This document shows, one piece after another, positions 1 through 64,000 of a stretch of 64,000 bases of DNA (positions within the stretch are counted from its first letter, which is position 1; each line of letters opens with the position of its first letter). The position numbers were made by a program, and so were the translations under genes. The notes beneath the pieces were generated by a model that was not told where the DNA came from, made no database searches, and saw nothing but the letters and a program-made list of their open reading frames with translations. Origin of the DNA: Polyangia bacterium (lineage in GTDB: Bacteria; Myxococcota_A; Polyangia; Palsa-1104); assembly GCA_039923495.1 (NCBI GenBank), contig JBDTCO010000042.1, positions 7,925 through 71,924 of the forward strand. Direction: 5' to 3'.

Positions 1-41
1 CTGGCGCCAGTCGTACGCCCGGCGACCTCCGGACAAAGGGC

Positions 42-1064
42 GTGGCGCTCGGCTTCGTGGTGCCGGGCGCACAGCTCGAGCGCGCGCTTTCGGAGGTGCA
101 CAGGCTCGGCGCCGACGAGGTCTCGATCCTCGTGCCGCTCTACACCGAAGGAATCGACGGGACGACCGTGCAGCGCGGCGCGCTCGACGACGCACGCGGT
201 GGCGACGGCGATCTGCACCCTGCGCCGCTGCAGACGAACGTCGACGAGACGCAGCGCTCGGACGCGCAGCTCGCCGAGGTGATCACGCGCGCCCGCGCGC
301 ACGGGCTGTCGGTGCTGGTGTTCCCGATCGTGCGGCTGCGCGTGCGTCGCGCGGGCGAGTGGCGCGGCAAGCTCGCGCCGCCGGATCGCGACGGCTGGTG
401 GGATGCCTACACGGCGCAGCTCCGAGCGATCGCCACCGTCGCTGCGCGCGCGGGCGCGACCCGCCTGGCGATCGGCTCGGAGCTCGTGTCGTTCGAGGGC
501 GACGTGCAGCGCTGGTGCGCGCTCGCGGCCTCGCTACGCCGGATCTTTCCGGGCCGTCTTTGCTACAGCGCCAACTGGGATCGCTATCGTGACGTGCAGT
601 TCTGGAGCGCTGTCGACGACATCGGGATCTCCGCGTACTTCTCGCTGGCCGAGCGCGGCACGTCGCCGTCGATCGCGGCGCTCACGAAGGCGTGGCGCCC
701 GATCGTCGACGAGCTGCGCGCGTTCGCCACCCGGATTGGTCGACCCGTGCTCTTCACGGAGGTCGGCTTTCCTTCGGTGAAAGGCGCCGCGTACTGGCCC
801 TGGAACGATCACCAGCTCAAGACCGCTTGCAACGCCGGCGAGGGCTGTGAAGGCGCGCTCGATCTCGAGGGACAGCGGCGGCTGTGGTCGGCCTTCGTGC
901 GCGTGTTCGGCGCGGGTCAGACGCCGTTCCTGCGCGGCACCTACGTGTGGTTGTGGGCGGGTCGGGGTGGCCTGTGCGATCGTGGCTACACGCCCCACGG
1001 TAAGCCCGCCGAGGCGGTGCTGAAGTCATGGTACGGTGGGACGCGCTCGCTGCCGATCCCCTGA
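42..1064 (+). CDS. Putative TIM-barrel glycoside-hydrolase-like protein (clan GH-A-like), possibly 5'-truncated by the window edge
   Basis: 340-aa ORF with normal composition. Segments IGSELVS and FTEVGFPS resemble the acid/base and nucleophile Glu strands of GH-A enzymes. The frame is open from nt 3, so the true start may lie upstream of the window. Confidence 0.45.
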   Translation: MALGFVVPGAQLERALSEVHRLGADEVSILVPLYTEGIDGTTVQRGALDDARGGDGDLHPAPLQTNVDETQRSDAQLAEVITRARAHGLSVLVFPIVRLRVRRAGEWRGKLAPPDRDGWWDAYTAQLRAIATVAARAGATRLAIGSELVSFEGDVQRWCALAASLRRIFPGRLCYSANWDRYRDVQFWSAVDDIGISAYFSLAERGTSPSIAALTKAWRPIVDELRAFATRIGRPVLFTEVGFPSVKGAAYWPWNDHQLKTACNAGEGCEGALDLEGQRRLWSAFVRVFGAGQTPFLRGTYVWLWAGRGGLCDRGYTPHGKPAEAVLKSWYGGTRSLPIP

Positions 1065-1087
1065 GCGCACGACCCCCGGAGGCCCTC

Positions 1088-1243
1088 ATGACGAAGCTCA
1101 TCCTGTTCACGCTCGCGATGCTGTGCACGCTCCAGGTCGCGTGTGGCGGCGGTGCCAAGCAGACCAACACCACGACCACTGGCGCCACGACCGCGACCCC
1201 GGAGAACGCGGGCGGCTCGGCCGAGTCGCAGCCGAGCAAGTAG
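1088..1243 (+). CDS. Small lipoprotein (51 aa), Thr/Gly-rich mature part
   Basis: ATG at 1088 gives MTKLILFTLAMLCTLQVACGG, a signal peptide with lipobox LQVAC. The part of the track ORF upstream of 1088 overlaps the preceding gene. Confidence 0.5.
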   Translation: MTKLILFTLAMLCTLQVACGGGAKQTNTTTTGATTATPENAGGSAESQPSK

Positions 1244-1245
1244 CG

Positions 1246-2220
1246 CTGCGCCTCGCCCGGTACCGGTGCGGGCTCGCGACCCTGCTCGTCTTGCTGGCGA
1301 CGCACGCGGGGACCGCGCACGCGGGCGCGTGGGTGCCCGAGCCGGGCCATTTCTACCTCGAGCTGCGCGGGCTGTTCGTCACGGCGACGCAGGGCTTCTC
1401 TCCGGACGGCGGTCGGCGTCAGCTGAAGGCCGGCTCGAGCCTCACTCTTTCGGGCGCGCCCGGTGGTGCGACACCCGCGCGGCTGCGCGACGGCGCGGCG
1501 CTGGTCTACGGCGAGATCGGGCTCGCGACGCGGCTCGCGGTCGTCGTCGACTTCACGCTCGTGCGCTCGGTCACCGTCGAGCGGCAGGACACGCGCGCGC
1601 TCTCGTCGGTGGGTGTGGGTGACCTGCATGCGGGCTTGCGGCTCGTGCTGCTCGACGAGGAGGTGAGCTGCGCAATCGAGGCCAAGCTCGGCATCCCGAC
1701 CGGTCGCTCCGATGGGGAGGTACCGCTCGGCACCGGCGACCTGCGGGGCGAGCTCACGCTGCACCTCGGGCACGTGTGGGAGCGCGTGCCGTTCTTCGTG
1801 CAGGTCGCGCTCGGTGCCGAGCTGCGTGGGAGCGGCACGCAGCGCGTCGAGAGCCCGAGCTTCATGAGCTCCGTCCACGATGTGAACGTCGACTACGCGT
1901 CGGAGCTCGTCTATGCGGCCGAGGTGGGCTACCTCGCGCGCATCGGTGAGCGCGTGCGCCTCTCGCCGTCGATCCGAGTCGACGGGGTGTACGGGACGCG
2001 CAAGCCCACGACGGACGAGCCCGCGTCCCTCGAAGTCGACCCCATCGCACCGGCCTCGATGCGCTACCTGCGCCTCACAGCGCAGCTCGCCGCGGAGATC
2101 CGGCCCTCTCCGAAGAAGCCTGGCGCCGTCGTCGTCGGCCTCGGCGGAGGCGCGTTCGTGTGGGGCCAGGGGCTGCCCGCTGAAGGACAGGTCACCCTCG
2201 CGCTCGGGTACAAGCGGTAG
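1246..2220 (+). CDS. Secreted, probable outer-membrane beta-barrel-like protein; start uncertain
   Basis: Frame of ORF 1036..2220. A signal-like N-terminus (LRLARYRCGLATLLVLLATHAGTAHAGA) is followed by alternating beta-strand-like sequence. No ATG or GTG lies next to the signal peptide. CTG 1246 is the nearest candidate start, and the 1036 ATG would add Arg/His-rich junk that overlaps two genes. Confidence 0.4.
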   Translation: MRLARYRCGLATLLVLLATHAGTAHAGAWVPEPGHFYLELRGLFVTATQGFSPDGGRRQLKAGSSLTLSGAPGGATPARLRDGAALVYGEIGLATRLAVVVDFTLVRSVTVERQDTRALSSVGVGDLHAGLRLVLLDEEVSCAIEAKLGIPTGRSDGEVPLGTGDLRGELTLHLGHVWERVPFFVQVALGAELRGSGTQRVESPSFMSSVHDVNVDYASELVYAAEVGYLARIGERVRLSPSIRVDGVYGTRKPTTDEPASLEVDPIAPASMRYLRLTAQLAAEIRPSPKKPGAVVVGLGGGAFVWGQGLPAEGQVTLALGYKR

Positions 2221-2229
2221 CCGCAGATC

Positions 2230-3747
2230 GTGGCTCGGTCGTTTGCGCCGTGGTATCGTCATGGCGCCAGCGTGAATCGACCTCCAGACAAAGACGGCAT
2301 CGACGAGCACACGAACCCGGGCATGGCGCCGCCAGGGCGTGGGGAGTCGTCGGTCATCGTCGACGGCGTGGATCCTTCCCCGGGTGCGGCCGCGGCGGCG
2401 CCGGACGACGAGGACGAGTTTCCATCGGAGACGACGCGTATCGATCCGAACTTCATGTCGGGCGGCAAGCCTGCGGGCTCGCCCGTGCGTACCGTCGCGT
2501 CGCTCGATCAACTGGCGGCACAGCGCGCGCAGAACGCCCGCTCGTCGGGCTCGAACAGCGCGCCCCCACCCAGCGATCGCAGCGATCGCGCGGGCAAGCA
2601 GCAGAACGCCAAGCTCGCGGCGCTCAAGTCGCTCTCGCTCGGTGGCGATGGAGGCTCGGGCACCTCGCGTCTGCCGCCTGCGCCGCGTCCGCAGAGCTCG
2701 AGCAAGCTGCCGTGGTTGCTCGTCGTCGCGATGGGCGGTGCCATCGGTGGCAACTACTACTGGACGCACCGGACCCCGTCGGGGCCCATCGTGCCGTCGG
2801 GGCCGGTGCTGCGTACCGAGCGCATCGCGATGACGGGTGGAAGCGGCCAGTCGCATGTCGCGGCCGGCTACACCAACGCCATGTTCATCGTGCAGATCGG
2901 CACCCCCGTCTCCGGCACCGTCAAGACGCTCGACGTCGACAACAACGACAAGGTGAAGCGCGGTCAGATCGTCGTCACGCTCGACGCGTCGGCTGCGCAG
3001 GCCGAGCTCGCGCCCGCCATCGCCGCCGTGCGGGACGCCGAGCGCTTGCTCACGCAGACCAACCAGCTCTTCAAGGCGCAGGCCGCCACCGCCGTCGAGG
3101 TCTCGAACGCGCGCGGCGCCGTCGATGTCGCGCGCTCGAAGCTCCGTCCCATCGAGCAGCGCATCGATCAGGCACGCATCCACGCGCCCAGTGATGCCAC
3201 GGTCATGGAGGTCCTCGTGCATCCGGGCGAGGCCGTCAACGCGGGCGCGCCGCTGCTCAAGGTCGCCGACCTCACCAAGCTCGTCGCGGAGGTCGACATC
3301 AACGAGAGCGACCTCGTGAAGATCCGTCGTGGCCAGAACGTCGACATCACCTCCGACGCGGCTGCCGACACGTACCACGGCAAGGTCCGCGAGATCTCCG
3401 CGCAGGCCGATCGCGCGAAGGGCACCGTGCTCGTCAAGGTCGACCTCCAGGTTCCCGACCAGGCGCTGCGTCCGAACATGAGCGTCAAGTGCACGTTCCT
3501 GCCGATGCAGGGCGAGCAGCCGCGCATGTACATCTCGAAGACCTCGATCAACTCGCAAGGCAACGTCTGGATCATCGGTCCCGATCACTACACGAGCGCG
3601 CGCCCCGTGAAGGTGGGCCAGGTCGTCGGGAGCACCGTGGAGGTGCTCTCGGGGCTCAAGGAAGGCGACGAGATCGTCTCCGACTCGAGCCTCGTGCGCG
3701 ATCACCAGCTCATCGCCCCACCAGCGCCGCCACCGCCGGCGCAGTAG
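2230..3747 (+). CDS. HlyD-family periplasmic adaptor (membrane fusion protein) with a long disordered N-terminal extension
   Basis: About 175 aa of low-complexity cytoplasmic tail, a TM segment (LPWLLVVAMGGAIGGNYYW), then a typical biotinyl-lipoyl/coiled-coil/beta-barrel MFP pattern (VSGTVKTLDVDNNDKVKRGQIVVTLD ... IHAPSDATVMEVLVHPGEAVNAGAPLLKVADL). Confidence 0.8.
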   Translation: MARSFAPWYRHGASVNRPPDKDGIDEHTNPGMAPPGRGESSVIVDGVDPSPGAAAAAPDDEDEFPSETTRIDPNFMSGGKPAGSPVRTVASLDQLAAQRAQNARSSGSNSAPPPSDRSDRAGKQQNAKLAALKSLSLGGDGGSGTSRLPPAPRPQSSSKLPWLLVVAMGGAIGGNYYWTHRTPSGPIVPSGPVLRTERIAMTGGSGQSHVAAGYTNAMFIVQIGTPVSGTVKTLDVDNNDKVKRGQIVVTLDASAAQAELAPAIAAVRDAERLLTQTNQLFKAQAATAVEVSNARGAVDVARSKLRPIEQRIDQARIHAPSDATVMEVLVHPGEAVNAGAPLLKVADLTKLVAEVDINESDLVKIRRGQNVDITSDAAADTYHGKVREISAQADRAKGTVLVKVDLQVPDQALRPNMSVKCTFLPMQGEQPRMYISKTSINSQGNVWIIGPDHYTSARPVKVGQVVGSTVEVLSGLKEGDEIVSDSSLVRDHQLIAPPAPPPPAQ

Positions 3748-3756
3748 CCACGACGC

Positions 3757-5133
3757 TCAGAGCTTGATCGTGCCCTCTGCGAAGAGCAGCTGGTACGCGG
3801 CGAGCTCGCGCTGGTACTGCGACTGCGCCTTGTTGGTCTCGGCCTCGAACACCGCGACCTGCGCGGTGAGCACGTCGATCGGGAGCGCCTTGCCGAGCTT
3901 GTACTGGAGCGAGACGAGCTCGTAGTTCTTCTGCGCGGCCGCCTGCTGCGCGGTCGCGATCTCGATGGCCTTGTTGGCGGTCTGCAGCAGGGCGAGCGCC
4001 TGGCGCACGTCGTCGCCGACGTGGCGGCGTTGCAGCGACTCCTGGTAGGCGGCGACATACGTGTGCTCCTTCTGGAGCTTCACGTTGATCCACTCGGTGC
4101 CCGCCTGGAAGATCGGCAGCGTGAACGTGCCGAAGATGCCGTACGTCGGGAAACGGAAGTCCGTGGGACTGCTCGAGAGCGCCGTGACGACGTAGCCGCC
4201 CTGGAGGGTGATGTCGAGGGTGGGCCACAGGATCTGCGACTCGAGCTGGCTCACCGTCGCCCGCGATTGCAGCGTCGCGAAGTGCAGCGCGCGGAGGTCT
4301 GCACGATTGTTGGGCGCGCGCTCCATGGCCTCGGTGAGCGCAGCCTGCGATGGCGTCGGCGGCAGCGTGAGGATGCCCGGCGGCGGGACGCCGATGAGGC
4401 GCTGGAACTGCGACGCCTGTATCTTCAGCGCGCCCTCGGCGCTGTTGACGCTGATCTGCGCACGGTTGAGGTCGATCTGCGCGAGCAGGACGGCGGTGAC
4501 GAGCGCGGCACCGGCGCGCTGCTTGTCGGTGGCCGATTGCACCTGCTGCTCGCCGCGCTGCACGGCACCCTGCGCGATGATCACCTGCGTGCGTGCCTGG
4601 AGCACCCCGATGAACACCGTCGCGACATCGAACATGAGCTGCTGCTTGGCGCGCAGCAGCAACTGCTCGGCGCCCTGGATGCCGAGCGCGGCTTGCCGAC
4701 GCGCGTCGAAGATCGCCCGGCGGAACACCGGCTGCGCGATCGAGGCGATCGCGCTGAACTGGTACGGCGCCTGGATGCCGAGGCCTGCCGCGATCCCCGC
4801 GACCGGCTGCGCCTTCGCGTTGTTCTGGTAGCGACCCGTGAGGACGCCCGTGATGGTGGGCGCCACCATCGTGAGCTGCTGCGTGTACGTCGTGTCCGCG
4901 ATGTCGCGGTTGCCGACTGCGACCTGCACCTGCTGGCTGGTGCTGAGGGCGAGCTCGTAGGCCTCGCTGAGGCTGAGCTCCTTCGGTCGCGAGTCCGCAC
5001 GCGCAACGTCGTGCGCCGCGCTCAACCCGCAGAAGGCCAGGCCGACAGAGAAGAGTAGCGCCGTGAGGCTAGCCCTTCGGAGCAACTTTGGAGCGCTCGA
5101 ACGTGTGGAGGAGAGTGTGCTCCTTGAGGCCAA
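3757..5133 (-). CDS. TolC-family outer-membrane efflux protein
   Basis: 458-aa ORF with a signal peptide and two repeats of the TolC-like helical pattern (LSLSEAYELAL..., QYKLGKALPIDVLTAQ...). An alternative TTG start at 5085 gives a cleaner signal peptide. Either start overlaps the 3' end of comA. Confidence 0.8.
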   Translation of the reverse strand: MASRSTLSSTRSSAPKLLRRASLTALLFSVGLAFCGLSAAHDVARADSRPKELSLSEAYELALSTSQQVQVAVGNRDIADTTYTQQLTMVAPTITGVLTGRYQNNAKAQPVAGIAAGLGIQAPYQFSAIASIAQPVFRRAIFDARRQAALGIQGAEQLLLRAKQQLMFDVATVFIGVLQARTQVIIAQGAVQRGEQQVQSATDKQRAGAALVTAVLLAQIDLNRAQISVNSAEGALKIQASQFQRLIGVPPPGILTLPPTPSQAALTEAMERAPNNRADLRALHFATLQSRATVSQLESQILWPTLDITLQGGYVVTALSSSPTDFRFPTYGIFGTFTLPIFQAGTEWINVKLQKEHTYVAAYQESLQRRHVGDDVRQALALLQTANKAIEIATAQQAAAQKNYELVSLQYKLGKALPIDVLTAQVAVFEAETNKAQSQYQRELAAYQLLFAEGTIKL

Positions 5134-5839
5134 GTCGGAAGGACTCCAGCGTGAGGAGATCGGTGGGGGGGATGTTGCCGAGGTTCACGTTCGGCCCGAA
5201 GCGCTTGATCATCCAGACCTGTTGTTTGCGCTCGAACGCCTCGAACACGAGCTTGTCGAGGCTCGTGGCCTCGATGACCTCGTCGACGAAGTCGGAGCGG
5301 ATGTCGTGACCGACCGGACCGATCTCGCGACCCTCGACGACGATCTTGTGCGCGCCGGCCGCGAGCTCCTCGTGCACGACGGTCTTCCAGTCGCGCACCT
5401 GGCGATCGATCTTGCCGCCGATCTCGGAGAAGACCTCGACGTGCTTCGCGAACTTCTCGAGCCACATCAGCTTGTCCTTGTGCGACATGTCGATGACGCC
5501 ATCGGAGAGCTCGATGTGCAGCTTGTGGTGCACCGCGAAGTCGAGCAGCTGCGGCACTCGATTGCGGAGGTAGGCGTACTCGAAGAGCGTGCCACCGAGC
5601 ATCGGCGTGATGCCGTGGTGGCGGTAGCGCTCGAGCTTGGCCTCGAGGTTCGCCGTGATGAGCGACGAGCCCCAGGCAATCTTCGCGTAGTCGCAGTAAG
5701 GACCTGCTACCTCGGCAAAGTCGTCGATGCCCCTGATGCCCATCTGACCCTTGTCGATCATGAGCGTCAGACCGTTGGTTCGCGGCTTCGCCGTACGCTC
5801 ACCGCGGTCGAGCAGTGCGTTGGTCAGCTGTGCTGTCAC
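5069..5839 (-). CDS. comA: (2R)-phospho-3-sulfolactate synthase
   Basis: Aligns by eye along its length with archaeal ComA: GGTLFEYA, ELSDG, IVVEGRE, FEAFERKQQVW, NLGNI, LESFRLGLK. Confidence 0.88.
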   Translation of the reverse strand: MTAQLTNALLDRGERTAKPRTNGLTLMIDKGQMGIRGIDDFAEVAGPYCDYAKIAWGSSLITANLEAKLERYRHHGITPMLGGTLFEYAYLRNRVPQLLDFAVHHKLHIELSDGVIDMSHKDKLMWLEKFAKHVEVFSEIGGKIDRQVRDWKTVVHEELAAGAHKIVVEGREIGPVGHDIRSDFVDEVIEATSLDKLVFEAFERKQQVWMIKRFGPNVNLGNIPPTDLLTLESFRLGLKEHTLLHTFERSKVAPKG

Positions 5840-5957
5840 GAGAACTCCTTCGCGATACCGTATCGGCTTTTTCTGGACGACGAAAGATTATTAAGCTGGC
5901 CGACGCTCTGTACAGAATGGCTTGGGCCCGGGGTGGATTGGGATTGTCGTCAGGTGC

Positions 5958-7307
5958 TCAGGCAGGGCACGCGGCGATGAGCCCCGCGGTTCGCGCGCTG
6001 ATGATTGTCGTGTCGGCGGAGCGTACGAGGATGCCCCCTTGTGTGCCGAGGTAGTCGTAGATGCCGTACGAGAGCTGCGCGCCGGTGAGGAGGTCTCTGT
6101 TCGGCTCGATGAAGTCCTGTAGCACCCACTCGGGGTCGGACCACACCTCGTCGAGCTTGTGCGCCCACGCATCGGGGCCGACGTCGCGGCCGATGAGGAC
6201 GCCGTGCGAGCCGCCGAAGCGACAGGGCTTGAGCACGAGCTCCGCGCGCCGGCGTCGGGCTTCCTCGGGCGTGAAGGCCGAGTGCCGCGCGCGATGATCG
6301 ATCGTCTCGGCGACGTGCGCGTGGAGGTACGCGCGATCGTCGGTGGTCAGGGGCAGCTCGGGGCGGTCGATCCACGCGAGCAGCGCCTTCGACAGCGCGC
6401 GATACGAGCGCAGCGGCGAGAAGATCGTGAAGGTGCGCTCCGCCAGTGCCTCGGCGAAGCCGGGCAGCGAGAGCACGGCCTCCGTCGAGCTGCCGGCGTT
6501 CGAGTAGTCGCCGACCTTCGACGCGAAGCGTGTCTGCTCGTACCTTTGCTGCTGGTAGCCGAGATAGAAGACCCAGTCCGCCCACAGCGCATCGACGCGT
6601 GTCGCCCCCACGTACAGACCACCCCCATCGACTCGTACGTCACCGGGCCTGCCGAGCACGGGCTCCAGCCCCGCCCGACGCAGCTCGTGCGCCCACTGGA
6701 GCTTCGAGCCCCGGTGCATGCCCGGCATGAGCAACAGGCCGACGGTGGGACGCTCGGGCTTGCTCGCCACGGTCTCGTCGATGAAGCGGCGCATGCTCGC
6801 GGTCTTGTCGCGCGAGAACGCATCGAGCGACGCCGCGAACGGGTCGCCCTGCCTGTGGAGCGCGTGCGCCATGTACGCGATGCCGCGCTGGTGCAGGGTC
6901 GAGACGCCGATGGGGTTCAGCTCGATGACGCGGAGCTTGCCGTCGGCGTCGAGGACGCAGTCGTAGCGCCCGAGCACGAGCGGCGAGCGATCGCCCTCGG
7001 CCTCCGCGATGCGCTCGTACGGCTGGCCGATCTGGCGCGCGGGCTCGGCAGCGAGCGCGCCCTTCGCGTCGACGATCGCGCGATAGAACCTGTCGAAGCG
7101 GGTGACGAGCTCGTTCGCTTTCTCGACGAGCCACGAGGCCGCCGTGGCGGGCCGGCTCAGCGCCGCGGCGAGGCCTTCCGAGCGCAAGAAGGGCCGATCG
7201 CGCAGCTCCTCTTCGAGCGCCGTCCACACCCCGTCTGCCAGCGCGGGTCGAAGGCCCGTGTCATCGGACGACGCTGAACGTGGATCGGAGTCATCGGAAG
7301 GCTTCAT
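5958..7307 (-). CDS. Circularly permuted ATP-grasp (type 2, glutathionylspermidine-synthase-like) amide ligase, paralogue 1
   Basis: LGRYDCVLDADGKLRVIELNPIGVS and C-terminal LVLKPCRFGGSHGVLIG ... WVLQDFIEP match the CP-ATP-grasp pattern. I chose the ATG at 7307 (MKPSDD) because the longer track ORF overlaps the divergent ggt gene. Confidence 0.6.
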   Translation of the reverse strand: MKPSDDSDPRSASSDDTGLRPALADGVWTALEEELRDRPFLRSEGLAAALSRPATAASWLVEKANELVTRFDRFYRAIVDAKGALAAEPARQIGQPYERIAEAEGDRSPLVLGRYDCVLDADGKLRVIELNPIGVSTLHQRGIAYMAHALHRQGDPFAASLDAFSRDKTASMRRFIDETVASKPERPTVGLLLMPGMHRGSKLQWAHELRRAGLEPVLGRPGDVRVDGGGLYVGATRVDALWADWVFYLGYQQQRYEQTRFASKVGDYSNAGSSTEAVLSLPGFAEALAERTFTIFSPLRSYRALSKALLAWIDRPELPLTTDDRAYLHAHVAETIDHRARHSAFTPEEARRRRAELVLKPCRFGGSHGVLIGRDVGPDAWAHKLDEVWSDPEWVLQDFIEPNRDLLTGAQLSYGIYDYLGTQGGILVRSADTTIISARTAGLIAACPA

Positions 7308-7335
7308 CGGCCCGCATGATATCGTCTCGCGGGCC

Positions 7336-8988
7336 ATGCGTCCCAGCTCACCGCAGCCGACAGCCAACCTTGCGAACGGCTGCGTCGTCTCGTACTGCGC
7401 GAACGCGTCGGCGGTGGGCGCGCGGGTCCTGCGCCAGGGCGGCAACGCCATGGACGCGGCCGTCGCCACGTCGCTCGCGCTCGCGGTCACCTACCCGCAG
7501 GCCGGAAACCTCGGCGGGGGTGGCTTCCTCCTTCACAAGCCGAAGGGCGGCGAGGCGAGCTTCCTCGACTATCGGGAGACCGCGCCGCGCCGCCTCACCT
7601 CCGAGCTGTTCCTGCACGAGGGCGCGCGCGACGAGCGCCGTGCGACGCGCGGAGGCCTCCCCGTCGCCACACCCGGCACGGTCGCGGGGCTCGCGGAGGC
7701 GCTCGCGAAGCACGGCAGCTGGAGCTGGAAGGACGTGGTCACGCCGGCGCTCGAGCTCGCGCGTCGCGGTGTGTGGCTGACGACGCGACAGTCGCGCTAC
7801 CTCGAGCTCTACACCGATGTGTTCTCCGAGTTCGAGCCGACCGCGCGCACGTTTCTGCCGGGTGGGGTGCCGCTGCTGCCGGGCGAGCTCTTCGTGCAGC
7901 CCGAGCTCGCGTGGACGCTCGAGCGCCTCGCGGAAGAAGGTCCGCGCACGTTCTACGAGGGCGAGCTGGGCGAGCGCGTCGTCCGCACCGTGCGGGCGTA
8001 CGGCGGCGTGCTCGACATGGACGATCTGCGTGACTACACGCCCGTGTGGCGCGAGCCGTTGCACCGCACGTTCCTCGGTCGCGCGGTGGTGGCACCATCG
8101 CTGCCGTCGGGTGGTGGCATCGTGCTGCTCGCGTGCCTCGGTCTGTTCGAGGCCGAGGGACTCTCGTCGACCCCCCCGAACAGCGTCGAGCGCCTCAGCG
8201 CGTACGGTCGCGTGATGCGCGTGGCGTTCAAGCTGCGCGGCGCGCTGCTCGGTGACCCCGATCGTCTCGCGCCGGCCACGCAGGCGCGCGCGAGAGAGAT
8301 CGCCGAGCGAGGCTTTGCGCGTGGCGACCTCGGCAGGCTCGAGCGCTCGCTCGCCGAGGTCGACTCGCGGCTCGGTGGAGAGCAGAACACCACCCATCTG
8401 TGTGTCATCGACTCTGCGGGCAACGCGGTGTCGAACACGTACAGCCTCAACACGATCTTCGGCGCGAAGCTCGTCGTCGATGGCGGCGGCTTCTTCCTCA
8501 ACAACAGCATCGACGACTTCAGTCTCGCCGATGGTGCGCCCAACTGGTACGAGCTCGCCGATGGCAAGGACAACCGCCTCGAACCCGGCAAGCGCCCGGT
8601 CAGCTCGATGACCCCGTCGCTGTTCCTGCGCGACGAGCAGCGTACCTCCCCGGTCGAGCTCGTGATCGGCGGCTCGGGTGGCCCCCGCATCCCGACGCTC
8701 ATCTTCCAGATCGCGCAGGCGACGCTAGGCGATGGCCTCCCGCTCGAGGAGTCGGTGCGTCAGCCGCGCGTGCACCATCAGGACGCACCGCACGAGCTCG
8801 CGGTCGAAGAGGCGCTGCGTCCGGCGATCCGGCAGGCGGTCGAAGCAGGCAGCAAGGCGACGCTCGGCCCCGTCGTCACGACGCCGGTGCTCGGCGTCTG
8901 CGCGGCGCTCCACGTCGCGCAGGCGGGCCCACAGACCGGCTCGCCCACGCTCTCCGCGGTTCTGGATTCTCGCTTCACGCTGGTCTAA
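7336..8988 (+). CDS. ggt: Gamma-glutamyltransferase
   Basis: GNAMDAAVATSLALAVTYPQAGNLGGGGF, autoprocessing Thr context GGEQNTTHLCVIDSAGNAVSNTYSLN, GFFLNN and PVSSMTP. The start is set at ATG 7336. No obvious signal peptide. Confidence 0.85.
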   Translation: MRPSSPQPTANLANGCVVSYCANASAVGARVLRQGGNAMDAAVATSLALAVTYPQAGNLGGGGFLLHKPKGGEASFLDYRETAPRRLTSELFLHEGARDERRATRGGLPVATPGTVAGLAEALAKHGSWSWKDVVTPALELARRGVWLTTRQSRYLELYTDVFSEFEPTARTFLPGGVPLLPGELFVQPELAWTLERLAEEGPRTFYEGELGERVVRTVRAYGGVLDMDDLRDYTPVWREPLHRTFLGRAVVAPSLPSGGGIVLLACLGLFEAEGLSSTPPNSVERLSAYGRVMRVAFKLRGALLGDPDRLAPATQARAREIAERGFARGDLGRLERSLAEVDSRLGGEQNTTHLCVIDSAGNAVSNTYSLNTIFGAKLVVDGGGFFLNNSIDDFSLADGAPNWYELADGKDNRLEPGKRPVSSMTPSLFLRDEQRTSPVELVIGGSGGPRIPTLIFQIAQATLGDGLPLEESVRQPRVHHQDAPHELAVEEALRPAIRQAVEAGSKATLGPVVTTPVLGVCAALHVAQAGPQTGSPTLSAVLDSRFTLV

Positions 8989-9000
8989 GCTGCTCACGCG

Positions 9001-9222
9001 ATGAGTGCAGACGACGAAGACAACCGCACCTACAAGGTGGTTGTGAACCACGAGGAGCAGTACTCCGTGTGGCTCGCCGATCGCGAGGCGCCGGCGGGCT
9101 GGAGAGAGGTCGGCAAATCGGGAACCAAGGCCGAGTGCCTGTCGCACATCAAAGACGTATGGACCGACATGCGCCCGCTCAGCCTTCGCAAGCACATGGA
9201 AGCCGACGCGCAGAAGCAGTGA
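9001..9222 (+). CDS. MbtH-like protein
   Basis: 73 aa. [19 protein letters not shown]...[18 protein letters not shown] is the canonical MbtH signature, including the three conserved Trp. Confidence 0.9.
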
Positions 9223-9259
9223 TTGTCTCCTGTGACGCCAGCGCCCCCGGGGTGACTCC

Positions 9260-10864
9260 TTGACCCCGGTGCGCGCGCATCTCGAGAGCATCGTCGAGGG
9301 TCAGCGACGCAAGCAGCTGCTTGCGACGGTGATCGCGGCGATCGCCGAGGCGTTGCTGTTCGGGGCGCTCGTGTTCGCCGTGTTCCGGCTCGGCATGCCG
9401 AACCTGGTGCTGTCGAAGCCGCGGCGGCTCGCACTCGTGGCGCTCGTGCTCATCGCGTTCGCGCTCGCGTTCCTCGTCGAGCAGCGTCGCCAGGCGCGCT
9501 CGACGCTCTACTGGGCCAAGCTCATCGACGACACCAACCAGCTCGGCGATCACCTCGTCTCCGCGCTCGCGTTCGCCGATCCCGCGGAGACTGGCTTCGA
9601 GCAGGCGTGCGTGAACTCGCTCGTCGGCCGCCTCTCCCACATGCAGCTGCGGCTGCCCGACGTGCGCATCGAGCGCCTCTGGCTCATCGCGCCCGCGATC
9701 CTGCTCGCCTGTGCGACCGCCGGCATCGACTACCAGCGGCGCAAGCGCCCGCAGGACGACGGTCACCAGGTGGTCGTCCTGTCTACCGACTTCACGCAGC
9801 GCTGGGAGAAGTCGCTCGATGATGCCTCGGGCTCGGCGACGAAGGCCGATGCGCGCCTCGTCGATGCGGCGCGCGAGGCGAAGAAGCTGCTCGGGGATCT
9901 GGGCGGTCAGTCGGTGTCGAAGGAGTCGATCGTCGCGCGCACCTCCGCGGAGACGGCGGCGCTCGACGAGTTCGAGCGCGACAACCCGAGCATCATCCAG
10001 GCCGCGCTGCAGATCGGCAACCCGAGCACGCAGCGCGCGCGTGCGTTCGTCAACGGCGTGCAGTCGGGTCAGACCGCGGCGGTGAACGACGCGCTCGAGA
10101 ACATCGAGAAGGCGCTGAGCGGCCAGAGCCCGCCGGCGCTATCGCCCGAGGAGCGCGACGAGCTCAAGGGCGCCATGAAGGAGCTCGCGCGCGCCACCGG
10201 CAATCACGCGCTCGCCGAGGCGCTCGACCAGGTGGGCGACACCATCACGGATCAGACGCAGGACGCTGCGACCGCGAAGGCAGTCGGTGCGCTGCGCCCG
10301 GTGATGTCCAACCAGGTCGCAGCCGAGGTCGACGCGAAGAAGCTCATCCAGCAGGTGCGTCAGATGATCGCCGCGACCAACCGCAGCGTGAACCTGCAGA
10401 CGAAGCAGTTCGTCGCGAGCACCACGCCGCGGCAGCCCGGCAGCGAAGGCAGCGCGGATGCGGGTCCCGCGGGCGTGGCGCAAAAGGGCGAGCCCGGTGG
10501 CGAGGTCACGCCGGGAAGTGGCGTGGACGATGCGCCCGGTGAGAAGCCCAGCGGCGGTCCATCCGCAGGCAGCGCGACCGATCCGAACTTCCGCAACGGG
10601 AGCCCCGAGGCGCCGGCGAACAGTGGCGACGAGCGCGTGAGCTCGCCGTGGGTCGGTGCGCCGGTCCGTCAGCTCGTCGCGGCGGCATCTGCCAGCGACA
10701 AGGGTGCGCAAAATGCATATCGTGAGCAGCTCGCTGCCACGCGTCGTGTCGCAGAGAACGAAGTGCAACGAGAGCAGATCCCCGCGGAGTACGCGGGAGC
10801 CATCCGGACTTACTTCTTCAACCTCCAGCAGGACTGGGATCAAAAATGGAAGCCGAGCAAGTAG
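9260..10864 (+). CDS. Membrane protein of unknown function, first gene of the MoxR/Bat-like operon
   Basis: Two N-terminal TM helices followed by a long Ala/Glu/Gln-rich domain. Its 3' end overlaps the MoxR start by 19 nt. TTG start as given by the track; the exact start is uncertain. Confidence 0.55.
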   Translation: MTPVRAHLESIVEGQRRKQLLATVIAAIAEALLFGALVFAVFRLGMPNLVLSKPRRLALVALVLIAFALAFLVEQRRQARSTLYWAKLIDDTNQLGDHLVSALAFADPAETGFEQACVNSLVGRLSHMQLRLPDVRIERLWLIAPAILLACATAGIDYQRRKRPQDDGHQVVVLSTDFTQRWEKSLDDASGSATKADARLVDAAREAKKLLGDLGGQSVSKESIVARTSAETAALDEFERDNPSIIQAALQIGNPSTQRARAFVNGVQSGQTAAVNDALENIEKALSGQSPPALSPEERDELKGAMKELARATGNHALAEALDQVGDTITDQTQDAATAKAVGALRPVMSNQVAAEVDAKKLIQQVRQMIAATNRSVNLQTKQFVASTTPRQPGSEGSADAGPAGVAQKGEPGGEVTPGSGVDDAPGEKPSGGPSAGSATDPNFRNGSPEAPANSGDERVSSPWVGAPVRQLVAAASASDKGAQNAYREQLAATRRVAENEVQREQIPAEYAGAIRTYFFNLQQDWDQKWKPSK

Positions 10865-11829
10865 AGCGCAACGTACAGGCCTTCGGAGAGCTGTTCCGGA
10901 GCATCGAGACCTCGCTCGGGAAGACCATCGTCGGTCAACGCGACGTGGTGCAGAGCCTCGTGGTCGGTGTCCTCGCGGGAGGACACGTCCTCCTCGAGGG
11001 GGCACCCGGCCTCGGAAAGACGAAGCTGGTCAAGGCGCTGTCCGACATCTTCTCGCTGAAGTTCGGGCGCATCCAGTGCACGCCCGACCTCATGCCCGTC
11101 GACATCCTCGGCACGAACGTGCTGTCGACCGAGGGGAACACGCGCTTCCAGCCGGGACCGGTGTTCGTCAACATCCTCCTCGCCGACGAGGTGAACCGAG
11201 CCACGCCGAAGACGCAGTCGGCGCTGCTCGAGGCCATGGAAGAGCGAACCGTCACGCTCTACGGCCAGACGCATCCGCTCCCGCGCCCCTTCTTCGTCGT
11301 CGCGACGCAGAACCCGCTCGAGATGGAAGGCACGTACCCGCTGCCGGAAGCGCAGCTCGATCGCTTCCTCTTCAAGCTCGTCATCGACCACCCGCCGATG
11401 GCCGACATGCGACAGATCCTCGATCCCTCGATGATGACGCCGCACCACCCGAAGCCGATCCCCGGTGATCAGCTCGTGAAGATGCAGGAGACCATCACGC
11501 GCATGCCGATTGCCGCGCCCGTGCGCGACTACGCGATCCGCCTTTATCGTGCAACCAACCCGCAGTTCGAGGAGTCGAGCCCGGTCGTCAAGAAGTACGT
11601 CCGCTACGGCGCCAGCCCGCGTGGCGCGCAGGCGCTCGTGTTCGCCGGTCGCGTGTGGGCGATGACGCAGGGCCGCTATCACGTGTCGTCGGCGGACATC
11701 AAGAAGTCAGCTGTCGCCGTGCTGCGCCACCGCATGGTCCTCAACTTCGAGGCCGAGGCGGACAGCGTCACGGCGCTGCAGATCGTCGAGCAGATCCTCG
11801 AGCAGGTCCAGGAAGGCCCGGCGCGCTAG
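10846..11829 (+). CDS. MoxR-family AAA+ ATPase
   Basis: Walker A GAPGLGKT, Walker B LLADEVNRA, and the FFVVATQNPLEMEGTYPLPEAQLDRF motif. Confidence 0.92.
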   Translation: MEAEQVERNVQAFGELFRSIETSLGKTIVGQRDVVQSLVVGVLAGGHVLLEGAPGLGKTKLVKALSDIFSLKFGRIQCTPDLMPVDILGTNVLSTEGNTRFQPGPVFVNILLADEVNRATPKTQSALLEAMEERTVTLYGQTHPLPRPFFVVATQNPLEMEGTYPLPEAQLDRFLFKLVIDHPPMADMRQILDPSMMTPHHPKPIPGDQLVKMQETITRMPIAAPVRDYAIRLYRATNPQFEESSPVVKKYVRYGASPRGAQALVFAGRVWAMTQGRYHVSSADIKKSAVAVLRHRMVLNFEAEADSVTALQIVEQILEQVQEGPAR

Positions 11830-11836
11830 CTCGTAG

Positions 11837-12718
11837 ATGGAGCGCCTCAGCGACAACGTCGATTTCCTCGGCCAGCTCGAGTACGTGAACATCGCCGCCC
11901 GGCGACTGTTCGGTGGTCAGCTGCTGGGCTTTCGGCGGTCGCGGCGCTTCGGCACCGGCCAGGAGTACGCCGACTTCCGTCCGTACTCGACGGGCGACGA
12001 CATCCGTCAGCTCTACTGGCAGGCGTACCTCCAGCACCGTCGCCTCATCATCAAGCTGTTCGAGGAGTCGGCCGAGATCAACATCTACCTCCTCATCGAC
12101 ACGTCGGCGTCGATGGGGCGCGGCAAGCCGGAGAAGCTGCTCTACGCGAAGAAGATCGCCGCCTCGCTCGCGTACATCGCGCTCGGCTCGCAGGACCGCG
12201 TCACCATCGTCCCGTTCGCGCGGGACGTCGACGTCAGCGCGCGCCCGCTGCACGGACGTGGTCGCTTCGTCGATGTGCTCAGGCGCCTCGACGGCATCGA
12301 GCCGACGGGGCAGACCGATCTCACCTACGCGGTACGCCACTTCGCGCAGCGCTACACCCGTCGCGGGCTCGTCGTCATCCTCAGCGACTTCTTCGATCCT
12401 GCCGACTACAGCCAGGCCATCAAGATCCTCCATCACAACCACTTCCTCGTGACGTCGATGACCATCAACGAGAAGGAAGAGGTGGAGCCCACGCTGCGCG
12501 GCGACTTCGAGCTCGTCGACTGCGAGACGGGCAGCTTCGAGACCGCACGCATGACGCCCGGCACCATCGCAGCGTACAAGGTCGCGCTCGCCCACCACTA
12601 CGGCGAGCTGCAGCGGCTCTCGGCCGCGTTCGGCTACCAGACCGTCGCCGCGCGCACCGACCAGCCGTTCCAGGACTTCCTCATCGACATGTTCCGTCGC
12701 GGCGTACTCGTCCGATGA
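11837..12718 (+). CDS. DUF58 domain protein (MoxR partner)
   Basis: Characteristic FRPYSTGDDIRQLYWQAY motif and a VWA-like LLIDTSASM. Canonical position directly after MoxR. Confidence 0.85.
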   Translation: MERLSDNVDFLGQLEYVNIAARRLFGGQLLGFRRSRRFGTGQEYADFRPYSTGDDIRQLYWQAYLQHRRLIIKLFEESAEINIYLLIDTSASMGRGKPEKLLYAKKIAASLAYIALGSQDRVTIVPFARDVDVSARPLHGRGRFVDVLRRLDGIEPTGQTDLTYAVRHFAQRYTRRGLVVILSDFFDPADYSQAIKILHHNHFLVTSMTINEKEEVEPTLRGDFELVDCETGSFETARMTPGTIAAYKVALAHHYGELQRLSAAFGYQTVAARTDQPFQDFLIDMFRRGVLVR

Positions 12719-12753
12719 GTTGCCCGATGAGTTGCCCGATGAGTTGCCGATGA
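12712..12753. repeat. Tandem 12-bp repeat (CCGATGAGTTGC, about 3.5 copies) across the DUF58 stop / BatA-like start junction
   Basis: Read directly: copies at 12712-12723, 12724-12735 and 12736-12747, then a partial copy lacking one C. Each copy contains ATGA. Confidence 0.9.
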
Positions 12754-14558
12754 CGCTCCTCGGACTCGGTCCCGTCTGGGTGGGCGTGCTCGCCGCCCTC
12801 GGCGTCGTCGCCTCGGTGCTGCTCTACCTGCGCCAGTGGGGACGTCGGCGTGTCGTGGTCGCGTTCTCGCCGCTGTGGAAGCGCGTGCTCGCGGAGGCCG
12901 ACGTCGGCACACGGCGTCGGCGCGTCCTCGAGCTGCTCTCGCTCGTGCTGCAGGTCGCGGTCGTGCTGCTGCTCGTGCTCGCGCTCGGTCGTCCGCTGGT
13001 CGGTCGCAAGCCGAGCGTGCAGGTCATCGTCATCGACACGTCCGCGTCGATGCTCGCCAGGCGCCAGCCGCGCGGGGATCGTCTGTCGGCCGCGAAGCAG
13101 AAGGCGCTCGAGCTGATGGACCGCGTGTCCGACGCGGACGAGGTCGCCCTCGTGACCTCCGGTGGCGAGCCGCGCCTCCTGTCGGCGCCGACCCGCGACC
13201 ACTACAGCGTGCGCAGCCGCATCGTGCAGCTCGAGGGCTGCGCGTGCGAGGGGCGCCTGCGCGAGGCCGTGAACATCGCGCATGCGCTCGTCACCGATCC
13301 CCACCAGATCTCCGTCTTCACCGATGGTGACGAGGCGCTCGACGAGGCCGAGGAAGCGCGCGTGCTGTCGTTCGGCAAGGCGGCGTCCAACATCGGGATC
13401 ACGCTGCTCGGTGCGCGGGCGGCACCGGCGAACCCGGGTCGCTACGACGTGCTGCTCGAGATCCGCAGCTTCGCGGCAACGAAGGCGCATGCGCAGCTCC
13501 GCGTCACGGTCGATGGCCAGCTCGTGCAGCTCGACGACGTCCGCCTCGAGCCGGGCGAGCGCAAGATCGTCGCGCTCCCCACGCTCGTGCAGGAGCGCGG
13601 CGTCGGGCTCCTCAAGGCCGAGCTCTACAACATCGAGATCGAGGGTGCGATCGATGCGCTGGCGCAGGACGATGTCGGCTACACGCTGCTCGCGCCCGAG
13701 GCCGAGTATCCGGTTCGCCTCTACACCGACAGCCCGAGCGGGCGCTACGTGCGCGAGGTGCTGCGCGCCAACCCGCGCTACCGCGTCGTCGACATCGATC
13801 GTGGCCAGTCGCAGGAGGCCGCGGGCAGCATCACGGTCCTCGTTGGTGAGGCTGCGCCGAAGTTGCCCGGGCGTTACCTCGTTCTCGGCGCTGCTGCGGC
13901 GGATCGCAAGCCGCTCGCGGACGCGATGTTCACCGACTGGCGCAGTGATCACCCGATCCTCAAGCAGGTGTCGCTGCTCGACATCGTCATCAAGGCAGGC
14001 AGCGCCGGTGATGCCCCGGAGGGCGCGCAGGTGCTGGGCCGCTTCGGCGAGGTCCCGCTCCTCTACGTGAGCCAGCGCTCCGATCGCACCGAGGTCGGCA
14101 TCACGTTCGACCTCTCGGACTCCAACCTCCCGCTGCGTGTCGCGTTCCCGGTCCTCGTCTACAACGCGATCGACTGGATGCTCGGCTCCGACGAGCTCGA
14201 GGCCGCGCGCTCGCTCGGCCGTCGCTGGCACATCGAGCGCGTTGGCGGTGGGCCGGTGAAGAAGCTGTCGGTCACCGGCCCGTCGCCGCACGTCGAGGCC
14301 ACCGCGCAGGGCAGCGTCATCGTGGTCGATGGCGCGAACGCCGCGGGCCTCTACGAGATCCGCGCCGACGACGAGACGTTCCGCGTCGCGGCGAGCCTCA
14401 CCTCCAGCCACGAGTCCGATCTGCGCACGGTCACGAAAGGCAACGGCAATACGAGCACGCTCCCGCGCGCCTCTGACCTCTGGTCCTGGCTCGTGTACGC
14501 GGCGTTCGGCGTGCTGGTCCTCGAGTGGTTCCTCTATCACCGGAGGATCACGTCGTGA
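12750..14558 (+). CDS. BatA-like protein (aerotolerance-regulator N-terminal TM domain plus VWA domain)
   Basis: MTLLGLGPVWVGVLAALGVVASVLLYL is a typical BatA N-terminus. VWA MIDAS motif VIVIDTSASM. C-terminal TM helix. ATG 12750 is preferred over the track's TTG 12720, which only adds repeat-encoded PDELPDELP. Confidence 0.75.
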   Translation: MTLLGLGPVWVGVLAALGVVASVLLYLRQWGRRRVVVAFSPLWKRVLAEADVGTRRRRVLELLSLVLQVAVVLLLVLALGRPLVGRKPSVQVIVIDTSASMLARRQPRGDRLSAAKQKALELMDRVSDADEVALVTSGGEPRLLSAPTRDHYSVRSRIVQLEGCACEGRLREAVNIAHALVTDPHQISVFTDGDEALDEAEEARVLSFGKAASNIGITLLGARAAPANPGRYDVLLEIRSFAATKAHAQLRVTVDGQLVQLDDVRLEPGERKIVALPTLVQERGVGLLKAELYNIEIEGAIDALAQDDVGYTLLAPEAEYPVRLYTDSPSGRYVREVLRANPRYRVVDIDRGQSQEAAGSITVLVGEAAPKLPGRYLVLGAAAADRKPLADAMFTDWRSDHPILKQVSLLDIVIKAGSAGDAPEGAQVLGRFGEVPLLYVSQRSDRTEVGITFDLSDSNLPLRVAFPVLVYNAIDWMLGSDELEAARSLGRRWHIERVGGGPVKKLSVTGPSPHVEATAQGSVIVVDGANAAGLYEIRADDETFRVAASLTSSHESDLRTVTKGNGNTSTLPRASDLWSWLVYAAFGVLVLEWFLYHRRITS

Positions 14559-17053
14559 CGTTGTCCGCCCCGATCTTCCTCCTGCTCGTCCCGCTCGTCG
14601 GCTGGTACGCGTGGCGCGTCTGGAAGGCGTCCTTCGTCGATCCGCGTCGCGCGATGCTCGGCACGCGCATCGCGCTCTTCGCGCTGCTGGCCATGGCGCT
14701 CGCCCGCCCCGAGGTGTCGCTGCCTACACGCAACGTCGGCGTGCTCGCGCTCGTCGACGATTCGGTGAGCATGTTGCCGAGCCGCCGCGCCGCAGTGAAG
14801 GCCGCGCTCGGACAGCTCGCCGCGACGCACCCTGACCTCAGGGTCTGGCGCTTCGGTGCCGACGTCGCGAAGGCCACGGTCGCGGAGCCCTTTGGTCCGA
14901 AGCCGCAGACGGAGACGCGGCTCGAGCGCGCGCTGTTCGCCGCTGAAGGAGCGTTCGGCGACGCGGGGGCGCGACGCATCGTGCTGTTCTCCGACGGTCG
15001 CGAGACGAGCGGTGACGCTCGTCGCGCAGCTCGCGCGCTCGGCGCCGAGAAGATCCAGATCATGCCGGTACGGCTGCCCGCCGCCACGGATCCCGAGGTC
15101 GCGATCGTCGATGTCCACGCGCCGGACGCAGCGCGCAAGGGCGAGCAGACCGAGGTACGCATCGTCGTGCGCTCGACGCTCGCGCAGAAAGCGCGCATCA
15201 CGCTGACCGAGGGCGGGCGTCCGGTGTGGGAAGACAACGTCCAGCTCAAGGCTGGCGACAACGACCTGCCCGCATCGATGGCCTTCGAGTCGAGCGGTCG
15301 AGTCGAGCTGCGCGCCGAGGTGCAGGCCGAGCAGGATACGATCAAGGACAACAACTTCCGGGAACAGACCCTCTACGTCGCGGGTCCTCCGCGCGTGCTC
15401 TTCGGCCTCTCGCAGCTCGATCAGGCGAGCGCGCTCGCGGATGCGCTCACGCTGCAGGGCATCGACGTCGTGCGCTTCGATCCGCCGGGTGCGCCGCAGT
15501 CGATCGATGAGCTCGCGGGCTTCGATGCCATCGTGCTCGACGAGCTGGTGCCCGCGCGTCTCGACGAGTTCACGCAGTCACTCATCGAGTCGTACGTGCG
15601 CGACCTCGGCGGTGGGCTGCTGTTCGTCACCGGCCAGGTCGGGCTCGGCACGCTCGATCGCAACTCACCCATCCAGCGCGTCCTCCCGCTCGGCTCCGAA
15701 GATCGCGTCGAGAACCAGGTCCCGCCCGTCGCCATGGTCATGGTCGTCGACCGCTCTGGCTCGATGGAGGGTGACAAGCTCGCGTGGACGAAGCGCGCCG
15801 CGCTCGGCACGCTCGACGCGCTACCGCCCGACGCACAGGTCGGACTCGTCGCCTTCGACGCGGAGTTTCGCTGGATCGCGCCGCTCAACGTCGTCTCCAA
15901 CCGCCAGGTCCTGACCGACGAGATCAACTCGCTCTCGGCCGGCGGCGGCACGCGCTTTTACCCGGCGCTCGAAGACGTGTTCTTCCAGCTCGGGCAGAGC
16001 AAGGCCGCCGTGAAGCACATCGTCCTCCTCACGGATGGCCTTTCCACCGACGGCGTCGACTTCAAGCCGCTCGCCCAGAAGATGGCCGCCGCGGGAATCA
16101 CGTGCACGACGGTCGCCATCAGCCGCGATGCTGACCTACCGCTGCTCCGCGAGATCGCGAAGATCTCCGGCGGTCGCTCGTTCGTCACGGACAGCGCGGC
16201 CGAGGTGAAGCGCATCTTCGCCGACGAGTCGCGCCTCCAGACGAAGCGCGCGCAGATCGATCATCCGTTCACGCCGACACTGAGCGGCTACTTCGCGCCG
16301 CTGGCGCGCCTCGATCTCTCGTCCATGCCGCAGCTCCTCGGCTACGTCGCGACGACGCTCCGGCCCGGAGCGCAGCAGGTCATGACGGCCGAGAACAAGC
16401 AGCCGCTCCTCGGTGTGTGGCGCTACGGCCTCGGTCAGGCCGCCGTGTTCGCATCCGACGTCGACGGCACCTGGGCGCGCGAGTGGGTGAAGTGGCCCGA
16501 GTACCCGCGCGTGTGGTCCGGCGTGCTGCGTCAGCTCATGCGCGATCGCACGTCGAGTGCCCTCACCATCGACGGCAAGGTCATCGACGGCTCGCTCGAG
16601 GTCGTCGCCGACCTCGACGAGGCGCACGCGAAGAACGCGAAGAACCTCGAGGTCGACGTCTACGCCACCGACTCTGCCACCGTCAGCCATCGCATCGAGA
16701 TGACGCGCACCGGCCCGGGGCAGCTGCGCGGCCGAGCGCCGTGGTCCAGCGATGGCTCCATCGTCCTCAACGCCAAGGCGCTGGACGGCTCCGTCCTCCT
16801 CGGCGCAGCGGTGCGCGTCGTCGATCAGCCCATCACGCCGGAGCTCGTGCTCGGGGACGACGATGCGCTGCTCAACACCATCGCGCAGCTCTCGGGTGGT
16901 GAGGTCGTCAGCGTCGCCAACCTCACGCAGGCGAGCACGTCGTCGGCGCAGCACCGCGTCCCGCTCGCGCCGTGGCTGCTCGGCCTCGCGCTGCTGATGT
17001 TTCTCGTCGACCTCTTCGTGAAGCGCGTGCGTCCGACCGCGCCGAGGGCATGA
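14555..17053 (+). CDS. Large membrane-anchored protein with two VWA domains (BatB-like)
   Basis: GTG 14555 overlaps the upstream TGA (GTGA). MIDAS-like motifs LALVDDSVSM and VMVVDRSGSMEGDKL. N- and C-terminal TM helices. Confidence 0.75.
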   Translation: MTLSAPIFLLLVPLVGWYAWRVWKASFVDPRRAMLGTRIALFALLAMALARPEVSLPTRNVGVLALVDDSVSMLPSRRAAVKAALGQLAATHPDLRVWRFGADVAKATVAEPFGPKPQTETRLERALFAAEGAFGDAGARRIVLFSDGRETSGDARRAARALGAEKIQIMPVRLPAATDPEVAIVDVHAPDAARKGEQTEVRIVVRSTLAQKARITLTEGGRPVWEDNVQLKAGDNDLPASMAFESSGRVELRAEVQAEQDTIKDNNFREQTLYVAGPPRVLFGLSQLDQASALADALTLQGIDVVRFDPPGAPQSIDELAGFDAIVLDELVPARLDEFTQSLIESYVRDLGGGLLFVTGQVGLGTLDRNSPIQRVLPLGSEDRVENQVPPVAMVMVVDRSGSMEGDKLAWTKRAALGTLDALPPDAQVGLVAFDAEFRWIAPLNVVSNRQVLTDEINSLSAGGGTRFYPALEDVFFQLGQSKAAVKHIVLLTDGLSTDGVDFKPLAQKMAAAGITCTTVAISRDADLPLLREIAKISGGRSFVTDSAAEVKRIFADESRLQTKRAQIDHPFTPTLSGYFAPLARLDLSSMPQLLGYVATTLRPGAQQVMTAENKQPLLGVWRYGLGQAAVFASDVDGTWAREWVKWPEYPRVWSGVLRQLMRDRTSSALTIDGKVIDGSLEVVADLDEAHAKNAKNLEVDVYATDSATVSHRIEMTRTGPGQLRGRAPWSSDGSIVLNAKALDGSVLLGAAVRVVDQPITPELVLGDDDALLNTIAQLSGGEVVSVANLTQASTSSAQHRVPLAPWLLGLALLMFLVDLFVKRVRPTAPRA

Positions 17054-18630
17054 AGCGTCTCGCGCTCTCCGCCTTCTTGCTCATCGCTGGCTCCTCGTAT
17101 GCGCAGGAGCTCGGCGATCAGGCGGCGTTGCGTCGGGCGCTCGCCGTGGATCCGTTCGCGGTCACCTCGTACCGGATTCTCGCGGGTCGTCTGACCGCGG
17201 CCACGCGGCAGAAGCTCGTCGCCGAGCTGAGCGCGAGCCCACGCTTCGCCGATCAGATCGTTGCCGCGCGTCTGCAGATCGACGCGGGGCAGGCCGCGCT
17301 CGCGCGTGCGCGCCTGCACCAGAGCGTCGCGCAGTTGCCGCCTGACGCGCGGACGCTCGATGCGTACGCCCAGCTCGCGCTCTCCGCCGGCGCCTATGCC
17401 GAGGCATCGACGGCCGCGCAGACCGCGCTGCGCACGGGACGCACCGCGCCGCGCCTCATCGAGGCCGCCATCGCGGAGCTGCGCCAGGGTCATCACAAGG
17501 AAGGCCTCGCGCTCCTCTCCGAGGTGCGCTCGAAGGACGCGGCCGGCGTGGCATCGGAGGCGGCCCTCGACGCGCTGCTCGGTCAGCGCATGGTCGCCGA
17601 GGCAGCCGAGCTGCTGCGCGCGCAGCTGGAGACGCGTCCCGGGCAGACGGTCGTAGGTTCAGTGACGCAGTGGCGACAGCTCGCCGATCTAGAACGACAG
17701 CTCGGTCACGCGGATGCTGCGAACGAGGCGATGCTGAAGGCGCTCGACGTCGAGCCGTCGGCGACCGGCCGACGCTCGATCGCGCAGTCGCTCCTGCACG
17801 CGAGCCGCGACAAGAAGACGATGGTGGCGCTCGAGAAGTCGCTGCAGTCGGCGAAGACAGCGCCGCGTCTGGTGCTCAGAGGCGATACACAGCTCGCGCT
17901 CGGCAAGCCCGCGCAGGCGATCGAGAGCTACACCTCCGCGGCGAAGGCCGACCCCAACGATCCCGAGCCGGAGCTGCGCCTGGCCGCGACCGCGAAGACA
18001 CCGACCGAGCGCGCGGCCCGCTACGCGACCCTCGTCGCAGCGCACCCCAATGACCTGCGCTATGCGCTCGAGCTCGCGGACCTGCGCTTCGCCGCGAAGG
18101 ACGACGCGGGTGGCAGGAAGGCGCTGCGTGATGCGGCCGGGAACCTGTCGACGGCGCCGAGCGCGCAGGATCAGCTCGCGCGACGCCTCGCCGATCACGG
18201 CGACGCCGCCGGCGCGCTGCAGTGTCGCAAGCGCGCCGCGCAGCTCGATCCACGCAACGCAGACTTCGCGTTCTCGCTCGCCGACGCGTATCGCGTGAGC
18301 GGAGATCGCGCCGCGGCGGTCACGGCCTACGACGACGCGTTCGCGCGCACCGATGGCGGGCGCGCCTCGTGGGACCGCATCATCGATGCCTATGAGCGCG
18401 CGGGTTACACGGCGGAGGCCGACGCGCGCTACGTCGCCGCACAGAAGAAGTGGCCCGGGGACATCGCGCTCATGCGTCGTCACGCCGCAGCGCTCGAACG
18501 CGCGAAGCAGTTCGCGCGCGCGATCGCGATCTGGGAGGTGCTGGGGAAGGATGCGCAGCGACCGTTCGACAGGGAGCAGGCGACCTACAACATCGGCCGG
18601 CTGAAGACCCGCCAGATCTCGGAGCAGTAG
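17050..18630 (+). CDS. Secreted TPR-repeat protein (BatC/E-like)
   Basis: ATG 17050 overlaps the upstream stop (ATGA). Signal peptide MKRLALSAFLLIAGSSYAQ. Repeated Ala/Leu-rich 34-mer-like helical pairs. Confidence 0.7.
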   Translation: MKRLALSAFLLIAGSSYAQELGDQAALRRALAVDPFAVTSYRILAGRLTAATRQKLVAELSASPRFADQIVAARLQIDAGQAALARARLHQSVAQLPPDARTLDAYAQLALSAGAYAEASTAAQTALRTGRTAPRLIEAAIAELRQGHHKEGLALLSEVRSKDAAGVASEAALDALLGQRMVAEAAELLRAQLETRPGQTVVGSVTQWRQLADLERQLGHADAANEAMLKALDVEPSATGRRSIAQSLLHASRDKKTMVALEKSLQSAKTAPRLVLRGDTQLALGKPAQAIESYTSAAKADPNDPEPELRLAATAKTPTERAARYATLVAAHPNDLRYALELADLRFAAKDDAGGRKALRDAAGNLSTAPSAQDQLARRLADHGDAAGALQCRKRAAQLDPRNADFAFSLADAYRVSGDRAAAVTAYDDAFARTDGGRASWDRIIDAYERAGYTAEADARYVAAQKKWPGDIALMRRHAAALERAKQFARAIAIWEVLGKDAQRPFDREQATYNIGRLKTRQISEQ

Positions 18631-18634
18631 ACAC

Positions 18635-19477
18635 ATGAAGATCCGCGTCGTGCCCGAAGCCCGCTCGCTCGTGCCGGAGTCCGTCGAGGGGGCAACGGTC
18701 GTCGTCATCGACACGCTCCGCGCCACCACCACCATCGCCTGCGCCGTGGCGTGCGGGATCGTCGTCGAGACCGTCGCCTCCATCGCCGAGGCCAAGCGGC
18801 GACGCGGACCGCGCGTGCTCATCGCCGGCGAGCGCGGCGGCAAGAAGCTGCCCGGGTTCGATCTGGGCAACTCGCCCGTCGATATCGAGGCCGCTGCCCG
18901 CGGCACGGCCTCGCCCTCTGGGCGCGATGAAGGCCAGGCCGCTGCCCGCGGCACGGCCTCGCCCTCTGGGCGCGATGAAGGCCAGGCCGCTGCCCGCGGC
19001 ACGGCCTCGCCCGCTGGGCGCAATGAAGGCCAGGGACCCTCGCTCGGTGGCAAGAAGCTCGTGCTCACCACCACGAACGGTACCGGCGCCATCGCGCGCA
19101 GCGCCGCCGCTCGCGCGATCTACGTGGGCGCGCTCGTGAACGCCGCCGCGGTCGCGCGCGCCGTCTCGAACGCCGAGTCGCTCGTGCTGGTGTGCGCCGG
19201 GCGCACCACCGGCGTCGCGCTCGAAGATCTCCTCGGCGCGGGCGCGATCATCGCGGCGCTGCCCGCGGGCAGCTTCGAGGAGTCGCTACTGTCCGATGGC
19301 GCGCGGCTCTCGCTCGACCTGTTCATCCGCAGCAAGAAGCGGCTCCATGCGTTCCTGCGCGAGTGCGAGAGCGGCCGCAACCTGTTGCGCATGGGCGCAG
19401 AGGCCGACGTGAAGCTATGCGCCGAGCTCGATCGCAACGACGTCGCGCCGCGTCTCGTGCGTGGTTGCTTCAGGTAG
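18635..19477 (+). CDS. comB: 2-phosphosulfolactate phosphatase with an internal repeat insertion
   Basis: VVVIDTLRATTTI, GERGGKKLPGFDLGNSP and LTTTNGTGAI are the ComB family motifs. The gene starts 4 nt after the TPR gene stop. Confidence 0.8.
   Translation: MKIRVVPEARSLVPESVEGATVVVIDTLRATTTIACAVACGIVVETVASIAEAKRRRGPRVLIAGERGGKKLPGFDLGNSPVDIEAAARGTASPSGRDEGQAAARGTASPSGRDEGQAAARGTASPAGRNEGQGPSLGGKKLVLTTTNGTGAIARSAAARAIYVGALVNAAAVARAVSNAESLVLVCAGRTTGVALEDLLGAGAIIAALPAGSFEESLLSDGARLSLDLFIRSKKRLHAFLRECESGRNLLRMGAEADVKLCAELDRNDVAPRLVRGCFR
18890..19033 (+). repeat. In-frame 48-bp tandem repeat x3 inside comB
   Basis: Copies at 18890-18937 and 18938-18985 are identical. 18986-19033 differs at a few positions. 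Encodes (AAARGTASPSGRDEGQ)x2 plus AAARGTASPAGRNEGQ, between the GFDLGNSP and TTNGT motifs. Confidence 0.95.
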
Positions 19478-20621
19478 CGCTGATGTTTGCGATGTCGCGA
19501 CGCTGCACGGTGTAGCGCTCGAGGACGTCGGTGAGCATGTGCGCGCCGAAGCCGTGACCCGGGGGCACCGGCGTCATGCGCGTGCCGGGCGCATGATCGA
19601 GCCTCGCATCGGTGAGGTCGTGCTCGAGGCTGCGGGTCGGCACGGTGGACTCGAAAAAAAGCGCGCCTTCGACGCGTGCGACGAACGCGCGGCCGAGCGA
19701 GGACAGCACGCCCGACTCGCCGACCATGCAGCCGAGCTGCCAGCCGAGACCAGCGCGACGCGCGCGCGCGACGAGGCGCATGGTGCCGAAGATGCCTCCG
19801 CACTTCGAGAGTCGCAGGTTGAAGAGATCGACGGCGCCGGTCTGAATCGCGCGCTCGGCGTCATCGAGCGTGCAGAGGCTCTCGTCGAGCATGACGACCG
19901 TGCCATCGCGACGGAGCTGGGCGCAGCCGGCCAGGTCGCGCTCGGCGAGCGGCTCCTCGATGGACGAGAGCTGGAGGCTGCGCAGGAGCACGCGCGCGCT
20001 CTCCACGTCGAAGACACCGTTGGCGTCGCCGCGGAGGTTCGCGTCGGGAAAAACGCGGCGCAGCGCGGCGACGCGCGCGCGATCGTTGGCGGCGCCGAAA
20101 CCCACCTTCACCTTGAGATCGAGCACGTCGTGAAGCTCGCCTGCCCTCGAGAGCGCGCCCTCGAGATCGTCTCCGATGGTGAGCGTCTGACGAACGTGCT
20201 CGAACGGCTTTTCGCGCAGCAGGCCGGCGTACTCGGGGACCGCGGCGACGGCGTCCAGGATCGGCCGCTGCTCGCGGCGAGCGTGCGCGTCGAGGATCGC
20301 GAGCTCGAGCGCGCACGCCGCGGCGAGCTGCGGTGCGCGCTCGCCGCCGAGCTCGCGCGCGAGATCTCGATCGGCGAGATCTCGCGCCGCGAAGGCCAGG
20401 TCGGGCTGCTCTTCCGGTACGACCCCGGACGACAGCGCGGACAGCACGGACGCGACCGTCTCGCCGGTCACGTACTCCCGAGGGACCGACTCGCCCCAGC
20501 CTCGGCTGCCATCCGAGAGCTCGACCTCGACGATGACGTTGTCCGCCACGTTGCGCGGGCTGCGTGCGTGCCCGAACTGGTATCGCATCGGGATGCGGAC
20601 GTGTGACGCGGAGACCTTCAC
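19470..20621 (-). CDS. Enolase-superfamily enzyme, muconate-lactonizing-enzyme subgroup (dipeptide epimerase / N-acylamino-acid racemase-like)
   Basis: KxK motif LKVKVG, metal ligands in GDANG, IEEP and MLDES, and a second catalytic Lys in LRLSKCGG. GTG 20621 overlaps the upstream TGA (GTGA). Confidence 0.75.
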   Translation of the reverse strand: MKVSASHVRIPMRYQFGHARSPRNVADNVIVEVELSDGSRGWGESVPREYVTGETVASVLSALSSGVVPEEQPDLAFAARDLADRDLARELGGERAPQLAAACALELAILDAHARREQRPILDAVAAVPEYAGLLREKPFEHVRQTLTIGDDLEGALSRAGELHDVLDLKVKVGFGAANDRARVAALRRVFPDANLRGDANGVFDVESARVLLRSLQLSSIEEPLAERDLAGCAQLRRDGTVVMLDESLCTLDDAERAIQTGAVDLFNLRLSKCGGIFGTMRLVARARRAGLGWQLGCMVGESGVLSSLGRAFVARVEGALFFESTVPTRSLEHDLTDARLDHAPGTRMTPVPPGHGFGAHMLTDVLERYTVQRRDIANISAT

Positions 20622-21415
20622 GGAGCGAGCAGCGAGACCAGCCGATCCGCGAGCAGCGCGGGCGCCTCGAGCACGAGCGCGTGCTCGCCCGGCAGGCGCA
20701 CGATCTGGCGCGGTGCGAGCAGGCGCTCGACCGTGGCGTTGTCGACGATGCGATCGGAGTCGGCGAGCAGCGTCGTGATGGGCACCGAGAGGCCCGGCAG
20801 CACGGAGATCGCGCGATCGAGGAGGCCACGGCTCGGGGCGAGGAACGAGCGCGGCTGCGTGCGCCACGCCAGCTCGTCGGCGCGGATGCGCTGCGTCACC
20901 TCGGGATCGGACGAGAACACGTCGACATCGAACGGTAGCGCGACCGGATCCTCGGTGCCCGCAGCGAGGGCAGCGGCGCGCGCGCGGATCTGTGGTGCCA
21001 TCGCGAGGCCCGGTGCAGCGAGGAAGATCTGATCGGGTGGATCGATGCTCGCGGAGACGAGCGCGAGACGCGCGCCCCAGCACCAGCCGAGCAGCGCGAC
21101 GCGATGACCCTTGCTGCGGAGGTGCGCCTGCGCGACCCGGATGTCGTGGAGCCAGTGATTGGGCTCGGCCGTACCAACGAGGGACGTGGCTCGACCCGAG
21201 CCGCGGCGATCGACCGCGACGCTCGCGATGCCACGCTCTGCCAGGGCCTCGGCGAGCGGTTCGAGCCAGCCCGCGTGCGACATGACACCGTGGATGAGCA
21301 CGATACTGTGGCGTGCGCCCGGCACGTCGCGGATGTGCAGCGCGGCGGCCTCGTCGACGAGCCCCGGCGGCTCACCCGCACGCTCGATGGCGAACACGGC
21401 AGATCCTCCGGTCAC
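20618..21415 (-). CDS. Alpha/beta-fold hydrolase with a Cys at the nucleophile elbow (GWCWG)
   Basis: IVLIHGVMSHAGW oxyanion region. The nucleophile elbow reads G-W-C-W-G (21074-21088) instead of GxSxG. The GTG start overlaps the upstream stop. Confidence 0.7.
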   Translation of the reverse strand: MTGGSAVFAIERAGEPPGLVDEAAALHIRDVPGARHSIVLIHGVMSHAGWLEPLAEALAERGIASVAVDRRGSGRATSLVGTAEPNHWLHDIRVAQAHLRSKGHRVALLGWCWGARLALVSASIDPPDQIFLAAPGLAMAPQIRARAAALAAGTEDPVALPFDVDVFSSDPEVTQRIRADELAWRTQPRSFLAPSRGLLDRAISVLPGLSVPITTLLADSDRIVDNATVERLLAPRQIVRLPGEHALVLEAPALLADRLVSLLAP

Positions 21416-22014
21416 TGGCTCGGCCTCTTCGGCGGGACGGACGTGGTCTTCATGCTCTTCCCATCATGGAGTCGCTCGATCATCCGAGCGAGCAGGACTT
21501 CGACTTGCGGCGCGGTGCAGGCCTCGACCTCGGCCTCGACGTGGATCATCTCGCCACCCACGAGCGCCCACGCTGCGGTGCGCTCGAGAGCGCCGGTCTC
21601 CGTGACGTTGCGCACGATGAACGCGTGCTGTGCGCCGGCCACCGCGATGCTCGCGACCTGGGCGCGCGGGGACGTGAGGCGTGCGCGCATCGCATCGAAC
21701 GCGCTGGTGGCGGCGGGTTGACGACCGGTGAGCACCTCGCCGATCACGTCGTCGTGGCCGTAGTAGTGGCGGCACTCGTCGAGGAGCTGCGACTGACCCT
21801 TCGGGGCGCCAGCGCCGCCGCATGCCTGCGCGACGAGCATGTCATCGACGGTGCTCGCGAGGTCCGCGGGGCAGCACACCGGAGGCGCATGCGGGCAACA
21901 CGCGGGGCTGCGATCGAACGTCTGGCACTCTGCAGCGCCCGCAACACCCGACAGCAAAAGAGCGGGCAGCAGCAGCCCCGCCCGCAGTCCCATCGCCCAC
22001 CGCCCGGACTTCAT
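21412..22014 (-). CDS. Secreted Cys-rich protein of unknown function (200 aa)
   Basis: ATG 22014 gives the signal peptide MKSGRWAMGLRAGLLLPALLLSGVAGAAE, then CQTFDRSPACCPHAPPVCCP. The C-terminal half has normal globular composition. The upstream part of track ORF 21412..23160 is Arg-rich shadow. Confidence 0.5.
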   Translation of the reverse strand: MKSGRWAMGLRAGLLLPALLLSGVAGAAECQTFDRSPACCPHAPPVCCPADLASTVDDMLVAQACGGAGAPKGQSQLLDECRHYYGHDDVIGEVLTGRQPAATSAFDAMRARLTSPRAQVASIAVAGAQHAFIVRNVTETGALERTAAWALVGGEMIHVEAEVEACTAPQVEVLLARMIERLHDGKSMKTTSVPPKRPSQ

Positions 22015-22070
22015 CACGCCCAAGCGTAGCACCCGCGGAGCGCCGCGAAAGGTGGGAGGAGGTCCCACCT

Positions 22071-23327
22071 TCAGTCCACTCGCACCGTCGGCAAGAGACC
22101 CCCGCCGAGCGTGATGTTGATGAGCGGCGTGTCGCTCGCGCGCGCGATCCCGCCCGCGTATTTGCAGCCGAAGAGGAACGGGTTCCAGTTGTAGAACTTG
22201 TCGTGCACTCCGCCTGCGTGTGGGACGCGCAGCTTCGGCAGCACGGCGTAGGCCTGCTCGATCCACGGGCTCTGCTCGGCGTCGTCGAGCGCGGCCTGCC
22301 GATCGGTGTCGCTCGCGAGGCCGGGCAGCAGCACGTGCAGACCGCCATGGCTCTCGCCCTTCTTGAGGACCACGTGATCGCCATGCGTGCGCAGCTGCGC
22401 GATGCGCTCCGCGTCGAGGATCCTGGTCGGCAACACGGGGCACTCGCCGCGCGACGCCGGCCAGTTCGCGCACAGGTGCGCGAGCAAGGTCTTCGAGCTC
22501 GCGAGGTACGAGCGCAGCGGGTTGACCATGCACACCTTCCCCCCGCGATATGCAGCGACGAGCGGCGCCACCTCGCTCGCGCGCTCGAGGAGCTCGGTGA
22601 AGAGCGCGCGGCGATACACGAGATCGATGACGCGACCGTCGTGCCGCAGCTTGCCGCCGGAGAACTCGAGCGCGCGCGGATCGCACACGATCGTCGGACA
22701 GCCGTGCTCCTCGAAGAACTCCGCGATGCGCGCATGCTCGAAGCGCGTCTTCTGTCCGGGCCAGTCGACGACGGCGATGGTCGGCGTGAGATCGCGACCG
22801 CCGTACTCCGCATAGCAGGCGAGCAGCGTGGCGTGCAGCTGCGGGAGCTGGCGCTCGATGCGCAGGTGCGCGGCGTGCTTCGCGATGTGCGGCAGGGTCA
22901 TCAGGCACTCGGCGACGTGGTCCGAGAACGCCATCATCGCCGGGCTGTCGGAGTTGTACTCGACGTACTTGATCGCACCGTCGACGAAGATGGCGTCTGG
23001 CCGCGCGAGCACCGAGATCGTGCGATAGCCCGGATCGATCTCGACCCAGTCGCGCGCCTCGGGGCGCAGGTGCAACGAACGCATCATCGCCGGATCGCGC
23101 AGCGCTTCCTGCGCGACGTCCTCCACCGTGAGCGCGAGGTCCTCCGCGCTGCGGATCCACGTATCGAGCGCCTTGCTCTCCGCGTAGAACGGCACGCAGT
23201 ACGTCGGCAGGAGGCCGTCGCCGAAGTAGATGCCTCGACGGGTGAGCTCGCTGGTGAGCGCGCGCTCGGCGGCCACGATGGCGTCGTGCTCGTGGAGCTC
23301 GCCGATGAGTTGTTGGAGCAGGCTCAT
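22071..23327 (-). CDS. Circularly permuted ATP-grasp (type 2) amide ligase, paralogue 2
   Basis: LARPDAIFVDGAIKYVEYNSDSPAMMAF and VVLKKGESHGGLHVLL match the same pattern as 5958..7307. ATG 23327 (MSLLQQL). Confidence 0.6.
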   Translation of the reverse strand: MSLLQQLIGELHEHDAIVAAERALTSELTRRGIYFGDGLLPTYCVPFYAESKALDTWIRSAEDLALTVEDVAQEALRDPAMMRSLHLRPEARDWVEIDPGYRTISVLARPDAIFVDGAIKYVEYNSDSPAMMAFSDHVAECLMTLPHIAKHAAHLRIERQLPQLHATLLACYAEYGGRDLTPTIAVVDWPGQKTRFEHARIAEFFEEHGCPTIVCDPRALEFSGGKLRHDGRVIDLVYRRALFTELLERASEVAPLVAAYRGGKVCMVNPLRSYLASSKTLLAHLCANWPASRGECPVLPTRILDAERIAQLRTHGDHVVLKKGESHGGLHVLLPGLASDTDRQAALDDAEQSPWIEQAYAVLPKLRVPHAGGVHDKFYNWNPFLFGCKYAGGIARASDTPLINITLGGGLLPTVRVD

Positions 23328-23400
23328 ACGATCACAGGGCGCAAGCGGGTTCAGCTTACATCGTTCCGCCCGACCCCCCGCGTGTATAAAGAAGGCCGCC

Positions 23401-24150
23401 GTGAACGTGTTCGTGCAGCCGCACCTCGACGACGTGGCCTGGTCGTGCGGCGGGACGGTGCGGCGGCTCGCGAGGCAGGCGCCGTGCCGCGTCGTCACGG
23501 TGTTCGATCGCAGTCCCGAGCCGTCGAGATCGCTGTCGCCGTTTGCCCGCATGCTCCACACGGCGTGGGGCGCGGGTCGCGATCCGCTGCCGATGCGACG
23601 CGCCGAGAACGAGCGCGCGCTGCGAATCCTCGGCGCGACGGGCGAGGGCCTGTCGATCCACGAGGCGCTGTACCGCGATCCGCCCGTGTCCTCGAGCGGC
23701 GAGCTTTTGACCCCACCCGGGCCTGCGCTCGCCCCGCTGGTGCGCGAGATCGCGGAGCGCCTCGTCGTGGCGTGCCGTGGTGCGACGCGGGTGTTTCTCC
23801 CGCTCGGCATCGCCACGCACGTCGATCACATGCTGTGCTACGCGGCGCATGAGCGGCTGCGTGCGACCGGTCTGGTGGTGCATCACTACGAGGACTTTCC
23901 CTACGTGACGCGCTTGGGAAAGCTCGTGGCGCGGCTGAACATGGTTCCGGTGCTGGCGTCGTTCACCGTCGACATCGACGACACGCTGCCCGCGCGCATC
24001 GAGGCCATACGAGCGTATCCATCGCAGCTTGGTCCCATGGGCATGGACCGTCCCGACGAGCTCGTGCGCACGCACGCAGCGTCGGTCGTGGAGCGAGGGC
24101 ATGGAGAGCGCTTCTGGACGCTCGATCCACACGACTCCGCGCTGCGGTAA
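23401..24150 (+). CDS. PIG-L/LmbE-family deacetylase
   Basis: GTG 23401. N-terminal VQPHLDDVAWSCGGT (the PHxDD...GGT zinc-site motif) and a later HVDH motif. Confidence 0.75.
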   Translation: MNVFVQPHLDDVAWSCGGTVRRLARQAPCRVVTVFDRSPEPSRSLSPFARMLHTAWGAGRDPLPMRRAENERALRILGATGEGLSIHEALYRDPPVSSSGELLTPPGPALAPLVREIAERLVVACRGATRVFLPLGIATHVDHMLCYAAHERLRATGLVVHHYEDFPYVTRLGKLVARLNMVPVLASFTVDIDDTLPARIEAIRAYPSQLGPMGMDRPDELVRTHAASVVERGHGERFWTLDPHDSALR

Positions 24151-24162
24151 CATCTTCGTTCC

Positions 24163-25776
24163 GTGGACTACGATGCAGTCGTAAAGCGCTTCGACCAGAC
24201 GCTCGCACGACCTGAGCTCGCGCAGCACGACACGCTCGTGCGACTCCTGCGGCAGCTCGGGGGCGGTCGCTTTGGCAAGGAGCACGGCCTCGACGCGCTC
24301 ATGTCGCGCGAGCTCTCGTATGCCGGGCTCGTGGACGCCTTCCGTCGGAACGTGCCGCTGCGCGACTTCGAGGGCCTGCGCGCGTACATCGAGCCGTGCC
24401 CGCAGGACCTGTCGGGCGAGGTGCCGCTGTGCCTCCTGCGCACGTCGGCGTCGACGGGAAAACCCAAGCTCATCCCCTACACGGCGGCGTTCCGCGACTC
24501 CATCAAGCGCGCGCACGACGTGTTCTCCGCTGCGATGTTCCGCGATGCTCCGACGCTGCCGCTGGGCGGTGGAACGCCGCGCGCCGTCGGTCTCTACCAG
24601 CTCTCTTCGACGAGGCAGGAGGCGCTCGGGTTGCCCGTCGACTCGTACGTCTCGCGGCTCTACGACGTGGCGCTCGCGGAGGATCCATTCTTCTACGCGT
24701 TCGACGACACCGGGCCGGGCCGCGCGATCTGCACGATCCCCGACGCGCGCGAGCGGCTCTTCCAGATGGCGCTCGCATCGCAGGGCTGGGATCTGCACGC
24801 GCTCCGCGCCACGAACCCGACGACGCTGCTGCTGCTCTCGCGTGTCCTCGCCGACGAGACGGAGCGCTTCTGCCGCGAGATCGCCGCCTTCGACGTCGAG
24901 CGTGCACGCAGGCTCTCGTCGCTGGGTCGGCCGATCTCTGCGCGCGATCTGTGGCCGAACCTCGCGCTGCTCGTCACGTGGCGCGGCGGCACGTGTCACC
25001 TGTTCGAGCCGCACCTGCGTGCGGCGTTCGGGGACGTGCGCATCCGCGCGCCCATCTACGCCGCGTCGGAAGGCGTCGTCGCGCTGCCTCTCGCCGACGC
25101 CGATCTCGGCGGGGCACCTGCCGTCGAGTCCACGTTCTTCGAGTTCCTGCCCGAACCCTTCGATGGCACGAGCACGCTGCTCCTGCACGAGCTCCAGCAG
25201 GGCAAGCGCTACGAGCTCATCTTCACGTCGCCCACCGGGATGACGCGGTACCGCATCGGCGATCTCGTGCAGGTGGACGGCCTGGCGAACGGCACGCCGA
25301 CGTTCCACTTCCTCGCGCGCAAAGGTCGCACGAGCTCCGTCACCGGCGAGAAGCTCACCGAGCTCCAGGTCGAGCAGGCGGTGTCGAACGCGTGTTCGCG
25401 GCTGCACCTCTCGCCTGTGCACTTCATGCTGTCGCCACAGATCGAGGCGCTGCCGTACTACGTGCTGTCCGTCGATTTTGGCACCGGGCTTGGCACCGGG
25501 CTCGGCGCCGGGCTTGGCGCCGACACTGCCGCTGTGTCGCAGCTGGCCGCCGCGGTCGACGAGCAGCTCATGCAGCTCAACGTCGAGTACGAGGCGAAGC
25601 GGAGCTCGGCGCGGCTCGGTCCGCTCGTGCTGCGTCGCTGCAAGCGCGGCTCGTTCGAGGCGCTGCAGGCGAGCGGCCTCTCCGGTGGCGGCGCGGTCAA
25701 CTTCAAGCTGTCGCACCTCACGGGCGAGCCCGTGCACGAGCGCCTCCCGCCCGACGTGAAGGAAGATCAGACGTGA
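24163..25776 (+). CDS. GH3-family acyl-acid amido synthetase-like adenylating enzyme, copy 1
   Basis: N-terminal GH3 pattern (...FRRNVPLRDFEGLRAYIE...LLRTSASTGKPKLIPYT), central YRIGDLV, C-terminal KR. Contains a Gly-rich insert GTGLGTGLGAGLGA. Confidence 0.7.
   Translation: MDYDAVVKRFDQTLARPELAQHDTLVRLLRQLGGGRFGKEHGLDALMSRELSYAGLVDAFRRNVPLRDFEGLRAYIEPCPQDLSGEVPLCLLRTSASTGKPKLIPYTAAFRDSIKRAHDVFSAAMFRDAPTLPLGGGTPRAVGLYQLSSTRQEALGLPVDSYVSRLYDVALAEDPFFYAFDDTGPGRAICTIPDARERLFQMALASQGWDLHALRATNPTTLLLLSRVLADETERFCREIAAFDVERARRLSSLGRPISARDLWPNLALLVTWRGGTCHLFEPHLRAAFGDVRIRAPIYAASEGVVALPLADADLGGAPAVESTFFEFLPEPFDGTSTLLLHELQQGKRYELIFTSPTGMTRYRIGDLVQVDGLANGTPTFHFLARKGRTSSVTGEKLTELQVEQAVSNACSRLHLSPVHFMLSPQIEALPYYVLSVDFGTGLGTGLGAGLGADTAAVSQLAAAVDEQLMQLNVEYEAKRSSARLGPLVLRRCKRGSFEALQASGLSGGGAVNFKLSHLTGEPVHERLPPDVKEDQT
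25480..25521 (+). repeat. 12-bp in-frame tandem repeat (GGCACCGGGCTT-like, about 3.5 copies) inside GH3 copy 1
   Basis: Read directly. Encodes GTGLGTGLGAGLGA. Confidence 0.85.
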
Positions 25777-27350
25777 GCTTCGACGATGCACTCCTCGATC
25801 CCGAGACCGCGCAGCGCGAGACGCTGCGTCGCCTCATCACCCACAACCAGGACTCGGCGTACGGACGCGATCATGGCTTTGCCGAGATCACGACGTACGA
25901 GCAGTACGCGCAGCGCGTCCCGGAAGCCACGTACGACGCGCTCGAGCCCTACGTCGCGCGCATGCTCGAGGGAGAAGCCGGCGTGCTCGTGAGCGACGAG
26001 GTCGTTTACCTGGCGACGTCGAGCGGCACGACCGGCCGCAAGAAGTACGTGCTCATCAACCCGGGCTTCTACGACGAGACGGTCCGCTGGATGGCGCTCG
26101 AGCAGCGCTTCCTCGAGGCCGCGCACCCCGAGGTCGCGGGCCGGTCCGAGCTGCGCTACGTGAACCGCATCGAGGGCTCGATGCCGACGGGCCTGCCCAT
26201 CGGCGCCGTCAGCGGCTGGTTCTACGGGCAGGAGGTCGCGCGCGGCACGTACACGGAGCTCGTGCCGTACGACGCCTACCAGATAGGCTCGGTCACGGGC
26301 CGGAACTTCGCGGTGCTCGCGTTCGCGCTGCGTCGCAGCTTCGTGCGGCTCTCGGCGGTCAATCCTTCGACGCTGCTGCTCGTCGCGCAGCGCCTCGTCG
26401 CCGATGGTCCCCGGCTGGTGCATGCGGTGCGTGACGGCGGCCTCTCCCACGAGGAGATCGATCCGGCGGCCGCTGCTGCACTTTCTCCGCTGCTCCCGCC
26501 CGATCCTGCGCGCGCGCAGGCGCTCGAGGAGATCCTCGCCCGCGACGGCAAGCTCACGCCGGCCGCCGTGTGGCCCGAGCTGTCGATCCTGTGCTGCTGG
26601 ATCAACGCGGGCGCGGGCCTCTATCGCCAGGATCTCGCCGACACCTTCGGTCCGATCCCCGTGTGGGACTACGGCTACACGTCGAGCGAGGGCCGCGTCA
26701 CGGTCACCGCCGATGATCGCGGTGCCGGTGTCCCGCTGCTGCAGTCCGTGTTCCTCGAGCTCAAGTCCGAGCACGGCGTCATCCCGCTGTTCGCCGCGAA
26801 GGACGGCGACGAGGGCGAGCTGCTCGTCACCAACTCGCGGGGCCTCTATCGCTACGGCATGGGCGACCTCGTGTCGGTGGTCGGCCGCATGCACAAGGCG
26901 CCGCTGCTGCAGTTCCGTCGCAAGACGAGCGCGGTCGCGTCGCTCACCGGCGAGAAGCTCACCGAGGAGCAGGTCGGTCGTGTGGTCGAGCAGATGCTCA
27001 CGAGCCGCGGCCTGCGCTCGCGCTTCTTCTGCCTCGCGCCCGAGTGGGGCCAGCCCCCTGGCTACGTGCTGCTACTCGAGCTGTCGACGAGCATCGAGCA
27101 GCGTGTCCTCGACGAGCTCGCGGGTGCCCTCGAGGTCGGCCTCGTGGATGCGAACGCCGAGTACGAGAAGAAGCGCGAGACGCTTCGCCTCGCCGCGCCG
27201 ATCGTGCAGCTGCTCCCCGCCGGTGCCTACGATGCCTACGTCGCCGCGCAAGCCGCCGCTGGTCGGGAGACCGCCCGCATCAAGACCCCGCGGGTCACGA
27301 TGGACACCAAGCTGGCGCCTCAGTTCCCCGCGCTCGCCCGCTCGAAATAG
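25773..27350 (+). CDS. GH3-family acyl-acid amido synthetase-like adenylating enzyme, copy 2
   Basis: GTG 25773 overlaps the upstream TGA (GTGA). YGRDHGFAEITTYEQYAQRVPEATYDALEPYVARMLEGE...LATSSGTTGRKKYV, YRYGMGDLV and EYEKKR are classic GH3 motifs. The 5' part of track ORF 24396..27350 is off-frame shadow of copy 1. Confidence 0.78.
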   Translation: MSFDDALLDPETAQRETLRRLITHNQDSAYGRDHGFAEITTYEQYAQRVPEATYDALEPYVARMLEGEAGVLVSDEVVYLATSSGTTGRKKYVLINPGFYDETVRWMALEQRFLEAAHPEVAGRSELRYVNRIEGSMPTGLPIGAVSGWFYGQEVARGTYTELVPYDAYQIGSVTGRNFAVLAFALRRSFVRLSAVNPSTLLLVAQRLVADGPRLVHAVRDGGLSHEEIDPAAAAALSPLLPPDPARAQALEEILARDGKLTPAAVWPELSILCCWINAGAGLYRQDLADTFGPIPVWDYGYTSSEGRVTVTADDRGAGVPLLQSVFLELKSEHGVIPLFAAKDGDEGELLVTNSRGLYRYGMGDLVSVVGRMHKAPLLQFRRKTSAVASLTGEKLTEEQVGRVVEQMLTSRGLRSRFFCLAPEWGQPPGYVLLLELSTSIEQRVLDELAGALEVGLVDANAEYEKKRETLRLAAPIVQLLPAGAYDAYVAAQAAAGRETARIKTPRVTMDTKLAPQFPALARSK

Positions 27351-27351
27351 A

Positions 27352-27864
27352 TCACTTCTTCTTTGCCGAGAGGCGTTTCTCGATCGTCTTCTCGAGATCG
27401 GGAATCTCGAGCACGCCGACGATGACCTCGGCCACGTCGCCTTCCTCGTCGAGGAGGAGGGATGTCGGGAGCGCTTCGAGGTTGCCGAGCGTGGCGACCG
27501 TCTTGTTCGGTGTGGACGCGAGCACCGGGTAGCTCACCTGGTGCTTCGCGAGGAACTGCTGCACCAGTGCAGGGTTCTCGTCGATGTCGATGCCGATGAC
27601 CTCGAAGCCGCGAGCCTTGTACTTGTCGCGCAGCTTCGACAGCGCGGGCATCTCGCCGACGCACGGCGAGCACCACGTGGCCCACAGGTTCACGAGCGTG
27701 AGCTTGCTGCCCACGAGCGGTCCGAGCTTCGTGCGCTTGCCATCGAGCGTCGACAGGAAGAGCTCCTGCTTTCGCAGGTCGAGCTTCTTCGGAGCGGCCT
27801 TGGGCGCGGCGAACGACGTGCTCGCCAAAAGGAGGGACGTCGCGACGAGGAGAGAGCGCATCAC
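27352..27864 (-). CDS. Secreted TlpA-like thiol:disulfide oxidoreductase (thioredoxin fold)
   Basis: Signal peptide MMRSLLVATSLLLASTSFA. Active site WATWCSPCVGEMP. The start overlaps the stop of the upstream gene. Confidence 0.85.
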   Translation of the reverse strand: MMRSLLVATSLLLASTSFAAPKAAPKKLDLRKQELFLSTLDGKRTKLGPLVGSKLTLVNLWATWCSPCVGEMPALSKLRDKYKARGFEVIGIDIDENPALVQQFLAKHQVSYPVLASTPNKTVATLGNLEALPTSLLLDEEGDVAEVIVGVLEIPDLEKTIEKRLSAKKK

Positions 27865-28949
27865 GAATAAGGATAAGGCAAGTAGCGAGGCGGCAACAGG
27901 CCGAGATCTTCGACGAACGGCACGTGCTCGAGCGCGATCTTCCCGAAGTACAGGCGCGAGAGATCACCGCCGGTGAGCACGTACTCCTCGACGAGCACGC
28001 GGCCCCACAGGTAGGCGTGGTCCTTGATGTAGCCGCCCGGTGCCTCGGTGTGACACAGGCCACGCTTCACGCGTCTCGTCATGGTGAACGACTCGGGGTG
28101 CGAGAAGCCGAGGTCGCGCAGCTCGGCGTAGACGTCGCGAAACGAGCTCGTGAGCGCGGCCATCGCGGCGATGACGCGCGCGGCGAACACGCGCGTGCGC
28201 GCCGTGTCGATGTAGCCCATGCGCTCCTCGTTGATGACGGCGAGGCCCTCCTCCGTCATGAGGTAGCTGGGCACGGCACCGACGGCGAAGATACGATATG
28301 GCTGGCTGTAGCCGTTGGCGGCGCGTAGCACGTGCGTGTCGATCTCGTGCACGACGAGGCGCTTCATCTCCTCCATGCTCGCCTGCAGATCGGCGCGCAG
28401 GTTGATGAGGCGGTTCGTGGGATCGGTGTTGGTCGCAGACAGGTTCGGCCTCACCTCGACGCGCCAGTCCTCGAGGCCGTACTGGCGGAGGCGCGCGGTG
28501 ACGAGCTTCACCTGATCGGTCGCGCGGAAGGGCCGCTCGACAGGGCGTTGCGACTGCTGCGGCTGCTTGAGGATGCGGCGCGCGAGCTGGATGACGTGCT
28601 CGGGCGCGCGCGGGTATAGCTGCTGCGCCCAGTGCGACTCGTCGCCGATGTTGAGCCGCAGGCCGATGCGCTTGACGAGGTACTCGCGCGCCTGCGTGAA
28701 GAACATGCCGACGCCGTAGCCCGGTAGATCGAGCGACTGCAGCTTCTCGATGTGGGCCGCGAGCAGCGCCTCGTCCTGGTGCGGGTACTCGAAGATCGGG
28801 TTGTAGTTCGGATCGAGCGCGACCTTCGCCATCTCCGCGGCCGAGTTGATCGGATCGAGGTGGTGCAGCGGCAAGGCCTCGGACGCGGCGAGGCAGAGCA
28901 GGCGGTCGGCCTCCTCGAGAGGGAGTGGTGCGGTCGAAGCCATGCTCAA
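27861..28949 (-). CDS. DUF1704 / QEGLA-motif protein (MATCAP-like metallocarboxypeptidase fold)
   Basis: HEIDTH (HExxH), EEGLAV (the QEGLA-like motif) and YIKDHAYLWG. 4-nt overlaps at both ends. Confidence 0.65.
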   Translation of the reverse strand: MSMASTAPLPLEEADRLLCLAASEALPLHHLDPINSAAEMAKVALDPNYNPIFEYPHQDEALLAAHIEKLQSLDLPGYGVGMFFTQAREYLVKRIGLRLNIGDESHWAQQLYPRAPEHVIQLARRILKQPQQSQRPVERPFRATDQVKLVTARLRQYGLEDWRVEVRPNLSATNTDPTNRLINLRADLQASMEEMKRLVVHEIDTHVLRAANGYSQPYRIFAVGAVPSYLMTEEGLAVINEERMGYIDTARTRVFAARVIAAMAALTSSFRDVYAELRDLGFSHPESFTMTRRVKRGLCHTEAPGGYIKDHAYLWGRVLVEEYVLTGGDLSRLYFGKIALEHVPFVEDLGLLPPRYLPYPYS

Positions 28950-30175
28950 AAGTAGTCCGGTGGCTCTTCTGCCACTGAGTAGAGCGCCATCTCCGTCGAC
29001 ATGGGTAGCTCGGGCATGTCTCGACGGTGGAACGCGAGTCGCACCCCGGCCTCGCGCACCGAGATGCGCAGCGTGGTGGCGAGGCGCGCGAGGTCGCGCA
29101 CGGTGGAGCGGACGTTGGTGCCGATGTACTCGCGCGTGTCGTCAGCGGTGTCGAGGATGCCGCGGAAGAGCGCGTCGGCCGCGAGCACCGCGCCGGTGGT
29201 GGCCGCGAAGTTGGGGAGCACCGGCGTGCCGCTCGCGACGAGGACCTTCTCCGCGTGCGTGCTGACCGAGCGCGCCGCCGCCTCGACGACGATGCGGGCG
29301 CGCAGGCGCCCGACGTTGTCGATGGTCACGGCGTCGTTGGACGCGAGGACGAGCGCATCGACGGGCAGCGAGTAGAACTCGTCGAGCGTGATGAACATGT
29401 GCGACGGATCGAGCGACAGCGACACGCGCGCGCCGGTCTCGAGCACCGAGGGGTTGAGGCCGCCCGCCGAGTACACGCCGGCCGAGGCCGAGCCGACCGC
29501 CACGACGGTGGCCCCCATGAGCGCGAGCAGTCGCCCGATCTGCGTGCCGAACGGACCCGCGCCGAGGATCGCGACGGTCTGCTGGCGGTGAAACAGAAAC
29601 TCGCCCATCTCCATGGTCGCGTGCGCGACGGACAGCGCGACCTGCTGCTCGCGCAGCGTGAGGCCGTCGGCGTCGGGCTGATCGAGGACGCGGTTGTACA
29701 GCTCCCAGCGCTCCATGCTCCAGCCCTGGCTGCGACGCACGGCCTCCATGCGCCACGGGAGCTTGTTCGCCTCGACGATGCGCTCGAGCATCACGGCCGG
29801 CACGTTCAGGTCGGGCCCGAGCGAGAGCACGGAGCCGAGGAGCGGCTTGAGCGAGGTGAGGAAGCGGCCGAGGACCTCTTCGATCTCGGGCGCCTGCGGA
29901 TCGTAGTTGAGCCCGAGGCGCGCGCCGCCGATGGGCACGCGTGCGAGCTGGTAGCGAATGGTGCCGATGCGCGCGAGACCGGCGAGATCGGTCCACTGCT
30001 GGTTTCGACGCACGCGGATGCCGCCGAACGCGACGCCCTGCGCGAGCGTGTCGATGATCGCGTAGCCGGGCGCCGCGGTGACGGGATCTCGCCAGTTGAT
30101 GACGAGCTCCGGCTCGGGGCCTTGCGTCATGGGCCCCCGATCCGAAAGACGCCGATCTTCTGACACGCTAGACAT
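28946..30175 (-). CDS. Glu/Leu/Phe/Val-dehydrogenase-family protein with the active-site Lys replaced by Arg
   Basis: FGGIRV substrate loop. The family signature reads V-P-I-G-G-A-R-L-G-L-N-Y-D-P (29897-29938). Rossmann motif AILGAGPFGTQIG. Start is ATG 30175 (8-nt overlap) or ATG 30130. Confidence 0.7.
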   Translation of the reverse strand: MSSVSEDRRLSDRGPMTQGPEPELVINWRDPVTAAPGYAIIDTLAQGVAFGGIRVRRNQQWTDLAGLARIGTIRYQLARVPIGGARLGLNYDPQAPEIEEVLGRFLTSLKPLLGSVLSLGPDLNVPAVMLERIVEANKLPWRMEAVRRSQGWSMERWELYNRVLDQPDADGLTLREQQVALSVAHATMEMGEFLFHRQQTVAILGAGPFGTQIGRLLALMGATVVAVGSASAGVYSAGGLNPSVLETGARVSLSLDPSHMFITLDEFYSLPVDALVLASNDAVTIDNVGRLRARIVVEAAARSVSTHAEKVLVASGTPVLPNFAATTGAVLAADALFRGILDTADDTREYIGTNVRSTVRDLARLATTLRISVREAGVRLAFHRRDMPELPMSTEMALYSVAEEPPDYF

Positions 30176-31793
30176 CCTCGAAACGCAGAATATCACCGTT
30201 CGCCGAGGAACCTGAATTTCGGTTCAGCAACGCATCGATGAGCCCCTTGTGTCGCTCGCGGACCTGATCGCGGCGTACCTTCAGGCTCGGGGTCAGCTCG
30301 CCCGACGGGATGGAGAAGGGCTGCGGCGCGACGCCGATGGCCACGATGCGCTCGTGACGACCGAGCTCCTCGTTGAGCAGCCGGACGTGCAGCGTGAGGT
30401 GTGCCCGCAGCTCGTCCGGCGTCATGAGGGCGGTGCGAAGACGTGGATCGGAGATGGCGTCGAGCACCGCGACGACGTGTGCGTGACCCTCGCCGAACAC
30501 CGCCGCGTGACGCACGCCGGGCAGCGAGGCGAGTCGGGCCTCCAGCGAGGCGGGGTGCACCTTCTTGCCCGTCGACAGGACGAGCAGATCCTTGCGGCGC
30601 CCGGTGATGTGCAGGAAGCCGTCCTCGATGCGGCCGAGATCGCCGGTGCGCACCCCATCGTCGCCGACGAAGAGGTCGGAGGTAGCCTGCGGATCGTCGA
30701 GGTACCCGATGCAGCGGAAGCCCTTGCCGAACAGCAGGACCTCGCCGGTGTCGTCGACCTCGACGCGCGAGCCCGGCAAGGCCTTGCCGACCGCGCCCAT
30801 GACCGAATCGCCCGGTGCGTTGTAGCTGCTCGCCCCGCTGGTCTCGGTCATGCCGTACATCTCGTGCACGGGAATCCCGAGCTTGAAGAGCGCGCGGTGC
30901 GCCTCGATCGCGAGCGGCGCGCCCGTCGACAGCGCGAGCCGGACGCGCTCGAGGCCGAGCGTGGAGCGGACCTCGTGCGACTGCCCGTGCAGCGCAGCGG
31001 CTGCCGTCGCGAGCGTCTGCCACTCGGCGGGCACACCCATGAAGAACGTGGGCCGCACGGCCGCGACGGCCTCCGTGAGACGTCGACCGCGCGGGAAGAC
31101 CACGGAGTAGCCCGACGCCATCGGCAGCACGACGCTCATGAAGATCTCGGCGAGGTGCGCGAAGGACAGGTACGAAAGGTGTCGATCGGACGGCCGGTGC
31201 GCGCGCACCTCCGTCATGCGCCGCGCCGCGCGCAGCATGTTGCCGTGCGAGAGCAGCACGCCCTTCGGCACGCCCGTCGATCCGGACGTGAAGATCACGA
31301 ACGCGATGCGATCTGCGGGCGTGCGCACCGCACCGGGTGGATCGAGCGGCGCGGCCAAGGGTGGCGCGTCATCGATGATCGCGACGTGTGGATCTTGCGG
31401 ACGTGCAGGATTGACGGGCTCGACGAGCTTCGGCGCGAGCCAGTCGAGCAGATCGGGATCACCCATCGCGAGCGCGACGTGCGCGCGCGTGACCAGCGTG
31501 CGCAGCTGCACGGGCGGCGTCGACGGCTCGATCGACACCACGACACCTCCCGCGAGCAGCACGCCGTGCACGAGCGCCGGCACGCGCGCGCGCGTTCGAC
31601 ACACGACGAGCACCGCCTGACCGAGCCGCAGCCCGAGCGCGCGCAGGCGATTCGCGACCTGCTCTGCCTCGAGGTGAAGCTGGAGGTACGTGACGGGCGG
31701 ATCACCGCCGGTCTCGAGGGCGGAGGCCGTTGGCCGTAGCTGCGCCATCTCGGCGAGTGCTGCGCCGATCGTCGCGGGGTGCTCCCACATCAC
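30168..31793 (-). CDS. AMP-dependent synthetase/ligase (ANL superfamily, fatty-acyl-CoA-ligase-like)
   Basis: FTSGSTGVPKGV, YGMTET, GDLGRIEDGFLHITGRRKD and a C-terminal SLKVRR Lys. Confidence 0.85.
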   Translation of the reverse strand: MMWEHPATIGAALAEMAQLRPTASALETGGDPPVTYLQLHLEAEQVANRLRALGLRLGQAVLVVCRTRARVPALVHGVLLAGGVVVSIEPSTPPVQLRTLVTRAHVALAMGDPDLLDWLAPKLVEPVNPARPQDPHVAIIDDAPPLAAPLDPPGAVRTPADRIAFVIFTSGSTGVPKGVLLSHGNMLRAARRMTEVRAHRPSDRHLSYLSFAHLAEIFMSVVLPMASGYSVVFPRGRRLTEAVAAVRPTFFMGVPAEWQTLATAAAALHGQSHEVRSTLGLERVRLALSTGAPLAIEAHRALFKLGIPVHEMYGMTETSGASSYNAPGDSVMGAVGKALPGSRVEVDDTGEVLLFGKGFRCIGYLDDPQATSDLFVGDDGVRTGDLGRIEDGFLHITGRRKDLLVLSTGKKVHPASLEARLASLPGVRHAAVFGEGHAHVVAVLDAISDPRLRTALMTPDELRAHLTLHVRLLNEELGRHERIVAIGVAPQPFSIPSGELTPSLKVRRDQVRERHKGLIDALLNRNSGSSANGDILRFEDV

Positions 31794-32698
31794 GAGTGCG
31801 TGGCGCTCCGTGAGAAGACCGCGGCCTCGATGATGTTGGCGAGCTCGAAGCGACGCGCGTTGCGCAGCGTGAAGTGGTTCGAGTCGCGGATGCGCAGGAA
31901 GCGCGCGAGGCCACCCGGCACGACGCCGAGGAACGCGGCCACGTGCTCGTCGGGAACATCCTCGGCCTCGATGACGAGGGTGGGGACGGCCAGCTGCGCG
32001 AGCGCAAGGAGCGGCACGCGGTTCGGGAACCGCTCCGTCGGCACGCGGAAGACCGGCGGCGACTGCCTGGAGCCTTCGTCATCGGACGCGATGCAGGCGT
32101 CGATGTAGCTCTCCTGCAGCGCGGAGTCGGTGTGCGCGTGCGCCGCGTCGCCGAAGAGCTTCTGCCAGCGCTTGCGCTGGAACTCGGCGGTGTACGGGAT
32201 GTACGTGTTCTCGCGCTGTGCGCTCTCGCGCTCCGCGATCATGGTGTCGAGCAGCGGCCCGGACGTGGCGCCCGCCAGGTAGCAGAGCGATGACGGGTTG
32301 TTGAGGATCGCCAGGCTCACGTGCGGCACGTCGAGCGCCGCGGCGAGCACCTGGATCGCGCCACGCGACGAGCCGAACAGCGTGAGCGGCGCGGGCCAGC
32401 GGCGGCGCGCGTCCTCGGCCACGGCGCGGATGTCCTCGACGGAGTCGTCGAGCGTCTGCAGTGCCCCTGGTGCCGGCGCCGACGACATGCGTGCGTCACG
32501 CTGCGACTTGCCGAAGTTGCGGTGATCGAGCGCGACGGCACGCAGCCCGCGCGACGCGAGCTCCCGGAGGAACGAGTAGCCCGGCACGTCGAGGTCGTAC
32601 GTCGGCTCGAGCGGCGCCGCGATGCCGTGCACGAGCACGACGACGGGCGCATCGAGCGGCAGCCCCTCGCGCTCGGCCACGCGGCAGCGCAGCGTCAC
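31790..32698 (-). CDS. Alpha/beta-fold hydrolase
   Basis: VVVLVHG oxyanion region and nucleophile elbow FGSSRGA (GxSxG). Start uncertain: GTG 32698 is chosen, and the frame is open to about 32739. The stop overlaps the AMP-ligase start. Confidence 0.65.
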   Translation of the reverse strand: MTLRCRVAEREGLPLDAPVVVLVHGIAAPLEPTYDLDVPGYSFLRELASRGLRAVALDHRNFGKSQRDARMSSAPAPGALQTLDDSVEDIRAVAEDARRRWPAPLTLFGSSRGAIQVLAAALDVPHVSLAILNNPSSLCYLAGATSGPLLDTMIAERESAQRENTYIPYTAEFQRKRWQKLFGDAAHAHTDSALQESYIDACIASDDEGSRQSPPVFRVPTERFPNRVPLLALAQLAVPTLVIEAEDVPDEHVAAFLGVVPGGLARFLRIRDSNHFTLRNARRFELANIIEAAVFSRSATHS

Positions 32699-32742
32699 GC
32701 CGTCGCGCGTCGAGACCTCGTAGTCCGCTCTGGTGATGGCGC

Positions 32743-33549
32743 TCAGGTGCAGAGCTCGCGGAGACGCAGCCCCTCGCGCGTCCCCATGCGCATGATGACG
32801 GAGTCGGTGCGATAAAAGACGCCCTTGATGCCCTTGTCCCACAGGCGCGCCTTGGCGATCTCGGGCGTGAGCTCCCCGCCGAGCACGGGCACCGTCATGA
32901 CCGACTTGCCGTACTTGTCGGCCGCGGCGACGATCTTGTCGAGGGCGGCTGCGATCTCCGGGTTGCCGAAGCCCTTGTCGGGCGGCAGGTGGTACGAGTG
33001 CGACAGGTCGACGGGCCCGATGTCGTACATCTCGATGCCCGGCACCGACATGATCTCGTCGATGTTGTCGACGGCTTCCTTGTCCTCGATGATCGGGATG
33101 ATCATCGCCTGATCGTTGGTCCACTCGATGAGGTCGTTCATCTTGCCCTGCGCGTACTTGTTCGCGCGGCTGACCGTGCACAGGCCACGCGTCCCGCGGG
33201 GATGGAAGTACGCGGCGTCGGTCGCGCGCTTGAGGTCCTCGGCGTTGACGACGTGCGGCACCTTGATGATGGGCGCGCCAGTGTTCATCGCGTCCGAGAT
33301 GATGACCGGATCGTTGTCCTTGAGCTTGATGATCGGGACGATGCCGGTGCACTCGGCGGCGCGGACCATGCTCTCGACGGTCTCGGGGTTGATGCTGAGC
33401 ACCTCGGTGTCGACGATGACGAAGTCGAAGCCGGCGTGACCGATGATCTCGACCATGACGGGCGTCATCGTCGAGCACGTCATGCCGAGCACGAGCTGCT
33501 TCTTCTGGACCTTCTCGCGGAATGCTTTGAATCGAGCTACGTCAGCCAT
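32743..33549 (-). CDS. HpcH/HpaI-family aldolase (class II pyruvate aldolase / citrate-lyase-beta-like fold)
   Basis: GFDFVIVDTE, IIPIIEDKEAVDNIDEI and GPVDLS are typical of the family. Confidence 0.78.
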   Translation of the reverse strand: MADVARFKAFREKVQKKQLVLGMTCSTMTPVMVEIIGHAGFDFVIVDTEVLSINPETVESMVRAAECTGIVPIIKLKDNDPVIISDAMNTGAPIIKVPHVVNAEDLKRATDAAYFHPRGTRGLCTVSRANKYAQGKMNDLIEWTNDQAMIIPIIEDKEAVDNIDEIMSVPGIEMYDIGPVDLSHSYHLPPDKGFGNPEIAAALDKIVAAADKYGKSVMTVPVLGGELTPEIAKARLWDKGIKGVFYRTDSVIMRMGTREGLRLRELCT

Positions 33550-33552
33550 GTC

Positions 33553-34083
33553 TCAACCTTTTTTCGTGGAGAACCAATTGTCGATGCCGTCGCACGCGAC
33601 GCGTGCCATGGCGCGACGCTCGTCGTCGAGCACACCGGCGAGCGGGTGCGCGATGAGGACGGTGCGAACGTCGGTCATGCCATAGGCGGTCGCCTCGTTC
33701 CGGGCCAGGGTCTCGAACGGCTCGGTGACGACGACGATCGCCGGCTTGCCCCGGCGCTCGAGAGAGATCGAGTCGTGGATACACCACGACGTGCAGGAGC
33801 CTCAATCACCGGAGGCGATGATCGTCACATCGACCTCCCGCGAGAGGGTATCGAGCGCCATGACGGACGCGGGTGTCGGCGGTGACTTCGTCTGCCGCAC
33901 GACCTTCTTGAACTTGCCGTGACGACGCTCGAGCTCCCGGACGATGTCCTCGAGCAAGAGCGTCGCGTTGGGCTTCTGGTTGTCGAGGATGCCGAGCGTC
34001 ACGCCCGACAGCGAACGCGGCAGTGGGTTCTGCTTCTGCTGCTTGACCTCGGGATGACGGACGGTGGGGATTCGAACGCGCAT
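33553..34083 (-). CDS. Selenoprotein candidate, 176 aa, U-G-S-C motif (TGA 33802-33804 read as selenocysteine)
   Basis: The frame of ORF 33802..34083 continues without stops for 82 codons past the TGA. My hand translation is ...IIASGD-U-GSCTSWCIHDSISLERRGKPAIVVVTEPFETLARNEATAYGMTDVRTVLIAHPLAGVLDDERRAMARVACDGIDNWFSTKKG*. A hairpin lies 11 nt downstream of the TGA. The stop is 3 nt before the next ATG, and the start overlaps the upstream stop (TAATG). Confidence 0.75.
33772..33790 (-). promoter_or_regulatory. SECIS-like stem-loop downstream of the in-frame UGA
   Basis: The mRNA reads UGA-GGCUCCUGCAC-GUCGUGG-UGUAU-CCACGAC. This is a perfect 7-bp stem with a 5-nt loop containing GU, and the loop starts 19 nt after the UGA. 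Confidence 0.55.
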
Positions 34084-35849
34084 TAACAGTCACACTCCGG
34101 GACGAGCGGCGGCGGTGCGCCGGTGGGCGTGTAGTCGATGAGGCGGGTCGCGGGGCGGCCGAAGCCGAAGCTCGGCATGAACGACGAGTGACGACCCGTC
34201 CCGCCCGCGACGAACACGAGGAAGTCCGTGGGAGCGGCGCCGATGGGGATGCCGCGCTCCGTCCACGTGGCCTTGTCGACGTCCTCACGCGCGAGCAGCC
34301 ACTCGCGCATCTCGTCGTTGAGCACCGACGGGAGCACGCGCGCGTTGTCGCACAGCCACGCCTGCACCATCTCGCGCGTCCAGCCGTCGCGCGCGAGCAG
34401 CTTGGCGTGCTCGGGTCCGAGCGCGATCGTCGGGTGACCGCCGCGCGCGAGGTCATTGGTGCCGAACGTGGCCATCGTGCCGGCGAGCATCTTCATGAAC
34501 GACAGCGCCGTCTGCGACGAGTGATCGTTCACGTTGTGCGGGCCCTCGGCCTGACACACGGTGACCACCGACTGCTCGGGTGCGAAGCCGAGCGCGACGT
34601 GGAGCGGTGGGAACGGGCTCTCTTCCTGGTTCTCCGCGACGCAGAAGCCGAAGCGTGCCGGCGAGCCCTGCGTCGTGAAGTCGGTGCGGCCCGGACGACC
34701 CCCGCCGACGTTGCGCAGGATGAGGCGGATGGCGCGACCGATGGTGGCGCTGGCCTGCGTGCCTTCCCCCATCGCGTTGCCCGACAGGTTGAAGCCGAGC
34801 TCGTAGCGGATGGGGCCGCTGATGACGAGGAGCGGCGTCACCGGGTGCGTGGTGGCCTGCACGCCGAGCAGGTTGTAGCGCGGGTCCATCAGCGCCTCTG
34901 TGGCGGCGACGATGACGCAGAAGTACTCGGGCCGGCAGCCCGCCATCACCGCGTTGACCGCGAGCGCCTCGATGGTGACCTCGCCCTGCCTCGGCGCCAT
35001 GAGCCCGAGGACCTCGCCCGCGGGCCGCTTCTGCGACGCGATCATCTGGAGGACCGCCTCGTCGGTCGGCGGGATGATCGGCAGCCCGTCGGTGTAGCCG
35101 CGACGGTAGAACGCGTCGGAGGCGCCACGCGCATCGCGCGGCAGGTTGGTGAAGACGTCGTCCTCGAGCGGCTCCCGCGAGTACGGCCCGTACACGTGCA
35201 CCTCGCCGGGCCCGCCCTCGGCGAGCTCGGCGGCGACGGTTGCATCGTTGGTGGTGTAAAGGACCAGGTACTCGCCGAGCGCTTTTTCGCGACCGTCGTA
35301 GAGGCGCGCCGTTGCGTCCTTGCGCGCGCGCACGGTGGCGACGTGGGTTTCCAGCTCGCTCAGCTTCACCGTCTGGTGCGGCACGAAGCGCATCACGGTG
35401 TGCGCGTGCGTCTGGTCGACCTCTTGCCGCCCCGGCACGAGCTGGTGGTAGAGGCGCCGCGTGAACGTGCGCGTCACCTTCAGCATGCGCGCGGTCCACG
35501 GCGAGCGGTTCACGCCGGCCTTCGACTTGTACGCGTCGGCGTCGAGGCACTCGAGCGAGTCGAGATCGTAGAGCGCGATGTAGCGCGGCGCGATGCGACG
35601 CTCCGCGCGACGTCCCGTGCGAAAGCCGGGGATGCCGAGCCGCTCGGGGATGTGCTCGGTGTCGTACCAGTCGTTGAACTCTTCTTCGAGCTCGGGCGGC
35701 ACGTCGAGCTGCGCGAAGATGAGCCCGAACGCCTTCGCGGCGGCAGGCTTCGGCGTCTTTGCACGCGGCGGAGCGACGCGCTTCTTCGGCGCCCTCGCTC
35801 TCGCAGGCGCAGCCTTGGCCACGGTCTTCCGTCGGCGCTCGGTCGTCAT
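34083..35849 (-). CDS. Two-domain protein of unknown function (basic tail plus EthD/dimeric-alpha-beta-barrel-like N-domain plus about 350-aa uncharacterised C-domain ending in ECDC)
   Basis: 588-aa ORF with good composition. EEEFNDWYDTEHIPERLGIPGF resembles EthD-like barrels. The C-domain (YRRGYTDGLPIIPPTDEAV...) matches nothing I can name. The TAA stop shares one nt with the selenoprotein ATG. Confidence 0.6.
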   Translation of the reverse strand: MTTERRRKTVAKAAPARARAPKKRVAPPRAKTPKPAAAKAFGLIFAQLDVPPELEEEFNDWYDTEHIPERLGIPGFRTGRRAERRIAPRYIALYDLDSLECLDADAYKSKAGVNRSPWTARMLKVTRTFTRRLYHQLVPGRQEVDQTHAHTVMRFVPHQTVKLSELETHVATVRARKDATARLYDGREKALGEYLVLYTTNDATVAAELAEGGPGEVHVYGPYSREPLEDDVFTNLPRDARGASDAFYRRGYTDGLPIIPPTDEAVLQMIASQKRPAGEVLGLMAPRQGEVTIEALAVNAVMAGCRPEYFCVIVAATEALMDPRYNLLGVQATTHPVTPLLVISGPIRYELGFNLSGNAMGEGTQASATIGRAIRLILRNVGGGRPGRTDFTTQGSPARFGFCVAENQEESPFPPLHVALGFAPEQSVVTVCQAEGPHNVNDHSSQTALSFMKMLAGTMATFGTNDLARGGHPTIALGPEHAKLLARDGWTREMVQAWLCDNARVLPSVLNDEMREWLLAREDVDKATWTERGIPIGAAPTDFLVFVAGGTGRHSSFMPSFGFGRPATRLIDYTPTGAPPPLVPECDC

Positions 35850-35902
35850 CGCACGATATCGTAAACGTCTGTCGCGCGCCGATCAAGCGAGCGCGACGCG
35901 CT

Positions 35903-36976
35903 TCAGAACGAGGTGGCGATGCCGACGATGTTGCTGAGGCCGTAGCCGGTGTTCACGCCCGTGAGCGTGTGCGAGATGGTGTAGCTGAGGCCGATCCACT
36001 TGACCGGGAACAGCAGCAGCGTGCCGCCGAAGGTCATGGAGCTGGCGTTGTTGGCCTGGCCGCAGAACTGCGTGAAGGGGTTGCCCTTGGTGGCGATGCC
36101 GTTGCGACCCGGCACGTCGCCGTTCTCGAACGAGTGGAGGCCGCTCAGCGTCGCGATGAGCGTGGCGTGGTCGAACCAGCTCAGCTTCTTCTTGGGGGCG
36201 AGCGTGCCGCCGGCCTGGACGTCCCACGGCAGGTCATCGGAGTACGTGGTGGAGTCCGAGGTCGAGCCGAACTTGCAGCTCGCCTTCTTGAGGCGGTGAC
36301 GGAAGCCGACGTCGGCTGCGAAGAACACAGGGATGGGGTAGAGCGAGTAGCCGAAGCTGCCGCGCGCCTCGATGTCGAAGGTGCCGTTGCCGGTCGGGAT
36401 GGGCAGCGGCTTGGCGCCGGGCAGCATCGCCGCCGCGGGGTACGCGGAGCGGCCGTTCACGTCGCCCGTGGGCGCCGTGAAGTAGAGCTGGGGACCAAAG
36501 GCAAAGCCCTTGAGCGCCCTGATCCTCGGGAGCTGCTGCTTGAGCCCGAAGGTGACGTCGCCGGTGTTGAGCTCGCTGAGCTTCGCGGGGACGACCGTGT
36601 GGATGTCCTGGGTGACGTAGCGGATCACCGGCATCGAGAACGTCGCGCCGAGCCCGCGCCACAGCGAGACCTCGCCGTAGAGCAGCATCGACTGATCGAC
36701 GTAGTTGCTCTTGTAGTTGGCGGTGATGAAACCGCTCGAAGTCGGGATGCTGATGTTGCGGCGAGTGCCGGGCCTGACGGGCTTGAGGTTTTCGTCGACC
36801 TCGCCCGGACCGGCAAAGTAACGGTCCGCCGAGTAGTTGGCGTACGAGAGCTGGATGAATCCATGGCCGGGCCTGTCATCGACCCAGGGCCCGGCCATGG
36901 CTTCGCGGTGCGCGACTCCGAGGCAGAGGAGACCTGCTGTTACAGTAAGGAGTCCACTACGCAGGGAGACGCGCAC
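35903..36976 (-). CDS. Outer-membrane beta-barrel protein
   Basis: Signal peptide, alternating beta-strand pattern, and a C-terminal aromatic residue (...NIVGIATSF). Confidence 0.65.
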   Translation of the reverse strand: MRVSLRSGLLTVTAGLLCLGVAHREAMAGPWVDDRPGHGFIQLSYANYSADRYFAGPGEVDENLKPVRPGTRRNISIPTSSGFITANYKSNYVDQSMLLYGEVSLWRGLGATFSMPVIRYVTQDIHTVVPAKLSELNTGDVTFGLKQQLPRIRALKGFAFGPQLYFTAPTGDVNGRSAYPAAAMLPGAKPLPIPTGNGTFDIEARGSFGYSLYPIPVFFAADVGFRHRLKKASCKFGSTSDSTTYSDDLPWDVQAGGTLAPKKKLSWFDHATLIATLSGLHSFENGDVPGRNGIATKGNPFTQFCGQANNASSMTFGGTLLLFPVKWIGLSYTISHTLTGVNTGYGLSNIVGIATSF

Positions 36977-36983
36977 TGTTTAG

Positions 36984-37853
36984 TTAGTTGTTCGGATCCT
37001 GCGGGGCGAACGAGACGTAGCCCGGCTGCACGTCACAGCCGAACGCCGCCGCGTAGGTGTTGGCGCCGCTGTCGGCCGTCGCGGTGATGTGGATCGTGGT
37101 GGGGGCGGTGAGGCCCGTCTTCGTGAAGCCGTGGATGCCGATCATCGAGTCCGCCTGCTTGACGAACGTGGGGGGCATCGTCATCGGATTGGTGTACCCG
37201 TACTGGTCGAAGCCCGTCTCGGCGACGGCGGTGGTCGACGGCGTGAGCTTCACGTACGGCGCCTGGAAGTGGTCATTCGAGCCGTACATGCAGACGCCCT
37301 GGGTGACGAGCGAGGCGATGTCGATCCCAGCGGCGGCGGCGACGCCGACCGGCGCGGAGTACGGGTTGCTCGTGCAGACGTGGGCGGGGATGCCGGGCAG
37401 CGCCGAGGTGCCGACGACTTCCATGTCCTGCGAGTACGTGTTGACGACCTTCGTCGCGTCGAAGGCATCGGCGACGAGGTGGAGCTTCTTGCCCTGCTCC
37501 GCCTGGATCGTGTAGTTGCACATGTCGTCGGCCATGACCGTCGCGGTCATGCCGCCACCCTCGTACACGCCGTGGACGGGCGTGTTCTTGACGCAGCTCT
37601 TCCCGATGAGCTCCTGCGGGGTGGCGGTCGGGGTCATCTGGAGGTTGAAGGACAGCAGATCGATGTCGATCGTGAAGCCGCTGACCGCGGTCGTCAGTGG
37701 CGCAGTGGCCATGTCGCCCTTGTCGCCGCCGTCGTCCGTGACCACGTGGGCCATGTCGCCCTTGTCGGTGCTGCCGTCCGTCTTGTTGTTGCTGCTACCG
37801 CCGCAACCGATGAGTCCCACTGCCGCTGCTGCAAGAAGATGAGTCTTTTTCAC
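36984..37853 (-). CDS. Lipoprotein of unknown function
   Basis: GTG 37853 is preceded by GGAGG (37859-37863). Lipobox AAAAVGLIGCGG. Contains a duplicated DKGDMA segment. Confidence 0.65.
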   Translation of the reverse strand: MKKTHLLAAAAVGLIGCGGSSNNKTDGSTDKGDMAHVVTDDGGDKGDMATAPLTTAVSGFTIDIDLLSFNLQMTPTATPQELIGKSCVKNTPVHGVYEGGGMTATVMADDMCNYTIQAEQGKKLHLVADAFDATKVVNTYSQDMEVVGTSALPGIPAHVCTSNPYSAPVGVAAAAGIDIASLVTQGVCMYGSNDHFQAPYVKLTPSTTAVAETGFDQYGYTNPMTMPPTFVKQADSMIGIHGFTKTGLTAPTTIHITATADSGANTYAAAFGCDVQPGYVSFAPQDPNN

Positions 37854-38096
37854 GAATGCCTCCTAGATGTTGAAACCAAGTCAGGTCAAACCCATATGGG
37901 CTGCCTCAGAGACGAGCACGGGTGCTGCTGTCGCTGTCCCCTCGACTCCACCTGGACGAGTGAAAAGGAGGGCACACGTGCGGACATCGTACGTCAGCTA
38001 AAATTCCGCGTCAATTTCGTAATCGCTATCCAATCCTTGGTCGTGTGCGTAGGAGTGCGCTCGTTCACTATTTCAATGCGCCGGCAGCAGCGCCGG

Positions 38097-38603
38097 TTAC
38101 TGGCCCGGCGCAGGTGGTGCGGAGCACGTGAACGCGTAGCCGTAGTCGGTGCAGTCGGCGTGGCAGTTGATGCAGTTACGGTCGTCCTGCGTGACGACTT
38201 TTTTGTCCGCGAAGATACGCTGCCAGCGCCAGTCGTTCGTGAGCGGGGACGTGCCGTTGTCGAGCTTCACCATCACGGTCCACTGGATGATGTTGCCGCT
38301 GCAATCGGTGTCGTCGATATCGTACTCGGGCTTCACGACCACGGCGCCCGTCGGGAACGGCTCCATCCGGCCCGTGTACGGTATGTACGCGGCGTCGTCG
38401 GTGAAGACCGTGACGTTGTCGAGGTTGTGCTCGGTGCTGGAGCGACACGGACGCACCTGCTTGAACGTGGTCGCGTAGTCTGCGGGCAGCCCCGAGACGT
38501 ACTTCGGAGCGCTGGGACCGCCGCAGCCGGGACTGCATACAACGCTGCATGCGACGCTGCATGCAATTACAAGCAGGCGTGGACAGAGCAACGAGATCTT
38601 CAA
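38097..38603 (-). CDS. Haem-binding lipoprotein, cytochrome-P460-like (single CxxCH)
   Basis: TTG 38603 gives LKISLLCPRLLVIACSVACS... The C-terminal NCINCH haem motif is preceded by VVVKPEY...WTVMVKL...WRWQRIF, which resembles the P460 fold pattern. Confidence 0.45.
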   Translation of the reverse strand: MKISLLCPRLLVIACSVACSVVCSPGCGGPSAPKYVSGLPADYATTFKQVRPCRSSTEHNLDNVTVFTDDAAYIPYTGRMEPFPTGAVVVKPEYDIDDTDCSGNIIQWTVMVKLDNGTSPLTNDWRWQRIFADKKVVTQDDRNCINCHADCTDYGYAFTCSAPPAPGQ

Positions 38604-38617
38604 TGGGCTCCCGGTAT

Positions 38618-40006
38618 TCACGGCAGGTTCACGACGCGCACGCGCTGGTTGTAGGAGTCGGTGATGTACAGCTTCTTGCCGCTCAGCTCGACGCCGTACG
38701 GGCGGTTGAGCCTGGCGAGGAGCGGGTCGCCCCCGTCGCCGCCGAAGCATACGTCGGTCGCCTTCACGCAGCCGGCCGTGCCATCCGTGGAGAAGCAGCT
38801 CCCGGTGCCGCCGCACATGCCGCCCGTGGTGCAGTCGCCGGCGACGCGCGAGATGGTCCCCGACGGATCGATCTTGCGGATGCAGTTGTTGAGCGTATCG
38901 GTGAAGTAGATGGTGTCGTCGTCGGCGATGGCGAGGTCAATGGGGTGGGCGAGCTGTGCCTTCGTCGCCGGGCCCCCATCGCCGCTGTACGCATTCTCGC
39001 CACCCGAGCCGGCGACCGTCTGCATGTTGCCGTTCACGTCGATCTTGCGGATGCGATTGCCGCCCGTGTCCGCGAAGATGAGCTCGCCTTGCTTGTTGAA
39101 GGCGAAGCGGCCCGCCGGATCGGCTGACTGACCGAACGGCTGGTTCATGCGCGCCGAGAGCGCAGGGCCGCCGTCGCCGCTGTAGCCGGGCGTGCAGGGC
39201 CAGTTGCAGGCCTCGTCGCGCTTGGCCTGCGCGGCCTCGGGGCTCGTCGGATCGGTGCAGTACGTCGCCTTGTTCGAGCCCGGGCACTGGTAGAGCTCGG
39301 TGCCCATGGTGCACATGGTCGAGACCGTGTCGTACTGCTCCGTGAGGCATGTGCCGGCGAGCCGGTGGATGATGCCCGCCGAGTCGATGCTTCGGATCAC
39401 CTGGTTGGCCTGGTCCATGATGACGAGGTCGCCGCTCGGCGCGCGCGCGATGCTGCTCGGCAGGTCGAGGTACGCGTCGGCAGCTGGGCCCTCGTCGCCG
39501 CTGTACTTCGTGCGCTTGCCGACGCCCGCGAAGTGCGTGTACGTCATCGTCGAGAGCTCGACGCGGTTGATGCGGCTGTTGTGCCACGCAGCGAGGTAGA
39601 GGGAGCCGTCGGCGTCGAAGAACATGTTCGGCGTGTGGTTGAACTTCGCGTCGAGCGCGGGGCAGCTCGGTACACCCACGTCGGGGCTGTCGCCGAGGAA
39701 GCCGACGCCGACGACGGTGCTGATCGTGCCCTTCGGGTCGATCTCGCGGATGAGGTAGTTGTTGAAGTCGAGCACCCACAGGTTGCCGTTGGGCGCGATG
39801 ACCGAGTCCTGTGGCGTGTAGAGCGACGCCTTCGTGGCCGGGCCGTTGTCACCGGCGAGCAGCGCCTGGCCATCCCCGGCGATGGTGCAGATGGTGTTGG
39901 GTGCGTTCGGATCGCAGCTTATGCCGTGCTTCCCGTTCGCGCAGCCCGTGCCAAGGAGAGATGCTGCGAACGCAGTGACGAGCGTGGCGGTCGAGAGCTT
40001 GTTCAT
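38618..40006 (-). CDS. NHL-repeat beta-propeller lipoprotein 1 (Cys-rich inserts)
   Basis: ATG 40006 overlaps the upstream stop (ATGA). Lipobox LLGTGC. Repeated SGDGGPA...P..L/I..D..G.LY..D..N..IR motifs. Confidence 0.8.
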   Translation of the reverse strand: MNKLSTATLVTAFAASLLGTGCANGKHGISCDPNAPNTICTIAGDGQALLAGDNGPATKASLYTPQDSVIAPNGNLWVLDFNNYLIREIDPKGTISTVVGVGFLGDSPDVGVPSCPALDAKFNHTPNMFFDADGSLYLAAWHNSRINRVELSTMTYTHFAGVGKRTKYSGDEGPAADAYLDLPSSIARAPSGDLVIMDQANQVIRSIDSAGIIHRLAGTCLTEQYDTVSTMCTMGTELYQCPGSNKATYCTDPTSPEAAQAKRDEACNWPCTPGYSGDGGPALSARMNQPFGQSADPAGRFAFNKQGELIFADTGGNRIRKIDVNGNMQTVAGSGGENAYSGDGGPATKAQLAHPIDLAIADDDTIYFTDTLNNCIRKIDPSGTISRVAGDCTTGGMCGGTGSCFSTDGTAGCVKATDVCFGGDGGDPLLARLNRPYGVELSGKKLYITDSYNQRVRVVNLP

Positions 40007-41211
40007 TTGGTCCATTCCGAGGCGACGCGCACGATACGGTGGTTTCCCGTATCGGCGACGTAGAGGTTGTTCAGGGCATCGAACGCGATGCCCCACGGCT
40101 GGTTGAGCTGGATGTCGAGCGCCTGGTGGTGCGTACCGCTCTCGATGCACGTGCGGCCCGAGCACTGCCCCGTGCCAACGACCGTGGTGAGCACGCCGGT
40201 GGTGATGTCGAGCGCGTCGATGATGTTGGCGTCGCGCTCCGCCATGAAGAGGCGGCCATCGGGGCCCCACTCGAGATCGAGCGGCGAGTGGAGCGCCACG
40301 GTGAACGTGCAGCCCGACGGACCCGCGAGACAGGAGATCTGCTTGGTGTCGAGATCGATGACGCGGATGCGCTGGTTGGTGCCGTCCGAGAAGTAGAGCT
40401 TGTGACCCTGGATCGCGAGCGCGCCGGACGGGTTCGGCGTGTCGTTCTCGTTGTACTCCCAGCCGACGGTTGCATCGACCGCGGGGCCGCCGTCGCCGGA
40501 GTACGACTCCGTGCCGTTTCCGGCGATGGTGGTGATGGTGCGATCGGCGTCGATGTCGATCATGCGGAGGCGCTCGTTGCGCTGGTCGATGAGGTAGATG
40601 CGGCCCGCGTCGTCGAGGACGATCGACTTCGGCAGGTTCATGAGCGCGTTGGCCGCGGGGCCCCCGTCGCCCGCGAAGCCGTACGTGCCACCGGCGAGCA
40701 CCTTGTCGAGGCCCTTCGTCGGGTCGACGACCCGGATCTTGTTGTCGTGCCACGCGGCCAGGATGAACGTGCCATCGGCGGCGAAGCGCACGTCGGTGGG
40801 GTGGTTGAGCGCGACGATCTGCGGGTTGCAGCCCGGCGCCGTCTTGTACGGCATCTCGTCGGACGGGTTGGGCGGACCGTCGCCCTCGTAGTCGGTGCCA
40901 ATGAACGTCGTGAAGATGCCGTCCTTCTCGACGCGACGGACGCGGTGGTTGTTCCAGTCGGAGACGTACGCGCGTCCATCCGAAGCGAAGGTGAGGTCGG
41001 CCGGGAAGTAGAGCGGCGTGTCGACGAGCGGGTTGCCATCGCCGATGCCGTAGCCCGCGGCCCCCTTCGCGTTGGCCCACGAGCACGCCTCACCGGGCGT
41101 GTTCGTGCAGTCGCCACCGGAGTTGTCGGCCGCGTTGAAGGCGCTACGGGACGCGCACCCAACCGGGAGCAGCAGGGCTGCGAGACCGGCACCAGCGACG
41201 AGCTTGTTCAT
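40003..41211 (-). CDS. NHL-repeat beta-propeller lipoprotein 2
   Basis: Lipobox LLPVGC. NHL blades (AGDGGPAANALMNLPKSIVLDDAGRIYLIDQRNERLRMI and others). Confidence 0.8.
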   Translation of the reverse strand: MNKLVAGAGLAALLLPVGCASRSAFNAADNSGGDCTNTPGEACSWANAKGAAGYGIGDGNPLVDTPLYFPADLTFASDGRAYVSDWNNHRVRRVEKDGIFTTFIGTDYEGDGPPNPSDEMPYKTAPGCNPQIVALNHPTDVRFAADGTFILAAWHDNKIRVVDPTKGLDKVLAGGTYGFAGDGGPAANALMNLPKSIVLDDAGRIYLIDQRNERLRMIDIDADRTITTIAGNGTESYSGDGGPAVDATVGWEYNENDTPNPSGALAIQGHKLYFSDGTNQRIRVIDLDTKQISCLAGPSGCTFTVALHSPLDLEWGPDGRLFMAERDANIIDALDITTGVLTTVVGTGQCSGRTCIESGTHHQALDIQLNQPWGIAFDALNNLYVADTGNHRIVRVASEWTK

Positions 41212-41274
41212 GGACGCATCCTTTTGTCGTTCGTTTGGGTTGTCGTTCGTTTGTCGTTCGCAGAAGCCATGGGT

Positions 41275-42438
41275 TTATCGGAGCCTCACGGAGCGCGCCA
41301 CGTTCGCGAGCTGGTCGGCAATGTAGAGCGTGCCGTCCGTGATCGACAGGCGCGCGGGGTGATTGAGCTTCGCCTCGAGCGCGGGACCGTTGTCGCCGAA
41401 CAGGCCGCTCGCGCCGGTGCCCGCGTAGGTGTCGATGACCTCCGAGGTGGGATCGACGCGACGGATGCGCGAGTTGAACGTGTCGGACACGTATATGGCG
41501 CCATCGCTGTCGACCGCGATGCCGCCCGGCTGGAAGAGCTGCGCCTGCAAGCACGGCCCGCCATCGCCGGAGAAGCCGCCGGTGAAGCCATCGGGGTGCG
41601 TGCCGACGACGGTGGAGATGATGCCGCTCGTCATGTCGATCTTGCGGATGACCTGGTTGGCGGTGTCGGCGACGAGGAGGTTGCCCTCGACGTCGATCGC
41701 GAGCGCGCCGGGCGTGTCGAGGTGTGCCTTCACGGCCGGGCCGCCATCGCCGTCGAACGCCGGCTTGCCGTCGCCCGCGAGCGTGGAGACGGTGCCGTCC
41801 ACGTCGATCATGCGGATCTGGTTTGCGCCGTCGTCGGCGAGGAACACGCGGCCCTTTTTGTCGACGGCGATGGCGTCGAGCTCGCAGAAGCCGGCCTCGA
41901 GCGCCGGCCCCCCGTCACCGGTGCCGTAGCAGATGTGCGAGCCGTCGGGGAGATCGCCGACGCCATCTGCGCCCCTGCCGGCGACGAGGTGCATGCGCTG
42001 GTCGAGGCCGATCTCGTAGAGCTTCGGATCGTGCCAGGCGACGATGATGTTGCGACCGTCGGCGCGGAACGCGAAGTCGATGGGATCGAGGATGCCCGTC
42101 GCGGTGGCGAGCGCGCCATCGATGGAGCCGACGTGCAGACCATTGCCTGCAACGATGCGCATCGTGCCGTCCTTCTCCACGACGCGCAGGTAGTAGTTGT
42201 TGAGGTCCATGACGTACACGAGCCCGTCGGGACCGACGCGCACGGATGATGGCAGGTAGAGCGGCGTCTTGATGGCCGGCAGGTTGTCGTCCCCGAGGCC
42301 GCGCGCGCCATCGCCGGCGACGCGGCACATCTCGCCGACGCCATCGCACGTGGTGCCGCTGCTGCAGCCCGTCCCTGCGAACAGGGACAGGGAGAGCGCT
42401 GCCACTGCGGCCATCGACAGCGAGGAATGTAGGCGCAT
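41275..42438 (-). CDS. NHL-repeat beta-propeller lipoprotein 3
   Basis: ATG 42438 (MRLHSSLSMAAVAALSLSLFAGTGC). NHL blades (DGDGGPAVKAHLDTPGALAIDVEGNLLVADTANQVIRKI and others). Confidence 0.8.
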   Translation of the reverse strand: MRLHSSLSMAAVAALSLSLFAGTGCSSGTTCDGVGEMCRVAGDGARGLGDDNLPAIKTPLYLPSSVRVGPDGLVYVMDLNNYYLRVVEKDGTMRIVAGNGLHVGSIDGALATATGILDPIDFAFRADGRNIIVAWHDPKLYEIGLDQRMHLVAGRGADGVGDLPDGSHICYGTGDGGPALEAGFCELDAIAVDKKGRVFLADDGANQIRMIDVDGTVSTLAGDGKPAFDGDGGPAVKAHLDTPGALAIDVEGNLLVADTANQVIRKIDMTSGIISTVVGTHPDGFTGGFSGDGGPCLQAQLFQPGGIAVDSDGAIYVSDTFNSRIRRVDPTSEVIDTYAGTGASGLFGDNGPALEAKLNHPARLSITDGTLYIADQLANVARSVRLR

Positions 42439-42609
42439 GGACACCTCTTCATACTGCGTGTCGTACCGCTCGTGCTGCGAGCGCGCAGCGCAATGAACTG
42501 TGTTCACCGTTACACGCGTAACGAGGTCGGTCAAGGACTCGTTCCCGTCGGAGACGGGGCCAGTCGAGATATGTCCGACACGTCGGTTATGCGCATTCCC
42601 TGGGCGCAT

Positions 42610-42648
42610 GCCCATGCGCCAGGCCCATGCGCCAGGCCCATGCGAAGG
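42610..42648. repeat. 13-bp tandem repeat (GCCCATGCGCCAG, about 3 copies) in a long divergent intergenic region
   Basis: Read directly: 42610-42622, 42623-42635, and a degenerate copy at 42636-42648. Confidence 0.85.
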
Positions 42649-42891
42649 TAGCTACGAAGGCGCGGCACGGCTGGACTGCATCGTCACGCAAGCGCGGTGC
42701 CGACCGATGCACGGGGCATGGAGAGGTCACTGCACATACGGAGACACGCGAAACCCGGAACGGCTCACGCGATCACGGCGAAGGTCGGCCGGCTCGGATC
42801 GCGACACGTACGTCACATGGGTATGCAAAGCGAGGGTGTGAAGATTTACCGCATCGACGAACCCACGCAGCGTGGCCACACTCACCTCGCG

Positions 42892-43272
42892 ATGAAGTCG
42901 TCACGTGAGCTCGGGGTGGCATTCGTGTTGCTGGCGGTGTTGTTGCCCGCGTGCCGCGGACAGTCGATGGCCATCGTCGGTGACATGATGTGCCCGAGCG
43001 ACAGCACGAGCTGCGCGGGTGCCGCACCGAGCTACGCTTCCGACGTGGCGCCGCTCATCGAGAGCAACTGCAGCGGGTGCCACATGGCGGGCGGCAGCGC
43101 AGCGGATCGACCGCTCACGTCGTACGACGCGTTGTTCAAGCTCAAGGGCTCCGCGTTCACCGCGGTGTATGGGTGTGTGATGCCGCCTGCCGACGACGCC
43201 GTCGATCAGCTCACGCCCGACCAGCGCACGACCCTCATCCAGTGGCTCGCGTGCGGCGCGCCCAACAACTGA
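42892..43272 (+). CDS. Small mono-haem cytochrome c-like lipoprotein
   Basis: ATG 42892. Signal/lipobox VLLAVLLPAC. A single CSGCH motif, and a C-terminal LIQWL pattern as in planctomycete-type cytochrome c domains. Confidence 0.6.
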   Translation: MKSSRELGVAFVLLAVLLPACRGQSMAIVGDMMCPSDSTSCAGAAPSYASDVAPLIESNCSGCHMAGGSAADRPLTSYDALFKLKGSAFTAVYGCVMPPADDAVDQLTPDQRTTLIQWLACGAPNN

Positions 43273-43273
43273 C

Positions 43274-45251
<1,978 letters not shown>

Positions 45252-45255
<4 letters not shown>

Positions 45256-46457
45256 AGCGCGTCCTGGCTGCGCTCGCGCTCGCGGGTTGTGCGCATGCGC
45301 CGGTCGTGCGGCCTGTCGATCGGCTCGAGCTGCCGGTGGTGAGCGTCGAGACGCCTTCTGCCGGCTCGATCCAGCACGCCGCCGAGCTCGAGGTGCGCGG
45401 CACGCTGCACACCGGTGACGGGCGCGGCTGGGTCTGGGTCGACGGCACCCAGGCCGAGGTCCACGACGGCACGTGGGTCGCGCACCGTGTGCCGCTCCAC
45501 GAGGGCTCGATCGAGCTCGGCGTCGTGCTCACGGATTCCGCGGGGACGAAGGTGCGCGTGAACGTCCCGCTCGTCGTCGAGACGCACGACCGGCCGTTCT
45601 CGGATCACCTGTGCGTGGGCGAGACGTGCCTGCGCTACGAGACGCGTGGCGTGCCGGTGCGCGACGCGGCGGGGATCATCACGAACGCCGTCGTCGTCGT
45701 CAGTGCGTACGGCTTCGGTGAGAAGCTCGACGCGCTGTGGCCAGAGCTCGTCGGACCGGGGCGCGCGCTCGACTCGCGGACCCGCTACGTCATCGGTGTG
45801 GCATCGGACGCGGGCGTGCCGGTGGAGACGCTGATGGCGTCGCTCGCGCTCGCAAAGACGACGCCGCTCGTCGGTGCCTCGACGTATGGCGCGGAGGCGG
45901 TGCTGCGCCTCGTGGCGCGATCGCCGGCGTGGGTGGGCCCCGTGGTGATCTGTGGCGGTCACGACCGACCGTGGGACGAGCCGCTCGTGCGCGCGGTCCG
46001 GCAGGCGCTCGATGGACCGGACGCATGGCGGCGTGTCGTCTCGCTCATGGTGCCCGCGAGCTACACGCCGCACTACCTCGCCGACGTCAGGCACGCATCG
46101 GAGCATGGGCTCGTCGACGAAGCGCGCGTGCAGGGTCTCGAGAAGGCGTTGATCGAGCGGCAGCTCGCGCGACCCGCGTCGATCGCCGCCTTGCGGGAGA
46201 GGCTCGATCGCGCGCAGGCGCTCAGCAAGGCGCCGCTCCTGTTCTCGGGGCTTGCGGGGCGCCGCGTGACGCTCGTCGTGAACACGCAGGACCGGCTCGT
46301 CGCGCTCCTGCGGGTGCGTGCGCTCGGTGATCGCCTGCGTGCTGCCGGTGCAACGGTGAAGTTCGTCCCCTTCGACGATGAGCTCGGGCACAGCGCCTAC
46401 TTCCGTCATGCGCCGCCTGCGCTGGAGCAGGCGCTCATCGAGCTGGTGAAGCCGTGA
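45252..46457 (+). CDS. Lipoprotein of unknown function (possible alpha/beta-fold C-domain)
   Basis: GTG 45252 overlaps the upstream stop. Lipobox ALALAGC. No clear catalytic motif. Confidence 0.5.
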
Positions 46458-47233
46458 GATGGGTGGTTGTCCTGCTGCTGGTGACGGGATCGGCGTTCGC
46501 CGACGAGCTGCCCGCCTGTCGTGCGCTCTACAAGGCCGTCGTGTTCGATGGCGCCGTCGACTACGAGAAGCTCGCCGCGCACCCACGAAAGGCCGAGTGC
46601 GCCAAGGCGCTCGCCGACGCGCGGCCCGAGGAGCACGGCGCCGCGGCGCTCGCGTTCTGGGTCGACGCCTACAACCTGCTCTCGCTGCTCGCGATCGCCG
46701 ACGAGCCCGAGCGCTGGAGCGTGCGGGAGGATGGTGGCGCGCTGTTCCGTACACGCATGTTCTCGGTGGCCGGACGCACGCTCACGCTCGATCAGGTCGA
46801 GAAAGATCAGATTGGCCGCCTCACGCACGATCCACGCGTCGAGTTCCTGCTGTCGTGCGGCTCGCGCTCGTGCGGCCTCTTGGCCCCCGATGTCATGGCA
46901 AAGGTCACCGGCTCACCCGAGGCCGACCCCGACATCCAGAAGAGCCTCGACGCCGGCATGGTCGATGGCATGCGCCGCTGGTTCGCTCGCGCCGACAACC
47001 TGCGCGTCCGCCGCGACAACGGCACCGTCGAGGTCGGTCAGCTCCTCCAGCTCGACTGGCACGGCAGCGACTTCGAGCGCGCGGGCATCACCCTCGTGAG
47101 GCTCGTCGCCGAGGCCCTCGACCAGAAGGATCCCCAGGCTGCGAAGGACCTTCGCACAGGCAAGCTCCGCCTCGCCATCCACCCCTACGACTGGCGCACC
47201 AACCGCGTCCGCCGGACCTTCATCCTCCCCTGA
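46454..47233 (+). CDS. DUF547-domain protein, secreted
   Basis: GTG 46454 overlaps the upstream stop. FWVDAYN, LTLDQVEKDQIGRL and DPRVEFLLSCGSRSCG are typical DUF547 motifs. Confidence 0.65.
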   Translation: MRWVVVLLLVTGSAFADELPACRALYKAVVFDGAVDYEKLAAHPRKAECAKALADARPEEHGAAALAFWVDAYNLLSLLAIADEPERWSVREDGGALFRTRMFSVAGRTLTLDQVEKDQIGRLTHDPRVEFLLSCGSRSCGLLAPDVMAKVTGSPEADPDIQKSLDAGMVDGMRRWFARADNLRVRRDNGTVEVGQLLQLDWHGSDFERAGITLVRLVAEALDQKDPQAAKDLRTGKLRLAIHPYDWRTNRVRRTFILP

Positions 47234-47244
47234 GCCGCGTCCCG

Positions 47245-48453
47245 TCAGGTGGGTTGGAAGCGGGCCAACATGGGGTTGGGACCACTGGATCTGACGGCCA
47301 GGTTCCTGGCCTCGGCGGTGCGACCGAAGAAAGCGGTGATGCCTTCGATCATGCGGTCGACGTCGGCGTCATGGAAGCGCGCCAGCGGGAGCGGCAGGCG
47401 GATGACGACGCGCTTCCACACAGGGTTCGGAAACGCGAGCGCGCGGACGCCGGACAGCGTGTAGAGCCAGCCCTCGAGCGCTCGTGCACGGAGCGGTACG
47501 GTGCCCAGCGCCGACGCGGGCACCGGCACGTAGACGGCGTGACCGCCGATCGGGTCGAGCACCTCGATCCCGGCGCGGCGCAGCCCTTCGGAGAGCCGCA
47601 CCAGCAACGCACGGCGCGCATGGAGGGGTGCAAGATCACGCGCGATCGCCTTCATGCCAGCCGCGAGTCGCACGCGCGCATCGAGTGGCTCGAGCAGCGT
47701 GCCCTCGTCGAAGCAGTACGAGAACACCGCGTGCTCGAGCGCCTCGTCACGCACCGCGACGAGAGCCCCGTACGGCGTGAGCAGCTCCTTCGAGCAGCTG
47801 ACGGTGAACGCGTCTGCGAGCGCGCAGAACTGTGCTGCCGTCGAGAGCGGAAGCCCGAGCGAGACGATGTTGGCGAGCAGGCGCGGCACGTCGAGCACGA
47901 GCAGCGCGCCCGCCGTCGAGCACAGCGCGCGGACCTGCGTCGTGTTCTCGAGCGACAGCGGCCACCCGCCGAGCGTGTTGTTGCACGGCTCGAGGTACAC
48001 CACGTCCACGTCGCCGCGCGCGAGGCGCTGCTCGAGCCACGCGAGATCGAGGTCGGCCGTGCCGGTCGGCGGTGCCGTCGGTGCCAGCTCGATGGTTGCA
48101 TTGCCGTGACGGTGCAGCGCGTGCTGCACCGTGCGGAACAGGCCGTGCGTCACGACGACGAGCCGCGGCTTGCGGAGCTTGTGCGAGAGCGCGGAGAGCA
48201 GCGCCAGCTCGGCCGAGCGTCCCTTCGTCGCGACTACGTAGCGCGCCGGTCCATAGATCGCCTCTGCAAGCGCAGCGAGGTCGGGCTCGCGTGCGCCGAT
48301 TGCGGCGGCCCTTGCGCTCTCATCGTTCACCGACGAGACGAACGACCGCGAGGGCACGTCGGTGAGCAGGTCGTACTCGATGTCGGCCGGATCGAGCAGC
48401 AGCACGTTGTAGCTGGCGCGCTCGAGGCAACGCTGGCGATCGTCGGGCGTCAT
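47245..48453 (-). CDS. PLP-dependent beta-eliminating-lyase-family protein (tryptophanase/tyrosine-phenol-lyase-like)
   Basis: The fold-type I pattern is present over the full length. Candidate PLP Lys in TVSCSKELL. Start is ATG 48453 (or 48495). The upstream 1.5 kb of the 929-aa track ORF is antisense shadow of the AMP-ligase gene. Confidence 0.55.
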   Translation of the reverse strand: MTPDDRQRCLERASYNVLLLDPADIEYDLLTDVPSRSFVSSVNDESARAAAIGAREPDLAALAEAIYGPARYVVATKGRSAELALLSALSHKLRKPRLVVVTHGLFRTVQHALHRHGNATIELAPTAPPTGTADLDLAWLEQRLARGDVDVVYLEPCNNTLGGWPLSLENTTQVRALCSTAGALLVLDVPRLLANIVSLGLPLSTAAQFCALADAFTVSCSKELLTPYGALVAVRDEALEHAVFSYCFDEGTLLEPLDARVRLAAGMKAIARDLAPLHARRALLVRLSEGLRRAGIEVLDPIGGHAVYVPVPASALGTVPLRARALEGWLYTLSGVRALAFPNPVWKRVVIRLPLPLARFHDADVDRMIEGITAFFGRTAEARNLAVRSSGPNPMLARFQPT

Positions 48454-48501
48454 GATGAGGCCAACGTACCGGAACGCGCGCGAGCGTGACAACATGGCGC
48501 C

Positions 48502-50106
48502 ATGCAGAGCTCGCCGTTCCCTAGCAAGGAGCCGCCGCGTACCGTCGACGAGATGTTCCGCGCCGCCGTCGCCGCGCACCCCGATCGCGACTTCATCGTC
48601 GCCGTCGAAGGCAACCAGCACCTCACGTACAAGGAGGTCGCACGCCAGGTGGATGCGCTCACCGAGTCGCTCGCAGCGCACGGGGTCATCGCAGGCGATC
48701 GCATCGTCTTCTTCCTCGAGGCGTCGCTGCCGACGATCTTGATGGACCTCGCGTGCGCGCACATGGGGGTCGTGCCGGTGCCGCTGTCTCCGACGTTCTC
48801 CGCGCGCGCGCTGGCGCAGCTGTGCACGCGCACGAACGCACGCGCGGTCTTCACCGACCGCACGCACGCAGCGATTCCCGAGGCGTCGCCGCCGGTGCTG
48901 CACCTCGGCGAAGGCGGCAACCTCGACGCCACGCCGAAGCGCAGCGCCGCCGATGCCGCCGCGCGGCTCACGTCGTTGCCGCAGCACGGCCCCGCCAGCT
49001 GCTTCTTGTTCCAGCCCACGTCGGGCACGACGGGCGAGCCGAAGATCATCATGCGCTCGCACGCGGTGTTCGATCGCGTGGCGCGGGTGCACGCGCGCGA
49101 CATCCCGGAGTCGCCCCAGCGCCTCCTGCTCGTCGCCGCGCTCACGCACGGCATGGGGCAGTACGCGCTCGCGACCGCCCTGCACCTCGCGGGCACGCTG
49201 TGCCTGCCGACCGCGATCGACACCGACTCGAACCTGCAGGAGATCCGCGCGCTCGACCCGACGTTGCTGTTCCTCACGCCGCGCGTGATGCGCGCGCTCC
49301 ACGAGCAGCGCACGCCGGGGGATGCGCGCTGGTTCGGCCCGAGCGCGTTCCTCGTCTACTGCGGCGGCGCCGCGACGCAGCCCGAGCTGCTGCGCCGCTT
49401 GGTCGACGATGGCATCTTCGTCTCGGAGGGCTACGGCGCGAGCGAGATCTCGCTCCTTTCGCAGACGTTGCCGGGTCGGTGGAAGGAAGGAACGTCGGGC
49501 GAGGTGATCCCCGACGTCACGCTGCGCACCGCCGAGGATGGCGAGCTCCTCGCGAAGTCGCCCGGCGCGATGATCGGCTACTTCGACGACGCCGAGCTGA
49601 CGCGCCAGGCCTTCACCGACGATGGCTTCTATCGCACGGGCGACTACGCGAAGGTGGAGGACGGGTACCTTCGCTACCTCGGTCGCAAGCGCGACGTCTT
49701 CAACACGAACGAGGGTGCCAACGTGCACCCGGGGCGCATCGAGGCCCTCGTGGAGCACATGCCCGGCGTCAAGCAGGCCGTGCTCGTCGGTGATCAGCGC
49801 AAGTACCTCGCAGCGCTCATCGTCGTAGATGGTGCAGCGTCGGGTGCAGCGGCTGGCGTCACGTCGAGCGCGCCCGACGGCTTCCTCGACGAGCGCGAGC
49901 ATGCGGCGCTGTACGAACGCATCCGCACGGCGCTCCAGCCGATGAACGACGGGCTCGAGGCCATCGAGCGCGTGCGCCGGTTTGCGCTGTTCGCGACGCC
50001 GTTCCCGACCGAGATGTACCGCCTCGTGGGACATGCCAAGGTGAGTCGCAACCGCCGCCTCCTCGAAGAGGGGTACGCGGCCCGGATCTCGTCGCTGTAC
50101 ACGTGA
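48502..50106 (+). CDS. AMP-dependent synthetase/ligase (ANL superfamily)
   Basis: QPTSGTTGEPKIIM, EGYGASE and GDYAKVEDGYLRYLGRKRD. Confidence 0.85.
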   Translation: MQSSPFPSKEPPRTVDEMFRAAVAAHPDRDFIVAVEGNQHLTYKEVARQVDALTESLAAHGVIAGDRIVFFLEASLPTILMDLACAHMGVVPVPLSPTFSARALAQLCTRTNARAVFTDRTHAAIPEASPPVLHLGEGGNLDATPKRSAADAAARLTSLPQHGPASCFLFQPTSGTTGEPKIIMRSHAVFDRVARVHARDIPESPQRLLLVAALTHGMGQYALATALHLAGTLCLPTAIDTDSNLQEIRALDPTLLFLTPRVMRALHEQRTPGDARWFGPSAFLVYCGGAATQPELLRRLVDDGIFVSEGYGASEISLLSQTLPGRWKEGTSGEVIPDVTLRTAEDGELLAKSPGAMIGYFDDAELTRQAFTDDGFYRTGDYAKVEDGYLRYLGRKRDVFNTNEGANVHPGRIEALVEHMPGVKQAVLVGDQRKYLAALIVVDGAASGAAAGVTSSAPDGFLDEREHAALYERIRTALQPMNDGLEAIERVRRFALFATPFPTEMYRLVGHAKVSRNRRLLEEGYAARISSLYT

Positions 50107-50182
50107 TTCTCGACGGGATCTTTGCGGTGGGTGACGTAGATCGTGTAAAATAGAGCGACTTCGGATCAGCTACCCAAGAGGA

Positions 50183-52708
50183 ATGCGCATGTCCCAGCGC
50201 CTCGTCACGATCATCGACACGGATGTAACTCTCGCCACGCACCTGCAAGGGGAGCTCGCGCGCTACGGCCTATCTGCGGAGGTGCTTGCCGACGCCAACG
50301 AGCTGATGGGGCGCAAGGACGGCCTGCCCGAGCTGGTGGTGCTCTGCATCGACCCAAAGCGAACGGGCTGGGCCGTGTGCAACCGCCTTCGCAAGAGCCC
50401 TCAGCTGAAGTCGATCCCGCTCATCATCACGAGCGCCGAGGCCACCGAGAAGGACTTCGACGATCACAAGAAGCTGAAGACTCGTGCCGAGGAGTACCTC
50501 CACAAGCCCTTCAGCGTCGACGCGCTCATCGAGAAGATCGGCACGCTCATCACGATGCCGGATGCTGGCGGCGTCGAGATGGAAAGCCAGGAGATCGACA
50601 TCGAGGCCGATCTCGGGGACATCGATGTCGAGCCCGAGGAGATCGGCGACGCCGTCGAGTACGCCGACGAGATGACGATGGGCGGCAACGCTCGTACGAA
50701 CCACCGCGGGTTCGAGCAGGCGGGCGAGGACGAGCGCACGCGCATCGGCTTCACCTCGGAGATCGACGGTGAGGTCGATCTCGAGACGAACGCCGCCTTC
50801 GCGGCCATCGGTCTCGACGATCCCGCCGAGCAGACGATGCAGCGGCCCATGCCGACGGCGTTCGACGACGATCCGTTCGGTCTTCCCGAGCCGCCCGTCA
50901 CACCGGCGCGTGCGGCAGCACCGCCCGTGCATGCGCCGCCCATCCCGCCCGTGGCTGATGCGCCGCCGGTCACCTCGGCGTCGTCTCCGTTGTTCACGCA
51001 CGCTCCGGCGGACCAGGACTCGGGACCGGTGCCGAAGCTCGACACGGCCGAGCTGGAGCTCGCGGACATCGCGCGCGACGCGGAGCAGCTCGTCGCGGAG
51101 ACGCCACCGCCCATCGCCCACTCGGTCGCGTACGACAACAGCGCGCTCGAGGCTGCGCAGCGAGAGATCGAGCGGCTCCATCGCGAACTCGACGATGCAC
51201 GAGCCAAGGCTGCGGCTGCACCTGCGGCCGCGGCTGCGTCGTCGTCGTTCACGCGCGACCGCGAGTTCCTCACGCTGCGCGAGACGATCAACAAGAAGGA
51301 AAAAGAAGTCCTCGATCTGAAGGACGCGCTCGACGCGAAGGATCGTCAGATCCTCGACGGCAAGGACAAGCTGCGCGAGGCCGAGCGCAAGACGCGTGAA
51401 GGCGACGAGCGATCGCTGGCCACGGAGCGCGAGCTCGTGGCGGCGCGCGAGAAGATGGAAGCGCTCGCGGCCGACAAGGATCGCGGCGTCGAGCGCGAGA
51501 AGCAGTCGAAGGAGCGGCTCGAGGACACGCAGAAGGCGCTCGCTCGCGCCGAAGGTGAGATCGAGACCTGGCGTGGCAAGCACGCGACCGACACCGCTGC
51601 GCTCGACGAGAAGTTGAACCAGACGGTCTCGAAGTATCGCGAGGAGATGGGGCAGCTCCGACAGCAGCAGGCCGAGTCGCTTGCAGAGCTGAAGACGGAG
51701 CACACGAAGGCGCTCGCCAGCACGCGCTCCGAGCACGAGACGCGTGTGCAGACGCAGGTGGCGGAGCACGCCTCCAGGATCGAGTCGCTGGTCGCCGAGC
51801 ATGAGACGGCGCTGAGCGTCCAGGCCGACGAGCATCGAGGCACGCTCGATACCGAGCTCAAGGCTGCGGAGCGACGGCAGGGCGAAGCTCTCGTCAACCT
51901 CGAGACGAAGCACGAGGCCGCGCTCGAGGAGGCGACGGGCCGTCACAAGGAGGCGCTGCGCGCGCTGACGGAGGAGAGCAAGCGCACGCTCGAGCAGGCG
52001 ATTGCCGATCACGTCGCGGAGCGTGGTCGCCTCGAGGCGGACCACACGCGCGCCCTCGAGACGCTGGATACGAACAAGACGGAAGAGCTCGCGCAGCTTG
52101 CACTCCAGCACGCCGATGCGCTGGCGAAGGCGGAGGAGGCTGCGACTTCAGCGCAGGTCGAGGCGCTGTCGGCGAAGGAAGCGGAGCACGAGGCGGCGCT
52201 CGTCGCGGCGCGTGAGGCGCACGGTCGCAAGCTGCAGGCGCTCGAGGAGTCGCACGACGACCTCAAGGCGGGTATGCAGGCGCGTCACGCGACGCAGATC
52301 AAGGATCTGCGCGCGCAGTACGACGCGGCGGTCGTCGAGTGGAACGCGGCCATCACCGAGCGCGACGGCATCATCGGACAGCACCGTGATCGCGGTGAGG
52401 AGCTCGAGACCGCGCTCGCGGCGGAGCAGGCGCAGTCACACATGCATGCTCGTCGCATCCAGGAGCTCGAGGACGAGGCCGAAGCTGCCGCGAGCTCGCT
52501 CGCCGAGCGCGCGCAGACCGTCCAGACCCGCGACGCGCGTATCTCGGAGCTCGAGCAGGAGAGCGCGCGATTCCAGGACCAGATCCTGCGGGCCTACCAG
52601 CGCATCAAGGCCGACGAGAGCACCGTACAGCGCGCCAAGAAGGCCCTCGCTATTGCGCTCACGCTCCTCGAAGAGAGCGAACCCGAAAAGGACGAAGCCG
52701 TCTCCTGA
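50183..52708 (+). CDS. FrzS/AglZ-like protein: N-terminal (pseudo)receiver domain, Pro-rich linker, long coiled coil with His-bearing 11-residue repeats
   Basis: The N-domain resembles FrzS (LVVLCIDPKRTGWAVCNRLRKSPQLKSIPLIIT...HKKLKTRAEEYLHKPF). About 480 aa of Glu/Ala/Leu/Arg coiled coil. Confidence 0.7.
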   Translation: MRMSQRLVTIIDTDVTLATHLQGELARYGLSAEVLADANELMGRKDGLPELVVLCIDPKRTGWAVCNRLRKSPQLKSIPLIITSAEATEKDFDDHKKLKTRAEEYLHKPFSVDALIEKIGTLITMPDAGGVEMESQEIDIEADLGDIDVEPEEIGDAVEYADEMTMGGNARTNHRGFEQAGEDERTRIGFTSEIDGEVDLETNAAFAAIGLDDPAEQTMQRPMPTAFDDDPFGLPEPPVTPARAAAPPVHAPPIPPVADAPPVTSASSPLFTHAPADQDSGPVPKLDTAELELADIARDAEQLVAETPPPIAHSVAYDNSALEAAQREIERLHRELDDARAKAAAAPAAAAASSSFTRDREFLTLRETINKKEKEVLDLKDALDAKDRQILDGKDKLREAERKTREGDERSLATERELVAAREKMEALAADKDRGVEREKQSKERLEDTQKALARAEGEIETWRGKHATDTAALDEKLNQTVSKYREEMGQLRQQQAESLAELKTEHTKALASTRSEHETRVQTQVAEHASRIESLVAEHETALSVQADEHRGTLDTELKAAERRQGEALVNLETKHEAALEEATGRHKEALRALTEESKRTLEQAIADHVAERGRLEADHTRALETLDTNKTEELAQLALQHADALAKAEEAATSAQVEALSAKEAEHEAALVAAREAHGRKLQALEESHDDLKAGMQARHATQIKDLRAQYDAAVVEWNAAITERDGIIGQHRDRGEELETALAAEQAQSHMHARRIQELEDEAEAAASSLAERAQTVQTRDARISELEQESARFQDQILRAYQRIKADESTVQRAKKALAIALTLLEESEPEKDEAVS

Positions 52709-52717
52709 GCAGGGTGC

Positions 52718-53800
52718 TCAGGTGAAGGCTTCCATGATGCCCCGGGTGACGAAGATCTCGACGAGCTCCGGGTCGAACTGAGGGCCGGCCTGCTTGCGGA
52801 GGATCTTCTTGCACTCCTCGAACGGGATGGCGGCCTTGTACGGACGGTCGGTGGCCATCGCGTCGTAGGCGTCGGCGAGGCAGACGATGCGAGCAATGAG
52901 CGGGATGTTCTCGCCAGAGAGGTTGTCGGGATAGCCGCCGCCGCCCCAGCGCTCGTGATGGTTGCGGATGCAGGGCACGACGGGCCGCAGCATGTCCAGC
53001 TGGGACGCGATCTGCGCCCCGACGAGCGGGTGGATGCGCATGTGCGTCCACTCCGTCTCGTCGAGCGCGGCGGGCTTGGTGAGCACGGCGTCGCGGACGC
53101 CGATCTTGCCGATGTCGTGCAAGAAGGAGCCGATCTCGAGCTGCTCGAGATCGATGTCCGACATGCCGGCCTCGCGTCCGAGCGCCATCGCGAACACGGC
53201 GGTGCGCCCGCAGTGGCCCTTCGTGTACGGATCCTTGGCCTCGATGGCCTCGGCGAGTCCGAGCAGCGCCTGACGCGACGACGCCTTGAGCTGGTCATAC
53301 GCCACCTGCAGCTCGCGGGTGCGTTCCTTGACGACGACGTCGAGCAGCTTCTCGCGCTTCTGCATGCGGCCGTACTCGACGCCGAGCTTCTTGATGAGCT
53401 CACGCTGCTCGCGCTCGAGCTTCTGCAGCCGCAGGCCCTCGTGAACGATGCCCGCGAGCTGCCAGCGCTGATCGGGCCCCGCGAGGAAGCGGAAGACGCG
53501 ATCGGGGATCTCGGCCGAGAGCTCGAGGCCTTCTTCGACCTCGAGGGTCATGACGATGACGAAGGCGTCGGGCTGCGTGGTGGCCGTCTCGGTGATGATG
53601 CGACGCCCGTCGATCGACCGCAGATCACCGAGCGTGGGCTTCCGGTCGACGATGACCACGGCGTAGCTCGTGCTGACGAGCAAGCGGAGCGCGTCGGGCT
53701 CGCCGTGAGCGAGATCGACATCGACGAGCGAGGCGATGGCGTCGCGGATCTCCGCGGCCGCTTCCCTGCTCGGGTGCACGACGAGAGCGCGAGGGCGCAA
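52718..53800 (-). CDS. Response-regulator receiver plus HD-GYP domain protein (c-di-GMP phosphodiesterase-type)
   Basis: HDIGKIGV, HHERWGGGGYP, and a receiver-like N-terminus (VVIVDRK). Confidence 0.85.
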   Translation of the reverse strand: MRPRALVVHPSREAAAEIRDAIASLVDVDLAHGEPDALRLLVSTSYAVVIVDRKPTLGDLRSIDGRRIITETATTQPDAFVIVMTLEVEEGLELSAEIPDRVFRFLAGPDQRWQLAGIVHEGLRLQKLEREQRELIKKLGVEYGRMQKREKLLDVVVKERTRELQVAYDQLKASSRQALLGLAEAIEAKDPYTKGHCGRTAVFAMALGREAGMSDIDLEQLEIGSFLHDIGKIGVRDAVLTKPAALDETEWTHMRIHPLVGAQIASQLDMLRPVVPCIRNHHERWGGGGYPDNLSGENIPLIARIVCLADAYDAMATDRPYKAAIPFEECKKILRKQAGPQFDPELVEIFVTRGIMEAFT

Positions 53801-53876
53801 GACAATCCAAAGATAGCACGCTCCGTCGGATGCGGGGCTTGGCGATCAAGCTTTGCGCTGCTACACAAGGCCGCGA

Positions 53877-55619
53877 ATGCAAACGCTGTCGGGCAACACC
53901 ACCGGGCTGTCGGCCTCGGACAAGAAGGCACTCGAGCGAATCTGGCGCAGGCGCATCGATCCGCACCTCGTCGTGACGCCCGAGCTCGCGACGTACCTCT
54001 GCGAGGTCTCGAAGCTGGTGAAGCGCCAGGTCGGCATCCTCATCGATCGCCGCGGCGACATCGTGCACGTCATCATCGGCGAGCAGGACAAGATCATGAT
54101 CCCGGACCTCGGCCCGCGCCGCGCGGGTCAGGGCCGCTTCCGTGGCGTGCGCCTCATCCACACGCACCTTCGCGGCGACACGCTGACGCGGGACGACTTC
54201 ATGGATCTCGCGAAGCTGAGGCTCGATCTCGTCGCGGCGATCCCGATGACGCCGCGCGGGGTCATGGCCTCGCTCGACATCGCGCATCTGCTGCCGCCCA
54301 ACCCGGAGAACGAGCAGTGGCGCGCGCTCGAGCCCATCCCGCTGCATGCGATCCAGCGCGGCGAGCAGCCCGACTTCATGGAGCTCATCCGCTCGCTCGA
54401 GGAGGAGTTCGCATACACGGCGGCGCAGACCCGGGTCGTCGACGATGGCAAGGAGCGCGCGGTCCTCGTGCAGGTGCAGATCGGGCGCCAGGGTGACGAC
54501 GCCGAGGCGCGCCTCCACGAGCTGAAGGAGCTGTGCCGCACCGCCGGGGTGCGCGTGCAGGACGTGGTCACGCAGAAGCGCCACGAGCCCGATCCGAAGA
54601 CGCTCATCGGTCGCGGCAAGCTCGAGGACATCGTGCTGCGCGCGCTGCAGGCCGACGCGACGCTGCTCGTGCTCGACCAGGATCTGAGCCCCGCGCAGGC
54701 CCGCACCATCGGCGACGTGACCGAGATGAAGGTCGTGGATCGCACGATGTTGATCCTCGACATCTTCGCGCAGCACGCGCACAGCCGCGACGGCAAGCTG
54801 CAGGTCGAGCTCGCGCAGCTCAAGTACACGCTACCGCGCCTCCAGGACAAGAACACGATGATGTCGCGCCTCACCGGTGGCATCGGGGGTCGTGGCCCCG
54901 GCGAGACCAAGCTCGAGATCAACCGTCGTCGCGCGAAGGAGCGCCTGCAGCTCCTCGACGACCAGATCAAGGTGCTCGCGAAGCGCCGCGGCGAGCGCCG
55001 CAAGGGCCGCACCAAGAGCGAGCTGCCGATCGTGTCGATCGTCGGCTACACGAACGCCGGCAAGTCGACGCTGCTCAACACGCTCACGCAGGGCGACGTC
55101 CTCGCCGAGGACAAGCTCTTCGCGACGCTCGATCCCACGAGCCGCCGCCTGCGCTTTCCGTCCGAGCGCGAGATCATCCTCACCGACACCGTCGGCTTCA
55201 TCCGCGATCTGCCGAAGGATCTCGTGGCGGCGTTCCGCGCGACGCTCGAGGAGCTCGACGAGGCAGACCTCTTGCTCCACATCGTCGACGCGGCCGATCC
55301 GGCGCGCGATGCGCACATCGCTGCCGTCGAGAAGATCCTCCGCGATCTCGAGCTCGGTGATCGTCCGCGCATCGTCGTCTTCAACAAGACCGATCGCCTC
55401 GACGAGGAATCGCTGGGTCACATCCTCGCCAACGCGCGCCGCATCGGCGAGCCCGATCCAATCCCGGTGTCGGCCAAGAACGCAAAGACGCTGCAGCCGC
55501 TCTTCCTCGCGATGGAGCGCGCGCTGTGGTCCGAGAATCGCCTGCGCGATCAGGCGAGCTTCGAGCGACAGCCGAGCGCGTTCGACACGCTGCCCGCGTC
55601 TCCGGAGGAGGAGGTCTGA
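53877..55619 (+). CDS. hflX: GTPase HflX
   Basis: GGRGPGETKLE, the G1 motif GYTNAGKSTLLN, DTVGF and NKTD. ATG 53877 is chosen over the upstream TTG. Confidence 0.9.
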   Translation: MQTLSGNTTGLSASDKKALERIWRRRIDPHLVVTPELATYLCEVSKLVKRQVGILIDRRGDIVHVIIGEQDKIMIPDLGPRRAGQGRFRGVRLIHTHLRGDTLTRDDFMDLAKLRLDLVAAIPMTPRGVMASLDIAHLLPPNPENEQWRALEPIPLHAIQRGEQPDFMELIRSLEEEFAYTAAQTRVVDDGKERAVLVQVQIGRQGDDAEARLHELKELCRTAGVRVQDVVTQKRHEPDPKTLIGRGKLEDIVLRALQADATLLVLDQDLSPAQARTIGDVTEMKVVDRTMLILDIFAQHAHSRDGKLQVELAQLKYTLPRLQDKNTMMSRLTGGIGGRGPGETKLEINRRRAKERLQLLDDQIKVLAKRRGERRKGRTKSELPIVSIVGYTNAGKSTLLNTLTQGDVLAEDKLFATLDPTSRRLRFPSEREIILTDTVGFIRDLPKDLVAAFRATLEELDEADLLLHIVDAADPARDAHIAAVEKILRDLELGDRPRIVVFNKTDRLDEESLGHILANARRIGEPDPIPVSAKNAKTLQPLFLAMERALWSENRLRDQASFERQPSAFDTLPASPEEEV

Positions 55620-55650
55620 TGAAGCTTCACGGCCCGCGTCGCGCGGCCGG

Positions 55651-56499
55651 CTACTTCCTCGGAGTCGCCTTCAAGATGGCCTTGCCGTCCTTCATCGACA
55701 CGTCGAAGCTGACGCCGCGCACGCCCGGCTGCTCGAGGAGCTTTGGTACCTGCTTCGCGAGTGACGCGACGAGCGACTCGTAGCGCACGGGCGCCGAATC
55801 ACCCGACGCGGTGCGCGCGTCGACGTACTTCTTGTGCAGCGCGCGCAGGTCGCTCTCGTTCATGCCGGGCACCGTGCTCGATGCCGCGGCGATGGGTCGA
55901 GGCGGCAGAGGCGCAGCGACAACGGGCGGTGCGGATGGCCTGGCGCCGGGAATGGGCGGTGGGGCCTTCGTGCCGGGAATGGGCGGTGGGGCCTTCGCGC
56001 CGGGAATGGGCGGTGGGGCCTTCGCGGCTGAACCCGGGATCGGCGGCGCTGTGCGAAGCGGCGGCGGCACGGGCGCGGCCTGTGCGATGTTGGGCTCCGT
56101 GCGCTCGGGCGCTTCCTCGGGCTCGACCTTGCCGAGCTGCCGCTTCATCTCCGTCGGCAGCACGCTGCCCTTGCGCTCGGCGGCGCGCGCGGCCTTCTGG
56201 ATGTGACGGACGTACGTGCCCTTTTCGATCTCGCGGAGCGTGCGCGTCCAGTACGTGAGGTACAGGTTCCACTTCTGCAGCATCGTGTTGAACTTGAAGC
56301 GCAACGCCGTGTTGCGGATGTACGTCTGCTGCAGGCCAATCATCGCCCGCGTCACTTCCTTGCGCGCGACCAGCGGCTCCATGCGCTCGATGCCCATGAA
56401 GTACTGCTCGTACAGCTGCTTCAGGCGCTCCATGCGCAAGGCGAGGTCCTTGAGGACCAGCGCGAGCGCTTCGGAGGTTTGCTGGTCGCCTTCTGCCAC
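55651..56499 (-). CDS. Conserved myxobacterial-type protein (MXAN_5187-family-like) with a proline-rich repeat linker
   Basis: GTG 56499. LKQLYEQYFMGIERMEP...RFKFNTMLQKWNLYLTYWTRTLREIEKGTY, then (KAPPPIPGx)x3, then a C-terminal domain. The family name is from memory. Confidence 0.5.
   Translation of the reverse strand: MAEGDQQTSEALALVLKDLALRMERLKQLYEQYFMGIERMEPLVARKEVTRAMIGLQQTYIRNTALRFKFNTMLQKWNLYLTYWTRTLREIEKGTYVRHIQKAARAAERKGSVLPTEMKRQLGKVEPEEAPERTEPNIAQAAPVPPPLRTAPPIPGSAAKAPPPIPGAKAPPPIPGTKAPPPIPGARPSAPPVVAAPLPPRPIAAASSTVPGMNESDLRALHKKYVDARTASGDSAPVRYESLVASLAKQVPKLLEQPGVRGVSFDVSMKDGKAILKATPRK
55945..56025 (-). repeat. 27-bp in-frame tandem repeat x3 encoding KAPPPIPG(A/T)
   Basis: Read directly: copies start at 55945, 55972 and 55999. 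Confidence 0.9.
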
Positions 56500-56556
56500 G
56501 GAGCCCAAGTGTACAACGCCCGAACACGACGCGCCTCGTTCGTGTAGGTTTGCCCC

Positions 56557-58233
56557 GTGGCGCTGCTGTGGTTCCTGCTGCTGATCGGCCCGCTCGTGTG
56601 CCTGCACGAGCTCGGTCACCTCGTGACGGCGCGCCTCCTCGGGATCGGCGTGCTCTCGATCTCGTTCGGCATGGGGAAGAAGCTCCTGTCGGCCACGTGG
56701 GGCGGTACCGAGTGGTCGATCCGCCTGTTCCCGATCGGCGGCTACGTGCACCTGCTCGGCGAGCGTGAAGGCGACACCGTGTCCGCCGCGAACCGTCGCG
56801 CGTCCTTCGCCGAGCGACCGCCCTGGCAGCGCCTCGCCGTCATCATGGGCGGTCCTGCGGCCAACATCTTGTGCGCCATCCCGCTCTTCTTCGCGATCTA
56901 TGCGCGCCACCAGACCGCGCTCGCCTCGGAGATCGGCACCGTGTTTCCGGGCTTCCCCGCGGCAGAGGCCGACCTGCGTCCCGGTGATCGCGTCGTCGCC
57001 GTCGATGGCGAGCCGGTGCGCTACTGGGAGGAGCTGAACCAGCGCGTGCTGCTGTCGCCCGGCCGCGAGCTCAAGCTCACGATCGAGCGACAGGGAGGAC
57101 CGCCGCTCGAGAAGTACGTGCGACCGCGCGAGCACCTGAGCCCCGAGGCAGCGTCGTCGGACGCACCGGTTGGCCTCATCGGCATCGCGCCGCATCGACG
57201 GTTGCCGCAGATCGGCATCGTGTCGGAGCGCTCGCCCGCCGGCCTCGCCGGGATGAAGACGTTCGATGTCGTCCTCGCGATCCAGGGTCGACCCGCCGAG
57301 TCGCTGAGCGATCTCGAGCCGCTCGTGAGCCCACGCTCGGGCGGCATGCTCGTCGTCAGCTACGTGCGTCCGGCGAACAGCCTCGGCTTCGCGGCCGTGG
57401 GGCGGCTCGAGCCCGCCGAGGCAACGGTGGTGCCGAGCCTGGATCCGATCCTCGCATCACCGATCCCCGGCGCCGACGAGCGCGACCGCAAGCTGGTGCT
57501 CGGCAAGGGACGCTACGACGCGGGCGTACGCCCGGCCGATCTCTTCGTGTACGACGTCGAGGTGGGCTCCGTCGCGTCGGGCATCGGCCTCCTGCGAGGC
57601 GATCAGCTGCTCCGCCTCGACGACAACGCGCTCGGTTCCTGGGAGCTGTTCGAGCGCGCGCTGGAGGAGCGACCCACCGCCGAGCACGAGATCGCATGGT
57701 TCCGTCCCGGCTCCGGAGCGGTCCAGCACGCGCGCTTCACGCTGCGCGCCGACGGCAGCGACTCGCGCGCGCTCCACTTCGGCGCGGTCGGGCCGCAGGC
57801 GCTCGAGCCCGGGCGTGTGATCGAGGTGGATCATCGCATCCCGCGTGCGCTCGGGCGCGCAATCGAGCGCACGGTGTCGATCTCGCTGCTCATCGCGCGC
57901 ACGCTCGTCGGCATCATCACGGGCAGCGTTGGCTCGAGCGCGATCGGCGGCCCCATCCGCCTCGTTGCTGCGGCCGGTGAAGCGGCGCAGCAGGGTGGCG
58001 ATCCGTTCCTCGCGATGGCCGCGCTCGTGTCGCTGAACCTCGGGCTCATCAACCTCCTGCCGCTCCCGCTGCTCGACGGAGGACAGGCTGCGCTCGTGCT
58101 CGTAGAGGGGCTCGCGGGTCGCGAGGTCTCCGCGCGGACGCGCCGTCGTGCGACGCTCATCGGGCTCGTGATCCTCGTCGCGATCCTGCTGTTCGCGTCG
58201 TGGAACGATCTCATCCACCTCATGGCCAAGTGA
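56557..58233 (+). CDS. rseP: RIP zinc metalloprotease RseP (site-2 protease, M50)
   Basis: HELGH at the N-terminus, PDZ-like central region, and a C-terminal NLLPLPLLDGG motif. Confidence 0.9.
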   Translation: MALLWFLLLIGPLVCLHELGHLVTARLLGIGVLSISFGMGKKLLSATWGGTEWSIRLFPIGGYVHLLGEREGDTVSAANRRASFAERPPWQRLAVIMGGPAANILCAIPLFFAIYARHQTALASEIGTVFPGFPAAEADLRPGDRVVAVDGEPVRYWEELNQRVLLSPGRELKLTIERQGGPPLEKYVRPREHLSPEAASSDAPVGLIGIAPHRRLPQIGIVSERSPAGLAGMKTFDVVLAIQGRPAESLSDLEPLVSPRSGGMLVVSYVRPANSLGFAAVGRLEPAEATVVPSLDPILASPIPGADERDRKLVLGKGRYDAGVRPADLFVYDVEVGSVASGIGLLRGDQLLRLDDNALGSWELFERALEERPTAEHEIAWFRPGSGAVQHARFTLRADGSDSRALHFGAVGPQALEPGRVIEVDHRIPRALGRAIERTVSISLLIARTLVGIITGSVGSSAIGGPIRLVAAAGEAAQQGGDPFLAMAALVSLNLGLINLLPLPLLDGGQAALVLVEGLAGREVSARTRRRATLIGLVILVAILLFASWNDLIHLMAK

Positions 58234-58874
58234 TGCTCCGGTTGGCCATCGACACCGCCACGCCCATCGCTTCCGTGGCGCTCCTCTCCGACGGCACGCT
58301 GTACGAGCGCGAGGAGCAGGTCACCACGTTCTCGGAGCGGCTCATGGTGCTCGTCGACGAGCTCTTCAGCGAGGCCGGTCGCAAGCCGTCCGAGCTCGAG
58401 GTCGTCGTGTGTGGCGCCGGACCCGGCTCGTTCACGGGGCTGCGCATCGGTCTTGCGACCTGCAAGGGACTCTGCCTCGGCACCGGCGCGAGGCTGCTCA
58501 TGGTGTCGTCTCTCGAGGCGCTCGCGCTGCGTGGTCGAGGTCGCGTGCTCGTGGCCCTGGACGCGTTCCGAGGCGAGGTCTATGCGGGCGTGTATGACGT
58601 GGGCGACGGCGTGACGATCGTCGAGCCGCCGTTCACGGCGCTTCCCGCATCGCTGCCGTCGTCGACGCAGGTGATCGGCAACGCGTTCGACAAGTACCCC
58701 GTCCCCGTCGGTGCAACGCGCCTCGAAGGGTCCGCCCCGCGCGCTCGCGAGCTGCTCGCGCTCGCCGCACCCCGCATCCTTGCGGGGGAGCACGACGATC
58801 CGCGGCTCGCTGCACCGTCGTACGTGCGTGCGTCGGCGCCGGAAGAGGCGCTGCGAGCATCCAAGCTTTCATGA
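58233..58874 (+). CDS. tsaB: tRNA t6A biosynthesis protein TsaB
   Basis: MLRLAIDTATPIASVALL...GPGSFTGLRIGLATCKGL. The ATG shares one nt with the rseP stop. Confidence 0.85.
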   Translation: MLRLAIDTATPIASVALLSDGTLYEREEQVTTFSERLMVLVDELFSEAGRKPSELEVVVCGAGPGSFTGLRIGLATCKGLCLGTGARLLMVSSLEALALRGRGRVLVALDAFRGEVYAGVYDVGDGVTIVEPPFTALPASLPSSTQVIGNAFDKYPVPVGATRLEGSAPRARELLALAAPRILAGEHDDPRLAAPSYVRASAPEEALRASKLS

Positions 58875-59326
58875 AGCTCAGCGACGCCGAAGTAGAGAAG
58901 CTCCGTCAGAGCGGCATCCGACTCGATGCGGAGGGACGCTTCTGGCACGACGCAGAGGAGGTCACGCACGCAGGCATGAAGGCGGCGTTCTACCGCTGGG
59001 TCGATCGCAACCCGGATGGACGCTGGGTGCTTCGGCTCGACGAGAAGCGCTTCGTGTACCTCGACGTCGACGACGCGCCGTTCGCCATCGACTCGCTGCA
59101 CTTCGAGGGCCCGCGCATCTTCGTGCGGCTCTCCGACGACACCGAAGAAGAGCTCGCGTACGACACGGTGGTGGTGAAGCACGACCACGCCTACGCGACG
59201 GTCAAGGGTCGCTTCCCGGCGCGCTTCACCGGTCAGGCGTGGACGGCGCTCGCAGAGCGCATCGAAGACCGCGGCGGTACGCCCGTGCTCGTCACACCGA
59301 CGGGCGACCGGCCGCTTTCTTCGTAG
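58871..59326 (+). CDS. DUF1285-like protein
   Basis: 151 aa. The GRFWHDAEEVTHAGMKAAFYRWV pattern resembles DUF1285. ATGA overlap with tsaB. Confidence 0.45.
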   Translation: MKLSDAEVEKLRQSGIRLDAEGRFWHDAEEVTHAGMKAAFYRWVDRNPDGRWVLRLDEKRFVYLDVDDAPFAIDSLHFEGPRIFVRLSDDTEEELAYDTVVVKHDHAYATVKGRFPARFTGQAWTALAERIEDRGGTPVLVTPTGDRPLSS

Positions 59327-59332
59327 GAGAAG

Positions 59333-59680
59333 CTACTCGCTGATCGCGATGAGCTTCTGGAGCTTCGTGGCGAGCATCGGGTCGCCGACGACCTTGAGCT
59401 TGCCGCCGAAGTAGAGCTGCATGCCGAGGGCGGGGTTGCCGAGCATGCTCATGAAGTCCGCGTGCGAGACCTCGATCGTGCACTGTGGGGTGCCGTGCTC
59501 GCCCGTGGTGCAGGTGGGCGGGGTGGCGGCGAGATCGACCGTCCACGTGCCACCGTCGTCGCCGGTGATCTTGAAGCAGTAGATCGCGCCGATCTCTTTT
59601 GCCTTGTCGGGGTGAGCAGACAGAGCGGTGGGGAGCTTCTTGTCGAACAGGTCCTTCGCGGACTCGGGGAGGCTGGCCAT
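59333..59680 (-). CDS. SCP2 sterol-carrier-like domain protein
   Basis: 115 aa. IYCFKITGDDGGTWTVDL...GKLKVVGDPMLATKLQKL is the SCP2 pattern. Confidence 0.75.
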   Translation of the reverse strand: MASLPESAKDLFDKKLPTALSAHPDKAKEIGAIYCFKITGDDGGTWTVDLAATPPTCTTGEHGTPQCTIEVSHADFMSMLGNPALGMQLYFGGKLKVVGDPMLATKLQKLIAISE

Positions 59681-59987
59681 CGTGATCTCCTGCGTGGGTG
59701 GGGACAGATTCTGCGCTCCGCGAGTACACCGCCCGTGAAGTCGGTGTCAAGGCGACGGGGCGTCATCGCTCGCCGGCGCGGGAGCGACCCGGTGTATGCG
59801 CTCGCGCCCGCCTCGGATCGAACGCGTCGACGAGTCCATCGGCGGTACGGCGAACACGTAGCCACGGACGTCGTCGTGCAGCAGCGAGCCGTGCACCCAC
59901 CTGACCATCGGCTCGGCGGTCACCTGCTTCGTCGAGGCTGCACCTACGCGTGACAGCCCGCCATCAAGACGACGAACGCGAGCCGCT

Positions 59988-61424
59988 TCACGTGCCCGCG
60001 CGCGACGGCTTCGTCGGGACCGGCTGACCTGCCTTCTTCGCGGCGGCGGCGGCGCGCTTCCACGCGGCCCAGCCCGGCACCGAGACCTGCTTGACGCGGG
60101 TGAGCACGAGCGCGTCGGGTGCCACGTTCTCGTACACCGTGGTGCCGGCGGCGATGGTCGCGCCGCGACCGACCTCGACGGGCGCGATGAGCTGTGTGTC
60201 GGAGCCGATGAACACGCCGTCCCCGATGATCGTCTTCGACTTCGTGTAGCCGTCGTAGTTGCAGGTGATGGTCCCGCAGCCGACGTTCACGCCGGCGCCG
60301 ATATCCGCGTCGCCGAGGTACGAGAGGTGGTTGGCCTTCGAGCCCTTGCCGATGCGCGTCTTCTTCGTCTCGACGAAGTTGCCGAGGTGGACGTCCTCGG
60401 CGAGCTGCGTGCCGGGCCGCAGGTGAGCCCACGGCCCGATGACCGCACCATCGGAGACGATGCTCTCGGTCACCACGCAGTACGGCTTCACGTGGATGTT
60501 CGTGCCCATGATCGTGTCGGTGAGGATCACGCCAGCCTCGAGGCGCGTGCCATCGCCGATCTTCGTCTTGCCGCGAAGCTCGACGCCGAAGCCGAGCTCG
60601 ACGTCGCGCCCGAGCTCGACGCCGGGCTCGATGAGCACGCTCGACGGCACGGGGATCGTCACACCGTTACGCATGTGCATCTGGCAGAGGCGCAGGCGCA
60701 TCACTCGATCGGCCTCGGCGAGATCGATGCGATCGTTGACGCCCATCACCTCTTCTGTCGGGCACTCGATGGTCTGTACGTCCATGGCGGCGGCGGCCCG
60801 GGCGATGACGTCGGTGAGGTAGAGCTCGCCCTGCGCGTTGTTGGGCTGGAGGAGCCCGAGCGACTCGACGAGAAAGCGCGTCGGGATGCAGTACACGCCG
60901 GCGTTCACCTCGCCGATCTTGCGCTCGGTATCGGTGCAGTCCTTCTCCTCCGTGATCTTCACGAGCTTGCCGGCGGCGTCGCGCACCATGCGACCGTAGC
61001 CGCGAGGCGACGGCGGACGGAAGGTGAGCAGCGCGACGCAGCTCTCGGACGCGGTCTCGACGAGCGTGCGCAGCGTCTGCTCGGTGAGCAGCGGGACGTC
61101 GCCGCACAGGATGAGCGTGAGCCCATCTTCGGACAGCATTGGCGCGGCCTGCAGCACCGCGTGGCCCGTGCCCTTCTGCTCCGCCTGGAGCGCGACCTCG
61201 ACGGCGTCTGCTCCGAAGCGCGCCTCGATCGCTGCCTTCACCCTTTCGAGCTGGTGGCCGAGCACCGCCACGACGCGCCTCGCGCCGAGCGTGCGCGCGA
61301 GTCCGACCGGGTACTCGATCTGCGGTCGGCCTGCGACGGGATGGAGCACCTTGGCGCGGGCGGACTTCATGCGCGTGCCGAGTCCGGCCGCGAGGATGAC
61401 GACGGAGAGAGACATGGTCGGCAC
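59988..61424 (-). CDS. glmU: Bifunctional GlcNAc-1-P uridyltransferase / GlcN-1-P acetyltransferase
   Basis: VILAAGLGTRMKS, YLTDV, and left-handed beta-helix hexapeptide repeats in the C-terminal half. Confidence 0.9.
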   Translation of the reverse strand: MPTMSLSVVILAAGLGTRMKSARAKVLHPVAGRPQIEYPVGLARTLGARRVVAVLGHQLERVKAAIEARFGADAVEVALQAEQKGTGHAVLQAAPMLSEDGLTLILCGDVPLLTEQTLRTLVETASESCVALLTFRPPSPRGYGRMVRDAAGKLVKITEEKDCTDTERKIGEVNAGVYCIPTRFLVESLGLLQPNNAQGELYLTDVIARAAAAMDVQTIECPTEEVMGVNDRIDLAEADRVMRLRLCQMHMRNGVTIPVPSSVLIEPGVELGRDVELGFGVELRGKTKIGDGTRLEAGVILTDTIMGTNIHVKPYCVVTESIVSDGAVIGPWAHLRPGTQLAEDVHLGNFVETKKTRIGKGSKANHLSYLGDADIGAGVNVGCGTITCNYDGYTKSKTIIGDGVFIGSDTQLIAPVEVGRGATIAAGTTVYENVAPDALVLTRVKQVSVPGWAAWKRAAAAAKKAGQPVPTKPSRAGT

Positions 61425-61525
61425 TGTAACGCGGCTCCTCGGGCGGCGTCACGCGACGCGGCACATTCGTCGCGCGCACGCTTTTGCCGTTGCTGCGCGG
61501 GAAGTCGGCACGGTAGAAGTCACCC

Positions 61526-62473
61526 ATGGCGTCCTCGAAGATGAAGCCCGTCGACAAGCTCTGGATCGACGGCAAGCTCGTGCCGTACGCGGAGGGCCAG
61601 ATCCATGTGCTTACGCACACCCTGCACTACGGTCTCGGTGCGTTCGAAGGGGTCCGCTGCTACAAGCGCGCAGATGGGCGCGGCGCGGTGTTCCGTCTTG
61701 TCGAGCACATCGATCGCCTCTTCGAGAGCTGCCACATCTGCACCATCGAGATTCCCTACACGCGCGATCAGATCGTGCAGGCGTGCCTCGAGACGCTGCG
61801 TGGCAACAAGATGGTCGAGGCGTACCTGCGCCCCATCGCATTCATCGGCTCGGGCGGCGGCTTCGGGCTCGGCTCGCTCGACAACCCCACGCGCGTCGCG
61901 GTCATCGCGTACGAGTGGGGCGCGTACCTCGGCGACGAGGGCCTGAAGAACGGCATCCGCGCGAAGGTCTCGTCGTACACGCGCGGCGGCCTCAACTCGA
62001 CCATGGCCAAGGGCAAGATCTGCGGTCAGTACGTGAACTCCGTGCTCGCCAAGCGCGAGGCGATGAAGGCCGGCTACGAGGAGGCGATCCTCCTCGATCA
62101 CTCGGGCCACGTGGCCGAGGCCTCTGGCGAGAACCTGTTCATGGTGCGTCGGGGCGTGCTGAAGACACCGCCGCTCGCCTCGCCGATCCTCGACGGCATC
62201 ACGCGCGACACCGTGCTCACGCTCGCTCGCGAGCTCGGCATCGAGGTGCAGGAGACCAACTTCTCCCGCGACGAGCTCTACACCTCCGACGAGGTGTTCC
62301 TCACCGGCACCGCCGCGGAGATCACGCCCGTCCGCGAGATCGACGACCGCAACATCGGCACCGGTAAGCGCGGCCCCATCACCGACAAGATCCAGACCGC
62401 CTTCTTCGACCTCGTGAAGGGCAAAAAGGGGCAGGAGACGTCGAGCCACCCGAGCTGGCTCAGCTTCGTCTGA
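61526..62473 (+). CDS. ilvE: Branched-chain amino-acid aminotransferase
   Basis: YGLGAFEGVRCY, EAYLRPIAF, GENLFMV and LDGITR. Confidence 0.9.
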   Translation: MASSKMKPVDKLWIDGKLVPYAEGQIHVLTHTLHYGLGAFEGVRCYKRADGRGAVFRLVEHIDRLFESCHICTIEIPYTRDQIVQACLETLRGNKMVEAYLRPIAFIGSGGGFGLGSLDNPTRVAVIAYEWGAYLGDEGLKNGIRAKVSSYTRGGLNSTMAKGKICGQYVNSVLAKREAMKAGYEEAILLDHSGHVAEASGENLFMVRRGVLKTPPLASPILDGITRDTVLTLARELGIEVQETNFSRDELYTSDEVFLTGTAAEITPVREIDDRNIGTGKRGPITDKIQTAFFDLVKGKKGQETSSHPSWLSFV

Positions 62474-62485
62474 GCCGGGTCCCGG

Positions 62486-64000
62486 TCAGATCAGCTTGAG
62501 CTGACCCGCCTCGGTCGACGTCGATGTCGGCTCTGCTGCAGACGCTTCGACGACCGCAGGCGCCCCCGACAGCATCGCCATCACCTCGTCCTCCGACAGG
62601 ATGACGAGCGGCGCGCCAGCCAGGATGAGCTTGTCGGCCGCCTTCTGCTTCGTCGACGGGCCACCGCTCTTGTCGGCGCCGACGACGAGGTAGGTGAGCT
62701 CCTTCGTCACGGAGCTCAGCACCGCACCACCGGCGGCACGCACGCGCTTCTCGGCCTCCGAGCGGGCGAACGCGACGAGCTTGCCTGTGAACACGAACGA
62801 CTTGCCGGCGAGCAACCCACCCCCGGCACCGACGGTCTCGCTGACGGTGATCGCGACGTTCATGGCGAGCTTCTCGATGAGCGCCGCGCTGTCTGCGAGG
62901 CCGCGCACGACGTTCTCCGCGATGATCTCCCCGATGCCATGCGTCGCTGCGAGGTCGGTCTGCGTGACCGCGAGCACCGCGTCGAGTGAACGATAGCGAT
63001 CCGCCAGGATGCTCGAGACCTTCTTGCCGAGGTCGGGAATTCCGAGGGCGCGCAGGAAGGTGGCGAGCTCGAGGCGCCGTGCCTTGTCGACCTCGGCGAC
63101 GAGCTTCACCGCGAGCTTCTCGCCCGAGCGCGGCAGCTTCGCGAGGTCCTCGCGCCCCAGCGCGTAGAAGTCGCCAGGGTCACGCAGCAGCTTCGCGTCG
63201 TACGCCCCCTCGAGGACGGCGTCGCCGAAGCCGAGCATGCCGGTGACGTCGGCCCAGTGGGCGAGCTGTCCGAGCAGCGCTGCCTTGCAGGTGAGCGGCG
63301 TCGTGCAGAACAGGAAGTCGCGGCGCCGCTCGGTGGGGGAGCCGCAGCTCGGGCACGCCGTGGGCACGACGACGGGTGCGTCGCCAGCCTCGGTCACGAA
63401 CTCGACGTTGGGGATGACGCCGCCGCGACGCACGATCGTGACCTTCGCGCCGAGGGTGAGCCCGAGGCGATCGATGAACGCGACGTTGTGCAACGACGCG
63501 CGCGTGACCGTGACGCCCGACAGCGCGACGGGATCGACGATGGCGACCGGCGTGATGGCGCCCGTCCGCGCGACGGACCACTCGACCTGCCGTAGCGTCG
63601 ATGAGCCGGTGTCCCCCTGGAACTTGTACGCGAGCGCGTAGCGCGGGTGGTGACCGGTCTCGCCGAGACGACGCTGCTCCTTCAGCGAGTCGACCTTGAA
63701 CACGACGCCGTCGATCTCGTAGTCGAGCGTGGGGCGCAGCGTCGCGAAGTGTCGATAGCCGTCGAGCGCCTGCTCCTTGGCGAGCACGACGTGGTCGACG
63801 GGAGGGAAGCCGAACGAGGCGAGGCGAGCGAGGACGCCCGAGAGGGACTCTTCGTTCGAGCCGAGCAGGTCGTATGCCGCGAAGGACAGCCCATAGCTCG
63901 CGGACTTCTGGCGATCCTTCTGCTTGATGGCGCCCGCCGTGAGGTTGCGCGGGTTGGCCATGCCCTCGGCCTTGTACTTCGCGAAGACCGACAGCTTCAT
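62486..64000 (-). CDS. ligA: NAD-dependent DNA ligase, C-terminal about 500 aa (N-terminus beyond window edge)
   Basis: OB-fold region, Zn finger CPSCGS...C, HhH repeats, and a C-terminal BRCT (GKSFVFTGKL...). The frame is open to nt 64000. Confidence 0.88.
   Translation of the reverse strand: MKLSVFAKYKAEGMANPRNLTAGAIKQKDRQKSASYGLSFAAYDLLGSNEESLSGVLARLASFGFPPVDHVVLAKEQALDGYRHFATLRPTLDYEIDGVVFKVDSLKEQRRLGETGHHPRYALAYKFQGDTGSSTLRQVEWSVARTGAITPVAIVDPVALSGVTVTRASLHNVAFIDRLGLTLGAKVTIVRRGGVIPNVEFVTEAGDAPVVVPTACPSCGSPTERRRDFLFCTTPLTCKAALLGQLAHWADVTGMLGFGDAVLEGAYDAKLLRDPGDFYALGREDLAKLPRSGEKLAVKLVAEVDKARRLELATFLRALGIPDLGKKVSSILADRYRSLDAVLAVTQTDLAATHGIGEIIAENVVRGLADSAALIEKLAMNVAITVSETVGAGGGLLAGKSFVFTGKLVAFARSEAEKRVRAAGGAVLSSVTKELTYLVVGADKSGGPSTKQKAADKLILAGAPLVILSEDEVMAMLSGAPAVVEASAAEPTSTSTEAGQLKLI

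Follow-up and report, generated by a model that had tools for sequence, protein, structure and literature searches.

A conserved three-operon locus of uncultured Myxococcales with a possible role in making an N-acyl amino acid or lipo-pseudopeptide without the ribosome

The window is a 64,000-nucleotide stretch of DNA from a soil metagenome. GC3 periodicity supported all seven genes called at 19470-27350 in the initial annotation, and the GTGA start/stop overlaps (21412-21415, 20618-20621 and 25773-25776) were verified together with the spacer between the two divergent arms (Table 1). A search of this spacer for a sigma-70-like site found none. On the minus strand, the genes of the ATP-grasp ligase, the Cys-rich protein, the hydrolase and the enolase are joined by two 4-nt overlaps and one 53-nt gap. 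The family assignments were upheld in HMM searches. The cluster limits of 19470-27350 proved too narrow, as this region is the middle of a larger conserved locus reaching ~35.8 kb. The locus comprises three operons over ~16-18 kb (19470-35849) and is flanked by the ComB gene, which is convergent with the enolase gene and overlaps its stop codon; the linked ComA and GGT genes lie 11-14 kb away.

Table 1. Features of the locus and of linked genes, in window coordinates
Feature	Position	Strand	Support
ComA ((2R)-phospho-3-sulfolactate synthase)	5069..5887	-	Pfam 216 bits
Gamma-glutamyltranspeptidase (GGT)	7351..8988	+	Pfam 432 bits
ComB (2-phosphosulfolactate phosphatase)	18635..19477	+	Pfam 189 bits
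MLE-subgroup enolase-superfamily enzyme, Arg variant	19470..20621	-	Pfam MR_MLE_C 121 bits
Alpha/beta hydrolase, Cys nucleophile (GWCWG)	20618..21415	-	Hydrolase_4 81 bits
Secreted orphan protein, signal peptide, CxT[FY]DRxxxCCPHxPPxCC	21412..22017	-	Conserved Cys pattern
Circularly permuted ATP-grasp ligase	22071..23327	-	GSP_synth 39 bits (cutoff 29.3)
Divergent intergenic region, ATP-grasp gene/PIG-L	23328..23400	.	73 bp
PIG-L/LmbE-type metal-dependent deacetylase	23401..24150	+	Pfam 35.5 bits (cutoff 28.2)
GH3 acyl-acid amido synthetase 1 (GH3-1)	24163..25776	+	Three GH3 Pfam domains
GH3 acyl-acid amido synthetase 2 (GH3-2)	25773..27350	+	GH3 N-terminal domain 186 bits
Secreted TlpA/ResA-like thiol-disulfide oxidoreductase	27352..27864	-	Redoxin 77 bits, ResA 98 bits
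MATCAP/DUF1704 (QEGLA) metallocarboxypeptidase-like protein	27861..28949	-	Pfam 140 bits; TIGR02421 153 bits
Glu/Leu/Phe/Val-type (ELFV) amino-acid dehydrogenase	28946..30196	-	
FadD-like AMP-binding adenylating enzyme	30168..31793	-	AMP-binding 206 bits
Second alpha/beta hydrolase	31790..32755	-	Hydrolase_4
HpcH/HpaI-type class II aldolase	32743..33549	-	Pfam 69 bits; GarL-like 120 bits
UGSC-family selenoprotein, in-frame UGA 33802-33804	33553..34089	-	NCBIfam 134 bits (cutoff 125)
588-aa protein, UGSC partner	34083..35849	-	C-terminal ~360 aa always with UGSC

The initial annotation had made its grouping of these genes dependent on synteny in relatives. At least six independent contigs from uncultured Myxococcales show the same gene order at 63-92% protein identity, with locus-wide synteny in L009, L010, the P0006 contig, L001 with L013, and L002 with L014. 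This recurrence is more than chance, and a small clade of these uncultured bacteria shares the locus.

Both proteins read earlier as tandem GH3 ligases match all three GH3 domains and have intact motifs (TSASTGKPK, YAASEG and YRIGD in GH3-1; TSSGTTGRKK, YTSSEG and YRYGMGD in GH3-2). Sharing only 26% identity, they are ancient paralogues. The GH3-1 orthogroup spans 42-83% identity and is paired with GH3-2 down to 54%, and GH3-2 matches plant GH3 structures at E 1e-25. OlsH, the only characterized bacterial GH3, uses free fatty acid and ATP to form N-acyl ornithine and has the alpha/beta-hydrolase acyltransferase OlsI as its partner (PMC12493201). For the legionellol cluster, a GH3 has likewise been proposed as the enzyme that attaches ornithine (PMC5640695). 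The window GH3s were rejected as OlsH orthologues (70 bits against a cutoff of 620), as were the GH3s found with hydrolase and enolase genes in other phyla (84-128 bits).

The GWCWGA segment of the hydrolase aligns with the GHSMGG nucleophile elbow of the Mtb monoglyceride lipase, and the nearest relatives of the enzyme are monoacylglycerol lipases and lysophospholipase L2. The Cys is kept in five orthologues, which bears out the nucleophile assigned earlier; L003 has Ser at this position, and distant homologues carry Cys in about one third and Ser in about two thirds of cases. PDB alignments of the enolase showed that KxK (170/172) and the metal ligands D199, E223 and D246 are retained. The second catalytic Lys of the annotated "KxK plus K" pattern did not stand: the strand-6 position is occupied by Arg270 (FNLRLSKCGG), and the Lys of the first reading lies three residues past it. 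The DxD of dipeptide epimerases is also missing, with EST in its place. Membership of the enolase superfamily holds, and likeness to dipeptide epimerases is doubtful. FNLRLSKCGG is identical in three orthologues, N-x-R-x-S-K-C-G-G is present and DxD absent in 64/64 GH3-linked distant enolases, and the strand-6 Arg occurs in all 67 enolase sequences examined. The nearest characterized relatives (N-acyl/N-succinyl amino-acid racemases, DgcA and dipeptide epimerases) all use N-acylated amino acids. The enolase step is uncertain because the strand-6 Arg speaks against a classical two-base racemase, and with the second general base missing, elimination is at least as likely as epimerisation.

The association of these three families extends well beyond the clade. 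Among 80 distant GH3 loci, 64 contain an enolase homologue, which in 51 lies directly upstream of GH3 on the same strand; the hydrolase is present in 49, and hydrolase, enolase and GH3 are all colinear in at least 25. L006 keeps the enolase/GH3-2 adjacency. The trio GH3 of Neiella is 31% identical to GH3-2 versus 24% to GH3-1, and GH3-2 is the GH3 member of this phylum-spanning trio. Hydrolase-enolase-GH3 is an old module across many phyla and the evolutionary core of the locus. The window divides the trio over both arms, and the earlier proposal that the arms belong together is supported, since the minus-arm enolase and hydrolase form with the plus-arm GH3-2 a unit conserved in dozens of genomes outside this phylum. 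Next to the trio, 4 loci carry LplT-Aas fusions and 7 carry patatin phospholipases. Its neighbors in other phyla also include Ser/Thr kinase, PP2C and cNMP-binding genes, which could mean a signaling or regulatory role rather than bulk lipid synthesis.

The reading of the ATP-grasp ligase as circularly permuted was confirmed by a GSP_synth score above cutoff and by structural matches; CP_ATPgrasp_2 scored 29 bits, under its cutoff of 32. Its AlphaFold (AF2) model (pLDDT 93.9) gives TM values of up to 0.78 against circularly permuted glutathione synthetases and glutathionylspermidine synthetase (best Foldseek matches 2hgs, 8fbz, 3n6x, 2io7 and 7uk8), and the enzyme is predicted to adopt this fold. 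Twelve distant loci have ComA within 7 kb of the ATP-grasp homologue, with translational coupling of the two in L011 and L012, and GGT occurs together with both in 9 distant loci. L016 unites ATP-grasp, HpcH, GGT, ComA, the amino-acid dehydrogenase and MATCAP, the last adjoining ComA and the dehydrogenase. ComB is at the equal position in L009, L010, L013 and L014 and near ComA and ATP-grasp in L011. In L009 the ComB gene overlaps the TPR gene of the Bat operon that precedes it, so only its position ties ComB to the locus.

The convergent operon ends with the redoxin gene, which is kept in L002, L009, L010 and the P0006 and P0209 contigs. The best NCBIfam matches of its adenylating enzyme are FadD11 and long-chain fatty-acid-CoA ligases, all under cutoff; with this enzyme, the count of three ligases given earlier is too low, while the families named hold. 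The HpcH aldolase is 64-84% identical in L002, L003, L004, L008, L009 and L010. Together with the second hydrolase, it is tied to GH3-2 in L003, L004, L008 and the P0017 contig, and in the first three of these the second hydrolase adjoins the GH3-2 orthologue. The P0209 contig has a class I/II aminotransferase instead of the amino-acid dehydrogenase. Both the lipid and the sulfolactate contexts lay outside the reach of the initial annotation.

The locus is read most economically as encoding amide chemistry that is independent of the ribosome. This part of the earlier idea of an amide-linked metabolite was supported; the low-molecular-weight-thiol or amino-sugar part was not. We tentatively propose, at somewhat less than an even chance, that the locus makes a small amide-linked compound, an N-acyl amino acid or lipo-pseudopeptide, independently of the ribosome and possibly with a sulfonate building block. 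The trio probably makes and modifies N-acyl amino acids: this logic follows from OlsH/OlsI, which likewise pair a GH3 with an alpha/beta hydrolase, from the legionellol GH3 and from the substrates of the enolase relatives. The lipid flavor comes from the lipase kinship of the hydrolase, the LplT-Aas and patatin neighbors and the FadD-like adenylase. From the gene content, synteny, folds and motifs, the following substrates and order of steps may be suggested. The lipase-like hydrolase, with a Cys nucleophile here, would free or transfer an acyl group; GH3-2 would adenylate the free acid and join it to an amino acid at the amino group; and the enolase would take the alpha-proton of the N-acylated amino acid, leading to epimerisation or one-base beta-elimination. 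This clade has in addition the second, deeply divergent GH3, the ATP-grasp of glutathione-synthetase fold, which would come from a ComA/ComB/GGT (sulfolactate) module, the FadD-like adenylase, the carboxypeptidase-like enzyme, and the periplasmic redoxin with the orphan Cys-rich secreted protein. The aldolase and amino-acid dehydrogenase could provide a non-proteinogenic amino acid, and the PIG-L deacetylase is an addition limited to the window's own lineage.

Alternatively, the locus may be a mosaic of two or three independent modules (the trio, a ComA/ComB/GGT/ATP-grasp sulfolactate module and an HpcH/hydrolase/UGSC redox module) that adjoin by chance in this clade, act on separate substrates and share no product. 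We consider this unlikely, though the likeliest of the alternatives. In the MAG MBR_H10.11 the modules are on separate contigs (GH3-2 on contig 40, ATP-grasp with GGT and ComA on contig 76), and the GH3-1 orthologue is ~24 kb from GH3-2 amid unrelated genes. A methyltransferase replaces ATP-grasp in the P0209 contig, PIG-L is gained or lost between loci, and a Bat/MoxR operon parts ComA/GGT from the locus in the window. Given the split contigs and the replaced ATP-grasp, the sulfonate link may not reach the GH3 chemistry. However, in the window clade a single operon encodes ATP-grasp, Cys-rich protein, hydrolase and enolase, the syntenic contigs retain this arrangement, L016 mixes genes of all three modules, and HpcH and the second hydrolase accompany GH3-2 across four distinct arrangements.

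An acylate-racemise-deacylate shunt, for which the N-succinylamino-acid racemase pathway is an analogue, would also employ the trio: GH3 N-acylates, the enolase inverts and the hydrolase deacylates, with net D/L interconversion or recycling of amino acids or peptide fragments, and GGT, the MATCAP-like peptidase and PIG-L as extra hydrolytic steps. The three activities fit the three steps, the enolase is most like the racemases and epimerases named above, and the locus is rich in hydrolytic enzymes. Nevertheless, we regard a shunt as improbable, since the Lys for two-base 1,1-proton transfer is Arg in 67/67 sequences, four ATP-consuming ligases fit salvage poorly, and the hydrolase is lipase-like, not amidase-like.

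The order of hydrolase, MLE enolase and adenylating ligase also mirrors MenH, MenC and MenE. As in o-succinylbenzoate synthesis, the hydrolase-fold enzyme and the enolase might perform elimination and dehydration on a non-amino-acid carboxylate (cyclohexadienyl or other) before GH3 activates the acid formed and conjugates it to an amino acid. Plant GH3.12 (PBS3), whose structures are among the PDB matches, conjugates isochorismate, and the second Lys would be less of a loss to a one-base dehydratase than to a racemase. The hydrolase also has weak NCBIfam matches to MenH, and the enolase to low-GC/archaeal MenC (88-115 bits). We give this reading little credence: all scores are far under the family cutoffs, and the neighborhoods inspected contain no MenD, MenF, MenB or chorismate-utilising gene.

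The co-occurrence of ATP-grasp and MATCAP-family genes recalls the ligase/peptidase pair of tubulin tyrosine ligase and MATCAP, and they might modify a protein or peptide at its C-terminus, with the GH3s as further amidating enzymes. A candidate target is the secreted Cys-rich protein, whose gene is always within the operon (at the equal position in L009, L010, L013 and L014). This protein matches no family in Pfam or NCBIfam, and a set of 1.84 billion proteins yielded only 5 representative clusters for it. Such a modification system seems very unlikely, as the C-termini of the homologues vary, the protein is exported while signal peptides are lacking in the ligases, the 53-, 73- and 12-nt gaps leave no room for a small precursor ORF, and the trio occurs in most phyla without ATP-grasp and without MATCAP.

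The PIG-L/LmbE assignment holds, and the metal-ligand motifs (H8-x-D-D11 and H140-x-D-H143) are intact. Apart from the window, only its closest relative L001 carries the gene; it is missing from L009, L010 and the P0006 contig and is therefore an accessory, lineage-specific insertion. The ATP-grasp and GH3-1 genes of L009 and L010 are opposed across ~130 bp with no PIG-L between them. A low-molecular-weight-thiol or amino-sugar conjugate pathway, in which PIG-L would act like MshB/BshB on a GlcNAc conjugate and the ligases would add cysteine or another acid, as the initial annotation had hinted, is scarcely credible despite the family membership, the intact ligands, weak NCBIfam matches to BshB1 and BshB2 and the ATP-grasp fold, because most orthologous loci lack PIG-L, the BshB matches stay at 20-24 bits (cutoffs 182-195), the locus has no glycosyltransferase, and the closest solved relatives (6iiy, teicoplanin Orf2*) are glycopeptide-tailoring deacetylases, not MshB/BshB.

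The 588-aa protein had no match in Pfam, NCBIfam or PDB. The two Pfam halves of the adjacent UGSC protein join at the stop codon, where the TGA was verified and L003 has Cys, and a hairpin lies 11 nt downstream of the UGA. L003 carries two paralogues of the 588-aa protein (55% and 42% identical), each beside a UGSC gene.

The G+C content of the window is about 69%, and raw ORF lists were noisy as a result. Third-position GC periodicity picked out seven genes at the coordinates proposed in the initial annotation, and its family assignments were all upheld by HMM searches. The 73-bp divergent spacer that it described lies at 23328-23400, between a minus arm (ATP-grasp ligase, Cys-rich protein, hydrolase, enolase) and a plus arm (PIG-L protein, GH3-1, GH3-2), and its GTGA overlaps are present at 21412-21415, 20618-20621 and 25773-25776. 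The limits that it gave to the cluster, 19470-27350, were too narrow: the conserved locus is bigger and includes a convergent operon, which ends one base from the GH3-2 stop and whose genes are joined by 4-nt overlaps.

Features of the locus and its surroundings in the window (convergent-operon genes numbered in transcription order)
Feature	Position	Strand	Remark
ComA	5069-5887		Pfam 216 bits
GGT	7351-8988		
Bat/MoxR-type operon	10726-18630	+	AAA_3 MoxR, DUF58, BatA-like VWA, VWA with GATase1-like domain, TPR protein
ComB	18635-19477	+	Pfam 189 bits; abuts enolase
48-bp repeat unit, 3.1 copies	18888-19034		97% identity; inside ComB
Enolase-superfamily enzyme	20621..19470	-	
Alpha/beta hydrolase	21415..20618	-	
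Secreted Cys-rich protein	22017..21412	-	
Hairpin	22051-22069	-	perfect 7-bp, GC-rich
ATP-grasp	23327..22071	-	
PIG-L	23401..24150	+	
GH3-1	24163..25776	+	
GH3-2	25773..27350	+	
Operon gene 8, secreted TlpA-like redoxin			
Operon gene 7, MATCAP/DUF1704 peptidase-like protein			
Operon gene 6, Glu/Leu/Phe/Val-type dehydrogenase			
Operon gene 5, FadD-like AMP-binding enzyme			
Operon gene 4, second Hydrolase_4	31790-32755	-	
Operon gene 3, HpcH/HpaI aldolase	32743-33549	-	
Operon gene 2, UGSC selenoprotein	33553-34089	-	in-frame UGA (TGA at 33802-33804)
Operon gene 1, 588-aa protein of unknown family	34083-35849	-	
Cytochrome P460-like gene	38097-38816		
Two NHL-repeat proteins	40003-42615		
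MbnP-like protein	43274-44122		

GH3-1 and GH3-2 both scored above the Pfam gathering thresholds for GH3, GH3_M and GH3_C, matched only plant GH3 structures in the PDB, and possess nucleotide-binding motifs (TSASTGKPK, YAASEG and YRIGD in GH3-1; TSSGTTGRKK, YTSSEG and YRYGMGD in GH3-2). The two tandem ligases recognized initially are indeed adjacent, but they share only 26% identity, which excludes a recent tandem duplication. An exact-sequence look-up of GH3-2 returned no record, and an alignment of its orthologues found three loci in a genome scan and three in a metagenome scan; the GH3-2 orthogroup is rare. The next nearest GH3s share only 30-36% identity with GH3-2.

An alignment built from these distant GH3s and used to scan genomes yielded 80 loci in Planctomycetota, Verrucomicrobiota, Binatia, Omnitrophota, Acidobacteriota, Chloroflexota, Gaiellaceae, Gemmatimonadota, Thermodesulfobacteriota and the cultured gammaproteobacteria Neiella and Corallincola. 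A homologue of the window enolase (28-38% identity) is present in 64 of the 80 and lies directly upstream of the GH3 gene on the same strand in 51, a hydrolase homologue is present in 49, and all three genes, hereafter the trio, are colinear in at least 25. The Neiella GH3 is 31% identical to GH3-2 versus 24% to GH3-1. GH3-2 is the trio-type GH3 of the window, and this provides the strongest evidence that the two arms belong together. Beside the trio we found a patatin phospholipase (7 loci), an LplT-Aas-type fusion of MFS, PlsC acyltransferase and AMP-binding domains (4), a long Ser/Thr kinase (about 13), a small cNMP-binding protein (8) and a ParA-like ATPase (13); in Neiella the kinase is accompanied by a PP2C phosphatase. 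The literature searched, with incomplete coverage, contained no report of GH3 with mandelate racemase, of GH3 with the enolase superfamily or of a GH3-enolase-hydrolase operon. Of the thousands of bacterial GH3 enzymes only OlsH has a demonstrated function. The trio offers a concrete three-enzyme system, present in cultured strains, in which a large GH3 subfamily separate from OlsH is tied to a variant enolase subgroup and a lipase-like hydrolase.

As a side observation, the trio of Neiella marina J221 (locus L062, 1870-8450) lies inside an operon that opens with a 679-aa Ser/Thr kinase carrying a conserved N-terminal domain of ~360 aa and unknown family. The kinase-trio operon also occurs in two further loci (L071 and L056) and about 10 others, and in Neiella the PP2C gene stands at its end.

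The solved structures closest to the window enolase are 3ik4, 3jva, 1tkk and 2zc8, and it shares the fold, the KxK motif and three metal ligands with N-succinylamino-acid racemase/o-succinylbenzoate synthase and L-Ala-D/L-Glu epimerases. The strand-2 KxK (LKVKVG) of the first reading and the ligands D199, E223 and D246 are present. However, where the strand-6 catalytic Lys stands in 3ik4 and 3jva (N-I-K-L-M-K), the alignment places Arg270 of the window enolase (FNLRLSKCGG), and the Lys that had been seen lies three residues later. Unlike in MLE racemases and epimerases, Arg occupies this position in every GH3-linked member, namely 3 of 3 orthologues and 64 of 64 distant homologues, all 64 of which carry the motif N-x-R-x-S-K-C-G-G. 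In dipeptide epimerases a DxD motif binds the N-terminal ammonium group of the dipeptide. The D-L-D of 3ik4 aligns with E-S-T in the window enolase and, again unlike in L-Ala-D/L-Glu epimerases, E-G-S/C stands there in all 64 distant homologues. NCBIfam equivalog scores were all far under their cutoffs. With the strand-6 Lys replaced and DxD absent, the enzyme falls outside the canonical MLE racemases and dipeptide epimerases, and its description as dipeptide-epimerase-like is doubtful. The Arg-variant enzymes, in which Arg is invariant at the textbook Lys site, would form a new subgroup of the enolase superfamily.

The hydrolase had been proposed to use a Cys nucleophile, and its GWCWG, conserved in five orthologues, aligns on GHSMGG, the nucleophile elbow of monoacylglycerol lipases. 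The partner residues Asp (DSDRIVD) and His (PGEHAL) are likewise conserved in five orthologues, so the predicted catalytic set comprises an elbow Cys with Asp and His. Among the distant trio hydrolases, about two in three have a Ser nucleophile and about one in three a Cys.

The best comparison for the GH3 chemistry is OlsH of the Singulisphaera acidiphila ornithine-lipid pathway, which N-acylates an amino acid from free acid and ATP and whose partner OlsI is an alpha/beta-hydrolase acyltransferase (PMC12493201); for the legionellol cluster, too, it has been proposed that ornithine is attached by a GH3 (PMC5640695). As in OlsH/OlsI, a GH3 gene with conserved nucleotide-binding motifs stands beside an alpha/beta-hydrolase-fold gene. 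In contrast, the published OlsH operon lacks an enolase-superfamily gene and includes a methyltransferase, OlsG, and the window hydrolase differs by its Cys nucleophile. Against the OlsH model NF052613 (cutoff 620 bits) the window GH3s scored 71 and 70 bits and those trio GH3s that were scored, from five other phyla, 84-128 bits, so that none of them was accepted as OlsH.

GH3-2 would adenylate a free acid and link it to an amino acid, and three observations favor this. OlsH does so; the closest characterized relatives of the enolase act on N-acyl amino acids with a free carboxylate; and the lipase-like hydrolase and the lipid-turnover genes nearby suggest fatty acids as frequent substrates. 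For the enolase step, one-base elimination would be at least as likely as epimerization, because a single Lys base remains.

The minus-strand ATP-grasp protein matched Pfam GSP_synth at 39.2 bits (cutoff 29.3), whereas CP_ATPgrasp_2 (29; cutoff 32) and CP_ATPgrasp_1 (15.6; cutoff 23.1) fell short, and a PDB sequence search gave no match. Because only GSP_synth passed its cutoff, the structure was modelled with AlphaFold from 32 homologues (pLDDT 93.9). Foldseek matched the model to 2hgs, 8fbz, 3n6x, 2io7 and 7uk8 with probability 1.0 and TM up to 0.78. The fold match backs the initial view of a circularly permuted ATP-grasp, and the modelled fold is of the glutathione synthetase/GspS type. It resembles eukaryotic-type glutathione synthetase, glutathionylspermidine synthetase and E. 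coli YgiC/YjfC (TM 0.65-0.78), yet identity to these is only 12-20% and an amidase domain is lacking. Its conserved partner is ComA rather than GshA, with gamma-glutamyltranspeptidase also genomically associated: homologues at 34-52% identity adjoin ComA in 12 distant loci, 9 of which include gamma-glutamyltranspeptidase. In two loci (L011 and L012) translational coupling joins the ATP-grasp gene to ComA, and in four distinct loci a class III aminotransferase comes after the ATP-grasp gene. In locus L016 the string reads PLP decarboxylase, methyltransferase, L-amino-acid-ligase-type ATP-grasp, window-type ATP-grasp, HpcH-like aldolase, GGT, ComA, dehydrogenase and MATCAP.

ComA and ComB of the window match Pfam well over cutoff, as in coenzyme M/sulfolactate biosynthesis; unlike in the coenzyme M pathway, ComC, ComDE and Xcb genes were not seen, and ComA/ComB are coupled to ATP-grasp and GGT and, in some cases, to a class III aminotransferase. 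Neither this arrangement nor the pairing of ComA with ATP-grasp is described in the literature searched, whose coverage was incomplete. On gene neighbourhood, the ATP-grasp probably derives from a sulfolactate module, and in Myxococcota its conserved association with ComA, ComB and GGT suggests a sulfonate-containing amide metabolite that has yet to be described. The Bat/MoxR-type operon lies between GGT and ComB, and such an operon also adjoins the GH3-2 orthologue of one relative (P0013 contig). The repeat inside ComB adds three copies of GTASPSGRDEGQAAAR in mid-protein and splits the Pfam match in two; ComB of locus L009 (234 aa) has no such insertion.

Synteny in relatives, whose absence the initial annotation would have taken as evidence against a cluster, was found. 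The full arrangement from ComB to the partner of UGSC recurs in L009, L010 and the P0006 contig, and in the paired contigs L001 + L013 and L002 + L014. In farther relatives at 51-61% identity (L003/L005, L004, L006, L008 and the P0013 and P0017 contigs) the GH3-2 orthologue still lies beside the second hydrolase, HpcH and UGSC with its partner, with enolase and hydrolase nearby. The P0209 contig has a methyltransferase in the ATP-grasp place and an aminotransferase in the dehydrogenase place, and retains the small secreted protein-hydrolase-enolase unit, the GH3 pair, HpcH, hydrolase and redoxin; the dehydrogenase/aminotransferase swap would fit a step that aminates a 2-oxo acid.

By gene content the locus appears to encode a GH3-based amide-forming pathway, with the GH3-enolase-hydrolase and ComA-ATP-grasp pairings as new features; GH3 superfamily, glutathione-synthetase-type ATP-grasp fold, PIG-L, ComA/ComB and UGSC are all represented. 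NRPS, PKS and siderophore-synthetase genes are absent from it, and rule-based cluster detection may be expected to miss such loci. We tentatively favor, with confidence somewhat short of even, a GH3-made N-acyl amino acid that passes through an enolase step and that would be extended or decorated by the genes added in Myxococcales. The building block may be sulfonated, as the tie of the ATP-grasp to ComA and ComB suggests; this detail and the lipid nature of the acid are each held with less confidence than the composite. A broader joint claim is possible and rather doubtful: that the trio is an unrecognized pathway of at least 10 bacterial phyla which converts free acids, lipid-derived or other, to N-acyl amino acids and then through a new enolase reaction (one-base elimination or Arg-assisted epimerization), is often under Ser/Thr-kinase or cyclic-nucleotide control, and was joined to sulfolactate genes in Myxococcales. 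Such control could make it a signalling-lipid or membrane-remodelling system.

The locus might instead be a mosaic of independent modules, a reading that we consider unlikely. In its favor, MAG MBR_H10.11 carries the module of GH3-2 on one contig and that of ATP-grasp, GGT and ComA on another; the fusion of the two is therefore specific to the clade of the window. A shunt that acylates, racemizes and deacylates, with a candidate for each step in the trio, is improbable; the Arg at the strand-6 position of the enolase speaks against it. MenH-MenC-MenE present the same fold order of alpha/beta hydrolase, MLE enolase and adenylating ligase, yet the window ligase is a predicted amide-forming GH3 rather than a CoA ligase like MenE, further Men genes are absent, and similarity scores lie under the family cutoffs, so Men-like chemistry is very improbable. 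Modification of protein C termini has a slimmer chance still. A low-molecular-weight thiol pathway, suggested by the PIG-L gene, is scarcely credible given the results that follow.

The PIG-L/LmbE assignment was borne out (35.5 bits versus a Pfam cutoff of 28.2, with PHLDD and HVDH metal/base motifs intact), but the link hinted at to the thiol enzymes MshB/BshB was not, as BshB1 and BshB2 scored 24 and 20 bits against cutoffs of 182-195 and the locus contains no glycosyltransferase; membership fails on score and on absent partner genes. The protein shares the Pfam family and the HxDD + HxDH motifs with teicoplanin pseudoaglycone deacetylase Orf2* and MshB/BshB. Its nearest solved relatives are the deacetylase 6iiy and Orf2*, not MshB/BshB; similarity is weak (PDB E about 1e-6) and the gene is not conserved in the locus. 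It occurs only in the window and in a 92%-identical relative (L001); in L009 and L010 nothing stands between the divergent ATP-grasp and GH3-1 genes, and the P0006 contig has a thioesterase gene at the PIG-L position.

The secreted Cys-rich protein is an orphan: only five representative clusters were found among 1.84 billion proteins, all carrying CxT[FY]DRxxxCCPHxPPxCC, and a single-sequence AlphaFold model reached pLDDT 46. A RiPP reading was rejected, since no precursor ORF fits the intergenic gaps.

In the convergent operon, the UGSC gene scored 134 bits against an NCBIfam cutoff of 125. Its in-frame TGA falls at the U of UGSC (…SGD-U-GSCTSWC…), where the L003 orthologue has Cys, and starting 11 nt past the UGA is a hairpin of 7 bp, its loop UGUAU, that resembles a bacterial SECIS element; score, UGA and hairpin together place the protein in the UGSC selenoprotein family. 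In the P0006 and P0017 contigs, too, this gene is split by gene callers. The C-terminal ~360 aa of the 588-aa protein had no Pfam, NCBIfam or PDB match. Every copy of this region lies beside a UGSC gene, twice in L003 (11664-12743 and 13289-14401) and twice in the P0017 contig. The region may be the 'Unknown_1' domain, for which fusions to UGSC proteins have been reported from ocean metagenomes (PMC2398784).

A PDB sequence search with the second hydrolase gave nothing useful. Aromatic meta-cleavage by HpcH and this hydrolase was rejected, as dioxygenase and hydratase are absent. Likewise rejected was a 562-aa ORF at 31790-33478 (-) that resembled a fusion of HpcH with the hydrolase. The N-terminal half of this ORF is an artefact of reading off frame, and the real genes of the region are the separate HpcH and hydrolase genes. 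Its first ~230 codons are out of the HpcH frame and still gave 52-54% tblastn identity to relatives because homologous DNA was aligned in a shifted frame, a caution on off-frame matches in high-GC DNA.

A promoter scan of 19300-27600 found no sigma-70-like promoter and its terminator-like matches fall within genes, and an Rfam scan of the whole window found no riboswitch or other RNA family. The hairpin of the minus arm (mRNA GGUGGGA-CCUCC-UCCCACC) starts one base past the ATP-grasp stop codon, within the 53 nt that separate this gene from the Cys-rich gene, and might act as an attenuator inside the operon. Sequencing runs containing window sequence were soil-metagenome DNA only. In the gene calls of L010 (ENA contig, 96 kb) the AMP-binding, GH3-2 and ComB genes are split or fused, and a fusion runs from dehydrogenase to redoxin across the MATCAP gene; these look more like frameshift errors of a long-read assembly than like true gene structures. 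In MAG GFS_6713 (L014, about 300-350) the ATP-grasp orthologue begins with a long (GGT)n microsatellite. Finally, GC skew is shifted at 36-42 kb of the window, and the genes at 38097-44122 seem unrelated to the locus.

Follow-up and report, generated by a model that had tools for sequence, protein, structure and literature searches.

The literature still assigns no function to the selenoprotein UGSC (PMC1976440, PMC2398784, PMC13188914), and a gene for it inside a compact gene string of a Polyangia bacterium raises the question of what it does there and in whose company. The string lies in a stretch of 64,000 nucleotides (the window), for which an initial annotation had proposed an eight-gene minus-strand operon of touching or overlapping genes, built around the selenoprotein. 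ORF check and family searches bore out the coordinates, junctions and families of the eight tightly packed genes (Table 1), and the cluster, taken from the outset for a candidate undescribed system, indeed maps to no described pathway. Read from the sequence, the junctions are TAATG between the first gene (g1) and the UGSC gene, a 3-nt gap before the HpcH-like gene, GTGATG between hydrolase and ANL ligase, ATGTCTAG with an overlap of 8 nt between ANL ligase and ELFV-like gene (preferred start ATG 30175), TTTTGAGCATG between the ELFV-like and MATCAP genes and TCGTGATG between the MATCAP and TlpA genes. Protein conservation with the orthologues of loci L171 and L172 extends N-terminally, upstream of GTG 32698, which means that the hydrolase begins right at the stop of the HpcH-like gene or directly beside it; the start is probably a non-canonical CTG 32746 or ATC 32737 rather than the GTG. 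A minus-strand scan within the string found no terminator-like site, and the gene spacing suggests that the eight genes, upheld as a single compact conserved unit, are probably co-transcribed.

Upstream of g1, the sigma70-like motif described earlier is present at its place, 8 nt before ATG 35849, and a 10-bp palindrome, ACGATATCGT (35862-35853), overlaps the promoter-like region. The motif agrees with the consensus at only 8 of 12 positions, under the scan threshold, and the promoter scan returned 0 sites; TACGATATCG is nevertheless kept in L001, L002 and L010, and in the first two of these it also stands at the same distance from the ATG, despite differing upstream DNA. The operon transcript may be leaderless.

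Table 1. Features of the cluster and its flanks, with the matches on which the family assignments rest.
Feature	Position	Strand	Matches and remarks
Promoter-like region	35853-35886	-	TTGATC (35886-35881), 17-nt spacer, TACGAT (35863-35858)
g1, 588 aa	35849-34083	-	no Pfam/NCBIfam match except weak DUF4286
UGSC family selenoprotein, 176 aa	34083-33553	-	PF24696 (162 bits, 2e-47); NF041046 (134 bits, cutoff 125)
SECIS-like hairpin	33772-33790	-	stem GUCGUGG, loop UGUAU, stem CCACGAC; 11 nt past UGA
HpcH/HpaI-family protein, 268 aa	33549-32743	-	PF03328 (69 bits)
Alpha/beta-hydrolase	31790-32746	-	Hydrolase_4, Abhydrolase_6; nucleophile motif GSSRG
ANL adenylate-forming ligase, 541 aa	31793-30168	-	AMP-binding (206 bits), AMP-binding_C_3
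ELFV-dehydrogenase-like protein	30175/30196-28946	-	PF00208 and PF02812, weak
MATCAP/DUF1704 metallopeptidase-like protein	28949-27861	-	PF08014 (140 bits); TIGR02421 (153 bits, under its cutoff)
Exported TlpA/ResA-type thiol-disulfide oxidoreductase	27864-27352	-	Redoxin, AhpC-TSA; ResA (98 bits, under its cutoff); WCSPC
GH3b	25773-27350	+	GH3, GH3_M, GH3_C; adenylating amido-synthetase family
GH3a	24163-25776	+	GH3, GH3_M, GH3_C; adenylating amido-synthetase family
Possible PIG-L/LmbE-type deacetylase ORF	23230-24150	+	PF02585 (34.7 bits); immediately upstream of GH3a

The UGSC frame continues beyond an in-frame TGA (33804-33802), read as U in D-U-G-S-C-T-S-W. TGA occupies this position in 158 of the 174 homologous copies, with a Sec to Cys ratio of 158:14. 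RNA folding places the SECIS-like hairpin at the same distance across divergent loci, with a mean MFE of -18.4, whereas mononucleotide shuffling gives -12.8 and the Cys-type homologues average -14.6.

The product of g1 consists of a disordered basic N-terminal tail (aa 1-40), a tandem ABM/DUF4286-like domain (aa ~42-222; 35726-35184) and a C-terminal domain (aa ~240-588; 35132-34086) that ends in CDC. In structure comparisons with the AF2 model (pLDDT 86.8), the N-domain resembles anthrone-oxidase-like and other tandem-ABM structures, and the C-domain matches no PDB fold. The C-domain represents a large family of about 350 aa, absent from Pfam and NCBIfam and marked by about 20 invariant polar residues in the family alignment. 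This domain is a near-universal neighbour of UGSC: of 170 bacterial and archaeal loci, 159 have the two genes side by side, UGSC being its same-strand neighbour in 86/90 and 73/80 loci, and nearly all loci without an adjacent UGSC lie at contig ends. Natural fusions exist in the order UGSC::partner (P0258, P0251, P0255, P0260, Vibrio and Sporomusa proteins) and in the opposite order (P0259, P0262, P0328). UGSC and the C-terminal domain of g1 together make up a single, widespread two-component protein, each contributing one half; as a two-gene module the pair is portable and turns up in over 150 contexts that are unrelated to each other.

A connection of this pair to the thioredoxin system is seen in the trxB-trxA-partner-UGSC operon of Arthrobacter sp. 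ERGS1:01, in Roseovarius THAF8 and Variovorax SRS16, where trxB adjoins the pair, and in a partner::TrxR-like fusion (P0279). Of 170 other loci, 11 contain a TrxR homologue, which in several cases lies no more than about 1.5 kb away from the pair; a dedicated trxB is absent from about 90% of UGSC-partner loci. No TrxR was found in the window, where the sole thioredoxin-fold gene encodes the exported TlpA-type protein. The initial annotation had assigned a redox step with the selenoprotein to this periplasmic thioredoxin. Its signal peptide is conserved, a hydrophobic N-terminal leader being recognisable on visual inspection of the proteins from the window, L001 and L010, which makes recycling of a cytoplasmic selenoprotein unlikely, and in other genomes the redox partner is cytoplasmic TrxR/Trx. 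Taken together, there is moderate support for the UGSC-partner pair as a thioredoxin-system-dependent redox enzyme.

It is conceivable, if rather improbable, that the pair is instead a non-redox isomerase, epimerase, hydratase or lyase of small hydroxy- or unsaturated di- and tricarboxylic acids, in which Sec or Cys acts as nucleophile or acid-base group and thioredoxin merely keeps it reduced. Fused members without Sec and Cys adjoin aconitase X and DUF126, and LarA, MmgE/PrpD, CoA-transferase III, RraA, the isocitrate-lyase/PEP-mutase family and TctC and TRAP carboxylate transporters are recurrent neighbours. The best fold hits of the partner, class I fumarate hydratase and MmgE/PrpD-type proteins, point the same way but are not significant (E at least 0.065, TM at most 0.25). 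Such an enzyme would hardly explain the U-x-x-C spacing of a classic redox pair or the strong preference for Sec, and both the trxB-trxA operon and the TrxR fusion are more than an enzyme would require simply to stay reduced. Sec and Cys are both gone from certain fused UGSC-like domains (DMGTS in Vibrio and Sporomusa; P0257, P0271), and for the family as a whole redox chemistry therefore cannot be the only role.

The other half of g1 belongs elsewhere. In L171 and L172, a standalone tandem-ABM gene (47-58% identity) is followed by HpcH-like (83%) and hydrolase (70%) genes with no selenoprotein between them and with O-methyltransferase, SDR and SnoaL genes as neighbours. The tandem-ABM domain makes up a second module together with the HpcH-like protein and the alpha/beta-hydrolase, and this module occurs independently as well; the portable UGSC pair is therefore not what the operon is built around. 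The HpcH-like gene is the most conserved of the cluster (71-96% identity). Its product keeps the Glu/Asp metal ligands and carries Val and Lys at HpaI His45 and Arg70 (alignment to PDB 4tv5), substitutions conserved in orthologues, and the label of a pyruvate-type aldolase is not supported. The GSSRG motif of the hydrolase is likewise conserved in orthologues, and the protein has no relative among PDB sequences.

The conserved unit exceeds eight genes and includes the two GH3 genes, which converge on the operon, the GH3b stop lying 1 nt from the TlpA stop. The full order recurs in L001 (85% g1 identity), JGI 3300050046 (65%) and L010 (67%), and such a repetition across contigs that are independent, with proteins 65-85% identical, puts the arrangement far beyond chance. 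Reduced versions (L003, JGI 3300047160, L006, JGI 3300042731) retain g1 or the partner, UGSC, HpcH, hydrolase and usually GH3, which is present in two copies each in L001, JGI 3300050046, L010 and L003 and in one each in L006 and JGI 3300042731. The possible PIG-L-type ORF, at most a candidate member of the cluster, overlaps the N-terminal part of a minus-strand ATP-grasp-like ORF (22071-23816), which makes the gene limits tentative. Co-conservation with UGSC is narrow: aldolase, hydrolase and GH3 accompany it in one subclade only, and the genes for ANL ligase, ELFV-like protein, MATCAP and TlpA are confined to the closest relatives.

That subclade, with partners ending in CDC, is tied to HpcH and hydrolase in 8/8 loci examined, and to GH3 where the contig extends far enough; each of the nine listed two-domain homologues (56-85% identity to g1) carries the fusion of tandem ABM to partner. 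Both observations, together with a partner whose size and invariant polar residues resemble a substrate-specific enzyme, leave very little room for the idea that the genes are co-transcribed without sharing a pathway, the pair being a general thiol/selenol defence module against peroxide, electrophile or disulfide stress that was inserted and fused by chance. This idea draws on the diversity of genes beside the portable pair, on the second module working without it and on the TrxR association also typical of peroxiredoxin-type systems.

The clade-specific accessories are the four genes downstream of the hydrolase. The ANL ligase is similar to FadD and MatB; in NCBIfam it comes closest to fatty-acid-CoA ligases, with every score well under the respective cutoff, and its closest PDB match is malonyl-CoA synthetase. 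The ELFV-like protein retains the Rossmann GxGxxG, and Phe, Tyr and Arg replace three conserved lysines, the catalytic one included (alignment to GDH 1v9l), also in L001 and L010, and the label of a dehydrogenase is not supported either. The conserved MATCAP motif is HEIDTH, that is HExxxH and not HExxH.

The cluster is a mosaic of three parts: the UGSC-partner pair, the tandem-ABM module and these accessories. At about even probability, it is best explained as a conserved metabolic cluster of about ten genes, in which a thioredoxin-dependent two-subunit selenoenzyme provides the redox step toward an amide- or ester-linked conjugate. The substrate pocket, with many invariant His, Glu, Asp, Arg and Asn residues, would come from the partner; UGSC, through its U-x-x-C, would carry out a two-electron step to a selenenylsulfide, and TrxR/Trx would re-reduce it, with the conserved C-D-C tail possibly relaying electrons in this clade. 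As a tailoring step, this would serve the biosynthesis of a carboxylic-acid/amino-acid conjugate, its acid moiety possibly fatty or 2-oxo, built by three adenylating enzymes (two GH3 and the FadD-like ANL ligase). The hydrolase would serve as an acyltransferase or esterase, trimming of the product would fall to the MATCAP-like peptidase, and the 2-oxo/amino-acid part would be provided or modified by the HpcH-like and ELFV-like proteins, both of them non-canonical. An amide/ester-bond theme runs through the genes (two GH3, ANL, MATCAP, two alpha/beta-hydrolases, with ATP-grasp and PIG-L genes nearby). OlsH, the only characterised bacterial GH3, makes N-acyl-ornithine and acts alongside the alpha/beta-hydrolase acyltransferase OlsI (PMC12493201).

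A role of the pair in conjugate biosynthesis is weakly suggested, and its general neighbourhoods, with TctC and TRAP transporters, acyl-CoA dehydrogenases, CoA-transferases and LysR regulators, look catabolic and count against it. The cluster might accordingly import and dismantle an environmental conjugate, such as an acyl-amino acid or an aromatic or hydroxy-acid derivative, with hydrolases freeing the parts, ligases activating them as CoA or AMP esters and the HpcH-like protein cleaving a 2-oxo-acid. HpcH-type aldolases with alpha/beta-hydrolases are typical of lower meta-cleavage pathways, and L006 adds MR_MLE, RraA and a Phenol_MetA_deg channel. This seems unlikely, however, for a conserved cluster without transporter, regulator or ring-cleaving oxygenase, whose HpcH-like protein has neither the catalytic His nor the catalytic Arg of canonical members; with three to four ligases that consume ATP, the cluster points toward synthesis, and the O-methyltransferases, SnoaL-like, KR/SDR and ThDP enzymes of related loci are typical of biosynthetic tailoring. 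Whatever the product, the most useful outcome is that the long-unexplained UGSC is almost always accompanied by an uncatalogued partner enzyme.

All eight open reading frames that the initial annotation had placed on the minus strand of the window (GC content ~69%), from 35849 to 27352, are present with the identities it had predicted. Their junctions also read as it gave them: TAATG, a 3-nt gap, GTGATG, ATGTCTAG, TTTTGAGCATG and TCGTGATG. No terminator-like site was found on the minus strand within this string. Orthologues conserve residues upstream of GTG 32698, so the alpha/beta-hydrolase (ABH) gene probably begins right at the HpcH stop, with a non-canonical codon. Between 32698 and 32746 (minus strand) no ATG, GTG or TTG start includes this conserved N-terminus, which implies that translation begins either at a CTG that shares bases with the HpcH stop (CTGA) or at an ATC. 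Two GH3 genes on the plus strand, GH3a and GH3b, converge on the operon, and the stop codons of GH3b and of the TlpA-like gene lie 1 nt apart (27350-27352). With no space left for a terminator, the two transcripts are bound to overlap or to run into one another. The homologous loci L001 and L010 carry a small ORF between these two genes.

Genes of the minus-strand operon, in order of transcription (window coordinates)
Gene	Coordinates	Strand	Remarks
g1	35849-34083	minus	588 aa; no Pfam or NCBIfam match
UGSC	34083-33553	minus	in-frame TGA 33804-33802, giving D-U-G-S-C; PF24696 2e-47; NF041046 above cutoff
HpcH_HpaI	33549-32743	minus	HpcH/HpaI family
alpha/beta-hydrolase	end 31790	minus	GSSRG motif
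ANL ligase	31793-30168	minus	AMP-binding
ELFV-like	30175-28946	minus	Glu/Leu/Phe/Val dehydrogenase-like
MATCAP/DUF1704	28949-27861	minus	metallopeptidase-like
TlpA/ResA-like	27864-27352	minus	redoxin

The promoter that had been proposed directly upstream of g1 matches 8 of 12 consensus positions and was not called by a consensus promoter scan, which returned 0 sites at its threshold, but the element TACGATATCG is kept in L001, L002 and L010. Its distance to the ATG is equal in L001 and L002 despite unrelated upstream DNA, a spacing that fits a leaderless start. The element forms part of a perfect 10-bp palindrome, ACGATATCGT (35853-35862, minus strand), which overlaps the -10-like hexamer shortly before g1. 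The core of the palindrome, CGATATCG, is kept in the same three loci, and the palindrome could be a regulator site, instead of or besides a promoter element. Upstream of the operon lie genes for two proteins with no Pfam match (35903-36976 and 36984-37853) and, in the region to 44122, a gene with a cytochrome P460 domain, a tandem run of three to four NHL-repeat genes and an MbnP-family gene (43274-44122). L001 shows synteny for the NHL, P460 and no-match genes; there, a transposase fragment parts them from g1. Elsewhere in the window (7102-18630, plus strand), a gamma-glutamyltranspeptidase gene is followed by a Bat-like operon, MoxR(AAA_3)-DUF58-VWA-VWA-TPR.

By profile scores and motif, the second gene is a bona fide member of the UGSC family with predicted selenocysteine (Sec) insertion. 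It reaches 161.9 bits against PF24696 (cutoff 25) and 134.4 against NF041046 (cutoff 125), and carries the motif D-U-G-S-C-T, the TGA being followed by GSCTSW. A SECIS-like hairpin of 7 bp (GUCGUGG, loop, CCACGAC) begins 11 nt past the UGA and is conserved in homologues. Among homologous copies, the U position is a TGA in 158 and Cys in 14. No tRNA genes, and hence no tRNA-Sec, were found within the window, and searches of the PDB by sequence and profile returned nothing significant for UGSC. UGSC proteins, a family covered by the metagenome surveys of Zhang & Gladyshev, are among the top selenoprotein families of ocean and freshwater metagenomes. The family has no assigned function and is listed as uncharacterised in a 2026 review (PMC13188914). 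In Paracoccus ferrooxidans, plasmid pFER4 (L179 10350-12125) carries selB 3 kb from a Sec-type UGSC/partner pair, with DsrE, TusA and cysteine desulfurase genes also nearby; the record of this plasmid breaks the UGSC gene at the TGA and lists it as two separate hypothetical ORFs.

The protein of the first gene, g1, combines two unrelated domains, and its C-terminal domain is what ties it to UGSC. The AlphaFold2 model of the whole protein has a pLDDT of 86.8, and residues ~240-588, modelled alone, reach 88. This C-terminal domain, hereafter the partner, has no Pfam, NCBIfam or PDB-profile match. Sequence, profile and fold searches of the PDB gave nothing significant for it; the best fold match (E 0.065, TM 0.25) is insignificant and no function can therefore be assigned from the fold. 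The family is nevertheless large, with more than 3,000 word-index matches and, in an exhaustive profile search, 7,749 representatives at 50% identity from bacteria and archaea, 5,081 of them at E <= 1e-10. In its alignment some 50 positions are invariant; many of these are His, Glu, Asp, Arg, Asn, Ser or Thr, and none is Cys.

The association between UGSC and the partner was followed across 170 partner loci (10 contig look-ups, 80 species-representative genomes and 80 metagenomes). The initial annotation had asked whether the 588-aa protein, the aldolase and the ANL (adenylate-forming) ligase are conserved together with UGSC. For the partner this holds almost universally, UGSC adjoining it on the same strand in 159 of the 170 loci, with nearly all exceptions at contig ends, whereas the aldolase-like gene accompanies UGSC only in one subclade and the ligase only in the closest relatives. 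Hosts of the pair include Rokubacteria/Methylomirabilota, Chloroflexota, alpha- and betaproteobacteria, Actinobacteria (Mycobacterium gordonae, Blastococcus), haloarchaea and Nitrosocosmicus. The two are also fused, and in both orders. UGSC::partner proteins occur in a Cys-type (P0258) and a Sec-type form (P0251, P0255 and P0260, whose called ORFs start past the TGA), and also in Vibrio europaeus and Sporomusa termitida. The called partner::UGSC proteins (P0259, P0262, P0328) end in "...GD" exactly ahead of the Sec codon. Among the best 150 of the 7,749 representatives, length and match position in about one third fit UGSC/partner fusions or tandem partner fusions. UGSC and the partner domain are thus two halves of one unit. 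A 2008 GOS study mentions a fusion of UGSC to a domain termed 'Unknown_1', probably the same as the partner. On plasmid 2 of Halalkalicoccus jeotgali (L178 4279-6978), in L053, L046 and L104, and in other loci, a single UGSC is flanked by a pair of partner paralogues, or UGSC/partner sets stand in tandem, two to three at a time. Together with the partner::partner fusion proteins (P0256, P0300, P0314, P0359), these arrangements suggest that the partner works as a (pseudo)dimer.

A thioredoxin-dependent redox cycle would be the best-supported mechanism for this pair, given its gene contexts and the U-x-x-C motif. Arthrobacter sp. ERGS1:01 has the gene order trxB-trxA-partner-UGSC, in which trxA and the start of the partner gene overlap; the order in Roseovarius sp. 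THAF8 is partner-UGSC-trxB, and in Variovorax sp. SRS16 trxB lies three genes upstream of the pair. P0279 fuses the partner to a thioredoxin reductase (TrxR)-like part, which has a CAVC motif and a Pyr_redox_2 domain. Of the 170 other loci, 11 contain a TrxR homologue, in several cases no more than ~1.5 kb away from the pair, and Pyr_redox_2 is among the recurrent families flanking it. Most UGSC/partner loci lack a dedicated trxB, and no TrxR was found within the window. The TlpA-type thioredoxin of the operon, which, like the selenoprotein, had been expected to add a redox step, was dismissed as its reductant on account of an export signal in all three orthologues, and such an exported redoxin is predicted to be an unlikely donor for UGSC. 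Several fused UGSC-like domains have neither Sec nor Cys (DMGTS), so that some members of the family, at the least, may have a non-redox role, next to the thioredoxin cycle that the reductase contexts favour. In two unrelated bacteria, a UGSC-like::partner fusion of the DMGTS type lies beside the large and small (DUF126) subunits of aconitase X, on plasmid pVEu of Vibrio europaeus (L176 3001-7008) and pSPTER of Sporomusa termitida (L177 1878-7032).

The proposed arrangement resembles that of glycine and D-proline reductases, in which a Sec subunit with U-x-x-C (GrdB, PrdB) would be matched by UGSC and a larger substrate-binding subunit (GrdE, PrdA) by the partner. The grd and prd operons carry trxB-trxA, as does the Arthrobacter operon; both systems appear to be fed by thioredoxin, and both may be placed in carboxylate or amino-acid metabolism. 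Membership in these families was nonetheless rejected, because neither seven UGSC sequences nor the partner domain had any similarity to the GRDB or Gly_reductase Pfam families even at E <= 10, and the likeness is one of analogy. No PDB-profile match was obtained for UGSC or the partner, GrdA and GrdCD genes are absent, and there is no evidence of a pyruvoyl proenzyme. Unlike grd/prd, the pair is hosted mostly by taxa usually regarded as aerobic, plus archaea.

To narrow down the substrate, Pfam families were tallied in 283 ORFs flanking 80 UGSC/partner pairs. No constant third component emerged, since no family exceeds ~6% of these ORFs. The recurrent families are TctC (16) and TRAP, both carboxylate-uptake proteins, acyl-CoA dehydrogenases, CoA-transferase III, SDRs, LarA, MmgE/PrpD and amidohydrolase_2; annotated plasmids with the pair additionally carry RraA, isocitrate-lyase/PEP-mutase, HMG-CoA lyase and LysR regulators. 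The recurring families point to small organic acids as the putative general substrate class. A 2-phosphosulfolactate phosphatase (ComB-like) gene lies at 18635-19477 (plus strand) of the window, 9 kb from the operon, and in both Arthrobacter sp. ERGS1:01 and Natrinema zhouii the pair has a ComA-like phosphosulfolactate synthase gene close by, a few genes away (L175 4689-5477; L180 2853-3320). These may hint at a link to organosulfonates or sulfolactate, or be a coincidence.

How far the operon itself is conserved was examined by viewing g1 homologues in their own contigs. L001 (g1 identity 85%), a JGI 3300050046 contig (65%) and L010 (67%; from GCA_043741435.1) show the complete order g1-UGSC-HpcH-ABH-ANL-ELFV-MATCAP-redoxin, and in all three it is followed by two convergent GH3 genes. 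The conserved cluster is therefore larger than the eight-gene unit originally delimited. In L003 (63%), a ThDP enzyme, two methyltransferases and another hydrolase take the place of the last three operon genes; g1, UGSC, HpcH, ABH, ANL and two GH3 genes are retained. JGI 3300047160 retains g1, UGSC, HpcH and ABH beside an O-methyltransferase and an HMGL-like protein. In L006 and JGI 3300042731 the partner, which belongs to the same subclade (C-terminal C-D/E-C), consists of a single domain and is accompanied by UGSC, HpcH, ABH and GH3, and also by ELFV-like or MR_MLE/RraA genes. It follows that the partner domain, UGSC, HpcH, ABH and GH3 are the conserved core of the subclade, and that the ANL ligase and the ELFV-like, MATCAP and redoxin proteins are accessories of the closest relatives. 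The matches listed in a metagenome scan for close g1 relatives were all at <=56% identity and included no further two-domain loci, so that statistics on this clade rest on eight loci. A plasmid search found no orthologues of the HpcH variant or of GH3b in cultured strains.

The N-terminal domain of g1 is unrelated to the partner. In the predicted structure, residues ~42-222 form two ferredoxin-like (ABM) domains, which matched the anthrone-oxidase-like 5f9p, FN1347, 2pgc, PenE and HemQ/Cld in Foldseek (E 2e-6 to 1e-3, probability 1.0), with a weak DUF4286 match. The fold is thus that of tandem-ABM cofactor-free oxygenases such as 5f9p and PenE, sequence identity to tandem-ABM structures being just 7-13% and the likeness one of fold alone. 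Standalone homologues of this tandem domain (ABM2) are ~200 aa long and match DUF4286, EthD or ABM in Pfam; among such proteins, fusion with the UGSC partner is peculiar to the window's clade. In L171 and L172, a standalone ABM2 gene lies directly upstream of HpcH (83% identical to that of the window) and ABH (70%), with neither partner nor UGSC in between and with an O-methyltransferase, an SDR/KR and a SnoaL_4 protein as neighbours. ABM2-HpcH-ABH is therefore an independent module, and in the window's clade the partner became fused to ABM2, with UGSC behind it. The operon is a mosaic and, contrary to the initial annotation, is not organised around the selenoprotein.

Two of the remaining enzymes depart from their families at key positions. 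The HpcH-like protein scores 68.9 bits against PF03328, above the gathering score, and 103 bits against PDB 4tv5, where IIEDKE and GPVDLS align with the metal ligands Glu149 and Asp175. The catalytic residues of the HpaI family are His45 and Arg70 (HpaI numbering). DTEV puts Val at the first position and PIIKL puts Lys at the second, substitutions (Val or Met, and Lys) that are kept in L001, L010, L003, L171 and L172. The protein thus shares fold family and metal Glu/Asp with the class II pyruvate aldolases HpaI and GarL, without their catalytic His and Arg, and its equivalog scores are far under the cutoffs (120 vs 407). The ELFV-like protein matches PF00208 (53 bits) and PF02812 (35 bits), carries its Rossmann GxGxxG as ILGAGPFG, and scores 77 in NCBIfam against cutoffs of at least 620. 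Aligned with the glutamate dehydrogenase 1v9l, it reads FGG for KGG, RYQ for LKN and GGAR for GGAK, so that Phe, Tyr and Arg replace three conserved lysines, the catalytic one included, as they do in L001 and L010. The initial labels of aldolase and dehydrogenase-like protein hold for the Pfam families and for the metal ligands and dinucleotide fold, but not for the catalytic residues; with these replaced, and the replacements conserved in orthologues, pyruvate aldolase or amino-acid dehydrogenase activity cannot be assumed from sequence.

The ANL ligase (PF00501, 206 bits; PF23562, 48 bits; below every equivalog cutoff) has FadD-type and malonyl-CoA ligases as its nearest relatives. A second ANL-family ORF at 48502-50106 (plus strand) shares 28% identity with it. 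The MATCAP protein (PF08014, 140 bits; TIGR02421, 153 against a cutoff of 339) has a conserved HEIDTH, that is HExxxH, instead of the HExxH first reported. The TlpA/ResA-like protein (Redoxin, 76.7 bits; WCSPC motif) has a hydrophobic N-terminal leader which, judged by eye, is conserved in three orthologues. GH3a and GH3b both contain GH3, GH3_M and GH3_C domains and are only 25% identical to each other. Beyond them lie an ATP-grasp/glutathionylspermidine-synthetase-like ORF (22071-23816, minus strand) and a possible PIG-L deacetylase ORF (23230-24150, plus strand), which overlap by ~590 nt; the cluster may reach as far as these two ORFs, together with GH3a and GH3b.

Enzymes of amide and ester bonds abound at the locus, namely two GH3 proteins, the ANL ligase, the ATP-grasp-like protein and possible PIG-L deacetylase, MATCAP and two alpha/beta-hydrolases. 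A literature search found a single characterised bacterial GH3, OlsH of Singulisphaera acidiphila, which acts in ornithine-lipid synthesis; it makes N-acyl-ornithine and has the alpha/beta-hydrolase O-acyltransferase OlsI as its working partner (PMC12493201). The cluster likewise combines a GH3-type enzyme with an alpha/beta-hydrolase, a likeness of families and gene grouping alone; ABH and GH3 share 4 nt in L006, and by analogy the FadD-like ligase could provide the acyl donor. The OlsG methyltransferase has no counterpart in the cluster, which in turn has the selenoenzyme pair, the HpcH-like, ELFV-like and MATCAP-like proteins and two GH3 paralogues beyond the OlsH/OlsI pathway. Because of this enzyme content and the OlsH/OlsI precedent we favour, with low confidence, a cluster that would build an amide- or ester-linked acid/amino-acid conjugate, possibly lipid-like, in which g1 and UGSC would perform a redox tailoring step. 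The main rival to such a biosynthetic role is a catabolic one.

With confidence a little short of even, UGSC and the partner may be seen as an unrecognised class of thioredoxin-dependent two-subunit selenoenzyme, which in this clade would have been joined to a domain resembling cofactor-free oxygenases and drawn into a biosynthetic cluster. The UGSC family was already known; the near-obligate partner, the fusions in both orders, the TrxR/Trx links and the ABM2::partner fusion are undescribed in the literature and libraries searched. The proposal of an undescribed system thus stands as regards novelty and conservation, but for a mosaic that is not centred on the selenoprotein. If true, this would account for a selenoprotein that ranks among the most abundant in aquatic metagenomes and has had no known function since 2007. 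With partner pairing and thioredoxin ties, the orphan selenoprotein would become a defined enzyme of two components with a proposed electron donor. Cys-type versions exist in cultured Arthrobacter sp. ERGS1:01, Roseovarius sp. THAF8, Variovorax sp. SRS16 and Halalkalicoccus jeotgali B3, which makes the family directly testable by biochemistry, and the window would provide an example of a UGSC/partner module recruited into a clade-specific cluster with non-canonical enzymes and bacterial GH3 proteins.

Follow-up and report, generated by a model that had tools for sequence, protein, structure and literature searches.

A UGSC-family gene of a Polyangia bacterium with a very probable selenocysteine codon, and the pairing of its family with a second protein

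Introduction

The UGSC family has been known since 2005-2008 and is covered by curated HMMs; the Sargasso/GOS selenoproteomes include a UGSC-containing protein (Zhang & Gladyshev, PLoS Genet 2008, PMC2398784). Most lineages carry it next to, or fused with, a second domain named 'Unknown_1' (U1 below) in the order UGSC-U1. Published accounts continue to describe the family as uncharacterised, and an earlier note on the DNA analysed here likewise gave it no assigned function. Comparable motifs are found in selenoprotein B, a component of the D-proline and the glycine/sarcosine/betaine reductases (PrdB, TIGR04483; GrdB/F/H, TIGR01917/01918; PF07355), where U-G-[ST]-C lies between a β-strand and a helix, and in thioredoxin-fold UxxC/CxxC oxidoreductases (Trx-, Grx-, Prx- and DsbA-like), where U-x-x-C sits at a helix N-terminus. 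For the RNA element that accompanies selenocysteine (Sec) codons, the reference used here is the minimal SECIS geometry of E. coli fdhF (Liu et al. 1998, as summarised in PMC8659212).

Here, we describe a UGSC gene in a 64-kb stretch of DNA from a Polyangia bacterium (the window, meaning the whole stretch analysed). The gene is one more member of the family and shares its full-length HMM match, its D-U-G-S-C-T-S-W-C-I-H-D motif, its Sec/Cys column, its SECIS and its association with 'Unknown_1'. Since the Sargasso/GOS selenoproteomes and the curated HMMs already cover the family, the Sec finding is not new to the field.

Results

The UGSC gene and its in-frame TGA

33553..34083, minus strand: CDS of the predicted UGSC-family selenoprotein, 176 aa with Sec at residue 94 (from translation and HMMs)
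33802..33804, minus strand: UGA codon very probably read as Sec (U94), in the motif D-U-G-S-C-T-S-W-C-I-H-D
33772..33790, minus strand: SECIS hairpin, 7-bp stem GUCGUGG/CCACGAC, loop UGUAU

The earlier note had reported a 93-aa ORF (33802..34083, minus strand) stopped by the TGA at 33802-33804, 82 further open codons up to a TGA at 33553-33555, and an Arg-rich shadow ORF (33542..33805) as the competing frame, all of which were borne out by translation. The TGA at 33802-33804 is the single interruption of the minus-strand frame from 34083 to 33553, and the 176-aa product reads MRVR...IIASGD-U-GSCTSWCIHD...STKKG before its stop at TGA 33553-33555. The peptide spanning the Sec codon is EVDVTIIASGD-U-GSCTSWCIHDSISLER, in which D-U-G-S-C forms residues 93-97. 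Junctions in the operon are tight, as the note had stated, with the next ATG (33549) lying 3 nt beyond the UGSC stop, and the UGSC ATG and the TAA stop of the upstream ORF have one base (34083) in common. A systematic scan of the 64 kb gave no other credible in-frame TGA and no second selenoprotein. Genome-wide reassignment of TGA was ruled out because TGA is a normal terminator in the window, ending 28 of 42 genes, the UGSC gene included.

Scanned with U replaced by C, as the note had proposed, the protein scored above the curated cut-offs of both family models, with 134.4 bits against NF041046 (cut-off 125, E 2.9e-39) and 161.9 bits against PF24696 (cut-off 25; residues 3-167 on model positions 2-166 of 172). 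Both alignments cross the TGA over the full length of the model. The name 'UGSC family (seleno)protein', given in the note, is indeed that of NCBIfam NF041046. Homologues with Cys or TGA at the Sec column, which the note had suggested looking for, were found among ~82 related genes: the aligned codon is TGA in ~78 and TGC in 4, and full-length Cys-form homologues show DCGSC at this column. These genes come from Myxococcota, Methylomirabilota/Rokubacteria, Alpha-, Beta- and Gammaproteobacteria, Chloroflexota, Actinomycetota and others, and TGA occupies the same site in three independent close relatives (loci L001, L002 and L167) and in ~75 more distant genes.

Codon-level conservation past the TGA was likewise recovered from the three close relatives, where change is biased towards third positions. 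Substitutions at codon positions 1/2/3 numbered 17/13/37 between the window and L002 and 14/11/37 between L001 and L002, and the same bias is seen upstream of the TGA. The downstream frame is open and 74-90% conserved at the protein level in these relatives. Judged by this substitution pattern, the 82 codons past the TGA evolve as coding sequence. In a syntenic public ENA contig the gene has been called as 93 aa followed by a 250-nt gap, making it a clear case of standard gene callers producing a 93-aa stub and a false 250-nt intergenic gap.

The SECIS element

The perfect 7-bp hairpin that the note had placed 11 nt past the UGA (33790-33772) is part of the MFE fold and of the centroid fold alike. 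Counting the U of UGA as nt 1, the stem pairs nt 15-21 with nt 27-33 and the loop is U22 G23 U24 A25 U26. For the window sequence alone, the folding energy of a 71-nt stretch is no better than that of shuffles (z = -0.56), and the case for a SECIS rests on comparative data because this single-sequence folding is not significant. Across 64 distinct sequences, 99.3% of cells are paired, compared with 21-59% when the partners are slid, and two pairs are altered on both sides; in L054, U-A becomes A-U via Ser to Thr plus Asp to Val. Synonymous entropy falls to 0.1-0.4 bit in codons +4 to +10, against 0.8-1.9 in the flanks, in genomes of 38-73% GC. The Cys101 codon is UGU in 68 of 70 genes, which places U24 in the loop. 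This synonymous freeze is limited to the Sec forms, and the four Cys forms relax exactly those sites. Such comparative patterns indicate that the SECIS is under nucleotide-level selection.

As in the fdhF minimal SECIS, the hairpin starts 11 nt past the UGA (nt 15), presents G23 and U24 in its apical loop and has the same position inside the coding sequence. Unlike the fdhF element, it has a perfect 7-bp stem without the bulged U17, a loop of 5 nt and no conserved lower helix; since an invariant peptide is encoded by the same nucleotides, its sequence hardly varies between phyla. Rfam returned no family at gathering thresholds over the whole window and solely a chance snoRNA match (E 0.96) at permissive thresholds on 33650-33900, and seems to have no model for the UGSC SECIS element.

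Family membership, the TGA/TGC column, the comparative SECIS data and coding-type selection downstream all support the Sec decoding that the note had proposed, and TGA 33802-33804 is very probably a selenocysteine codon. The SECIS, lying within the T-S-W-C-I-H-D codons 11 nt past the UGA, would recruit SelB with Sec-tRNA(Sec), and the ribosome would then make the 176-aa selenoprotein and not stop at 93 aa. ARAGORN found no tRNA, and no tRNA-Sec among them, in the 64-kb window; E. coli SelA, SelB and SelD gave only chance-level tblastn matches in the window and nothing in 82 loci, where the short flanks leave the search uninformative. We infer that the host has the capacity to decode Sec.

The partner protein U1

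34086..35114, minus strand: core U1 domain, residues ~246-588 of ORF 34083..35849, corresponding to 'Unknown_1' (Zhang & Gladyshev 2008)
35187..35726, minus strand: N-terminal extension of the U1 protein, a predicted tandem ferredoxin-like (ABM/EthD/DUF4286-like) domain (from AF2 and Foldseek)
34086..34094, minus strand: C-terminal Cys-Asp-Cys tail of the U1 protein, conserved in the nearest U1 subfamily

The earlier note missed the upstream 588-aa ORF, which is the near-obligate partner of UGSC. Its core is 48% identical to the U1 domain fused to UGSC in L030 (tblastn, E 3.6e-90).

U1 adjoins or is fused to UGSC in 77 of 80 loci, the three exceptions being contig ends. Fusions occur in both orders, UGSC-U1 and U1-UGSC, and U1-UGSC is cut exactly at Sec. 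That the pairing is almost invariable is a new observation. The window and its close Myxococcales relatives differ from most of the family in having the order inverted, with a U1 gene that precedes a separate UGSC gene and is translationally coupled to it, and in the N-terminal tandem ABM-like domain and CDC tail that the U1 of this clade carries in addition. Proteins of the U1 subfamily nearest the window (P0017-P0028) end in a conserved CDC, which the other subfamilies lack. The N-terminal extension is restricted to Myxococcales-type homologues; its AF2 model (pLDDT 86) resembles ABM-like, HemQ and Cld tandem barrels of ~220 aa in Foldseek searches of the PDB, and it has a weak DUF4286 match (E 0.066). 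A fold search with the model of the 588-aa protein is dominated by this clade-specific domain.

The U1 family comprises 7,739 representatives at 50% identity. Over 37 members, the U1 core had no match in Pfam or NCBIfam even at E = 10, so that a family of this size constitutes a large gap in domain databases, with no Pfam model. PDB sequence and profile searches with UGSC, the UGSC profile, U1 and the U1-core profile gave chance-level matches alone. Invariant His, Glu and Asp residues of U1 fall in the motifs TTHP, EGPHNxxDH, GPEHA and GGxGxHS. One U1 protein has a TrxR-like domain with the sequence FCAVCD fused to it.

Predicted fold and active site

The fold was assessed by proxy, from AF2 modelling of a Cys-form homologue with 51% identity to the window protein. 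This model (pLDDT 93.7) consists of five β-α-β units with five parallel strands. Its top matches in the PDB are flavodoxin-like domains (TM 0.4-0.53), with no thioredoxin-fold protein among the top 50, and the UGSC domain is predicted to adopt a flavodoxin-like α/β fold. The earlier note's interpretation of UxxC as a thioredoxin-type motif is thereby contradicted, the modelled domain being five-stranded and flavodoxin-like instead.

The model places Sec94 at the N-terminus of helix 3, on the C-terminal edge of the parallel sheet, with Cys97 one turn and Cys101 two turns away; the other invariant residues (N35, K37, D93, H146 and P147) lie on neighbouring loops. At C101, conservation is 90% or higher. 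H103 does not vary among Sec forms and is replaced by Tyr in most Cys forms. UGSC thus has the U-x-x-C at a helix N-terminus in common with thioredoxin-fold oxidoreductases, but differs from them in its flavodoxin-like, all-parallel architecture, its obligate partner protein and the extra invariant residues around the motif.

Relation to selenoprotein B

Aligned with hhalign, UGSC and PrdB match over 45 columns with Sec on Sec (P 3.8e-4, probability 36%), and genuine C. difficile PrdB matches NF041046 over the same loop (E 2.4e-4). With the four motif columns masked, the hhalign score was 24.9, compared with 23.7 for the reversed null and at most 19.5 in 20 shuffles. The profiles suggest a weak, two-way similarity between the Sec loops of UGSC and PrdB/GrdB, extending over ~45 residues; in both, G(I/K)P and another strand come after U-G-[ST]-C. 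A larger second subunit would be another shared feature. A thioredoxin-type system returns the Stickland reductases to the reduced state, with the single TrxR-like fusion of U1 as a possible parallel.

In contrast, UGSC has 176 aa and UxxCxxxC spacing, whereas selenoprotein B has 241 to ~435 aa and UxxCxxC spacing. PF07355 and TIGR0191x (including TIGR01918) gave no match to the window protein, and none in 79 UGSC homologues at E up to 10. U1 as an analogue of PrdA/GrdE by descent was rejected, given an hhalign probability below 1% for the U1 profile against PrdA/D/E and proline-racemase clusters from 80 prd loci. Pfam/NCBIfam scans found no PrdA/GrdE pyruvoyl proprotein and no grdA/C/D or prdC-F genes in the window.

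Genomic neighbourhood

27352..33549, minus strand: genes downstream of UGSC in the same apparent transcription unit (tight junctions; Pfam/NCBIfam scans)
32743-33549, minus strand: HpcH/HpaI aldolase-like (Pfam/NCBIfam)
31790-about 32716, minus strand: alpha/beta hydrolase (Pfam/NCBIfam)
30168-31793, minus strand: AMP-forming ligase (Pfam/NCBIfam)
28946-30196, minus strand: Glu/Leu/Phe/Val dehydrogenase-like (Pfam/NCBIfam)
27861-28949, minus strand: MATCAP/DUF1704 peptidase-like (Pfam/NCBIfam)
27352-27864, minus strand: redoxin, probably exported (signal peptide, TlpA-like WCSPC motif)
35903-36976, minus strand: upstream gene, 357 aa, no family match (Pfam/NCBIfam scans)
36984-37853, minus strand: upstream gene, 289 aa, no family match (Pfam/NCBIfam scans)

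Synteny of the downstream genes is limited to the close relatives L001, L002 and L167. The two upstream genes (35903..37853), conserved in L001 and L167 and not in L002, may be part of the same transcription unit; the 244-nt gap ahead of them holds the region's only sigma-70-like match (38014-37986). An AMP-forming ligase is present in 21 UGSC loci, and further neighbours include ECH, ACAD, thiolase, SDR, PrpD, AcnX and CoA-transferase genes. Such neighbourhoods suggest a role in breaking down carboxylic acids through CoA thioesters. Most hosts are aerobic bacteria of soil, freshwater and the sea; Cys forms occur in haloarchaea.

TrxR as a regular neighbour of UGSC was rejected, TrxR-like genes being absent within 10 kb in 82 loci. 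The redoxin of the operon was dropped as the UGSC reductant because of its signal peptide and TlpA-like WCSPC motif.

Discussion

Based on these comparisons, we consider it highly likely that the locus combines a Sec codon and its SECIS with a UGSC protein that acts as the redox subunit of a two-part module with U1. Within this module, UGSC would be the redox-active small subunit, paired with the core of the U1 protein encoded by the translationally coupled upstream gene. More tentatively, U1 would bind the substrate, Sec94 would act as nucleophile or reductant, and Cys97 would resolve the intermediate to a selenenylsulfide, which a thioredoxin-reductase-type dithiol relay would re-reduce. This scheme formally resembles that of selenoprotein B (PrdB/GrdB) with its partner subunit. 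In view of the gene neighbourhoods, this would probably be an enzyme of carboxylic-acid/CoA catabolism in two parts, with UGSC as its redox subunit.

That the TGA is a true stop, leaving a pseudogene or a protein of 93 aa, or else a TGC that was assembled wrongly, with the following 250 nt non-coding, would fit the public gene calls, including the stub and gap in the ENA contig, and the lack of Sec machinery within the 64-kb window. We regard this as extremely improbable, given that the same TGA recurs in the three close relatives and ~75 more distant genes, that the frame beyond it is open, conserved and biased towards third-position change, that both HMMs align full-length across it, and that the SECIS is under selection at the nucleotide level. 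If the codon is accepted as Sec, the literature's assumption would make UGSC a free-standing thioredoxin-like thiol/selenol oxidoreductase, a general antioxidant to which U1 is functionally unrelated. The UxxC at a helix N-terminus and a redoxin gene in the same operon are in line with such a role, which is nevertheless very unlikely in the face of the predicted parallel flavodoxin-like fold, a U1 adjacent or fused in nearly every locus and in both orders, and invariant residues (N35, K37, C101, H146 and P147) that suggest an active site beyond CxxC.

A true, miniaturised GrdB/PrdB member of selenoprotein B, in a locus encoding a Stickland-type amino-acid reductase, would account for the shared strand-[U]G[ST]C-helix-G(I/K)P-strand module and the reciprocal profile matches, and UxxCxxC is a documented GrdB motif. 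The similarity is confined to 45 columns and marginal after motif masking, however, and neither PF07355 nor TIGR01918 matches even at E = 10; there is no PrdA/GrdE-like pyruvoyl proprotein, to which U1 is unrelated, no grdA/C/D or prdC-F context, and the hosts are mostly aerobes, so we judge membership improbable. Somewhat better placed, although still unlikely, is the reading of U-x2-C-x3-C(-x-H) as ligands of a metal or cofactor (a Se-ligated metal or an Fe-S-like centre formed with U1) and not a selenenylsulfide couple. The conservation of C101, the invariance of H103 among Sec forms and the many invariant His, Glu and Asp residues of U1 agree with a metal site, as do a CobW-type metallochaperone GTPase near 8 loci and metal-dependent amidohydrolases as common neighbours. 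Yet H103 gives way to Tyr in most Cys forms, and in Sec forms the SECIS stem restricts its codon, which means that the RNA, and not the protein, may be what keeps this residue invariant; the spacing is unlike that of known cluster motifs, and the TrxR-like fusion and PrdB-like loop point to dithiol chemistry.

Returning to the two-part redox module, a more specific form of it can be put forward tentatively, as a possibility that we do not favour outright: UGSC and U1 may together form a widespread two-subunit (seleno)enzyme, combining a miniaturised relative of selenoprotein B with a new catalytic fold. The enzyme would serve aerobic bacteria, and in its Cys versions haloarchaea, with a carboxylic acid or an acyl-CoA as its substrate. 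If true, the pair would represent a new class of Sec-dependent reductase. One fusion protein (P0248) contains a UGSC domain with neither U nor C, so that at least some family members cannot use Sec/Cys chemistry. Cys versions of the UGSC-U1 pair are carried by the cultured organisms Sphingobium baderi LL03 (ATIB01000081, L165) and Salinigranum rubrum (CP026309, L082); together with the partner protein and the predicted flavodoxin-like fold, these cultured carriers make the function of UGSC a testable two-protein problem.

A probable selenocysteine codon in a UGSC family gene

Retranslation bore out the reading frame proposed in the earlier note: the 93-aa ORF at 33802..34083 (-) stops at TGA 33802-33804, and beyond this codon the frame stays open for 82 codons to TGA 33553-33555, giving a read-through product of 176 residues with the motif IIASGD-U-GSCTSWCIHD. 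The described spacing also holds, with 3 nt between the UGSC stop and the ATG of the next gene (33549), and base 34083 is common to the UGSC ATG and the TAA stop of the upstream ORF. The competing ORF 33542..33805 is, on translation, the Arg-rich shadow it had been taken for. In a six-frame scan of the window (68.5% GC) for lone TGA codons with coding-like GC3 flanks, only the UGSC site was credible; one other match was rejected as an antisense shadow of the aldolase gene. The ordinary use of TGA as a stop, at the end of 28 of 42 window genes including the UGSC gene itself, excludes a reassigned genetic code.

In HMM scans with U replaced by C, the protein matched NCBIfam NF041046 ‘UGSC family (seleno)protein’, the name given in the earlier note, at 134.4 bits (curated cut-off 125), and Pfam PF24696 ‘UGSC’ at 161.9 bits, the latter alignment spanning the TGA and nearly all of the model. 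Scanning one genome per species gave 185 relatives, and 80 loci were retained. Nearest to the window are Myxococcales MAGs recovered from glacier-fed streams (90% and 74% identity), and given also its GC content the window probably derives from a myxobacterium. As the selenocysteine reading had anticipated, full-length homologues carry TGA or Cys at this column: TGA in 70 of the kept loci and TGC in four, all from Sphingomonadales, with eight further genes outside the initial motif pattern encoding TGA in a U-G-G-C variant. Full-length matches in the protein database are Cys forms with DCGSC, and one close homologue stops exactly at ...GSGD, indicating that the gene caller cut it at the TGA. 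The syntenic ENA contig has a 93-aa ‘UGSC’ gene call followed by a 250-nt gap, which is a gene-calling artefact at the TGA.

Across the 82 codons 3′ of the TGA, differences at codon positions 1/2/3 number 17/13/37 between the window and the related locus L002, and 14/11/37 between loci L001 and L002; this pattern is the same as that 5′ of the TGA, and locus L167 agrees. Codon-level conservation is present as a third-position bias: in this lineage the extension is under protein-coding selection. Together with the family HMMs, the TGA/TGC column and the comparative SECIS evidence, it supports decoding of the TGA as selenocysteine. No tRNA gene, selA, selB or selD lies within the 64-kb window; since TGA, SECIS and downstream frame are all under selection within its lineage, the organism is presumably able to make Sec-tRNA.

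The protein is an additional member of a known, curated and functionally unassigned selenoprotein family, and would therefore not surprise a specialist. It corresponds to the ‘UGSC-containing protein’ known from the selenoproteomes of the Sargasso Sea and GOS; there the family is among the most abundant (255 Sec vs 21 Cys forms), was described as having ‘likely a Trx-like fold’, and was already reported as fused to a domain named Unknown_1 (PMC2398784). In a 2026 review, UGSC is still grouped with selenoproteins that, as to function, ‘remain largely uncharacterized’ (PMC13188914).

Comparative validation of the SECIS element

The hairpin GUCGUGG-UGUAU-CCACGAC at 33790-33772 (-), as first noticed, is recovered in both MFE and centroid folds. 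The single-sequence folding energy around it is no better than that of shuffles (z = -0.56). Its stem is built from the T-S-W codons on one side and the (I)-H-D codons on the other, which permits a clean test at synonymous sites. The 71 Sec-form genes compared, whose genomes span 38-73% GC, are nearly frozen at codons +4 to +10 past the UGA (entropy 0.1-0.4 bit vs 0.8-1.9 bit in flanking codons), with ACG for Thr in 67/71, UCG for Ser in 69/70, UGU for Cys101 in 68/70, AUC for Ile in 67/69 and GAC for Asp in 68/70; the sole free site is His (CAC/CAU), both of whose bases pair with the opposite G. Genes with Cys in place of Sec have no need of a SECIS, and the four Cys-form genes relax exactly the frozen positions (ACC, UCA/UCC, UGC, GAU).

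Among 64 distinct aligned sequences, 99.3% of cells in the 7-bp stem form pairs; sliding the partners lowers this to 21-59%. Two stem pairs are changed on both sides. Most telling is locus L054, where Ser to Thr (UCG to ACG) is matched by Asp to Val (GAC to GUC), converting U-A to A-U; in L076_b and L045 a stem G-C or G-U becomes A-U. By this comparison, the hairpin is validated as the predicted SECIS of UGSC. H103 is invariant in Sec forms and Tyr in most Cys forms, and since its codon is part of the stem, its invariance may reflect an RNA constraint.

With the U of the UGA as nt 1, the stem begins at nt 15 and the loop reads U22 G23 U24 A25 U26. In PMC8659212 (citing Liu et al. 1998), the minimal SECIS of E. 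coli fdhF is described as a stem-loop 11 nt from the UGA that starts at nt 15 and contacts SelB through apical-loop G23 and U24. The UGSC hairpin shares this start and both loop bases, but lacks the bulged U17 of fdhF. The near-universal UGU for Cys101 is explained by its third base being U24. Rfam holds no model matching the element. One betaproteobacterial contig (L054) carries two Sec-form UGSC genes (10001-10411 and 16799-18144), one a U-G-G-C variant and the other a T-T-W-C-S-H-V variant with two amino-acid changes that compensate each other in the SECIS stem.

Pairing with the U1 family

In most loci the frame is open for ~450 codons beyond the TGA, and the additional ~340-aa domain past UGSC is 48% identical (E 3.6e-90) to residues ~246-588 of the upstream ORF 34083..35849 (-), the core domain termed U1 here (‘Unknown_1’). 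This core adjoins or is fused to UGSC in 77/80 loci, the three exceptions ending at a contig edge. The gene order elsewhere is UGSC then U1, whereas the window and its close relatives carry the two as separate genes, U1 first, that overlap by 1 nt. An exhaustive profile search returned 7,739 U1 representatives at 50% identity, 5,069 of them with E <= 1e-10, in these length classes: stand-alone U1; full-length UGSC-U1 fusions; Sec-form fusions cut N-terminally; reverse-order U1-UGSC fusions that end exactly at the Sec codon (...GSGD or ...AIGD); U1-U1 tandems; and one U1 joined to a domain that resembles low-Mr thioredoxin reductase and bears the redox motif FCAVCD (P0265, 695 aa, Pyr_redox_2). 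UGSC is thus in near-obligate partnership with a very large, unmodelled protein family. With this pairing, the role of UGSC, a question of long standing, can be approached by experiment; the pairing is, ahead of the comparative SECIS validation and the correction of the presumed thioredoxin fold, the main addition of the present analysis.

U1 is labelled hypothetical in every source, and no relatives were detectable in Pfam, NCBIfam or PDB by sequence or profile. His, Glu, Asp and Asn abound among its invariant residues (TDGLP, NAVMAG, TTHP, GRAxR, EGPHNxxDH, GPEHA, GGxGxHS). A C-terminal Cys-Asp-Cys is conserved in the window's subfamily (P0017-P0028; window ...VPECDC*) and absent from other subfamilies and from UGSC-U1 fusions; it could be a mobile redox tail. 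The window's U1 also has a clade-specific N-terminal extension of ~200 aa, for which a high-confidence model shows a tandem ferredoxin-like barrel; this extension, not the core, accounts for all top PDB fold matches (ABM-like monooxygenases, HemQ/Cld). In the metagenomic locus L081 (Logan SRR28480390, 6907-10216), two Cys-form pairs lie back to back, U1 to UGSC and UGSC to U1, near HpcH aldolase, RraA-like, GH3 adenylating, enolase-superfamily and alpha/beta-hydrolase genes, a set reminiscent of the window operon.

Fold, relation to selenoprotein B and proposed mechanism

A collinear Cys form, 51% identical to the window protein, was modelled with a 79-sequence alignment (pLDDT 93.7, pTM 0.88) as a beta-alpha-beta x5 domain. 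Its PDB matches are generic flavodoxin-like domains (TM 0.4-0.53) and include no thioredoxin fold, so that a flavodoxin-like model replaces the presumed thioredoxin fold. Sec/Cys lies between strand 3 and helix 3, with C97 and C101 on successive helix-3 turns, and invariant N35/K37 and H146/P147 follow strands 1 and 5. From this secondary-structure order, the three loops would meet at the sheet's C-terminal edge, the usual position of the active site in flavodoxin-like folds.

The GrdB/F/H proteins (selenoprotein B of glycine, sarcosine and betaine reductases) carry the motif UxxCxxC, in contrast to the U-x2-C-x3-C of UGSC, and PrdB of D-proline reductase is their homologue. With a PrdB sequence serving solely as a search probe, we retrieved 80 real loci, 79 with the TGA, including C. 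difficile (PrdB by TIGR04483, 418 bits). Profile-profile alignment gave one local match of 45 columns (P 3.8e-4, probability 36%) that sets Sec on Sec and Cys on Cys in a strand-[U]G[ST]C-helix-G(I/K)P-strand module, and PrdB independently matches the curated UGSC model over the same stretch (E 2.4e-4). The native score of 33.4 exceeds the reversed (23.7) and 20 column-shuffled (<= 19.5) controls, but falls to 24.9 when the four motif columns are masked. At thresholds up to E = 10 no UGSC member matches PF07355; nor is U1 related to PrdA/D/E. Membership in the GrdB/PrdB family is therefore not established, and that UGSC ‘works like selenoprotein B’ is best treated as a reasonable analogy.

In view of where the motif lies, of the loop resembling that of PrdB and of the one TrxR fusion, we favour a mechanism in which U1 would bind the substrate, Sec94 would attack or reduce it, and Cys97 would resolve the resulting intermediate as a selenenylsulfide, which a dithiol relay would then re-reduce. 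Several observations count against it. No TrxR-like gene occurs within 10 kb in 82 UGSC loci, which marks the P0265 fusion as rare; the operon's redoxin (27352-27864) is probably exported and hence unlikely to be the UGSC reductant; and P0248 (553 aa), a full-length UGSC-U1 fusion, lacks U/C residues, with AEIGGSLFG replacing D[U/C]GSCTSWC, and may be a redox-dead variant. That U-x2-C-x3-C instead forms a ligand set for a metal or cofactor seems to us improbable.

Genomic context

The UGSC/U1 pair sits in a tightly packed minus-strand unit.

Genes of the unit, in order
35903-37853, -, two genes (357 aa + 289 aa) directly upstream of U1, no Pfam/NCBIfam match
34083..35849, -, U1, followed by UGSC (33553..34083)
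next, -, HpcH/HpaI aldolase-like gene
~31790-32716, -, alpha/beta hydrolase
next, -, AMP-forming ligase
next, -, Glu/Leu/Phe/Val-dehydrogenase-like gene
27861-28949, -, MATCAP/DUF1704-like peptidase (bacterial homologue of this metallopeptidase family, PF08014, E 1e-40), kept in L002 and L167
27352-27864, -, redoxin/AhpC-TSA-like, last gene, signal peptide, WCSPC motif (TlpA/ResA-like)

The hydrolase coordinates follow from a domain beginning at ~residue 278 and a syntenic gene call of 308 aa; the mechanical 562-aa ORF 31790-33478 (-) is too long and, in a different frame, overlaps the aldolase gene. Only close relatives retain the full arrangement, the 357-aa and 289-aa genes being present in L001 and L167 and not in L002.

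Apart from U1, the most frequent neighbour is an AMP-forming acyl-CoA-synthetase-like gene (21/76 loci, including one haloarchaeon), followed by a luciferase-like monooxygenase (17/76) and by SDR, enoyl-CoA hydratase, amidohydrolase and CobW GTPase genes (8/76 each). Three annotated contexts compared, from Sphingobium baderi, a Pseudomonadota MAG and Salinigranum rubrum, abound in acyl-CoA dehydrogenases, thiolases, hydratases, CoA-transferases, PrpD/PrpF, ICL and AcnX. The most cautious reading is that the UGSC-U1 module takes part in breaking down some carboxylic acid that is processed as its CoA thioester.

In the syntenic contig L167, an rve-family transposase fragment (9291-9788) that the window lacks lies between the two unassigned genes and U1. 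Upstream of the operon, the window has a further block (38097-42615, -), which is conserved in L167.

Genes of the upstream block
41275-42615, -, NHL-repeat beta-propeller
40003-41211, -, NHL-repeat beta-propeller
38618-~39997, -, NHL-repeat beta-propeller
38097-~38560, -, cytochrome P460-like gene
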